This document shows positions 1 to 32,856 of a DNA stretch of 32,856 nt, piece by piece; within the stretch, counting starts at the first letter, position 1, and each line of letters opens with the position of its first letter. This DNA comes from Archangiaceae bacterium (GTDB lineage: Bacteria > Myxococcota > Myxococcia > Myxococcales > Myxococcaceae). The stretch lies in assembly GCA_043750125.1 (NCBI GenBank), contig JAYVCD010000042.1, forward strand, positions 1-32,856, written 5' to 3'. A program made the translations under genes and the position numbers. The notes beneath the pieces were generated by a model that was not told the origin of the DNA, ran no database searches, and worked only from the letters and a program-made list of their open reading frames with translations.

Positions 1-2459
1 CCGACCACCCGACCGTTTCGCTCGGTGGTCTTGATGTCGATGATTCCCTTTCCGCCGCGGCCCTGGACCCGGTACTCGGTCTCTTCGGTGCGCTTGCCGT
101 ACCCATTCTCGGTGACGGTAAGAATCGTTGCACCCTTGTCCACCACCTCGGCGCCGACCACTGCGTCGTCCGGGTCGAGGGTGATGCCTTTGACCCCGTA
201 GGCCGCGCGCCCCATCGAGCGGACCTCTTCTTCGGCAAACCGAATGCTCATTCCCTGCGCGGTCGAGAGCAGAACGTCCTTGGTCCCGTCGGTAATCTTC
301 ACCCCGACCAGCACATCGCCGTCTTCGATGCCCAGCGCGATCAACCCGCTCTGGCGCACGTTGCTGAACGCGCTCAGGTCGGTGCGCTTGACGATCCCCT
401 TGCGGGTGACGAAGAGGACGAACTTGTTTTCGGGGAAGTCCTTGGTGACGAGCACCTGGGCCAGGCTCTCGCCCTCGGCGAACTGGACGAGGTTGATGAT
501 CGGCTTGCCGCGCGCGGTCCGGCTGGCGGCAGGAATCTCGTGGACCTTGAGCCAGTACAGCTTGCCGCGGCTGGAAATCGGCATCAGGTAGGCGTGGGTC
601 GAAGCGACGAAGAGATCCGAGACGAAGTCGTCTTCCTTCGTGGTCGCTCCGGTCTTCCCCCGTCCGCCGCGGCGCTGGGCGCGGTACTCGGTGATCGCGC
701 TGCGCTTGACGTAGCCGGCGTGCGACAGCGTCACCACCATCGCCTCTTCGGCGATCAAGTCTTCGGTCGACAGCTCATCGACATCGCCGATGATTTCCGT
801 CCGCCGCTTGTCCGAGAAGCGCTCGCGAATGTCTTTGAGCTCGGTGCGGATGACGTTGAGCAGGCTCGAGTCGTTCTGCAAGATGTCTTCGAGCCGCGCG
901 ATGTCGATCAACAGCTCGACCATTTCCTTGAACAGCTCTTCGCGCTGCATTCCCGTCAACCGGGCCAGGCGCATCTCGAGGATGTTGTTGGCCTGCAGCT
1001 CGGAGAACCCGCCCGACGCATAGTCGTGCGAGACCCGGGTGTAGGTGGCGACTTCCTTCTGCGCGCGCGCGACCAGCTCGTCCATGTGGCGCTTCACGGC
1101 CGGGACGTCAATCTTCGGCAGCTGCGCGTAGCTTGGGTGTTCCCAAAGCGTGGGCGCGAGAATGTTCATCAGGCCCCACCGCGCTTCATCGGTGTCCTTC
1201 GAGGCTTTGATCACCGCGATGACCTGGTCGATGAACGACTGGGCGACCAGCAACCCTTCGACGATGTGGAGCCGGTCTTTGGCCTTCTTCAGCTCGAACC
1301 GGCTGCGGCGGGTGACGACCTCGCGACGGTGCAAGATGAACTTCTCGAGGATTTCCTTGAGCGTCATCGTCCGCGGCTGGCCCTGGTCGATCGCCAGCAA
1401 CTGAATGCCGTACGTCGTCTGCATCGGGGTGTTGGCGAACAGGTTGTTGAGCACCACCTGGGTCATCGCGTCGCGCTTCAGGTCGATGACGATGCGCATT
1501 CCGTCGCGATCGCTCTCGTCGCGCACGTCGCTGATGCCTTCGATTTTCTTGTCGGTGACCAGCTCGGCGATCCGTTCGATCAGCCGGGACTTGTTCACCT
1601 GGTACGGAATTTCGGTGATGACGATCTTCTCGCGGTCGTTCTTTTTCTCGGTCTCGATTTCGACCCGCGCGCGCAGCGAGATCAGCCCGCGCCCGGTGGT
1701 GTAGGCGTTGAGAATTCCCTGCCGGCCGCTGATGAACCCCGACGTAGGGAAGTCCGGCCCGGGCACGAACGTCATCAACTCGAGAATGGTCGCCTTGCTG
1801 TTGTCGAGCAGGTGCAGCGTCGCGTCGACCACCTCGCCCATGTTGTGGGGAGGAATCTTCGTCGCCATTCCGACCGCGATCCCGTCGCTGCCGTTGACCA
1901 GCAGGTTGGGGAAGCGCGCGGGCATCACCAGCGGCTCGAGCAGCGTCCCGTCGTAGTTCGGCCCGAAGTCGACGGTGTCCTTGTCGAGATCCGCGAGCAT
2001 CTCGTCGGTCAGACGCTCCATTCGCACTTCGGTGTAACGCATCGCTGCGGGCGAATCGCCGTCGACCGAGCCGAAGTTTCCCTGCCCGTCGACCAGCAGG
2101 TAGCGCAGCGACCAGGGCTGGGCCATGCGGACGATCGCGTCGTAGACCGAGGCGTCGCCGTGAGGGTGATACTTGCCGATGACGTCGCCGACGACGCGGG
2201 CCGATTTTTTGTAGGCGCGGTTGTAGGTGTTCGACAGGTCGTGCATCGCGAACAACACCCGGCGGTGCACCGGCTTGAGGCCGTCACGCACGTCCGGCAG
2301 CGCACGCCCGACGATGACGCTCATCGAGTAGTCCAGATAGCTCTGGCGCATCTCGTCTTCGAGCGTGACGGGAATCAAATTCCCCGCGGGCCGACCGGCA
2401 GAAGGGGGACCTGGCGGGGGCGGCGGAGCAGGCGGCTTTTCGATGGTTTCGTCGGACAT
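1..2459 (-). CDS. gyrA: DNA gyrase subunit A (3' end runs off the left edge)
   Basis: Not in the ORF track; translated by hand from ATG at 2459: [17 protein letters not shown]...[34 protein letters not shown]...[20 protein letters not shown]...[18 protein letters not shown] (catalytic Tyr). GyrA-box QRRGGRGK near 655-680 distinguishes it from ParC. Confidence 0.97.
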
Positions 2460-2500
2460 TTTCGACGCGGTTCGTAACCCAACCGAGCGCCATTGCCCAC

Positions 2501-2537
2501 CTGAGGTTTCGCTCGTGTGCGGGCTGCGAAACCTCAG
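2501..2537. repeat. Perfect 12-bp inverted repeat (hairpin) between the Cys-rich gene and gyrA
   Basis: CTGAGGTTTCGC (2501-2512), 13-nt loop, GCGAAACCTCAG (2526-2537); followed by CTTTT on the + strand only. Confidence 0.85.
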
Positions 2538-2630
2538 CTTTTGACTCTTGGCAAGGCGCCCGTCGGCGGTCAGCGCGCTGCGACGGGGAACCGCTTGCGG
2601 CGGGAGCTGTAGGGAACTCTCGAATGTCCG

Positions 2631-4883
2631 TCAGACTCCGGAATCCACGTCCGTCGGAAGTCCACCCCCTCCGGCGCCCGACGAGCCTCCGAAACCTCCA
2701 CCCCCACCCGGGCCGCCTCCCCCACCACCTCCCCCCGCCCCGCTCGAGAAGCAAAAGCCGGCTGCGCTGCAGACCTGCCCCGCCGGACACGCGGGCTGAG
2801 CTCCGCACCGACAGGCTCCGCCCGCGCACGCGTTGGCGGTCATCGGGTTGCACGCCGTGCAGCTGTTTCCATTGAGGCCGCAACTGGTCATCGAAGGAGG
2901 CGAGACGCAGTCGTGGCTGGACGTGCAACAGCCGCCGCTGCACGAAGTCCCATCGCAGACGCAGCTGTTGCCCAGACAGCGCTGGCCCACCGCGCACGGG
3001 ACGTCCGTGCCGCACTTGCACTTCCCGCTGCTGCAGTCGTTGGAGAAGACGGGGTCGCACGAGGTGCAGCTGTCGCCTCCCAGGCCGCAGGCAGAGACCC
3101 CGGGTGGAGTGGTGCAGACCCCGCCATCCGAACAGCAACCGCCCGGGCACGAGCTGCCGTTGCAGACACAGGCGCCCCCGACACAGTTCTGGCCGGGAGC
3201 ACAGGCCGCGGCTGTTCCACAGGTGCACTGGCCCGCGGTGCATTGGTCCGCGGTCGACCCATTGCATTTGGAGCAGGCGCCTCCCGGAGCGCTGCCGCAG
3301 GTCGGGTACGTGGGGGGCAAACAGACATCGCCGCTGCAGCAGCCCGAAAGACAGGACGTGCTGTCGCACTGGCACGAGCCCGCGACGCAGCGCTGCCCCG
3401 GTGCGCACAGGGCCCCGGTGGTGCCACACGCGCAGGCCCCATTCGAGCAGCGGTCAGCGGTGGGGGGGCAGGCCGCGCACGCCATCCCCGGAGCTCCACA
3501 GGAGGAAACAGACCTCGCGGTACAGAGGGCTCCCGAGCAGCACCCTCCCGGACACGACGTTGGGTTGCAGACGCAAGTGTTCCCCTGACACTGCTGACCG
3601 ACCCCGCAGGTGGGCTGATTGCCGCACTGACAGGCGCCGGTGACCGAGCAGACGTTGGCCCGGAAGGCATCGCAGTTGGTGCACGCCGAGCCCAGGGCGC
3701 CACAGGCGGTGGGCGAGGCGTTCAGACAGACCTGATTGTTATCGCAGCAGCCGCTGGGACAATTGGCGGCGTCGCAGGCCCCTCCGATGCAAGAGCCTCC
3801 GGTGCACGTCTGAGCCGGGGCACACGCCGGGCCCAGGCCGCAGCGACAGGCTCCAGACGCAGAGCAGCTGTCTGCCTTCGCGCTCGAACAATTGGCGCAC
3901 GCCCCCCCGATGGGACCGCAACTTGAAAGGGCCTGCGGGGTGCAGACATCGCCGGCGCAGCACCCGGTGAGACACGAGGTGGCATCGCAGACGCACACGC
4001 CCCCGACACACCGCTGCTCGGCCGTGCACGCCGCCTTGTTGCCACACCCGCACTGACCCTGAGCCGAGCAGCCGTCCGAGAGGGCCGACGGACAATTGGT
4101 GCACGTCGACCCATTGGCGCCGCAGGTGGACGCAGTCTGGGAAATGCAGAGGTTTCCGGAGCAGCAGCCCGCCGGGCAAGAGGCCGCAGTGCAAGTGCAA
4201 CCGGTGCCGCCACATTGCTGACCTGCGGGGCACGCGGCCGACTTGCCGCATCGACAGGTTCCGGTGTCCGAGCAGTTGTCGGCTTGCAGGGCGCCACACA
4301 TCGCGCAGTTGGCTCCGGTTGCTCCGCACGAGGCGGGGGCGAACTCAGTGCAGGTCGTCCCGACGCAGCACCCGGTCAGACAGGACGTCTGGTCACAAAC
4401 GCACCCCCCATTGACGCACCGCTGGCCGGAAATGCACGCCGCGGTTCCCCCACAGCGGCACTCGCCGACGCTCGAGCAGCGATCGGCCTTCGCGGTGTCG
4501 CACGCCACGCAGGCCATTCCCGCGGGGGCACACGAGCCCAACGTCCGAGAGGTGCAGGCCGCGCCCGAACAACAGCCACTGGGACACGAGAGCGCATCGC
4601 ATTCGCAGTTGCCGGCGACGCAGCTTTGGCCCAGCGCACAGGCGGGAACACACCCGCTCGCGCCGCCGGTTCCTCCTCCGGATCCGCCTCCTCCCCCGCC
4701 TGCGCCGCCGTCGACCGTCCTGCATTCCGCCCGGCAAAACCCTTCACAGCACAGCGGCTTTCCCGACAGGCAATCGCCCGCGTCGGTGCATGAAGTGAGT
4801 CCGAGGGTCGAAGGATCCGAGCAGTTGCACCCTGCCGCGAAGACCACGCCCAGCGCCAACGCCAGCCGGAAAAACCCGCGCAT
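2631..4883 (-). CDS. Cys-rich tandem-repeat lipoprotein (~750 aa)
   Basis: True start is likely ATG 4883 (MRGFFRLALALGVVFAAGC, lipoprotein signal with lipobox), 2 nt after the upstream stop. Nine ~68-aa repeats with 14 Cys each, flanked by Gly-rich linkers. Confidence 0.9.
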   Translation of the reverse strand: MRGFFRLALALGVVFAAGCNCSDPSTLGLTSCTDAGDCLSGKPLCCEGFCRAECRTVDGGAGGGGGGSGGGTGGASGCVPACALGQSCVAGNCECDALSCPSGCCSGAACTSRTLGSCAPAGMACVACDTAKADRCSSVGECRCGGTAACISGQRCVNGGCVCDQTSCLTGCCVGTTCTEFAPASCGATGANCAMCGALQADNCSDTGTCRCGKSAACPAGQQCGGTGCTCTAASCPAGCCSGNLCISQTASTCGANGSTCTNCPSALSDGCSAQGQCGCGNKAACTAEQRCVGGVCVCDATSCLTGCCAGDVCTPQALSSCGPIGGACANCSSAKADSCSASGACRCGLGPACAPAQTCTGGSCIGGACDAANCPSGCCDNNQVCLNASPTACGALGSACTNCDAFRANVCSVTGACQCGNQPTCGVGQQCQGNTCVCNPTSCPGGCCSGALCTARSVSSCGAPGMACAACPPTADRCSNGACACGTTGALCAPGQRCVAGSCQCDSTSCLSGCCSGDVCLPPTYPTCGSAPGGACSKCNGSTADQCTAGQCTCGTAAACAPGQNCVGGACVCNGSSCPGGCCSDGGVCTTPPGVSACGLGGDSCTSCDPVFSNDCSSGKCKCGTDVPCAVGQRCLGNSCVCDGTSCSGGCCTSSHDCVSPPSMTSCGLNGNSCTACNPMTANACAGGACRCGAQPACPAGQVCSAAGFCFSSGAGGGGGGGGPGGGGGFGGSSGAGGGGLPTDVDSGV

Positions 4884-4885
4884 CG

Positions 4886-5752
4886 TTACTCCGTGACGAA
4901 GAAATAGGTGGCCGCGACGAACAGCGCGGCGGCGACGATTCCGCTGACCAGGCTCAGCGTCAGCTGCGAGTTGCTGCGGCTCGCCAGCCGGTCGGCTTCC
5001 GCTGCGGTGTAGAGGGTGGCATTCATTCCGTCGACCATCGTCGACTTCCCATTGAACTGCGCGCGCGCGTTGAGCCCCACCGCGAGGAACGCAACCGAAA
5101 CGCCACCGGCGGCCACGGCGCCACCGCCCAGGGTCCACTTCACCGCGGCCGGTGTCGTCGAGCGTTTGACCTCGGCCGGCGGCCGCTGCTGCACAGCAGG
5201 AACCAAACGCGCAGCGAGGGGAACGTCCTTCGCGGGCTCGGGCACGGGGCGCGGCGCAATCGCCACAGGCGCGGGGGGCGGCGCAAGGCGGGCCAACTCT
5301 TCGACCACCCGCCGAGCGAAGAGCGCGATCGGCACCGCGACCTTGTCGCCCCACCCTTCGGCCGCAGAGGACACGTCGGTGACCAGCAATGACTTTCCGG
5401 TCTGCGCCGACACCGCCTCGAGCCGGACCGCGAGCTGACTGCCGATTTTCCCCACGTCGACCCCCACCACCACCGCGTGCGGGGACAGCAGCGTGGCGAG
5501 CCGGGTGAGGCAGCTGGCTCCGCCCTGGCAATTGCGCGCATCGGAAAAGCCCGCTGCTTTGACCCGTTTCCCGGTGGCCGCATCGTCGAGAGTGTCGGCC
5601 GCGGGGACGCCTTCGCGAATCAAGGCGGCGTGAACCCGCGAGGAGATGCCGCTCGCGTACAGGTCGGCGCCCGGACGCTTGCTCGAGACGACGACGGCGA
5701 TGGGGGACGACGGCGACTGGGACAGCAGGCACAGCAGCACGAAGCCGGTCAT
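4886..5752 (-). CDS. Exported/membrane protein of the type found next to myxobacterial kinases (N-terminal alpha/beta domain, Pro-rich linker, two C-terminal hydrophobic segments)
   Basis: Signal-like N-terminus, CQGGASC motif, Pro-rich linker, hydrophobic segments WTLGGGAVAAGGVSVAFLAVG and LSLVSGIVAAALFVAATYFF. Confidence 0.8.
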   Translation of the reverse strand: MTGFVLLCLLSQSPSSPIAVVVSSKRPGADLYASGISSRVHAALIREGVPAADTLDDAATGKRVKAAGFSDARNCQGGASCLTRLATLLSPHAVVVGVDVGKIGSQLAVRLEAVSAQTGKSLLVTDVSSAAEGWGDKVAVPIALFARRVVEELARLAPPPAPVAIAPRPVPEPAKDVPLAARLVPAVQQRPPAEVKRSTTPAAVKWTLGGGAVAAGGVSVAFLAVGLNARAQFNGKSTMVDGMNATLYTAAEADRLASRSNSQLTLSLVSGIVAAALFVAATYFFVTE

Positions 5753-5794
5753 CGGGCGCGCATCGTAGTCCGAGACTCGCCTTCGTTCGCGACT

Positions 5795-7324
5795 TCAGCT
5801 TCCGTCGAGCTGAGCCTTGATGTCGTCGAGGTTGCGCGACACCGCGCGTCGCTTCGCCTCGGTGTCGGCGGCCCGGGCGTCCAGGCGCGCCTGCCGCAGG
5901 AACTGGCGCAGCACTCCGTCGACGTCGCCGGTGAGTGCCTCCTTCTTTTTCAGCCGATGCTCCAGAGCGCCGAGGCGCTTTTCGAGGCTGTCGGAATTGG
6001 AGACGGGACGTTTGGCGTCGGGCTCTTTGGCCACCGGCGGCAGCTCGACCCGCACGGGTTCGACCGGCGCCTGCGGCCCACCCTGCCTCGTCGGCGCGGC
6101 GATCACCGCGGGCACATCGAGAACCGGAGGAGGAGCCACCAGCACCGGCGCGGCGGAAGGCGGAACAAACGCCTTGAACCCCGCGAACCCGAGCGCGAGC
6201 ACCGTCACCGCGCCCATCACCCAGGGCAGTCGGGCGGAAGCTTTGGGCAGGTCCCCCGAGCGCACCATCGTCGGTGAAAACGCTTCCTCGCCCACGGCCA
6301 CCGGGGCAGAGGGGAAGGTCGGAGAGGGAGTGGCGCGGTTTCGCAGCAGCGCGGCGTCCATCGCCTGCGAAGGAGAAGGCTGCGGAGTGCGGGCGGCCAT
6401 CGGCTGGAAGGCTTCGCCGGTGACCGGGCGGTTGGCCAGCTGGGTGAACGAGATGTCGCTGCTGATTTGTCGGCGCACCGCCTCGCACATCAGGCGCACT
6501 TCTTCGGCGGTCTGAGGTCGTTGGGCCGGGTCTTTCTTCAGCAGCTTCTGCAGCAGCTCGTCGAGCGCCTCAGGCACCAGCGGGTTGAGGCTCTTCGCCA
6601 GCGGCGGAGCGTCCTCGGCGTGCATGAACATCACCTGGTTTTGATTTTCAGCAGGAAAGAGGACCCGACCGGTGACCAGCTCGAACAGCATGCAGCCCAT
6701 CGCGTAGAGGTCGGTGGTCGGCCCGATGGTGCGGCCGCGGGCCTGCTCGGGCGACATGTAGACCGGGGTGCCGATGACCGCCGACGCCTGGGTCTGCATC
6801 CCCGCCTTGCCGCTGGCCAGCTTGGCAATCCCGAAGTCGAGCAGCTTGATGTAGCGGCGGCCGGCGCGCGGCTGCACCATGAAGACGTTCGAAGGCTTCA
6901 CGTCGCGGTGAATGATTCCGAAGTCGTGGGCGGCCCCGAGCGCCTCGAGCACTTCCTCGCACCAGTACAACGCCTCGTGCACCGGAAGCGGGCCGCGGGT
7001 GCGGATGATCGCGTCGAAGGGCTCGCCTTCGAGGTACTCCATCAGGAAATAATGCGAGCCGTCGGGCAGCTGCCCGAACGCGAAAATGTCGACGATGTTC
7101 CGGTGCCGAATCTCGTTCACCGAGCGCGCCTCGGCGACGAACCGCTTCACCAATTCGACGTCGGCCGACAACTGCGGCAACAAGACCTTCACCGCCACCC
7201 GTTTGCCGATGACGGGGTGAATGCCTTCGTACACCGCGCCCATCCCACCGACGCCCATCAGGGTGCCCACCCGGTATTCCCCCAACATCACCCCGTTGAG
7301 ATCCTGAACTGGCTGGGCAGGCAC
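5795..7324 (-). CDS. Transmembrane Hanks-type Ser/Thr protein kinase
   Basis: GVGGMGAVY, VAVKVL, HRDVKPSN, DFG, GTPVYMSPE; TM segment LPWVMGAVTVLALGFAGF; helical C-terminal domain. Confidence 0.95.
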   Translation of the reverse strand: MPAQPVQDLNGVMLGEYRVGTLMGVGGMGAVYEGIHPVIGKRVAVKVLLPQLSADVELVKRFVAEARSVNEIRHRNIVDIFAFGQLPDGSHYFLMEYLEGEPFDAIIRTRGPLPVHEALYWCEEVLEALGAAHDFGIIHRDVKPSNVFMVQPRAGRRYIKLLDFGIAKLASGKAGMQTQASAVIGTPVYMSPEQARGRTIGPTTDLYAMGCMLFELVTGRVLFPAENQNQVMFMHAEDAPPLAKSLNPLVPEALDELLQKLLKKDPAQRPQTAEEVRLMCEAVRRQISSDISFTQLANRPVTGEAFQPMAARTPQPSPSQAMDAALLRNRATPSPTFPSAPVAVGEEAFSPTMVRSGDLPKASARLPWVMGAVTVLALGFAGFKAFVPPSAAPVLVAPPPVLDVPAVIAAPTRQGGPQAPVEPVRVELPPVAKEPDAKRPVSNSDSLEKRLGALEHRLKKKEALTGDVDGVLRQFLRQARLDARAADTEAKRRAVSRNLDDIKAQLDGS

Positions 7325-7354
7325 GTGGCCGGGGAGACTACCGCCTGGCGACGG

Positions 7355-7918
7355 TTAGTTGAAGGCGGCTTCGAGCTTCTTGAGCGCGTCGGCTTCTGGC
7401 TTCGAAATCTTATTGCCCATGCCGAGAATTCCGCCCGAGGCCTCGGCCACCGAGCGCGCCTTCCCCAACAGCTCGCTCTTCAGCAGGGTCTTCTCTTCAG
7501 GCTTCATCCCTTCGACCAGCGCAGTGACGTAGTTGGACCAGGCGAGCTCGAACGCGGCGGGCGGCTTGAGCTTGAGCCAACTTTCCAACAGGGTGTGGGC
7601 GCTGCTGCCCTGGTTGATTCCCGAGGCCTGAGCGGCCGCGAGCACTGCCGCCTGTTCCTTCGCATCGACCGCGCCGTCCGCCCAGGCAACCTGGACCAGC
7701 GGGAAGAGCGAAAGCGCGTGGATGGTCTCGCGGTTCAGCTTGAGCGAAATCAGCTTCTCGAGGACCGCCTCGTTCTGGATCCCGGTCAGCTCCTGAATCC
7801 CTGCTTTATCGAGCGCTTGTTGGGCCTGCGCCTTGAGCTGGTCGACCAGCTTCTGGTTCTGCTTGGCGAAGAACGTCTCTTCCAGCTCTTTGCGGCGGTC
7901 GGCGAGGGCGTCGGACAT
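7355..7918 (-). CDS. TerB-like (tellurite-resistance fold) protein
   Basis: LEETFFAK N-terminus, VAWADGAVDAKE motif and C-terminal VAEASGGILGMGNKISKPE typical of TerB-like proteins. Confidence 0.7.
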   Translation of the reverse strand: MSDALADRRKELEETFFAKQNQKLVDQLKAQAQQALDKAGIQELTGIQNEAVLEKLISLKLNRETIHALSLFPLVQVAWADGAVDAKEQAAVLAAAQASGINQGSSAHTLLESWLKLKPPAAFELAWSNYVTALVEGMKPEEKTLLKSELLGKARSVAEASGGILGMGNKISKPEADALKKLEAAFN

Positions 7919-7927
7919 GCTTTTTAT

Positions 7928-8380
7928 CTATCGCTTCTTTCCTGCTTTCGCACGGCGCTTCTTGACCGACTGCTTCACCGCCAGGTCATTGAGGTCGACG
8001 CGCGAACGGGCCAGCGCATACGCCAGATCATCTCGCAGCAGGCCCTTGCCCACCGCGCCTTCGGGCGACATCGCAAGGCCCACCACCCACTTGGGCCGCT
8101 CTTCCTTCTCGCGCAGCTGGCGGGCGAGCTCGCGCTGCGAATCCCACGGCAGCTTTCCCGCGTCGGGGACGTAGATGACGCCCTTGTTCTTGCTGAACGC
8201 CGCGGTGACGACCTTCTCTTCGGGCTCGGTCAGCTCGGTCAGCGGCCCTTCTTCGGCGAAGGCCGCAGCGGCCTCTTGCGCCCACTGCTGCCGGTCGGCC
8301 TGCGAGGCGCCGTACAGCAGCACCGCCGCGCGGTTGGTGACCAGTTGTGCTTCTGAGTACCCGGAAGACATTTCTTTCAT
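7928..8380 (-). CDS. Degenerate sigma54-activator-like AAA+ domain protein (no Walker A, GAFTGA or HTH)
   Basis: ATG 8380 overlaps the cyclase stop (ATGA). [38 protein letters not shown] and [11 protein letters not shown] align by eye to bEBP VLIxGExGTGKE, GTLFLDEIGELPxxxQxKLLRVL and GRFREDLYYRL. Confidence 0.65.
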
Positions 8381-9846
8381 GAGAGGTCGGCGCTCCTGGA
8401 CGTCGTAACCCGGTAAAGCGGCACCGGTTGGGCTTTGCCCTTGAGTTTGACGGGGGGCAACAACTCGCTGGTCCACCCGGCTTTGGCGGCGCGCTCGGCG
8501 GTCGAGGCGCCGACGAGAATTTCTCCTCCGCCGGCCAGGCTGCACAGCCGCGCAGCGACGTTCACCGCGTCCCCGATGCAGGTGTACTCGGTGCGGCGAG
8601 CGCTGCCCACGCTGCCGGCGACGACCAGGCCGGTGTTGATTCCAATGCCGAGCTCGAGCGGGGTGACGTGCTCGCCGCTGTTGTTCTGCTCGCGCACCGA
8701 TTCCATCATCTGCAGCGCCGCCCGGACCGCGCGTTCGGCGTCATCGTCATGCGCGACCGGAGCGCCGAAGACCGCCATCACTCCGTCCCCCAGGAACTTG
8801 TCGAGCGTGCCGCCGTTGGCGAGCACCGCATCGGTGAGCCGGCCGAGCACCCCGTTGAGCAGGCCCATGACCTGGTCCGGAGGGTAGGTCTCGGCGATCG
8901 AGGTGAAGTTCCGGATGTCGGCGAACAGCACGGTTACGTCGCGCTTCTCGCCCGAGAGGACGACCTCGCCCGACTTGAGAATCTCTTCGACCACCGCGTC
9001 CGAGGTGTACCGGGCGAACAGCCGGCGAATCCGGTCGGTCTCGTTGGTGCGCTTCAAGATGTTTTCCATCCGCGCCGCCAGCTCTTCCATCGACACGCCC
9101 TTGTGGACGTAATCGTCCGCGCCGGCCCGCAAGCCGCCGACCCGCTGCACGTCTTCGTCGTTGGCGGTGAGGATCATCACCGGCACCGAGCGCGAAGGGC
9201 CCTGCTTCAGCCGGCGGCACAGCTCGACGCCGTCGAGGCCCGGCATCTCGAGGTCGGTGAGCACGATGCTCGGGCTGAAGGTGCCGACCGCCTCGAGGGC
9301 AAGAATCGGGTCCTGCCACGACTGAACCTCGTAGCCGAGCATCGTCAGCCCCTGCTCGACCAGGTTGCAGGCCAGCATGCTGTCGTCGACCACCATCACC
9401 TTGACCCCGTTCGAGCCCTCGCGCTGAAGCAGCTGGGCCTGTTCGACATCGGTGGGCTGGGCTTCCATTCGCCGCTGCAGTCCCAGCGCCTCGTAAATCT
9501 GCTGGTTCGAGACCAGGCCCTGCTCGACCAGCAGGTCCCCGAGCTTGCGACCGTCTTCGCGCTGCGCGGCCAGAGCGGATTTCAGCACCGGCTCTTCGAT
9601 GTACTTGAGGCCGACCAGAATCTCGCCCAGGGGAGGACGATCGAGCGAGACCCGATTGCCCGCCGCCAGCGCCTGCGAGAGCGCCCGCTGAAGCTGAATT
9701 CGGGTGATGTACCCCAGGGAAAGCAACGCCTCGCCCACCCGGTGGCCGGTGAGGTGCTGCAGCGCGAGAGCTTCCTGCACCTGAGATCGGGTGACGAAGC
9801 CCATCGTGACGAGGATGTCGCCGAAGCGTTGCGAGACATCGGACAT
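8377..9846 (-). CDS. Class III adenylate cyclase with tandem N-terminal MshEN (c-di-GMP-binding) domains and a receiver domain
   Basis: Four 24-aa MshEN-like motifs; REC domain ([19 protein letters not shown]); cyclase motifs [44 protein letters not shown]. Confidence 0.92.
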
Positions 9847-9909
9847 GGAGGACGGGGGGAGTCTAGCCCCAGCGGGCCGCCGGACAAGAACCCGATGCGA
9901 ACCTCGTCT

Positions 9910-11019
9910 TCAGCGCGGCAGCAGCCCGGAGAAGGCCACCAGGATCTCGAGCAAGATCAAAATCACCACCATCACCTCGAGCGTCAGCGCCCGGCCGGTG
10001 TCCACTTCGCCCTTGAGCAGGGCGTAGGTCTGCGAGAGCAGCTTCTGCTTTCGGGACACCTGCACCTGCCACTGGGGAATTCGCAGCTGGCTGACGGCCC
10101 CCTCGTACACCCGGCCGAGGTAGACATCGGCCACGATGACCAGCGAGTTGTCGACCCGTTCGATGAACTCGGACATCTCGATCAACGTCAACATCACCTC
10201 GCGCAGCAGCTTCTTGTAGGGAGAGCGAAACAGCGTTCCGGCTCCTTTCTGCTGGCCGATCGCGTCGTAGACGCGGGTGAGTTCCTTATCGAGCACCACG
10301 TCGTAGTACCGGAACTCGAGCAACTGGGCGTTGGCGATTTCCAGCAGGTCGGCCACGTCGTTGGAGGCCAGGTGCGGCGGCTCGTAGAGGAACGCGCAGT
10401 TCCAATCGATCACCACCAGGTCCTGCTCGGTGTAGCTGAAAGCGTGAGACATCACGTCGTCGCGCTCGGCCTGGGACAGTCGGGTTTCCAGCGCCTCGCC
10501 CAGAATCAACCGCGGCAGCTCGGGTGCTTCGCTCAGCTCTTTGGCGGTGGGGTTGCCCTCGACTTCCCGCACCCGGAAGACGGTGTAGCTCTCACGCTCT
10601 TCCCACAGGTGCGCGTCTTCGATCGCCGGGGCGATCGTCTTTCGAATCGACGTCATCACTTCGTGCGCCAGCACGTCGATCTCGGGGTTGTCCGAGACGT
10701 CGTCTGAGAACGGCACCAACTCTTCGAGGGTGGTCCCGGGGGGAATCGTCAGCCGGATGATGACCGAGAGTGCGCCGTGGTCGAACAGGCGAACGCCCAC
10801 CTGGGCTTCGCAGAGGCCATTCTTGAGCTTCAGCGGGCGCGGGCCGACCTCGTACGCGAGCGGAGGGTTTGCCAGCTGAATGTAGTCGCTTCCTTCCCGC
10901 GAAAGCCGCAGTCGGGAAGTGGCGGTGTGAACGAGGACGCGGGCGCGCTCGAGGTTGATCTCTTCACCCACATCGTAGATGCGGTAGCAGAGCGCCGAAG
11001 CCTGGGTCAGACGAAACAT
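9910..11019 (-). CDS. RMD1/DUF155-like membrane-anchored protein
   Basis: LFDHG, LLEIANAQLLEFRYYD and C-terminal TM LEVMVVILILLEI typical of this family. Confidence 0.65.
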   Translation of the reverse strand: MFRLTQASALCYRIYDVGEEINLERARVLVHTATSRLRLSREGSDYIQLANPPLAYEVGPRPLKLKNGLCEAQVGVRLFDHGALSVIIRLTIPPGTTLEELVPFSDDVSDNPEIDVLAHEVMTSIRKTIAPAIEDAHLWEERESYTVFRVREVEGNPTAKELSEAPELPRLILGEALETRLSQAERDDVMSHAFSYTEQDLVVIDWNCAFLYEPPHLASNDVADLLEIANAQLLEFRYYDVVLDKELTRVYDAIGQQKGAGTLFRSPYKKLLREVMLTLIEMSEFIERVDNSLVIVADVYLGRVYEGAVSQLRIPQWQVQVSRKQKLLSQTYALLKGEVDTGRALTLEVMVVILILLEILVAFSGLLPR

Positions 11020-11062
11020 GAGAGTCCTTTACCCACTCCCGCAGCCGATCGCCCCGCGGTCT

Positions 11063-11503
11063 TCAGCGCCGCTTCCTGGGGGGCACCGATTTTTTCTTCA
11101 CGACTTTCTTCGCCGGCGGTTTGGTTGGAGCGGCGGGAACGCTCTTCGCCCCGGCGGCCGCCTTCGCCACCTCGAGCGACAAGGCTCGGACCCGGCCCGA
11201 CAGCTCGTCACGCTCGACCGCCAGCGCCTGCACCTGCTGCTCGAGCGGCTCGAGCTTCGCCTTCATCTCGGTGAGCGCGAGCTCGGCTTTCTGCGCCCGG
11301 GCGGTCTCGTTGGCGCGCGCCAGGCTCTGCTCGTCGGCGCGGTGATTTTGGGCCGAGACGAGCCGAAGGGTCACCACCCCAAGCGCCGCCAGAAGTCCGG
11401 CGGTGACCCCGAACAGAATCCACGGCAGCAGGCTCGGCGGCCGACGCAGCGCGCCGGTGATCATCGTCTGATCAATCGGGGTCTCCACGTTGTCGTCACT
11501 CAA
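11063..11503 (-). CDS. Hypothetical single-pass membrane protein with coiled coil and Lys-rich tail
   Basis: TM LLPWILFGVTAGLLAALGVV, heptad-like region, basic tail. Start placed at TTG 11503 (ORF track gives 11521) because TGCTACCTT lies 8 nt upstream. Confidence 0.7.
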   Translation of the reverse strand: MSDDNVETPIDQTMITGALRRPPSLLPWILFGVTAGLLAALGVVTLRLVSAQNHRADEQSLARANETARAQKAELALTEMKAKLEPLEQQVQALAVERDELSGRVRALSLEVAKAAAGAKSVPAAPTKPPAKKVVKKKSVPPRKRR

Positions 11504-11584
11504 GGAACCGCAAGGTAGCACCCGAGGCCCAACCCGCCTGTTCTTGGACAGCGGCGGCCCTGAAGGGGGGCTTCGACGAATCGG

Positions 11585-12196
11585 TTACGGAGCAGCTGCC
11601 GGGCGTCGCAGCTCCCAGATTCCGCGCGCACGGAAGACCCGCTCGACCATCAGGCTATGCAGCAGGTGCAGCGGCTGCCCCACCCCCGGCCCTTCGAGCA
11701 GGGTGAGCGCATCGGCGATCGCCTCGAGGGTCGACCGGTTGTCCGGCGAGGTCGATTCGCGAAGGCGCAGCGGAGCGGCCTGTTTGGTCGGCAGCCCCAG
11801 GCGCGGCACGTTCGCCAGCGCGGGCAGCTTCTTCAACATTCGCCGGGTCTGGCGCCACGTCCCATCGATGACGATCAGGCACTGGGGAAGCACTTCGGGG
11901 GCCGGGGGAGCATCGAAGTCCGCGGGGAACAGCAGCCAGGCGCCGGGGACGAACGGCTTGACCTCTTCGTCGACCGGGGCGGATTCCTCGCCGAAGTCGA
12001 TCATCGCGCTGTTGGGCAGGGCCAGGCCGGCGATGCGAGCGGTGCCGGTCGACTTGTCGGCTTCCCGCGCGTGCCGAACAATCACCACCCGGGTGCGGGT
12101 CGGAACGGTCGGAATGTCCGCGCACAGACAGAACTCGTGCCGAATCCAGCAGCGGGGACAGCGACCGGGAAGATGGGACAGGGTGCGAGAGCGCAT
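11585..12196 (-). CDS. DTW-domain tRNA-uridine aminocarboxypropyltransferase (TapT/YfiP family)
   Basis: RCPRCW...CLC zinc knuckle, HARE...TGTARIA, VIDGTWRQ (DTW motif), STLEAIA. Confidence 0.9.
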   Translation of the reverse strand: MRSRTLSHLPGRCPRCWIRHEFCLCADIPTVPTRTRVVIVRHAREADKSTGTARIAGLALPNSAMIDFGEESAPVDEEVKPFVPGAWLLFPADFDAPPAPEVLPQCLIVIDGTWRQTRRMLKKLPALANVPRLGLPTKQAAPLRLRESTSPDNRSTLEAIADALTLLEGPGVGQPLHLLHSLMVERVFRARGIWELRRPAAAP

Positions 12197-12212
12197 CAGC
12201 CTGCTGTCTACT

Positions 12213-13715
12213 TCAAGTCGGTCGCTTTGCCCGCCTGAGCACCCACAGAGCGCCGATCAGCAGCGGACCCAGCCCGGTCGCGCTGCACCCTTTCTTCACC
12301 GGCGGCTCGGCCGGTTTGGAAATCCAGATGTGGCCGCTGACGGTTCGCACCTGCCCCTCGACCCAGACCTCGGCCCGCCATCGTTCTGCGCTGCCGTCGG
12401 CCGGGGCGGTCAACGCCTGGGTCGCAACGAAAGGATCTGCGTTTACGTCCAGCGTCTGCACCACTGTTCCGTTCCGCAGCACCTGCAGCTGCTGCCCCTG
12501 CCCCCCGGTCACCGTCACTGCCAGCGTGGCGGCGGCCAGACGCAGGGTGTCGCCGATGCGGGCGGTCGCGGCCGACAGCTCGACCATCGGGTCCGCCGGC
12601 CCCTGCAGCTTCACCACCGTTCGGCCCTGGCGGACCCCTTCGATGATTCCGGCCGCCGACAGCTCGGACGCGAAGACCATCGTGGTCGGGTTGCCGATCG
12701 GGCTCGCCAGCGCGTCCATCGCCTTGCCTGCCGAATGGTCATCGCTGCCCCCGATGGGCGCCAGGTGCAGGCCCTGCCCGAGCAGGCGATTCCAGAAAGA
12801 GATCGCCTCGCGGGTAAACAGCAGACCGGTCACATTCCACCCGCCGGTACCGATTTCCACCGCGGCCAGGGTGTCCTTGGGAATCTTCTGCTTCCACGCG
12901 CAGCCGATGCACACGTTGCCCAAATCAAGCATCGGGTGGTTGATCGACAACACCGCGCCCTGGTCGGCGAAGCCCTTGACCGCACCATCGAAGGTCCGGC
13001 CGTCGAGACCCAGCCGATGGTCGACGTACTTCGTCGCCCCGATTCCGTTCGCGTGCCCGGCGTAGGTGGTGAACTCGACTCCGGGAATGAAGAGCAGCTC
13101 GGGTGATCGGCTTTGCGCGTCGGCGATGAAGTCGAGCTGCGCGACGGTGTTGTGGTCGGACAGCTCGACGAAATCGAGGCCGCGCCCCCGGGCAAAGGTC
13201 GAGATCTGGTCCAGCGAAGGTTGAGCGTCTCCGCTCTCTTTGGAATGAACGTGGAAATCGCCCGCGTACCAACGGGCCTGCGTTTTCAGGGCGGCGACGG
13301 GGACGTAGTCCTTCCGCTCGGGTTGGGCCAGAAGGGTCGGGGTGGTGCGGAGGTCGATTTCCAGTCGGTACGTCGCGGGCGAGGTCAAGACTTTGGCCTT
13401 GCCGATCACCACGCTCCACTTCCCCGCGGGCAGCGCGCCGGCCAGGTAGCTGCGCGAAGCGGCGTTCAAGGCGATCACGATCGGCTCTTTGTTTCCGCCG
13501 CCCCAGCCGCGAAACCGTTCCGGATCATGCAGCCCGTAATCGAGGATGTTGTTCGGCTGCAGCACCGGGTGCCGGACTTCGATTTCTGTCGTCCCCGCTG
13601 GGACGTCGAAGGAAATCATCACGAAGTCCGGACCGGTGGTCGGCAGCTCGCCTTCGAGAATCAAGGGCTGGGCGAACGCGACCGACGACAGGCACAGCGG
13701 AAGGAGCCAGCGCAT
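12213..13715 (-). CDS. CehA/McbA-family PHP metallohydrolase with MYXO-CTERM sorting tail
   Basis: Signal peptide; GDFHVHS, LSDHN, PGVEFT..GHAN, INHP, GGSDDH; C-terminal KKGCSATGLGPLLIGALWVLRRAKR. Confidence 0.9.
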   Translation of the reverse strand: MRWLLPLCLSSVAFAQPLILEGELPTTGPDFVMISFDVPAGTTEIEVRHPVLQPNNILDYGLHDPERFRGWGGGNKEPIVIALNAASRSYLAGALPAGKWSVVIGKAKVLTSPATYRLEIDLRTTPTLLAQPERKDYVPVAALKTQARWYAGDFHVHSKESGDAQPSLDQISTFARGRGLDFVELSDHNTVAQLDFIADAQSRSPELLFIPGVEFTTYAGHANGIGATKYVDHRLGLDGRTFDGAVKGFADQGAVLSINHPMLDLGNVCIGCAWKQKIPKDTLAAVEIGTGGWNVTGLLFTREAISFWNRLLGQGLHLAPIGGSDDHSAGKAMDALASPIGNPTTMVFASELSAAGIIEGVRQGRTVVKLQGPADPMVELSAATARIGDTLRLAAATLAVTVTGGQGQQLQVLRNGTVVQTLDVNADPFVATQALTAPADGSAERWRAEVWVEGQVRTVSGHIWISKPAEPPVKKGCSATGLGPLLIGALWVLRRAKRPT

Positions 13716-13786
13716 GACGGGAGGTCTACCCCGACACCCCGGTCGATGCAGCCGACAAGGGCCCCCCCCGTCACCCCCTGGAGACT

Positions 13787-14236
13787 TCAGTCTTTGTGCT
13801 TGTGCTCGTGTTTGTGCTCGTGCTCGTGCTCGTGCTCCTCGTGCTCCTCACGCTCTTCGCGCTTCTCGCCCTTGATCTTGATGCGTCCGGGGCCGGGCGG
13901 GTTGATGACCACCGTTTCCCTGCGCCCGTGCCACCTTCGGTACTGCCCCGGGGCGTAGGTGACAATCGTGCGGGGAACGTAGCGTTCCTCGACGACCACC
14001 CAGCTTCCATTGTGAGTCTGGTTGCGAAACCAGTGGCCGTCGCGGCGGTTCCAGTACCAGTTGTCGACGAAGAAGACCTCGTCGTCACTGTCCTCGACCA
14101 CCTGCACTCCGGGCTGAATCACCACCAGCGGCGGAGGCGCAGGAAAGACGATGCGCGGCAAGGGAATGTCGATGTGAATCTGAGCCAGGCCGGGAGCGGC
14201 GAGGACCAATGTAAGCGCGAGTGCGAGGGTTTTCAT
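13787..14236 (-). CDS. Secreted Trp/Pro-rich hypothetical protein with His/Glu-rich tail
   Basis: Signal peptide; FPAPPPLVVIQPGVQVV, FFVDNWYW...GHWFR; C-terminus EHEEHEHEHEHKHEHKHKD. Confidence 0.8.
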   Translation of the reverse strand: MKTLALALTLVLAAPGLAQIHIDIPLPRIVFPAPPPLVVIQPGVQVVEDSDDEVFFVDNWYWNRRDGHWFRNQTHNGSWVVVEERYVPRTIVTYAPGQYRRWHGRRETVVINPPGPGRIKIKGEKREEREEHEEHEHEHEHKHEHKHKD

Positions 14237-14268
14237 CCGGCGAACTGTAGTTCAAATGGCCCGGGAGC

Positions 14269-15231
14269 TCAGGCGCGGTTGTCGATTCCCAGCTGGGGGT
14301 CGAATTGCTTTTCGCCCAGTCCGGAAGCCTTCTCGCTCTCGAGCACCAGCGTCTCGAGCAACGCCTTCTGCACGTGCAAGCGGTTCTCGGCCTCGTCCCA
14401 CGCGGCGGACTGCGGCCCGTCGATTACCTCGGCCGAGATCTCTTCGCCCCGATGCGCCGGAAGACAGTGAAGAACGATCGCGTGCTTCGCGGCGAGCTTC
14501 ATCAAGGCAGCATCGACGCAGTACCCCTTGAACGCTTTGAGCCGCGCGTCCTTCTCGGACTCTTGTCCCATGCTCGTCCAGACGTCGGTCACCACCACGT
14601 CGGCCCCAGCGACTGCGCGCTGCGGCGAATCGACCACCTGCACGTTGGCGTTCATCACGTCCGCGGCGGGTCGGTAGCCCTCGGGCGAGGCGAGCTTCAG
14701 GGTGAAGCCGAACAGCTTCGCCGCTTCGCAGTACGAACGGCCCATGTTGCTGGCGGTGTCGCCGACGAAGGCGATCGTCTTCGAGGCGAACGAGCCCAGC
14801 CGCTCTTCAATCGTGAACAGGTCGGCCAACAGCTGTACCGGGTGACCGCCGTCGGTGAGCCCGTTGATGACCGGCACTGTCGCGGCGCTGGCGAACTGCC
14901 GCAGCCGCTGATCGGCGAAGGTGCGCATCATGATGCAGTCCGAATAGCGCGAGGTGACGCGGGCAGTGTCTTCCAGAGGCTCGCCGCGGTTCATCTGGCT
15001 GTCGGCGGTGGGCAAGGTGATGCAGTGGCCTCCGAGCTGGGCCATCGCGGCTTCGAATGACAGGCGGGTCCGGGTGGAAGCCTTCTCGAAGATCAACACC
15101 AGGGTGCGCCCCTGAAGCGTCTGCACCACCCGCCGCTGGGCGCGCGCCTCTTTGAGCACCTTGGTTCGCCGCATCAAGGCGTTGTGCTCGTCCTTCGACA
15201 GGTCCGACAGGGTGAGGAAGTCGCGTTTCAT
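14269..15231 (-). CDS. argF: Ornithine carbamoyltransferase
   Basis: FEKASTRTR, HPVQLLAD, DVWTSMG (SMG ornithine loop), HCLP, AENRLHVQKA. Confidence 0.96.
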   Translation of the reverse strand: MKRDFLTLSDLSKDEHNALMRRTKVLKEARAQRRVVQTLQGRTLVLIFEKASTRTRLSFEAAMAQLGGHCITLPTADSQMNRGEPLEDTARVTSRYSDCIMMRTFADQRLRQFASAATVPVINGLTDGGHPVQLLADLFTIEERLGSFASKTIAFVGDTASNMGRSYCEAAKLFGFTLKLASPEGYRPAADVMNANVQVVDSPQRAVAGADVVVTDVWTSMGQESEKDARLKAFKGYCVDAALMKLAAKHAIVLHCLPAHRGEEISAEVIDGPQSAAWDEAENRLHVQKALLETLVLESEKASGLGEKQFDPQLGIDNRA

Positions 15232-16679
15232 TTCCAGTTCTCCTTCAGCTTCATGAACAACCCATCGAGTCGAGGAACGGCCTGCGCACGCGCGGACATC
15301 GAAGCGAGCCGTTGGTTCAAATCACTCAGCTGCTTCGAGACTGCCTGATCGCCGGTGCCCCCTTCCGAATTCTTTCGGGCCGCGGCGGCTCGGGGCTCAA
15401 GCACGGTCAGCACCGCGGCATCGATGCGCGGGTCGACCTGCGCGGCGGCTTCCAGCGTCATCTTCGCCAGCGGCACGCCTTGCTCGCGCGAGGCCCGCAC
15501 CAGCCGACCGACCGCCTGGTAGGCGTCGCGAAACGCGATCCCCTTCTTCACCAGCGCCTCGGCCAGGTCGGTGGCCTGGGTGCTGCCGTCTTCGAGAGCA
15601 GCGCGACAGACGTCGGGCTCGAACTTCACGTTCTTCAAGGCCAGCCGCAGCACGCTCAAGCACCCATCGACGCGGGTCCCCATCTCGAGCAGGGGGCCGC
15701 GGTCTTCCTGAAGATCCCGGTTGTACCCGCCGGGCAGACCCTTCACCGTCGCGAGCAGGCCGGTGAGCGCGCCGATCGCCGACCCGCTTCTGCCGCGCAG
15801 CAGCTCGAAGACGTCGGGGTTTCGTTTGTGGGGCATCATCGAGCTGCCGCAGGCGATCTGACCGCCGAGGGTGACGAAGCCGAATTCCTTCGAGGAAAAG
15901 TCGATCAAGTCGGTCGACAGCCGGCCCAGTCGCACCAGCAGGCGGGTCGAGGCGTAGAGGAAGTCGAGCGCAAAATCGCGATCGCCCACGGTGTCGAGCC
16001 CGTTGTCCGTCATGCGCGAGAAGCCAAGCGCCTGCCGCATCGATTCGCGGTCGGTGTTCATCGAGGTGCCCGAGATCGCGCCCACCCCGAGCGCGAGGGT
16101 GTCTGACTGGTCGAGCACGAAGCCGAATGCTTCCCCATCGCGCAGCAAGCCCGCGGCCCACGAGGCCCACCAGTAGGCCAGGCTGATCGGCTGCGCGCGT
16201 TGACGGTGGGTGTACGCGGGCAACACCACCTCGCGGCTCGCCTGAGCGTATTGGAGCAGCTCTTCGACCAGGCCCGACAACGACTGCAAGGTCCGGACGC
16301 ATTGCTCGCGCGTCCACAGCCGCAGGTCGGTGGCGACTTGATCATTTCGCGATCGCGCGGTGTGCAGCACCTGGGACGCAGCGCCGATGCGCCGCTGCAG
16401 CTCGGCCTCGACCGCCATGTGGACGTCCTCTTCGTCCGGCAGCACCAGCGTGCCTTTGAGCGCGTCGTCCCAGAGGCCGACCAGCCCCTGGTGAATGGCG
16501 CGCGCGTCGGCGTCGGGGACCAGCTTCTGGCGCGCGAGCATCGCGATGTGCGCCAGGCTGCCGATCAAGTCCTCTTTGAGCAGCGCGCGGTCCAGCGCCA
16601 GCGAGCTCGAGAAGGCGAGCACCTGGGGATGAAGAGTCGCTCCACCGGCGGCATCTGTCTTGGCAACGATCGAGCTCAT
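15228..16679 (-). CDS. argH: Argininosuccinate lyase
   Basis: EDVHMAVE, HTARSRNDQVATD, PAYTHRQRAQP, GSSMMPHKRNPDVFEL, GYNRDLQEDR. Confidence 0.96.
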   Translation of the reverse strand: MSSIVAKTDAAGGATLHPQVLAFSSSLALDRALLKEDLIGSLAHIAMLARQKLVPDADARAIHQGLVGLWDDALKGTLVLPDEEDVHMAVEAELQRRIGAASQVLHTARSRNDQVATDLRLWTREQCVRTLQSLSGLVEELLQYAQASREVVLPAYTHRQRAQPISLAYWWASWAAGLLRDGEAFGFVLDQSDTLALGVGAISGTSMNTDRESMRQALGFSRMTDNGLDTVGDRDFALDFLYASTRLLVRLGRLSTDLIDFSSKEFGFVTLGGQIACGSSMMPHKRNPDVFELLRGRSGSAIGALTGLLATVKGLPGGYNRDLQEDRGPLLEMGTRVDGCLSVLRLALKNVKFEPDVCRAALEDGSTQATDLAEALVKKGIAFRDAYQAVGRLVRASREQGVPLAKMTLEAAAQVDPRIDAAVLTVLEPRAAAARKNSEGGTGDQAVSKQLSDLNQRLASMSARAQAVPRLDGLFMKLKENWK

Positions 16680-17140
16680 CCTTTCCCCTTCTTCCAGATG
16701 GTTCTGAAGTGATTGGCGACCCGCGACGGACGAATGCCCTTGGCGGGCACGATGAAGATGGTGTCGTCGCCAGCCAGAGTCCCAAGCACCCCCTGGGGGC
16801 GGCCGGCGTCGATTGCTCCCGCGACCACCGAGGCGGCTCCGGGACGGGTGCGCAGCACCACCATCGCGTCGCTCTCATCGACGGTGGTGACCAGCGCGTG
16901 CACGGCGCGCAGCCCTTCGAGCCCTCCGCTGACGGGAGCGTCGTCGAGCTCGTACGCCGTCCCGCCTTCCGGCAGCTGAATCCGGCGCGCCATCAGAGCC
17001 CCGAGATCGCGGCTGAGCGTGGCCTGCGTCACCTCGATGCCGGCTTTCCCCAGCAGCTTGCCCAGCTCTTCCTGGGTCCCCACCACTTGCGAGCGAATCA
17101 GCCGGCGAATCGTGTCGCGGCGCTGATGCAGCGCACTCAT
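16676..17140 (-). CDS. argR: Arginine repressor
   Basis: Start at ATG 17140, overlapping the upstream stop (ATGA); TQEEL, VTQATLSRDL, GTLAGDDTIFI. Confidence 0.95.
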   Translation of the reverse strand: MSALHQRRDTIRRLIRSQVVGTQEELGKLLGKAGIEVTQATLSRDLGALMARRIQLPEGGTAYELDDAPVSGGLEGLRAVHALVTTVDESDAMVVLRTRPGAASVVAGAIDAGRPQGVLGTLAGDDTIFIVPAKGIRPSRVANHFRTIWKKGKG

Positions 17141-19155
17141 CCGACGGTCACCAGGGTGCCGACGCCCTGATCGGTGAAGAGCTCGGCGATGACGCTGTGC
17201 GGAGTGCGGGCGTCGATGACATGCACCCGCTCGACCCCCGAGCTCGCCGCCCACAGCGCGGCCTTCGCCTTGGCGAGCAGGTTTCCCTCGAAAGCGCCGG
17301 CCTTGAGGTGGGTCTCGAGCAGCGAGGTCGGCATCTGCTGCACCAGCTCGTCTTCCACCATCAGCCCCGTAGCGCCGGTCAGCAACACCAGCTTCGAGGC
17401 GTTGAGCTCTTTGGCCACCATCGCCGCGACCTGGTCCGCGTCGAGCGGCACGCTCTCACCCTGCTCGGTGATTCCCACCGGAGCGATGACCGGCACGTAC
17501 CCCTTCGCCAAAAACATCTCGAGCATTTCGGCGTTCACCTTCAGCAGCTCGCCGACGCAGAACTCACCCTTGGTCGACACGCCCTTCTTCGCCCGCAGCA
17601 GGCCGCCGTCCTGCCCCGAGACGCCAATCGCCGCGCTTCCGTTTCGGTTGAGCAACGTCACCAGCTCGAGGTTGGTGCTTCCGGTCACCAGCACCTCGCG
17701 CAGCTTCGCGTCGCCCGTCGCGCCCGGCGCTTCGCCGTGGACGACGATCGGCACCATTCCCACCGACTTGCAGGTTCACGTCTTCGCAAAACGCCTGGCG
17801 CAGCGAGTCCTTCGACAGCGCGGCCTTCCCCAGCTTCAGCACGCAGCGCTTGCCCGCGAACTTCGAGATGTACGAGAGCGCCTGGGTCAGCAGCGTGACC
17901 TTGAAGCTCGGGCTGTAGTTGGTGAGGCGGTCGTCGCGGGTGACCGAGCCGTCGGTCGCGGGCTTGAGCAGGCTGGTGTAGTCGGCGTTGATCTTCACGT
18001 AGTCGTAGCTCAGGTCGCAGCCCCACGCGGTCGACTCGGCCTCGCCCGCGCGCAGCTCGACCGTCACTTTCACCTCGGGCTCGCGCATTCGCGCCTTGAG
18101 TCGGGCCGCCGAGTCGAGGGTCGGCTTCTGGTCATAGACGCAGATGCCTTGAATGGTGACCTTCGAGCCGTGGGGATCCAGGGCCCAGCCTTGAGAGCCC
18201 GCGCGCGCGCCGACCGTGGCGAGCACCCGACCCCAGTTCGGGTCCGCGCCGAAGATCGCGGCCTTCACCAGTGAGGAACCGGCGATCGCCTTGGCGAAGT
18301 CGGTGGCCATCTTCAGGTCCGGCGCTCCGGTGACCTTCACTTCGAGCAGCTTGGTCGCACCTTCGCCGTCGGCGGCGATCTCGCGCGCGAGCTCCTGGCA
18401 CAGCGAATAGAGCGCGAGGCGGAACTTTTCGTAGTCGCTGCCCGGGTCGGCGATGGGGGTGTTGCCGGCCAGCCCGTTGGCGAGCGCAAACACCGCGTCG
18501 TTGGTCGACATGTCGTTGTCGACGGTCAGGTTGTTGAAGCTCCCGTCCATCGAAGCGGTCAGCGCGCGCTGAAGCATCGGGGCCGAGATGGCGGCGTCGG
18601 TGGTGACCACCGCAATCATCGTCGCCATCTGGGGGGCGATCATTCCCGAGCCTTTGCAGATCGCCGACAGCGTCACCTGTTTGCGGTTGAGAGAAATGGT
18701 GCGCGAGGCGACCTTCATTCGGGTGTCGGTGGTGAGAATCGCTTCCGCCGCCGCTTCCGGAGCCGCGGTCAGCGCCGCGACCAGCCGGGGCAGCGCGCCG
18801 ATGATCTTCTCTTTGGGCAGCCGCACTCCGATGATCCCGGTCGAAGCGGACAACACCGCCGCCGCGCCCCCGGTGAGGCTGAGCGCCGCAGCCAGTGCTT
18901 CGTGAACGGTGTGGACGTCTTCGATTCCCGAAGGGCCGGTGAGCGCATTGGCGTTGCCGCTGTTGATCAACACCGCATGGATCCCGATCGCCGGCACCCG
19001 CGATGCCGCGTCGATCACCGGAGCCGCCTTCGCCGTATTCGCCGTCAACGCCGCCGCCGCGGTGCAGGGCGTCGGGCTGTAGACCAGGGCCAGGTCTTTC
19101 TTGTTGGGCTTGATCCCGGCGTGAAGCCCGGCGAACTGAAAACCTTTGGCGATGC

Positions 19156-19159
<4 letters not shown>
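17137..19159 (-). CDS. argJ: ArgJ (ornithine acetyltransferase/N-acetylglutamate synthase) fused to a degenerate N-acetylglutamate kinase (ArgB-like) domain; frameshift near 17770
   Basis: ArgJ motifs INSGNANA, STGIIG, KGSGMIAPQMATM, DMSTND, DGEGATK, DPNWGR, WGCDLSYDYVKINADYTS continue in frame into QALSYISKFAGKRCVLKLG...EDVNL. The ArgB-like sequence resumes in the +1 frame (KSVGMVPIVVHG...ELFTDQGVGTLV). Confidence 0.9.
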
Positions 19160-20175
<1,016 letters not shown>

Positions 20176-20179
20176 TGTG

Positions 20180-20215
20180 CGCGCATATACATGCACGCTT
20201 TATTCATTGTAAAGA
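20180..20215 (-). promoter_or_regulatory. arg operon promoter with ARG box (ArgR operator)
   Basis: AT-rich island. Minus strand reads TTTACA atgaataaagcg TGCATGTATATGCG cgcaca ATG. 20180-20197 is a near-palindromic 18-mer resembling TGnAT-wwww-ATnCA, with a further ATGAATAAA half-site upstream. Confidence 0.8.
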
Positions 20216-20230
20216 CGCAAGTGGTTCCAC

Positions 20231-21406
20231 CTATTGCCGAGGCCCGAGCAGGAACTTCAGCGCCTCGGGCAGCCGCTGGGCCCAGTAGATTTCGGTATGG
20301 GTCGCGCCTGCCTGCACCACGTACTTCAGCGTCGTCGGCTCGATGTAGCCCAGCGTCCGGTAGGACTGCGCGAGCAGGGCGGTGTTCGGCTGGTCATCGT
20401 TCGAGGTCCCCGAGTCACCGCTGTCGACGTACACCCGCAGCGGGCGCGGGCTCGCCGCTGTCCCGGCCACCAGCCCCAGCAGGACCTTGTTGTCCCACCA
20501 CGTCGAAGGAGACATCGCCCCGACCATTCCGAACGTGGTCGCCTTCACCGTCCCGGCGTACGAGGAGATGAGCCCGCCCAGCGACGAGCCGATGATCGCG
20601 GTGTGTTCCCGATCTGGAAGCGTGCGCAGCTCGGCGTCCGCCTTGGGCTTGAGCTCTTCGACGAGCATGCGCAGGTAGAGCAGCCCTTTGCCTCCTCCGT
20701 AGGCGGGGTCCGCGGTCGGGGTGTACTCGCCGATCCGGTCGGCGGTGGATTCGGGGCCGACGATGATCGCTTCGCGAAATGAACCGCTCTCGGCGGCGGC
20801 GTCGATCGCGTTCTGCGCGAACCAGGGGTTGCCCCCAAACGCGGCCGCGGGGTCGAACAGGTTCTGGCCATCGTGCATGTAGACGACCGGAAATCGCGCG
20901 CGCGCGTTCTCGAGGTAGGTCGGCGGGAGGTAGACCCAGACACCGCGGGTGTTGTTGAGCAGCACCGAGGTGAACACCCACCGCTTCGACCATTGGCCGA
21001 CGGTGGTGAAAAAGTGGGGGTAGACGTCGACGGTCGTGCCCGGCTGCACCGTGTAGTTCGGCCCGTGGCTCCAGGTGGCGTCATCCAAGAGCGGCTTGAA
21101 TTCCAGCGTCCCGGTTCCGACCGGAGTCGCCAGTGTCCACGTGTCGTCGGTGCCCAGCGTCATCGGCTTGCCCGTCGTCCAATTGAACGGCAACGCCGAG
21201 CCGCGCATCGAGACGGTCTTCGCGCCCGCCGGGTAATGCACCCGCACCACCGTGTAGCCGGCATCGAGCGAGCCGCCATCGAAGCCCGCGTCGACGAAGC
21301 TGCCCGCGTCGAAAGGGGCGGGCGCGTCGTAGCCGCCATCGGCGACACCCTGAGGCGCGCTGCAGGCGGCAAGGAGAACCAGAGCGAGGGAAGTCGAGCG
21401 GAGCAT
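20231..21406 (-). CDS. Lipoprotein alpha/beta hydrolase (putative esterase family) with possible CBM20-like N-terminal domain
   Basis: Lipobox LAAC; VYLPP, PVVYMHDGQNLFD, GSSLGG nucleophile elbow, YVDSG, ATHTEIYWAQRLP. Confidence 0.9.
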   Translation of the reverse strand: MLRSTSLALVLLAACSAPQGVADGGYDAPAPFDAGSFVDAGFDGGSLDAGYTVVRVHYPAGAKTVSMRGSALPFNWTTGKPMTLGTDDTWTLATPVGTGTLEFKPLLDDATWSHGPNYTVQPGTTVDVYPHFFTTVGQWSKRWVFTSVLLNNTRGVWVYLPPTYLENARARFPVVYMHDGQNLFDPAAAFGGNPWFAQNAIDAAAESGSFREAIIVGPESTADRIGEYTPTADPAYGGGKGLLYLRMLVEELKPKADAELRTLPDREHTAIIGSSLGGLISSYAGTVKATTFGMVGAMSPSTWWDNKVLLGLVAGTAASPRPLRVYVDSGDSGTSNDDQPNTALLAQSYRTLGYIEPTTLKYVVQAGATHTEIYWAQRLPEALKFLLGPRQ

Positions 21407-21455
21407 CGACCCGGGCCTCTACCCCGGAACGCCCGCCCGAGGCCAAGTCGCCCGA

Positions 21456-21677
21456 CTACTTCGCGACCACCTCGACCGGCTTGAGGTCCCAGGTGAAGCG
21501 GTGCGGCTTTCCGTGCCCGTCGTTGATCACGATCTCGCCTTCTTGAACGAACTTGCCGCGGTACTTCTCGGCGTTGACGTCGAACTGGAAAGCCCGCGCC
21601 GCGTCCTCGGGGGACTTGGCTTTGATCGATCGCGCGGTGAGTCCACAGCCGTGCACTTTGTACGTTTTCTCACTCAT
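21456..21677 (-). CDS. Small hypothetical protein (73 aa)
   Basis: ATG start, natural amino-acid composition, fills the gap between two minus-strand genes. Confidence 0.7.
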   Translation of the reverse strand: MSEKTYKVHGCGLTARSIKAKSPEDAARAFQFDVNAEKYRGKFVQEGEIVINDGHGKPHRFTWDLKPVEVVAK

Positions 21678-21713
21678 GACAGCACCTATAGACCCCCGGC
21701 CTGCCGCTGGGCG

Positions 21714-23498
21714 CTACTTCTTCTCGCGCTTGAGCTGCCGAATCGCTTCGGCCGCTTCGTCCTGGCCGCAGTTGTACTGCCCGTTGGATCTCTCTTCCTT
21801 CGGCAACTCGGAGAGCTCTCGCAGCGCCGCGACCGCGTCGCGATCTCCAAACTCCGAGAGACGAACGGCCGCCTTGGCGCGCACCTCGCAATCCTTGTCG
21901 GCCAGGGCCCGCGAATACAGGTCGACCCGATCCAGCTTCTGGTGAAGGCCCGCGAAGTCGAGGTAGCGCAGCGCGCCCCACTGTTTGCGAGAGCGTTTGC
22001 CAATGGCGAAGCCCTCGAACTGCGTCGTCAGCGTCTGGGTCGGCACGACTTCCATCATCGCCCGCAGCTCGGCATCGGACTCCGAGCTGGCGAAGTCTTC
22101 CGCAAGCGCCTCGAGCAGCAACGGATGCGCGGCGTGCAAAGCCTGGTAGGTGCGCTCGCGCAACAGCGCGCGTTCTTCGATGTGGCGATCGAGCCGATGC
22201 AGCGCAGCGGCCTTGAGCGCGGTGAGCTCGGGAACTTCTGCCGGGGCCTCGAGCTCCCGTTGATCGAGCAGCTCGATCGCCTGCTCGGCGCTGCCGTTCT
22301 CGATCATCATCGCCGCGCGTTGAGCGGGAGTGGCCGGCAACATCGCCCACGCCGCGGACAGCGTGATCACAATCACCGCGGTCCACATCAAGCTTCGCCA
22401 CCACTCGCGATCGACTTTCCCAGCGACGACCAGCGCGCGCCGGGCCTGGGTGAGGCCCGCTTCTCCGAGCAGCGAAGTGCGCTGCTGAACCTCGGCCCAC
22501 TTCGAAGGCTTGTCGGGCCCTCCGGGGGAAGTGCTGGTCACCGCAGCCAGCGCCTTGGCCGAGGTCGCGTTGAAGATTCTGCGGCTGGGAGTGGTGACCG
22601 AAGACTCGAAGGGGCTGACGGGCATCTGCGGCATCAGCCGCTCGAGCAGCGCGTGGCCGTTCTTCGGCCGCGCGTCCGGCTTCTTTTCCAGACAATCCAT
22701 CACCAGCAGCACCAGGGCCGGGTGCAGTTTGAGGCTCGGCATCACCTCGGCCAGCGGCCGGGGGGGCGAGAGCAGGTGCTGCTTCAAGAAGTCCTGAGAG
22801 CCCGGGCCGGGAAAGGGAAATTGGCCCGAGAGCATTCGGTAGGCGAGCACTCCGAACGAGTAGACATCGGTGCGGGTGTCCAGCGTGCCGGCCACCGCCT
22901 GCTCAGGAGCGACGTACGCGGGCGTGCCCACCACCTGTCCCGGCTGGCTGATGAACGGGTTGTCGACCCCGCCCAAGGGTGGCGCGCCTTCGAGGACATC
23001 GGGAATTTCCATCAGCCGGGCGATGCCGAAGTCGAGCAGCCGCGCCTGGTCTCCGCGGGGTGTCGGGGTGAGCACCACGTTCTGCGGCTTGATGTCCCGG
23101 TGGACGATGCCCTTCTCGTGAATCGCACCGAGGCCGTCGGCAATCTGCGCGAGAATCGGAATCGCGCGCTCGGGAGACATCGGGCCGGGCTTCATCACCT
23201 TTTCGAGCGTTTCGCCCTCGGCCAGCTCGAGCACCAGAATCGTGGCCTCGGGCGCCGACTCGAAATCGATGACCCGCACCACCGACGGGTGGTCCACCGT
23301 GCAGAGGATTCGCGCCTCGCGGCGAAACCTCTCGGCCATCTCGGGGCGCTTGCCCAAATCTCGCTTCAGGACTTTGAGCGCGACCTTCCGGCCCAGCGAG
23401 ACCTGCTCGGCCAGGTACACCTCGGCCATGCCGCCGCCCCCCAGGTGGCTGAGCACCCGAAACCTTCCTCCGAGGACATGCAGGTCTTCCGGCTTCAA
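21714..23498 (-). CDS. Transmembrane Ser/Thr protein kinase with C-terminal HEAT/TPR-like helical domain
   Basis: LGGGGMAEVY, VALKVL, HRDIKPQN, DFG, GTPAYVAPE; TM LMWTAVIVITLSAAWAM; DKDCEVRAKAAVRLSEFGDRDAVAAL HEAT-like repeat. Confidence 0.93.
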   Translation of the reverse strand: MKPEDLHVLGGRFRVLSHLGGGGMAEVYLAEQVSLGRKVALKVLKRDLGKRPEMAERFRREARILCTVDHPSVVRVIDFESAPEATILVLELAEGETLEKVMKPGPMSPERAIPILAQIADGLGAIHEKGIVHRDIKPQNVVLTPTPRGDQARLLDFGIARLMEIPDVLEGAPPLGGVDNPFISQPGQVVGTPAYVAPEQAVAGTLDTRTDVYSFGVLAYRMLSGQFPFPGPGSQDFLKQHLLSPPRPLAEVMPSLKLHPALVLLVMDCLEKKPDARPKNGHALLERLMPQMPVSPFESSVTTPSRRIFNATSAKALAAVTSTSPGGPDKPSKWAEVQQRTSLLGEAGLTQARRALVVAGKVDREWWRSLMWTAVIVITLSAAWAMLPATPAQRAAMMIENGSAEQAIELLDQRELEAPAEVPELTALKAAALHRLDRHIEERALLRERTYQALHAAHPLLLEALAEDFASSESDAELRAMMEVVPTQTLTTQFEGFAIGKRSRKQWGALRYLDFAGLHQKLDRVDLYSRALADKDCEVRAKAAVRLSEFGDRDAVAALRELSELPKEERSNGQYNCGQDEAAEAIRQLKREKK

Positions 23499-24745
23499 GG
23501 CGGCGGATACTGCCCTTGTAGACGCGACGTGTCGAAGGCGGCGAAGTCCGACGGGCGCTGAAGTGACAGGGGGACCACTCGCAGAATGCGCGCGCGACGT
23601 TGGACCCCTTCGGCCAGTCGTCGGGTCAGCACCTTTCTCTGACTGGCGCTGACCTTGTCATCGCGCCCTTCGATCGCCCGCAGCCGTTCGCGCATCGCCC
23701 CGAGCTCCTCGTCGATCACCGTGGGCTGCACGTTGCGAGAGCCGCGCTGGAAAACATTTTCGGTCCACAGCGGCAGCGCTGCCAGTTGACTCATCGTCAC
23801 TTTCGCCTCTGGCCCCGTCCGCTCGAGGACCAGCTTGAGCAGCAAGCCGTCGCGCTTGGGGCTTTGCGCATCCGAGCTGTCCTGATTGCTGACCAGATTT
23901 CCGAGCGAGAAGGCCACCACCGCTTCAGAGCCATCGGCCCGCTCGACGGTCTGAATCGGCTGCAGCACGTGGGGGTGGTGGCCGACGATCGCCAGCGCAC
24001 CGGCCTCGACCAGCTTCCAGGCCAGCGTGCGGTCCTCGGGGCGCGGCTCGGGTCGGTATTCCTCGCCCCAGTGGGGAAGGACAATCAACGCATCGCACTG
24101 CGCTGCCGCCGCGCGCACCCGAACCAGCAACTGAGCCTCGTTGCAGCCCCCGCTGGTTACGTCATCGTCGTAGTGAACCAGCGGCACGTGCGGCGCGGCG
24201 GAATCGGCCGAGTTGTGAAACCCGTTGAGGAACCGGGTGAAGGCGAAGAAGCCAATCTTGATTCCGTTTCGCTCGACGACCAACGGGGCCCACGCCTTCT
24301 CTTCATTCACGTCCGCCCCGGCCGAGAGCAGCCCGGCTTTTTCCAGCGCCAGCCGGGTGGCCACGATTCCTTCGCGGTGCTGATCGAGCCCGTGGTTGTT
24401 GGCGAACGTGGCGATGTCCACCCCCGAAGAGACGAGCCCATCGAGCAGCGCCGACGGGGCATCGAACAACATGTTGCCGGTCAACGCCCGGGGGTTGCCG
24501 CTGATCGGCGTCTCGAGATTGACGATCGCCAGGTCGACGCCCGCGAAGGTCTGAGCCAGCGGACCGAATACATGGTCCCACCCCTGGTGGTTCAAGCTCT
24601 GGCCCGGCGCGCTCGGGTCCGGCCGGGTGTGAGTCTGGGCCGTGGCCTTCACCGGAGCGTGAGGAATGACGTCCCCTCCGAAGATCAGCTCGACCCGAGC
24701 GGGCGCGGCCAGCAGCATCGAAAGACACAGGGGCAGGCCGACCAC
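23495..24745 (-). CDS. CapA/PgsA-family metallophosphoesterase-fold protein (exported)
   Basis: GGDV, VNLETP, ANNHGLD, PHWGEEY, GHHPHVLQP, FSLGN; signal-like N-terminus. Confidence 0.92.
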   Translation of the reverse strand: MVGLPLCLSMLLAAPARVELIFGGDVIPHAPVKATAQTHTRPDPSAPGQSLNHQGWDHVFGPLAQTFAGVDLAIVNLETPISGNPRALTGNMLFDAPSALLDGLVSSGVDIATFANNHGLDQHREGIVATRLALEKAGLLSAGADVNEEKAWAPLVVERNGIKIGFFAFTRFLNGFHNSADSAAPHVPLVHYDDDVTSGGCNEAQLLVRVRAAAAQCDALIVLPHWGEEYRPEPRPEDRTLAWKLVEAGALAIVGHHPHVLQPIQTVERADGSEAVVAFSLGNLVSNQDSSDAQSPKRDGLLLKLVLERTGPEAKVTMSQLAALPLWTENVFQRGSRNVQPTVIDEELGAMRERLRAIEGRDDKVSASQRKVLTRRLAEGVQRRARILRVVPLSLQRPSDFAAFDTSRLQGQYPPP

Positions 24746-24754
24746 GAGCGAGCG

Positions 24755-26206
24755 CTATTCCAGCTGAGACTTGATCCGGCGGGCGTCTTCGGTGCGGTGC
24801 AGTCGGGTGAAGCAGCGCATCTGGTTGACGAGCACGGCGCGGCGCCATCGGGGCTCCTCGGTCGCCACCGACGGCTTGTCCCCCAGCCAATTGTCGGCCC
24901 GCTTGAGCGCTTCGTCGCAGTTGCCTTCGTCGGCGAGCTTTCCAATGTCGCGCGAGCGGCCTTCGCGAATCGTGGAACCCACCGCGGCAAAAGGCGCCTG
25001 AATCGCGCGGGTGAACTTCCTCAGCCGCTGCTCGAGCCCGGCCAACGACAACACCGAGGCCGCTTCATCTTCTGCCGGGGCAGGCGCTTCGTAGACCGGC
25101 GGCTCGTCCTCGACCCCGCCTCCCGCGTTGGGCGGCGCGCTGGGATTTTGCAGAGGACCCGGGGGGGCGACCACTCCCGTCCTGGGCAGGTTGGGCGGAG
25201 CGGCCCATTCGTCGTCGGGGTTCTGCACCGTCGGAGCGATGAACGCTTCGATCGCCGGAGTCGGCGGGCTCGCCAGCGCGGGCCTGGCACCCACCGGCGG
25301 GGCGGGCGTCCAGGCCTGCTCGCGCAGCTGACCTTCGCGCCACTCGACGCTGCGGCCGGCCTTGAGCGTCATCCGGCTTCCCGGAGCATTGATTTCCACC
25401 ACGCCTTCTTCCACCGCGACCAACACCCGATTCAGATCGCGCGAGACGAGGAAGCGGGTGCCGATGTCGCGCACTTCGATTTCCCCCGCCTTCACCGTCA
25501 TCGCCCGCGCGGGAAGGTGGCGCGCCACCATCATCACGTCCCCTTTCTTCAACGTGAAGCTCAGCGCCGAGTCTTCCAGCGTGTCGATCTGCAACTCGGT
25601 GCTGCCGGTCAACCCGGCGCGGCTTCCATCGGGAAGCGCAAGCCACAGCGCCCCACCGGGCGCGGTCGAGACCTGGTCCCCTTCCGCCAGCGTCTGCATC
25701 TTGAGCAGCTTCCCGTCCTGACTTCGGGCCTTCTTCGCCCCGGTGACCTTCGCGAGCAGCTTCGGTCGGGCCAGGGGCTCGGGCAGCGCCAGCGGCGGGG
25801 CTTGAGCCACCTGCGGCGCAGCGGTCGGAGGGGCAGGGACTTCCTGTCGGGCGACGGGCATCGGCTGTGGCTGGGTCTGCGCCTGGGTCCAGAGCAACAC
25901 CGCCAGCACCGCCGCAGCGAGCCCGGCCAGGGCCCAGCCGAAGTTGAAGGCGAACGGCCACCGGCCCCGGGCCTGCATCTGCAGCTCGGCGGCCTCTTTG
26001 AGGACGGCTCCGATGCGCCGGGCGGCGATGGGGTCGAGCGGAGGAGGCACCGACGCGCGCAGCTGCAGCAGCGCCTGGGCCTGCTTGACGTTCGCGAGCT
26101 GAACCTGGCAGTCGCCGCAGGTCGACAGGTGGGCCTGGACCTCGCGGGGCAGATTCGCGGCGGTCGCGAGCTCCCAAAGGCTGTCGCGGTTGAGGTGCGC
26201 GCTCAT
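24755..26206 (-). CDS. Anti-sigma factor: ZAS zinc motif, TM helix, FecR domain, C-terminal TPR-like helix pair
   Basis: HLSTCGDC (HxxxCxxC); TM; LPDGSR...VRDIGTRFLV...VAVEEGVVEI (FecR); ATGA overlap with the ECF sigma. Confidence 0.88.
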   Translation of the reverse strand: MSAHLNRDSLWELATAANLPREVQAHLSTCGDCQVQLANVKQAQALLQLRASVPPPLDPIAARRIGAVLKEAAELQMQARGRWPFAFNFGWALAGLAAAVLAVLLWTQAQTQPQPMPVARQEVPAPPTAAPQVAQAPPLALPEPLARPKLLAKVTGAKKARSQDGKLLKMQTLAEGDQVSTAPGGALWLALPDGSRAGLTGSTELQIDTLEDSALSFTLKKGDVMMVARHLPARAMTVKAGEIEVRDIGTRFLVSRDLNRVLVAVEEGVVEINAPGSRMTLKAGRSVEWREGQLREQAWTPAPPVGARPALASPPTPAIEAFIAPTVQNPDDEWAAPPNLPRTGVVAPPGPLQNPSAPPNAGGGVEDEPPVYEAPAPAEDEAASVLSLAGLEQRLRKFTRAIQAPFAAVGSTIREGRSRDIGKLADEGNCDEALKRADNWLGDKPSVATEEPRWRRAVLVNQMRCFTRLHRTEDARRIKSQLE

Positions 26207-26808
26207 GCCGCCCCCCCGCCCAGCCGAGCCACGGCCTCGGTGAAGTCGATGCGAGCGCGGTTGAGCCGCGAGCGCACGGTGTTGACCGGAATGCCTTCCA
26301 GCTCGGAAATCTCTTCGGGCTTGAGGCCCAGAATCTCGTGGTACGTGAACACCGCTGCTTTCTCGGGGGACAACGCGGTCAACGCCTTCTCCATCATCGC
26401 TGCTGCTTGTTTAACCTTGGCCGCGTGCTCCGGGTTGCTCTGCGTTCCCGCTTCGACCGCCGGCAAATCTTCGGTCGGATCTTCCGGCCGGCGGCGCCGG
26501 GTTCGCAGGTGCATCAGCCCGACGTTGACGCACACCCGGTGTAGAAAAGTAGTCACCTTCGAGTCGCCCCGGTAGCTCTTCAGGGCCTTCATCAGCTGCA
26601 GGTAGGACTCCTGCAGCAGGTCTTCGAGCTCGCTCGACGGCCCGACCACCTTGTACAGAACTCCCCAGGCCAGCGACCGAGTCCGCTCGTAGAGCTGCGT
26701 AAAAGCTACGCTTTCTCCATCGCGCGCGGCGAGGGCCAGAGCCCGCAATGGGTCGACAGGAGCGAAGTCGGCATCCATGGTCAAGAGCGTGGCGGCGAGC
26801 GCGGACAT
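26203..26808 (-). CDS. ECF-family RNA polymerase sigma factor
   Basis: EDLLQESYL, YRGDSKVTTFLHRVCVN (region 2); LSPEKAAVF...EEISELEGIPVNTVRSRLNRAR (region 4). Confidence 0.93.
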   Translation of the reverse strand: MSALAATLLTMDADFAPVDPLRALALAARDGESVAFTQLYERTRSLAWGVLYKVVGPSSELEDLLQESYLQLMKALKSYRGDSKVTTFLHRVCVNVGLMHLRTRRRRPEDPTEDLPAVEAGTQSNPEHAAKVKQAAAMMEKALTALSPEKAAVFTYHEILGLKPEEISELEGIPVNTVRSRLNRARIDFTEAVARLGGGAA

Positions 26809-26864
26809 CTTCGAGAGGTTGGTTGCCTCCGAAGGCCCTGGCGATCCGTTGCTGGGCCCGTTTT

Positions 26865-27704
26865 TCAGTCGAGGAAGTAGTCGGGCAACGGATCGGTGCC
26901 CGGGGTCATCAGGTACCTGGCCAGCTCAGAGATGCTGACTCCGTTCTGCAGCAGCACCTCGTCGTCGATGCAGAAGTTCCCGCTGAAGCTCTTGCCGTCT
27001 TTGGTGAGGATGACGTGGGCCGCGTCGGCGACAATCTCTGGCTTGCGCGAGGCGGCGATCACCGTCTGCCCCCCGAGCAGATTCATCACCGCCGAAGTGG
27101 CGATTACGGTGCGGGGCCACAGCGCGTTGACTCCCACGCCCTGGGCTTTGAATTCCTCGGCCATTCCGAGCACGCACATCGACATTCCGTACTTGGCCAT
27201 CGTGTAGGCAGTGTGGCCGGCGAACCAATGGGGCTTCATGTTCAGCGGCGGCGAGATGTTGAGGATGTGGGGGTTCTTCGCCTTGAGCAGGTGGGGCAGC
27301 GTGGCCTGGCTGCACAGAAAAGTGCCGCGCGCGTTGATTCCGTTCATCAAGTCGTACTTCTTCATCGACGTTTCCAGCGTGCCGGTGAGGCTGATCGCCG
27401 ACGCGTTGTTGATGCAGACGTCGATCCCGCCGAACTTCGCGACCCCCTGATTGACCGCATCGACGACCTGTTCCTCGAAGCGGATGTCACACATGATCGG
27501 CAAGGCCCTGCCGCCGGCGGCCTCGATTTCTTTCGCAGCGGTGAAGATGGTGCCGGGCAGCTTGGGGTGCGGCTCGGCAGTCTTGGCAACGATGACGATG
27601 TTCGCGCCGTCGCGAGCGGCCCGCAGCGCAATCGCAAGCCCAATGCCGCGACTGGCGCCAGAGATGAAGAGGGTTTTGCCTTTGAGAGTGTTCATGGGTG
27701 TCAT
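26865..27704 (-). CDS. Short-chain dehydrogenase/reductase (HSDL2/citronellol-dehydrogenase-like)
   Basis: Real start at 27704 (ATGA overlap with rhodanese stop) or 27695; SGASRGIG, KTAEPHPKLPGT, NNAS, YTMAK, NALWPRT. Confidence 0.93.
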   Translation of the reverse strand: MTPMNTLKGKTLFISGASRGIGLAIALRAARDGANIVIVAKTAEPHPKLPGTIFTAAKEIEAAGGRALPIMCDIRFEEQVVDAVNQGVAKFGGIDVCINNASAISLTGTLETSMKKYDLMNGINARGTFLCSQATLPHLLKAKNPHILNISPPLNMKPHWFAGHTAYTMAKYGMSMCVLGMAEEFKAQGVGVNALWPRTVIATSAVMNLLGGQTVIAASRKPEIVADAAHVILTKDGKSFSGNFCIDDEVLLQNGVSISELARYLMTPGTDPLPDYFLD

Positions 27705-28087
27705 TTGCTCCGAACGTCGGCGAATCGCTTGCCGCCACCAACAGGAAAATTCGAGTCTGCCCAACCGACCATCACCACTCGGCCGGTGCCATCGCGCTGT
27801 CCACCCCAGCCGGCGGTCTGGTCCACGAGCTGCGAGTAACCCTCGGCCTCGAGGACCTGGCAGGCGCGGGCGCTGCGGCCTCCGAGCAGGCAACCGATGA
27901 CGAGCTTCGCGTCGTGGGGAAAATTCGCCTTCATCACCGCGAGGAAGTCCGGGCTGCTGAGCGGAACGTTGACCGACCCCCCCGGGTGCCCGGCTTCGAA
28001 TTCCTGTTCGGTGCGGACATCGACGTAGGTCCAACCCTGTTGGAGCAGAGCACTGGCTTGTTTCGGGTCCACGCGTTGGGTCGGCAT
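27701..28087 (-). CDS. Rhodanese-like domain protein
   Basis: YVDVRTEQEFEAGHPGGSVNVP, CLLGGRS active-site loop, GGW-like AGWGG. Confidence 0.92.
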   Translation of the reverse strand: MPTQRVDPKQASALLQQGWTYVDVRTEQEFEAGHPGGSVNVPLSSPDFLAVMKANFPHDAKLVIGCLLGGRSARACQVLEAEGYSQLVDQTAGWGGQRDGTGRVVMVGWADSNFPVGGGKRFADVRSK

Positions 28088-28244
28088 TGGCAGCCCATAT
28101 AGCCCTCAGAGCAAACCCCAATGAAGTCATTCCCGATCCTTCCCTGCGGTCGGGGGCCGCCCCGGGGGTCCTGCGGACATCGACGTACGTCCACCTCCGT
28201 GGCCGGCTTCCTGCGGCCCGTATAGCCTTCGAATCATCCCCCCG

Positions 28245-29723
28245 ATGAAGTCCTTCCTCCTCTTCTCTGCGGTCTGGTTGGCCGGCTGTTCGACCCCACC
28301 GACCGGGCCCCGCTTGAGCTCGGTCACGCCCGCACGGGTGAGCGCGTCGGTAGCTACGCCGATCGTGATTCGCGCCGAAGGTCTCGAGTACGCGATCAGC
28401 GCAGATCTCGACCGGCCCTCGCTGTCGACCTTCACCCTCGATTTGCACGTGCGGCTGATCGGCCCCCAGACCGTCGAGCTGCTGCTGCCCCAGCGGGTCA
28501 GCGCCAGTGAAGTGCACGCCCAGGTTTCGTCCAGGCTGATGCTGGGCAAGTACACGCTCGAGGTGTCGACCGCCCGCGGAGTCTCGAAGTTGGTCGACGC
28601 CCTCGAGGTGGCCGACTGCCTCTTCGACTGCGAGCGCGGCCCCGACGATGGCGGCTGCTTCAGCTGGCCCGATCTCGACCATGACAGCTACGGGAAGATC
28701 GGCGCGGGTGAGGCCATCTGCCCCGATGACGCCGGAAACCGGGTCGGGCGAAGCGGCGACTGCAGGGACGAGGACCCCGCTGCTCATCCCCTCGCGGCGG
28801 AGCTGTGCAACGGGCTGGACGACGACTGCGATGGAGTGGTCGACAACGCCAGCTGTCTGCCCGACGCGGGCTGGAAGGTGCGCCGCGACACCGGAGGAAA
28901 CGGGGACGACTGGCGGACCGCAACCCAGCACGGCCGGGGCGACATCTGGCTCGCCGCGAAACAGCGGGTCTACCTGCGCCCGGGCAGCGGGGACTTCGCC
29001 GACGTGAGCGCGAGCTGCGCGAACAAGTTGGTGTCCTCCTGGGCCAACCCGCTGACCGGAGTGGCGTACTTCGGAGGCGAGGGCGTCATCACCCAACACA
29101 GCGCTTCGGCCGGTGGGTGCGACAGCCCGCAGAACGTCAACGGGACGGTGGTCGGAATTCAGGGCTTCGGCACCCGCCTCTACGCCGCGACCCGGGACGG
29201 CAACCTGATTGAAGGCCAGCCGGGCAGCCTCAGCCAGCGACCTGGCTTCACCGATGGGGCGAGCGTCAATGACGTCCAGGGCGCCTCGCCCGCTTCATTG
29301 TTCGCGGTGGGCAGCGCGGACCAGCGTCCCAAAATCTGGCGAATGAGCACCGACGGCGGGCCATTCGTCGACGAAAGGCTTCCGGGCCTTGCCTTGGAGG
29401 ATCAGGCCCTGACCGCGGTCTGGGCCGTCGACGATTCGCTGGCCTACGCGGTGGGCGCGCGGGGTGCGCTGCTCGAGCGGACCCAGGGAGCCTGGCATGC
29501 GTTGCCGTCGGCGGACCGAGGCTTGAGCGCGGTGCGCGCGTTCGGCCCCGGTCGGGTCTACGCGGCGACGGTCGACGGAAGGGTGCTGCGGTACAACGGC
29601 GCCAGCTGGGAAGTGCTCTACGTGCATCCGACCGGAGGGGTGTTCACCGACATCACCGCGAGCGCCGAGGACGACATCTGGGTCGTCGGTCTCGACGGCC
29701 TGGTAGTTCACTGGCCCGACTGA
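28245..29723 (+). CDS. Lipoprotein with Ig-like domain, MopE-type putative metal-binding motif and beta-propeller-like repeats
   Basis: Lipobox LAGC; DLDHDSYG...DCRDEDPAAHPLAAELCNGLDDDCDGVVD; repeated LTAVWA...AYAVG...G.LL units. Confidence 0.85.
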   Translation: MKSFLLFSAVWLAGCSTPPTGPRLSSVTPARVSASVATPIVIRAEGLEYAISADLDRPSLSTFTLDLHVRLIGPQTVELLLPQRVSASEVHAQVSSRLMLGKYTLEVSTARGVSKLVDALEVADCLFDCERGPDDGGCFSWPDLDHDSYGKIGAGEAICPDDAGNRVGRSGDCRDEDPAAHPLAAELCNGLDDDCDGVVDNASCLPDAGWKVRRDTGGNGDDWRTATQHGRGDIWLAAKQRVYLRPGSGDFADVSASCANKLVSSWANPLTGVAYFGGEGVITQHSASAGGCDSPQNVNGTVVGIQGFGTRLYAATRDGNLIEGQPGSLSQRPGFTDGASVNDVQGASPASLFAVGSADQRPKIWRMSTDGGPFVDERLPGLALEDQALTAVWAVDDSLAYAVGARGALLERTQGAWHALPSADRGLSAVRAFGPGRVYAATVDGRVLRYNGASWEVLYVHPTGGVFTDITASAEDDIWVVGLDGLVVHWPD

Positions 29724-30149
29724 TCAGCGTGCAATCTGGGTGTAATTGACCCCGTTGTTGTTGAACCAGATCGAGCCTTGATCTCTCGAGCCCGACTGGT
29801 CCTCGGGCGCCCGGCAGCTGATCCCGGCATGCACCGCAAACTCGACCAACTGGCCGGTGCGAACGTGGGGCAGGTAGAACCAACCGTTGATCACCGGGCA
29901 CGGAACATCGGTCGACTTCAGCACCCGGGAAGTCACCCACTTGTCGGTGGTGTAGTGCAGCTCGATCCACGGGACAAAGAGCACCCGGAAGCCCCGCTGC
30001 AACCAGCCGCGATCCTGCGCGCAGCTTTGAACCTCGGGCATCTCGGGGTGGACGAGGAAGTGGATCATCGCCGTCGGGACGCCCCGGTTGAGGTGGGCCG
30101 AAGGGGGCGGAAAGCTCGAGATTCTGGGACCTGCACCTGGATTGATCAT
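29724..30149 (-). CDS. Hypothetical protein, possibly CBM21-like carbohydrate-binding module
   Basis: LHYTTDKW, VEFAV, WFNNNGVNY resemble CBM21-type motifs. Confidence 0.55.
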   Translation of the reverse strand: MINPGAGPRISSFPPPSAHLNRGVPTAMIHFLVHPEMPEVQSCAQDRGWLQRGFRVLFVPWIELHYTTDKWVTSRVLKSTDVPCPVINGWFYLPHVRTGQLVEFAVHAGISCRAPEDQSGSRDQGSIWFNNNGVNYTQIAR

Positions 30150-30267
30150 CGGGATCTGCCCCCGTTGCGGTGGCCGGAAAATCAGCCGCGCCTGCCTTAC
30201 TACTTATCGCTGCCACTGGTGAAGCTCCACGCTTTGACCTTCGAGGGCGCCCAGTGTCTGAAAGGAT

Positions 30268-30909
30268 GTGAGCGTGTCTTCTGAGAGTTTCAAGCCTGCG
30301 CTCCGGTTGGTTCCGGTGGGACCCAGAAGCGACTCAGCCCTCTGTCAGGACTTCCTCACCGGAGACTCGAAGGCCTTTGGCGAGCTGGTGTCGCGGCACC
30401 AGCCGGTCGTCTTCCGGTTGCTTCGCCGGTACACCCGCACTTCGGACGACGCCCTCGACTTGTCGCAGCGGGCTTTTTTGCAAGCCTTCGAGGCCGCGCG
30501 GCGATCGTTCCCCCGGCTGCAAAAAGGAGCGATCGAGATTCCATTCCGGGCCTGGCTGCTGCGCATCGCGGTGAACCTCGCCAAGAACCACGTCCGCGAC
30601 GCTTCGCGGTGGCGGCCCGTCCCCGTCGAGGCGATCGACTCGCAACCACCGACCCAGTCCGCCCCCGCGCTCGAGCAACTGGTGAAGCTGCAGCTTCAGG
30701 CGCTGACCCGCAAGGCGGTGCTCGAGCTTCCCCGCCGCCAACGCGAAGTCCTGACTTTGCGCGTCGACGGCGGCCTCCCGTTTGCGGAAATCGCGCTGAC
30801 GCTTGGAATCACCGAAGGCAACGCGAAGACGCACTTTCATTACGCAGTGAAGCGACTGCGAGACGAGATTCAAAAAATGGCGCCCGATGCGCTCGAGGAA
30901 AACCCATGA
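30268..30909 (+). CDS. ECF-family RNA polymerase sigma factor
   Basis: AFGELVSRHQ, DLSQRAFLQAF, FRAWLLRIAVNLAKN, LPRRQREVLTLR...FAEIA...EGNAKTHFHYA. Confidence 0.93.
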   Translation: MSVSSESFKPALRLVPVGPRSDSALCQDFLTGDSKAFGELVSRHQPVVFRLLRRYTRTSDDALDLSQRAFLQAFEAARRSFPRLQKGAIEIPFRAWLLRIAVNLAKNHVRDASRWRPVPVEAIDSQPPTQSAPALEQLVKLQLQALTRKAVLELPRRQREVLTLRVDGGLPFAEIALTLGITEGNAKTHFHYAVKRLRDEIQKMAPDALEENP

Positions 30910-31346
30910 CCTGCGACGAGCTGGAACTGTTGTTGCCCGATGAAGCGCAAGACGCGGCGGCGCAGGCGCACCTGGCGGGCTGTGCGCGCTGCCGCAACAG
31001 CGCCGCGGTGTTGTCGGCCGCGGCCCAACCCCCGCTGAGCTCCGAAGAGCGCGCGAAGCAGGTCACTTTCGCCACCACCGTTCAGAGCCAGTGGCTTCGG
31101 CACCAACGCGTTCGCACCACGACCCGAAGCTTCGTCGGGTTGGCAGTCGCCGCCTCGCTGGGCGCGCTCGTCGCCTCGGGAGTGATGTGGAAGCTCAGCG
31201 CTCCCGTCCCCCAGCCGAGCTCGCCGATGCGCCAGCAACCCGAGGTGTTGGTGATGTTGGAAGACTCCGCTCCCCCTGCTGCCGACGATGAATCGAGTTT
31301 CGAAGTGTCCTGGCCCACGCTGAATGAAGAAGGAGATGTCCTATGA
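30906..31346 (+). CDS. ZAS-type transmembrane anti-sigma factor
   Basis: Start at ATG 30906 (ATGA overlap with the sigma stop); MTCDEL...HLAGCARC; TM FVGLAVAASLGALVASGVMW. Confidence 0.85.
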   Translation: MTCDELELLLPDEAQDAAAQAHLAGCARCRNSAAVLSAAAQPPLSSEERAKQVTFATTVQSQWLRHQRVRTTTRSFVGLAVAASLGALVASGVMWKLSAPVPQPSSPMRQQPEVLVMLEDSAPPAADDESSFEVSWPTLNEEGDVL

Positions 31347-31852
31347 AAAAGGTGCTGTTGGCTGCTGTGCTGGCTGTGTCCGCGGTGTCGTTTGCTGCTG
31401 CTCCCGTGGCTCCGATTCAAGCGGCCCCCCCAGCGAAGTGGGATGAGCGCGGGGACCACGGCGAGCGCAAGGCCGAGATGACGAAGAAGATTCACATGCT
31501 GCTGGTGGTCGGCATCGCCGATGCCCTGGGGCTCAATGAGTCGGATGCCCTGAAGCTGTCTGACAAGCTCAAGGGGTACGAGGAAAAGCGGCGTCCGGTG
31601 CGAGAAGGAATGGGCGAGTCGCTGCGGATCCTCAACGCCGCTGCCGAGGGAGACGCGAGCGCAGCGGCCCAGGTCGATTCAGCCGTGCTGAAGCTGTTCG
31701 ATGGCCGCCAGCAGATGGCCGCACTGGACAAGGAAATGTTCACCGGGTTGTCGAAGGACTTGAATCCGCAGAAGCGCGCCCAGCTGGCGGTGTTCCTCGC
31801 CCGCTTTCACGCCGAAGCGAAAGGCTGGAAGGGGGGCAAGGGCCGTCGCTAG
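31343..31852 (+). CDS. Periplasmic Spy/CpxP-like helical protein
   Basis: Signal peptide; LGLNESDA...LNPQKRAQL (LTxxQ-like); AAGGAG RBS and ATGA overlap with the anti-sigma. Confidence 0.75.
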   Translation: MKKVLLAAVLAVSAVSFAAAPVAPIQAAPPAKWDERGDHGERKAEMTKKIHMLLVVGIADALGLNESDALKLSDKLKGYEEKRRPVREGMGESLRILNAAAEGDASAAAQVDSAVLKLFDGRQQMAALDKEMFTGLSKDLNPQKRAQLAVFLARFHAEAKGWKGGKGRR

Positions 31853-31864
31853 AGTCGTGGGCTC

Positions 31865-32856
31865 ATGACCCACGCGATTCGTTTTCACCGCACCGGTGGC
31901 CCTTCTGTCCTGGTGTTCGAGCCCGTCGATGTTTCGTCTCCGGGTGTTGGCGAAGTTCGGATCCGCCACACCTACGTCGGCGTGAACTTCGTCGACACCT
32001 ACAACCGCACCGGGCTCTACCCCCAACCTTTGCCGATGGTATTGGGCTCGGAAGGAGCCGGTCGCGTCCTCGCGCTCGGCCCTGAAGTGACCTCGGTGAA
32101 GGTGGGTGACCGGGTGGCGTACGCCTCGATTCCCGGGGCCTGGTGCGAGGAACGAAACGTCCTCGCCGACCGACTGGTCAAGCTGCCCGACTGGGTCACT
32201 GACCAAACGGCCGCGGCGGTGCTGCTCAAAGGAATGACCGCCGAGTACCTGGTGCGACGGACGTTCGCGGTGAAGAAGGGCGACACCGTGCTCTTCCACG
32301 CGGCAGCGGGCGGGGTCGGGACCCTGGCCTGTCAGTGGGCGCGCGCCCTGGGCGGCCGGGTGATCGGCGCGGTGTCTTCATCTCAAAAAGCAGCGGTCGC
32401 CAAGGCCAATGGCTGTGAAGCGGTGGTGGTGACGACCCAGCGAAACTTCGTGACCGAAGTGAAGGCGTTCACCCAGGGGGTCGGGGTCAACGTGGTCTAC
32501 GACTCGGTGGGCGCAGAGACTTTCGATGGCTCGCTGGCGTGCCTCAAGCCGCGGGGAATGCTGGTCTGCTTCGGTCAATCGTCGGGGAAGGCTCCGATGT
32601 TGGAAGTCGGTCGGCTGGGAGGCGAACGGTCTTTGTTCGTCACCCGCCCTTCCCTGCATGCCTACGTTCACACCCGGCAGGAACTGCAGACCTGCGCGGC
32701 GGCGTTGTTCGAAGGACTCCAGAAGGGGTGGCTGAAGATTCCGGCCCCGACGCGGTTCGCGCTCAAAGATGCGGCCGCAGCGCAGAGCCTGCTCGAGTCG
32801 CGAACCGCGTCGGGACCGGAATCTTCAGCCACCCCTTCTGGAGTCCTTCGAACAAC
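31865..32856 (+). CDS. qor: NADPH:quinone oxidoreductase (zeta-crystallin/MDR family); 3' end truncated or chimeric
   Basis: Translated by hand: MTHAIRFHRTGGPSVL...GVNFVDTYNRTGLYP...LGSEGAG...LLKGMTAEYL...HAAAGGVG...VYDSVG...FGQSSG...SLFVTRPSL...LESRTASG; no stop before the window end. Confidence 0.93.
   Translation, partial: MTHAIRFHRTGGPSVLVFEPVDVSSPGVGEVRIRHTYVGVNFVDTYNRTGLYPQPLPMVLGSEGAGRVLALGPEVTSVKVGDRVAYASIPGAWCEERNVLADRLVKLPDWVTDQTAAAVLLKGMTAEYLVRRTFAVKKGDTVLFHAAAGGVGTLACQWARALGGRVIGAVSSSQKAAVAKANGCEAVVVTTQRNFVTEVKAFTQGVGVNVVYDSVGAETFDGSLACLKPRGMLVCFGQSSGKAPMLEVGRLGGERSLFVTRPSLHAYVHTRQELQTCAAALFEGLQKGWLKIPAPTRFALKDAAAAQSLLESRTASGPESSATPSGVLRT
32704..32856. repeat. 58-bp inverted repeat reaching the window end (probable fold-back chimera)
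   Basis: 32799-32856 is the reverse complement of 32704-32761 with one mismatch (A at 32815). Confidence 0.9.

Follow-up and report, generated by a model that had tools for sequence, protein, structure and literature searches.

What does an acetylglutamate kinase-like domain do at the end of an ArgJ protein when its catalytic motifs have been altered? The question is raised by a gene on contig JAYVCD010000042.1 (C42; Archangiaceae bacterium, assembly GCA_043750125.1), the whole of which, 32,856 nucleotides, was analyzed and is referred to here as the window. In acetyl-recycling organisms that use ArgJ, arginine feedback normally acts on N-acetylglutamate kinase (NAGK), and ArgJ is regarded as being inhibited by ornithine. 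A sequence-only reading of this DNA had proposed that the gene joins a complete ArgJ to an apparently catalytically dead NAGK domain, which might put ArgJ under arginine feedback or scaffold it. Judged by its sequence, the fused domain, found in one group of myxobacteria with its catalytic parts lost and its arginine-pocket elements retained, is probably a built-in arginine sensor and not an enzyme.

The fused gene and its operon

The genes described lie on the minus strand. An ORF upstream of the fused gene (19156..20196) matched TIGR01850 with 367.7 bits (cut-off 233.6) and the Pfam semialdehyde dehydrogenase domains, and it overlaps the start of argJ by 4 bases. The ArgJ domain (ornithine acetyltransferase/glutamate N-acetyltransferase; 17993..19159, residues 1-389) is followed by a linker, INADYTSLLKPATDGSVTRDDRLTNYSPSFK (17900..17992), that is conserved in relatives. 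The N-terminal part of the kinase-like domain, consisting of the N-helix TLLTQALSYISKFAGK and strand 1, is read in the ArgJ frame (17771..17899; assigned from the translation and alignment A1), and the remainder of this candidate pseudokinase in a second frame (17140..17769; assigned from PF00696, TIGR00761, PDB matches and its motifs). The stop codon of the fused gene is at 17137-17139, where it overlaps the ATG of argR as ATGA. The arginine repressor gene argR (16676..17140, with the start at 17140 read off the sequence) was recognized in ORF 16676..17254 by the Pfam models Arg_repressor (56.3 bits) and Arg_repressor_C (68.5 bits). It overlaps argH (argininosuccinate lyase, 15228..16679; Lyase_1 173.1 bits, ASL_C2 71 bits) by 4 bases, and argH in turn overlaps argF (ornithine carbamoyltransferase, 14269..15231; OTCace_N 167.1 bits, OTCace 176 bits) by 4 bases. 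The operon of the fused gene is tightly coupled to argR.

The ArgJ half appeared complete. PF01960 matched residues 9-396 with 440.6 bits over profile positions 2-377 of 377, and two curated cut-offs were exceeded (NF003802, 435.2 bits against 351; TIGR00120, 390.9 bits against 298). The window carries the motif PQMATMIAV, in which the Thr of A-T-M is the predicted residue of self-cleavage and nucleophile; among 61 aligned fusions, 44 have Thr and 17 have Ser at this position. When a model of a same-genus protein was compared with solved folds, the ArgJ domain matched the ornithine acetyltransferase 1vz8 with a TM score of 0.88. A genome-wide scan, in a genome that is 89% complete, yielded this single ArgJ match.

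The sequence-only reading had ArgJ running in frame into the kinase domain. This does not hold for the letters of the window: the ArgJ frame (ORF 19159..17564) differs from that of the kinase-like domain (ORF 17763..17137), owing to 2 bases missing at 17769/17770, where the window reads CTGC--AAG and five relatives (L014-L018) read CTGCT[G/C]AAG. For the organism the claim most likely stands. Genomes of the same genus have a single open frame spanning both domains. Logan contigs from two runs (X1 and X2) have 'GA' (plus strand) added behind 17769 and are otherwise identical to the stretch, and those of a related strain, in runs X3 and X4, have 'CA' added at this place. On the 3' side of the break no stop occurs, and the translation is 89-94% identical to that of same-genus relatives. 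Since the five relatives and the independent run contigs carry both bases, the frame is most likely intact in the organism and the gap an assembly artefact or a minor variant. Sixteen runs containing the stretch were listed, none of them RNA. The gene is a whole ArgJ-NAGK-like fusion of about 674 amino acids.

Loss of kinase motifs and a separate ArgB

The changes to KxGG, HGGG, the RVT hairpin, NxNAD and GGMxPK named in the sequence-only reading were all found in the window. KLGK takes the place of KYGG (17825-17836), HGEA lies at 17728-17739, PLDAD at 17434-17448, followed by LLTGA, and GNLLAK at 17269-17286. About 21 residues of the RVT hairpin are missing (around 17701-17727; roughly 20 had been claimed), so that HGEAPG to LREVLV spans 19 residues against 40 in the P. 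aeruginosa NAGK 2buf. The claimed change from LLTDV to LLTGA is also present but is a weak sign of decay, because the active P. aeruginosa enzyme has LLTNIAG there. We take K8, the glycine-loop residues G11, G44 and G45, and D162 (E. coli numbering) to be catalytic or substrate positions of NAGK. Of ten such positions, the window and its genus retain four (K8, G10, D162 and K217); G11 is K, G44 is E, G45 is A, N158 is P, N160 is D, and R66 is deleted. The role of R66, N158 and K217 was taken from PMC4490483.

Pfam AA_kinase (PF00696) matched the 208-aa piece with 73.4 bits. With the NCBIfam argB model TIGR00761, whose cut-off is 151.3, the score was 121 bits over model positions 72-231 only (120.2 bits, likewise below the cut-off, in the genome-wide scan). 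The best PDB matches were arginine-inhibited hexameric NAGKs (2buf, 9e-35; 2bty, 3.8e-34), and both alignments displayed the gap of about 21 residues and the motif changes. With no substrate lid, and with other residues in place of its glycine loops and substrate asparagines, the fused domain is very probably unable to phosphorylate acetylglutamate in the lineage of the window. Lys8, Asp162 and Lys217 are nonetheless conserved in the clade with the hairpin deletion (over all 90 distinct fused domains that were compared, 72, 89 and 72, respectively), so some nucleotide or phosphoryl chemistry is possible.

As the sequence-only reading had noted, the operon lacks an intact argB: the fused domain was the only amino-acid-kinase match on the contig. 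The separate intact argB that this reading suggested looking for was found on contig C453, where argC2 is followed by argB2, whose product exceeded the TIGR00761 cut-off (189.3 bits) and has all catalytic motifs. ArgB2 lacks the N-helix, its PDB alignments starting past that of 2buf and 2jj4. In its relatives from 19 further genomes the catalytic motifs are kept, the arginine loop motif is absent and the Lys position is variable, and ArgB2 is predicted to be insensitive to arginine. Among 28 fusion genomes, compared without phylogenetic correction, a second argB accompanied the altered domain in 19 of 19 (one cut by a contig end) and the intact or intact-looking domain in 3 of 9. A LysW-type pathway was considered for argC2-argB2 and rejected, the [LysW]-kinase models scoring 101.7 bits against a cut-off of 223; no LysW or LysX family was found by Pfam among the ten neighboring ORFs.

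No classical ArgA exceeded its cut-off in this genome (89% complete), and no GNAT domain was found by Pfam. The fused protein itself scored 69.8 bits against the classical NAGS model TIGR01890 (cut-off 202.85), matching only model positions 142-289, which correspond to the kinase-like part. At this completeness, the portion absent from the assembly could encode an ArgA or a further NAGK.

The arginine site and the history of the fusion

The elements that the sequence-only reading described as retained were all located in the window: the N-helix QALSYISKFAGK, the arginine-site lysine within SKL (17392-17394) and the loop ELFTDQGVGT (17155-17184). The N-helix precedes KLGK and is helical in the predicted model (residues 416-431). 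According to PMC4490483, the arginine pocket of NAGK and ArgA is built from the N-helix, a key Lys of the central sheet, a Glu of the last helix and the loop E-(L/I)-(F/M)-(T/S)-X-X-G-X-G-T; the fused domains agree with this loop motif and with the key Lys and Glu. None of the 90 distinct fused domains lacks the helix Tyr, the Lys, the Glu, the Phe, the Thr or either of the two Gly, and an eighth position is occupied by T (54 domains) or S (36 domains). The elements of the arginine site are kept in all 90 fused domains; the separate ArgB proteins encoded in these genomes lack them.

The ArgJ-NAGK junction was present in 126 of the 301 Myxococcota genomes searched. All ten catalytic positions are kept in 17 of the 90 distinct fused domains, the hairpin is deleted in 47, and in 45 an R, K or Q stands in place of the second Gly of KxGG. 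The sequence-only reading had asked whether the motif losses are shared across genomes. They are: K(L/V)G(K/R), HGE and the hairpin deletion recur in the four other genomes of the genus and in five further genera of the family, and no near relatives were found with an intact domain that would have made this the only decayed copy. The sequences are nearly all metagenome bins of one family, and the relatives are not independent. More distant relatives have an intact fused NAGK, and therefore the direction of change is loss. Five of these intact fusions from other Myxococcota (L023, L024, L026, L028 and L029) share the architecture, the linker and the operon place of the window but keep KYGG, HGGGPE, DG.RVT, YN.NAD and GGM..K, as do the 17 of 90, and reach 238-261 bits with the argB model; these are presumably true bifunctional enzymes.

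Two forms of loss were distinguished. The hairpin-deletion type keeps both lysines; in the substitution type of Archangium and Cystobacter the hairpin and HGGG are kept and both lysines are Arg. On these motifs, deriving either type from the other would appear to require a reversal. Cultivable strains of Archangium, Cystobacter and Vitiosangium carry the substitution type. On a tree of the ArgJ domain the deletion state needs 3 changes. Three independent hairpin deletions are not claimed from this tree, because uniting all 46 deletion rows in one clade, a group named only once the tree had been seen, was not rejected by the AU test (p 0.097). Different deletion boundaries and accompanying motifs in L039 and L040 do no more than suggest an independent origin.

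The degenerate kinase domain is under purifying selection. In 10 within-genus pairs its dN/dS was 0.05-0.30, in the same range as the ArgJ domain (0.07-0.23) and below 1, the outcome that the sequence-only reading had looked for. Between-genus values (0.46-0.77 for the domain) were set aside because dS reaches a plateau near 0.5-0.7 in DNA so rich in GC and so biased in codon use. The ratio of p-distances between the kinase-like and ArgJ domains was 1.09 for the deletion type, 0.74 for the intact type and 0.76 for the substitution type; the difference between the deletion and intact types indicates some relaxed constraint. Conservation within the deletion clade was uneven. Positions at least 90% conserved made up 26 of 33 in the linker, 15 of 23 in the arginine loop and C-terminus and 9 of 15 in the N-helix, and 41 of 112 and 40 of 102 in the N- and C-lobes, respectively. 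The linker core DDRL.NYSP.FK is also common to relatives with an intact kinase domain.

A putative arginine sensor on ArgJ

With moderate confidence, and by analogy with ArgA, we favor the reading in which the fused domain is a regulatory pseudokinase that would put ArgJ under arginine control, in parallel to the kinase-like domain of ArgA. The gene would be expressed as one ArgJ protein of about 674 residues, with a C-terminal domain descended from an arginine-inhibited, hexameric-type NAGK. This domain retains the arginine-pocket elements of NAGK and ArgA (the E-L-F-T-x-x-G-x-G-T loop, the Lys of the sheet, the Glu of the last helix and the N-helix with its Tyr) but would have lost its kinase chemistry, and the separate ArgB encoded beside the second argC supplies the kinase step. 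Binding of arginine to the fused domain would transmit a conformational change to the attached acetyltransferase, as in ArgA, and end-product control would thereby fall on ArgJ, beside which no other source of N-acetylglutamate was found in the genome.

Some of the same observations would fit a domain that serves as a structural scaffold only, its ring-forming surfaces and N-helix assembling ArgJ into a larger oligomer or docking it to ArgB2 and ArgC as a metabolon, with no arginine regulation of ArgJ. The linker and the N-helix are the most conserved parts, and the corresponding regions make inter-subunit contacts in hexameric NAGKs and ArgA (PMC4490483); a precedent is the yeast NAGS-NAGK metabolon (PMC3329491). 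In the AlphaFold monomer model (pTM 0.58) the linker has a pLDDT below 50 at residues 384-419 and no confident contact between the two domains was seen; a conserved linker that is predicted to be disordered in the monomer is expected if this stretch becomes packed only once an assembly forms. The residues of the arginine site could likewise owe their retention to N-helix packing, and hence to oligomer assembly, instead of to arginine. A complex prediction with three kinase-like copies (residues 25-284, alignment A1) scored 0.02 and 0.25, where the mark is 0.42, without controls, and bears neither way on oligomerization. Against a scaffold alone stand the pocket residues that contact the ligand and not a neighboring subunit (the loop, the Lys of the sheet and the Glu of the last helix), present in 90 of 90 domains. 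The fold does not need them, since the separate ArgB2 encoded in these genomes adopts it in their absence. We consider this explanation unlikely.

Lower still in probability is that the domain has changed its specificity and still works as an enzyme or binds nucleotides, with Lys8, Asp162 and Lys217 acting on a substrate other than N-acetylglutamate or sensing ATP/ADP. The retention of all three residues in the deletion clade would accord with this, as would the substitution-type clade, which is constrained relative to ArgJ like the intact kinases (0.76 and 0.74). However, both phosphate-binding glycine loops are altered (K or R replaces the second Gly of KxGG, and HGE(A/S/G/Q) replaces HGGG), the hairpin including Arg66 is deleted, Asn158 is Pro, the glycine of GGM is Asn and the aspartate of TD is Gly, and in the Archangium/Cystobacter clade both lysines are Arg. 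Ordinary decay, in which the kinase half is a relic being lost and the gene is already frameshifted in the source organism, is very improbable. It would account for the frame-splitting 2-base gap of the assembled window and for the somewhat faster evolution of the deletion-type domain, but both bases are present in independent contigs of runs containing the stretch, the sequence past the break is free of stops and matches that of same-genus relatives (89-94% in translation), and the identical degenerate form is retained across genera with a within-genus dN/dS of 0.05-0.30. In addition, the domain has been lost from none of the fused genes collected, and 103 of 103 fused loci end with the arginine loop.

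The putative regulatory pseudokinase has counterparts in known systems. In classical ArgA (e.g. N. gonorrhoeae NAGS, 2r8v/3d2p), an acetylglutamate-producing enzyme is likewise joined to a NAGK-derived non-kinase domain with an arginine pocket (PMC4490483); 2r8v matched the fused domain at 1.6e-9, and 3d2p was recovered in the fold search. Here, however, the partner is ArgJ, an Ntn-type self-cleaving acetyltransferase unrelated to the GNAT domain of ArgA, the order is reversed, with the kinase-like domain at the C-terminus, and this domain is far nearer to true NAGKs (2buf, 9e-35). Its best sequence and fold matches (TM 0.78-0.82 relative to the target) are the arginine-inhibited hexameric NAGKs of P. 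aeruginosa (2buf), T. maritima (2bty) and Synechococcus (2jj4), which share its N-helix and arginine loop; it differs from them in the lost catalytic glycine loops, substrate hairpin and asparagines, in being joined to ArgJ and in scoring below the argB cut-off. No solved structure covering both the ArgJ and kinase-like domains was recovered in the fold search. The vertebrate-like NAGS of Azospirillum sp. B510 follows the same logic: it is described as having lost NAGK activity, key kinase residues of its fused NAGK-type domain being changed (R66D, N158G, K217T), and a separate gene supplies NAGK (PMC4490483); its partner is a GNAT-type NAGS, its changes are point changes instead of a hairpin deletion, and its lineage is different. 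Yeast NAGK also bears a dead copy of a neighbor enzyme's domain, a catalytically dead DUF619 domain that modulates arginine inhibition and assembly within a NAGS-NAGK metabolon (PMC3329491), but as a mirror image: the acetyltransferase-like domain is dead and the kinase active, in a eukaryotic tetramer.

In public databases more than 1000 proteins match the linker and kinase region; among the matches listed, 120 of 120 have both Pfam domains, and those with a name were called 'acetylglutamate kinase' or 'ArgJ'. A full-text search of the openly accessible literature returned no paper on an ArgJ-kinase fusion. The name 'acetylglutamate kinase' is probably wrong for the degenerate forms, and pathway reconstructions should seek a separate argC2-argB2 pair.

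For the family, we tentatively suggest that in a large branch of the Myxococcaceae ArgJ may have replaced the kinase step as the point of enzyme-level arginine feedback. Kinase chemistry would have been lost from an ancestral bifunctional ArgJ-NAGK by at least two molecular routes, the hairpin deletion and the Archangium/Cystobacter substitution, the pocket being kept both times and becoming an allosteric arginine sensor for an Ntn-type acetyltransferase. If true, this would be a second, independent case of the ArgA design, a kinase turned sensor, on an unrelated acetyltransferase. It would also repeat in nature, in a still-graded form whose intermediates survive in cultivable strains, the event by which NAGK is believed to have given rise to ArgA. 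The family holds a graded series, from the intact bifunctional fusion through partial losses to the substitution and deletion types, and with cultivable strains of the substitution type the route from catalytic domain to regulatory pseudoenzyme is therefore directly testable.

Organization of the arginine operon and its fused argJ gene

The window is the entire contig C42 of a metagenome-assembled genome (460 contigs, 89.4% complete). Open reading frames and family models placed in it a minus-strand arginine operon: argC (20196..19156), the argJ fusion (19159..17137), argR (17140..16676), argH (16679..15228), and argF (15231..14269). Each junction across 14269-20196 is a 4-base overlap of the ATGA or GTGA type, which suggests translational coupling along the operon, and the repressor gene argR is placed mid-operon among the biosynthetic genes. 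Just upstream of the end of argF (13790-13960), translations of both strands contain LVLVLVLV and SCSCSCSC runs, as a short tandemly repeated DNA element in this intergenic region would give. Pfam analysis also identified, all on the minus strand, gyrA (3-2459, cut by the contig end) and genes for a response-regulator/nucleotide-cyclase fusion (8377-9846), a PGA_cap capsule-synthesis protein (23495-24745), and a FecR-domain protein (24755-26206); two large ORFs, 2631-6488 (-) and 6467-8356 (+), matched no Pfam family at an E-value threshold of 1e-5.

The ArgJ (ornithine acetyltransferase) part of the fused gene, the sole argJ in the window's genome (89% complete), is itself complete, matching PF01960 over residues 9-396 (440.6 bits) and NF003802 with 435.2 bits (cut-off 351). 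Beyond the usual ArgJ end (...YVKINADYTS), the same frame goes on into a 31-residue linker, the N-helix (TLLTQALSYISKFAGK), and strand 1 of an amino-acid-kinase domain. Summed contig depth rose from about 10 to about 1000 at 17946-18047 in each of four sequencing runs examined, where the conserved C-terminus of ArgJ is encoded (...GCDLSYDYVKINADY...), and many short contigs stop at 17978/17979 and 18020; presumably this conserved stretch attracts matches from numerous other community members that carry ArgJ.

ArgJ had been read from the sequence as running in frame into the kinase domain. This does not hold for the window as assembled: behind ...EDVNLQ the ArgJ frame passes into out-of-frame sequence, and the remaining kinase domain lies in another frame (ORF 17763..17137, 208 aa). 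Aligning DNA from four same-genus genomes and one of another genus revealed a 2-base gap at 17769/17770 (CTGC--AAG versus CTGCT[G/C]AAG), and all same-genus relatives have a single open frame across both domains. Sixteen public runs contain the window stretch or part of it, none of the 16 being on record as RNA. Two of them (X1 and X2) hold 0.96 of its words, and their Logan contig spanning 17300-17788 has two extra bases behind 17769 and is otherwise identical to the window; two others (X3 and X4) represent a related strain with 23 differences, likewise with two bases at 17769. Because the aligned relatives and the X1-X4 contigs carry these two bases, we conclude from this contig-level comparison that the break is an assembly artefact, at most a minor variant, and that the fused gene encodes one protein of about 674 residues. 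Frame breaks may be a recurring assembly problem in this GC-rich gene, and another assembly (locus L034, genome G035) has one close to the HGGG strand, in a fusion whose kinase domain is of the intact type in other respects.

Sequence, distribution, and conservation of the kinase-like domain

In a PDB sequence search, the best matches of the 208-aa piece were all arginine-inhibited hexameric acetylglutamate kinases (NAGKs; 2buf 9e-35, 2bty 3.8e-34, and 2jj4 2e-32), with E. coli NAGK at 2.5e-10 and N. gonorrhoeae N-acetylglutamate synthase (NAGS) at 1.6e-9. The NCBIfam argB model gave 121 bits, under its cut-off of 151.3, and was matched only at positions 72-231. The motif changes listed by the sequence-only reading were all present: KLGK for KYGG and HGEA for HGGG in the upstream part of the domain, PLDAD for NINAD in the PDB alignments, LLTGA for LLTDV, and GNLLAK for GGMLPK, in which the Lys is retained. 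From the HGGG strand to the next helix there are 19 residues versus 40 in 2buf, a shortening that corresponds to loss of the hairpin with the RVT motif. ELFTDQGVGT is retained, corresponding to EIFTDSGVGT. LLTGA is weak evidence of decay, since the P. aeruginosa enzyme, an active NAGK, has LLTNIAG at the same place.

The structure of a same-genus full-length fusion (L016:106-2124, 673 aa) was predicted using a 61-row alignment. The model (mean pLDDT 83.8, pTM 0.58) was confident in both domains, with pLDDT below 50 in the linker (residues 384-419) and a helix modelled at residues 416-431. Foldseek matched the ArgJ half to ornithine acetyltransferase 1vz8 (TM 0.88 of target) and the kinase half to the arginine-inhibited NAGKs 2bty (0.81) and 2buf (0.78-0.81), and found no PDB entry spanning both halves.

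Searching with the 208-aa piece detected the fusion in 28 of 41 related genomes. Scanning a single genome for each species gave 397 stretches with a pattern match, 383 of them encoding a relative, from which 80 loci of Myxococcaceae/Archangiaceae bins and isolates were kept; the isolates include Archangium minus, A. gephyra, A. violaceum, A. lansingense, Cystobacter fuscus, and a Vitiosangium strain. A protein search yielded at least 1023 proteins with E-values no higher than 1e-10 among 8000 candidates scored; among the matches listed, 120/120 proteins carried both Pfam domains, and those given a name by their source are 'acetylglutamate kinase', 'bifunctional ... ArgJ' or, once, 'hypothetical protein'. 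A 110-residue query covering the ArgJ end, linker, and kinase start found the junction in 126 of 301 Myxococcota genomes (one of them the unpublished G220): 56/115 in the window's family and 39/39, 7/7, 4/5, and 16/20 in others, with 0/18 and 0/29 in two large genera of the window's own family. With this spread across several families, the fusion is old and widespread in the phylum.

Ninety distinct kinase regions were taken from 103 loci with the fused gene, leaving out six loci (two contig-end cuts, a frame-broken assembly, a locus reading MNADY instead of INADY, and a pair of NAGKs that are not fused), in all of which the C-terminal motif is present. Ten catalytic positions were scored, among them K8, G11, G44, and D162 besides R66, N158, and K217 (E. 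coli numbering). Passages of PMC4490483 name R66, N158, and K217 as key NAGK residues. All ten catalytic positions were retained in only 17/90 domains: K8 was K in 72 and R in 16; G11, G in 45, R in 39, and K in 5; G44, G in 44 and E in 45; R66, deleted in 47, R in 26, and L in 14; N158, N in 19, P in 42, and D in 19; D162, D in 89; and K217, K in 72 and R in 17. The arginine-site positions contrast sharply with these. According to passages of section 7 of PMC4490483, the pocket comprises the N-terminal helix, the loop E-(L/I)-(F/M)-(T/S)-X-X-G-X-G-T, and two key residues, a Lys in the central sheet and a Glu in the final helix. All 90 domains have the N-helix Tyr, the sheet Lys, and the loop's Glu, Phe, Thr, and both Gly; at the last position, 54 have T and 36 have S. 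One of the two species-scan patterns was the C-terminal arginine motif itself; no fusion lacking it was seen, though such fusions would have been caught by the second pattern, which targeted the end of ArgJ. The fused domain has lost defining NAGK features, and the features that define the arginine pocket are all kept.

Three main types were distinguished. Intact domains read KYGG, HGGGPE, DG.RVT, YN.NAD, and GGM..K. The deletion type (45 rows, including the window's genus; the losses are shared among genomes) reads K(L/V/I)G(K/R/Q), HGE., PL(D/E).D, and.N...K, keeping both lysines, with a hairpin of 8-10 residues versus 29. The substitution type (16 rows, including every cultured Archangium, Cystobacter, and Vitiosangium strain) reads IRYGG, YDLGSD, and GSM..R and keeps HGGGPE; the RVT arginine is Leu in 14/16 rows (LIT, LIS, or LVS). 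Partial forms were found at L025, L030, L031, L037, L038, L109, L112, L116, and L117, and two further deletion forms with different boundaries at L039 and L040. A tree (88 rows, IQ-TREE quick, LG+G4) was built from the ArgJ domain only and is therefore independent of the kinase-domain trait. In it, 44 deletion rows grouped together (SH-aLRT 92), all substitution-type rows made up a single clade (96), and L039 and L040 (95 and 99) clustered with forms that are partial or intact. Separate deletions are unproven by the tree alone, because an AU test did not reject all 46 deletion rows as one clade (p 0.097). Since the deletion type keeps the lysines and loses the hairpin and glycines, and the substitution type does the opposite, neither can be derived from the other without reversals, and an intact ancestor must have given rise to two or more separate losses of catalytic residues. 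In 17/61 full-length fusions of alignment A2, all from the HGESPE deletion sub-clade or L039, the ArgJ nucleophile Thr (A-T-M) is replaced by Ser then Thr (A-S-T), and either Ser is the nucleophile or the cleavage register is shifted by one residue; A-T-M is kept in the window (18617-18625 region) and the rest of its genus.

The fusion is under purifying selection. Nei-Gojobori dN/dS within the genus (window, L015, L016, L017, and L048; 10 pairs) was 0.05-0.30 for the linker-plus-kinase region and 0.07-0.23 for the ArgJ domain, below 1 in both; between-genus values were discarded because dS saturates. Within the deletion clade, positions at least 90% conserved numbered 26/33 in the linker, 9/15 in the N-helix, 41/112 in the N-lobe, 40/102 in the C-lobe, and 15/23 in the arginine loop and C-terminus. 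Kinase-region/ArgJ amino-acid distance ratios, descriptive values from non-independent pairs, were 1.09 (deletion), 0.74 (intact), and 0.76 (substitution). The kinase region is somewhat relaxed, as expected after loss of catalysis, with constraint still clear.

A separate acetylglutamate kinase gene

A separate intact argB was found in the window's genome. Among eight amino-acid-kinase matches, only C453:19493-20227 exceeded the argB cut-off (189.3 bits). Its 285-aa product, ArgB2, has the complete catalytic motifs KIGGE, HGGGPQ, GGRRVTD, FNINAD, and GGMIPK and lacks the arginine pocket: its PDB alignments start at residue 25 of 2buf and 47 of 2jj4, past their N-helix, and its C-terminus reads ...LDEAQNPGSRGT... 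where the arginine loop would be. The gene lies directly behind a second argC (argC2; 354 aa, TIGR01850 344.3 bits), in the order DUF819 membrane-protein gene, argC2, argB2 (contig C453 of G000, locus L043 8224-11309, plus strand), the operon argC being kept as well. A Pfam scan of ten ORFs near argC2-argB2 gave no LysW or LysX match. Counterparts in 19 further genomes, adjoined by argC2 in 16, keep all catalytic motifs and lack the loop motif, with R, K, or A at the pocket-Lys position.

Among the 28 fusion genomes, kinship not corrected, a second argB was present in 19/19 with an altered fused domain and in 3/9 with an intact or intact-looking one. The altered group comprised 12 hairpin-deletion forms (ten genomes from the main clade of this type, together with G011 and G017, sources of L039 and L040) and seven forms that are partial or of the substitution type; among the 19 second argB genes, one is truncated at a contig end. 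Such a pattern would be expected if decay of the fused kinase is tolerated only in genomes that have another kinase.

Possible roles of the fused domain

By family models the fusion protein is an ArgJ family member, and not one of ArgB or ArgA. It works most like ArgA, the classical NAGS, in design, yet falls under the ArgA family cut-off; no ArgA over the cut-off was found in the window's genome (89% complete; best 76.6 bits versus 202.85). The closest described precedent for an activity-less fused NAGK domain is the NAGS of Azospirillum B510, in which, according to passages of PMC4490483, a separate gene supplies NAGK; in that protein the domain is joined to a synthase of the GNAT type. Full-text literature searches, with subscription papers and supplements outside reach, turned up no paper describing a fusion of ArgJ with a kinase or its degenerate form, and passages of PMC1382215 and PMC7311316 are likewise silent on it.

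The main rival to an arginine-sensing role is that the fused domain serves as a scaffold only. The deletion type, its hairpin and glycines lost, may still have some nucleotide-dependent activity, residual or altered, because it keeps Lys8, Asp162, and Lys217. In the favoured, arginine-sensing reading, the fused domain would no longer phosphorylate acetylglutamate and would bind arginine, and this binding would be passed to ArgJ, as ArgA's kinase-like domain does to its acetyltransferase.
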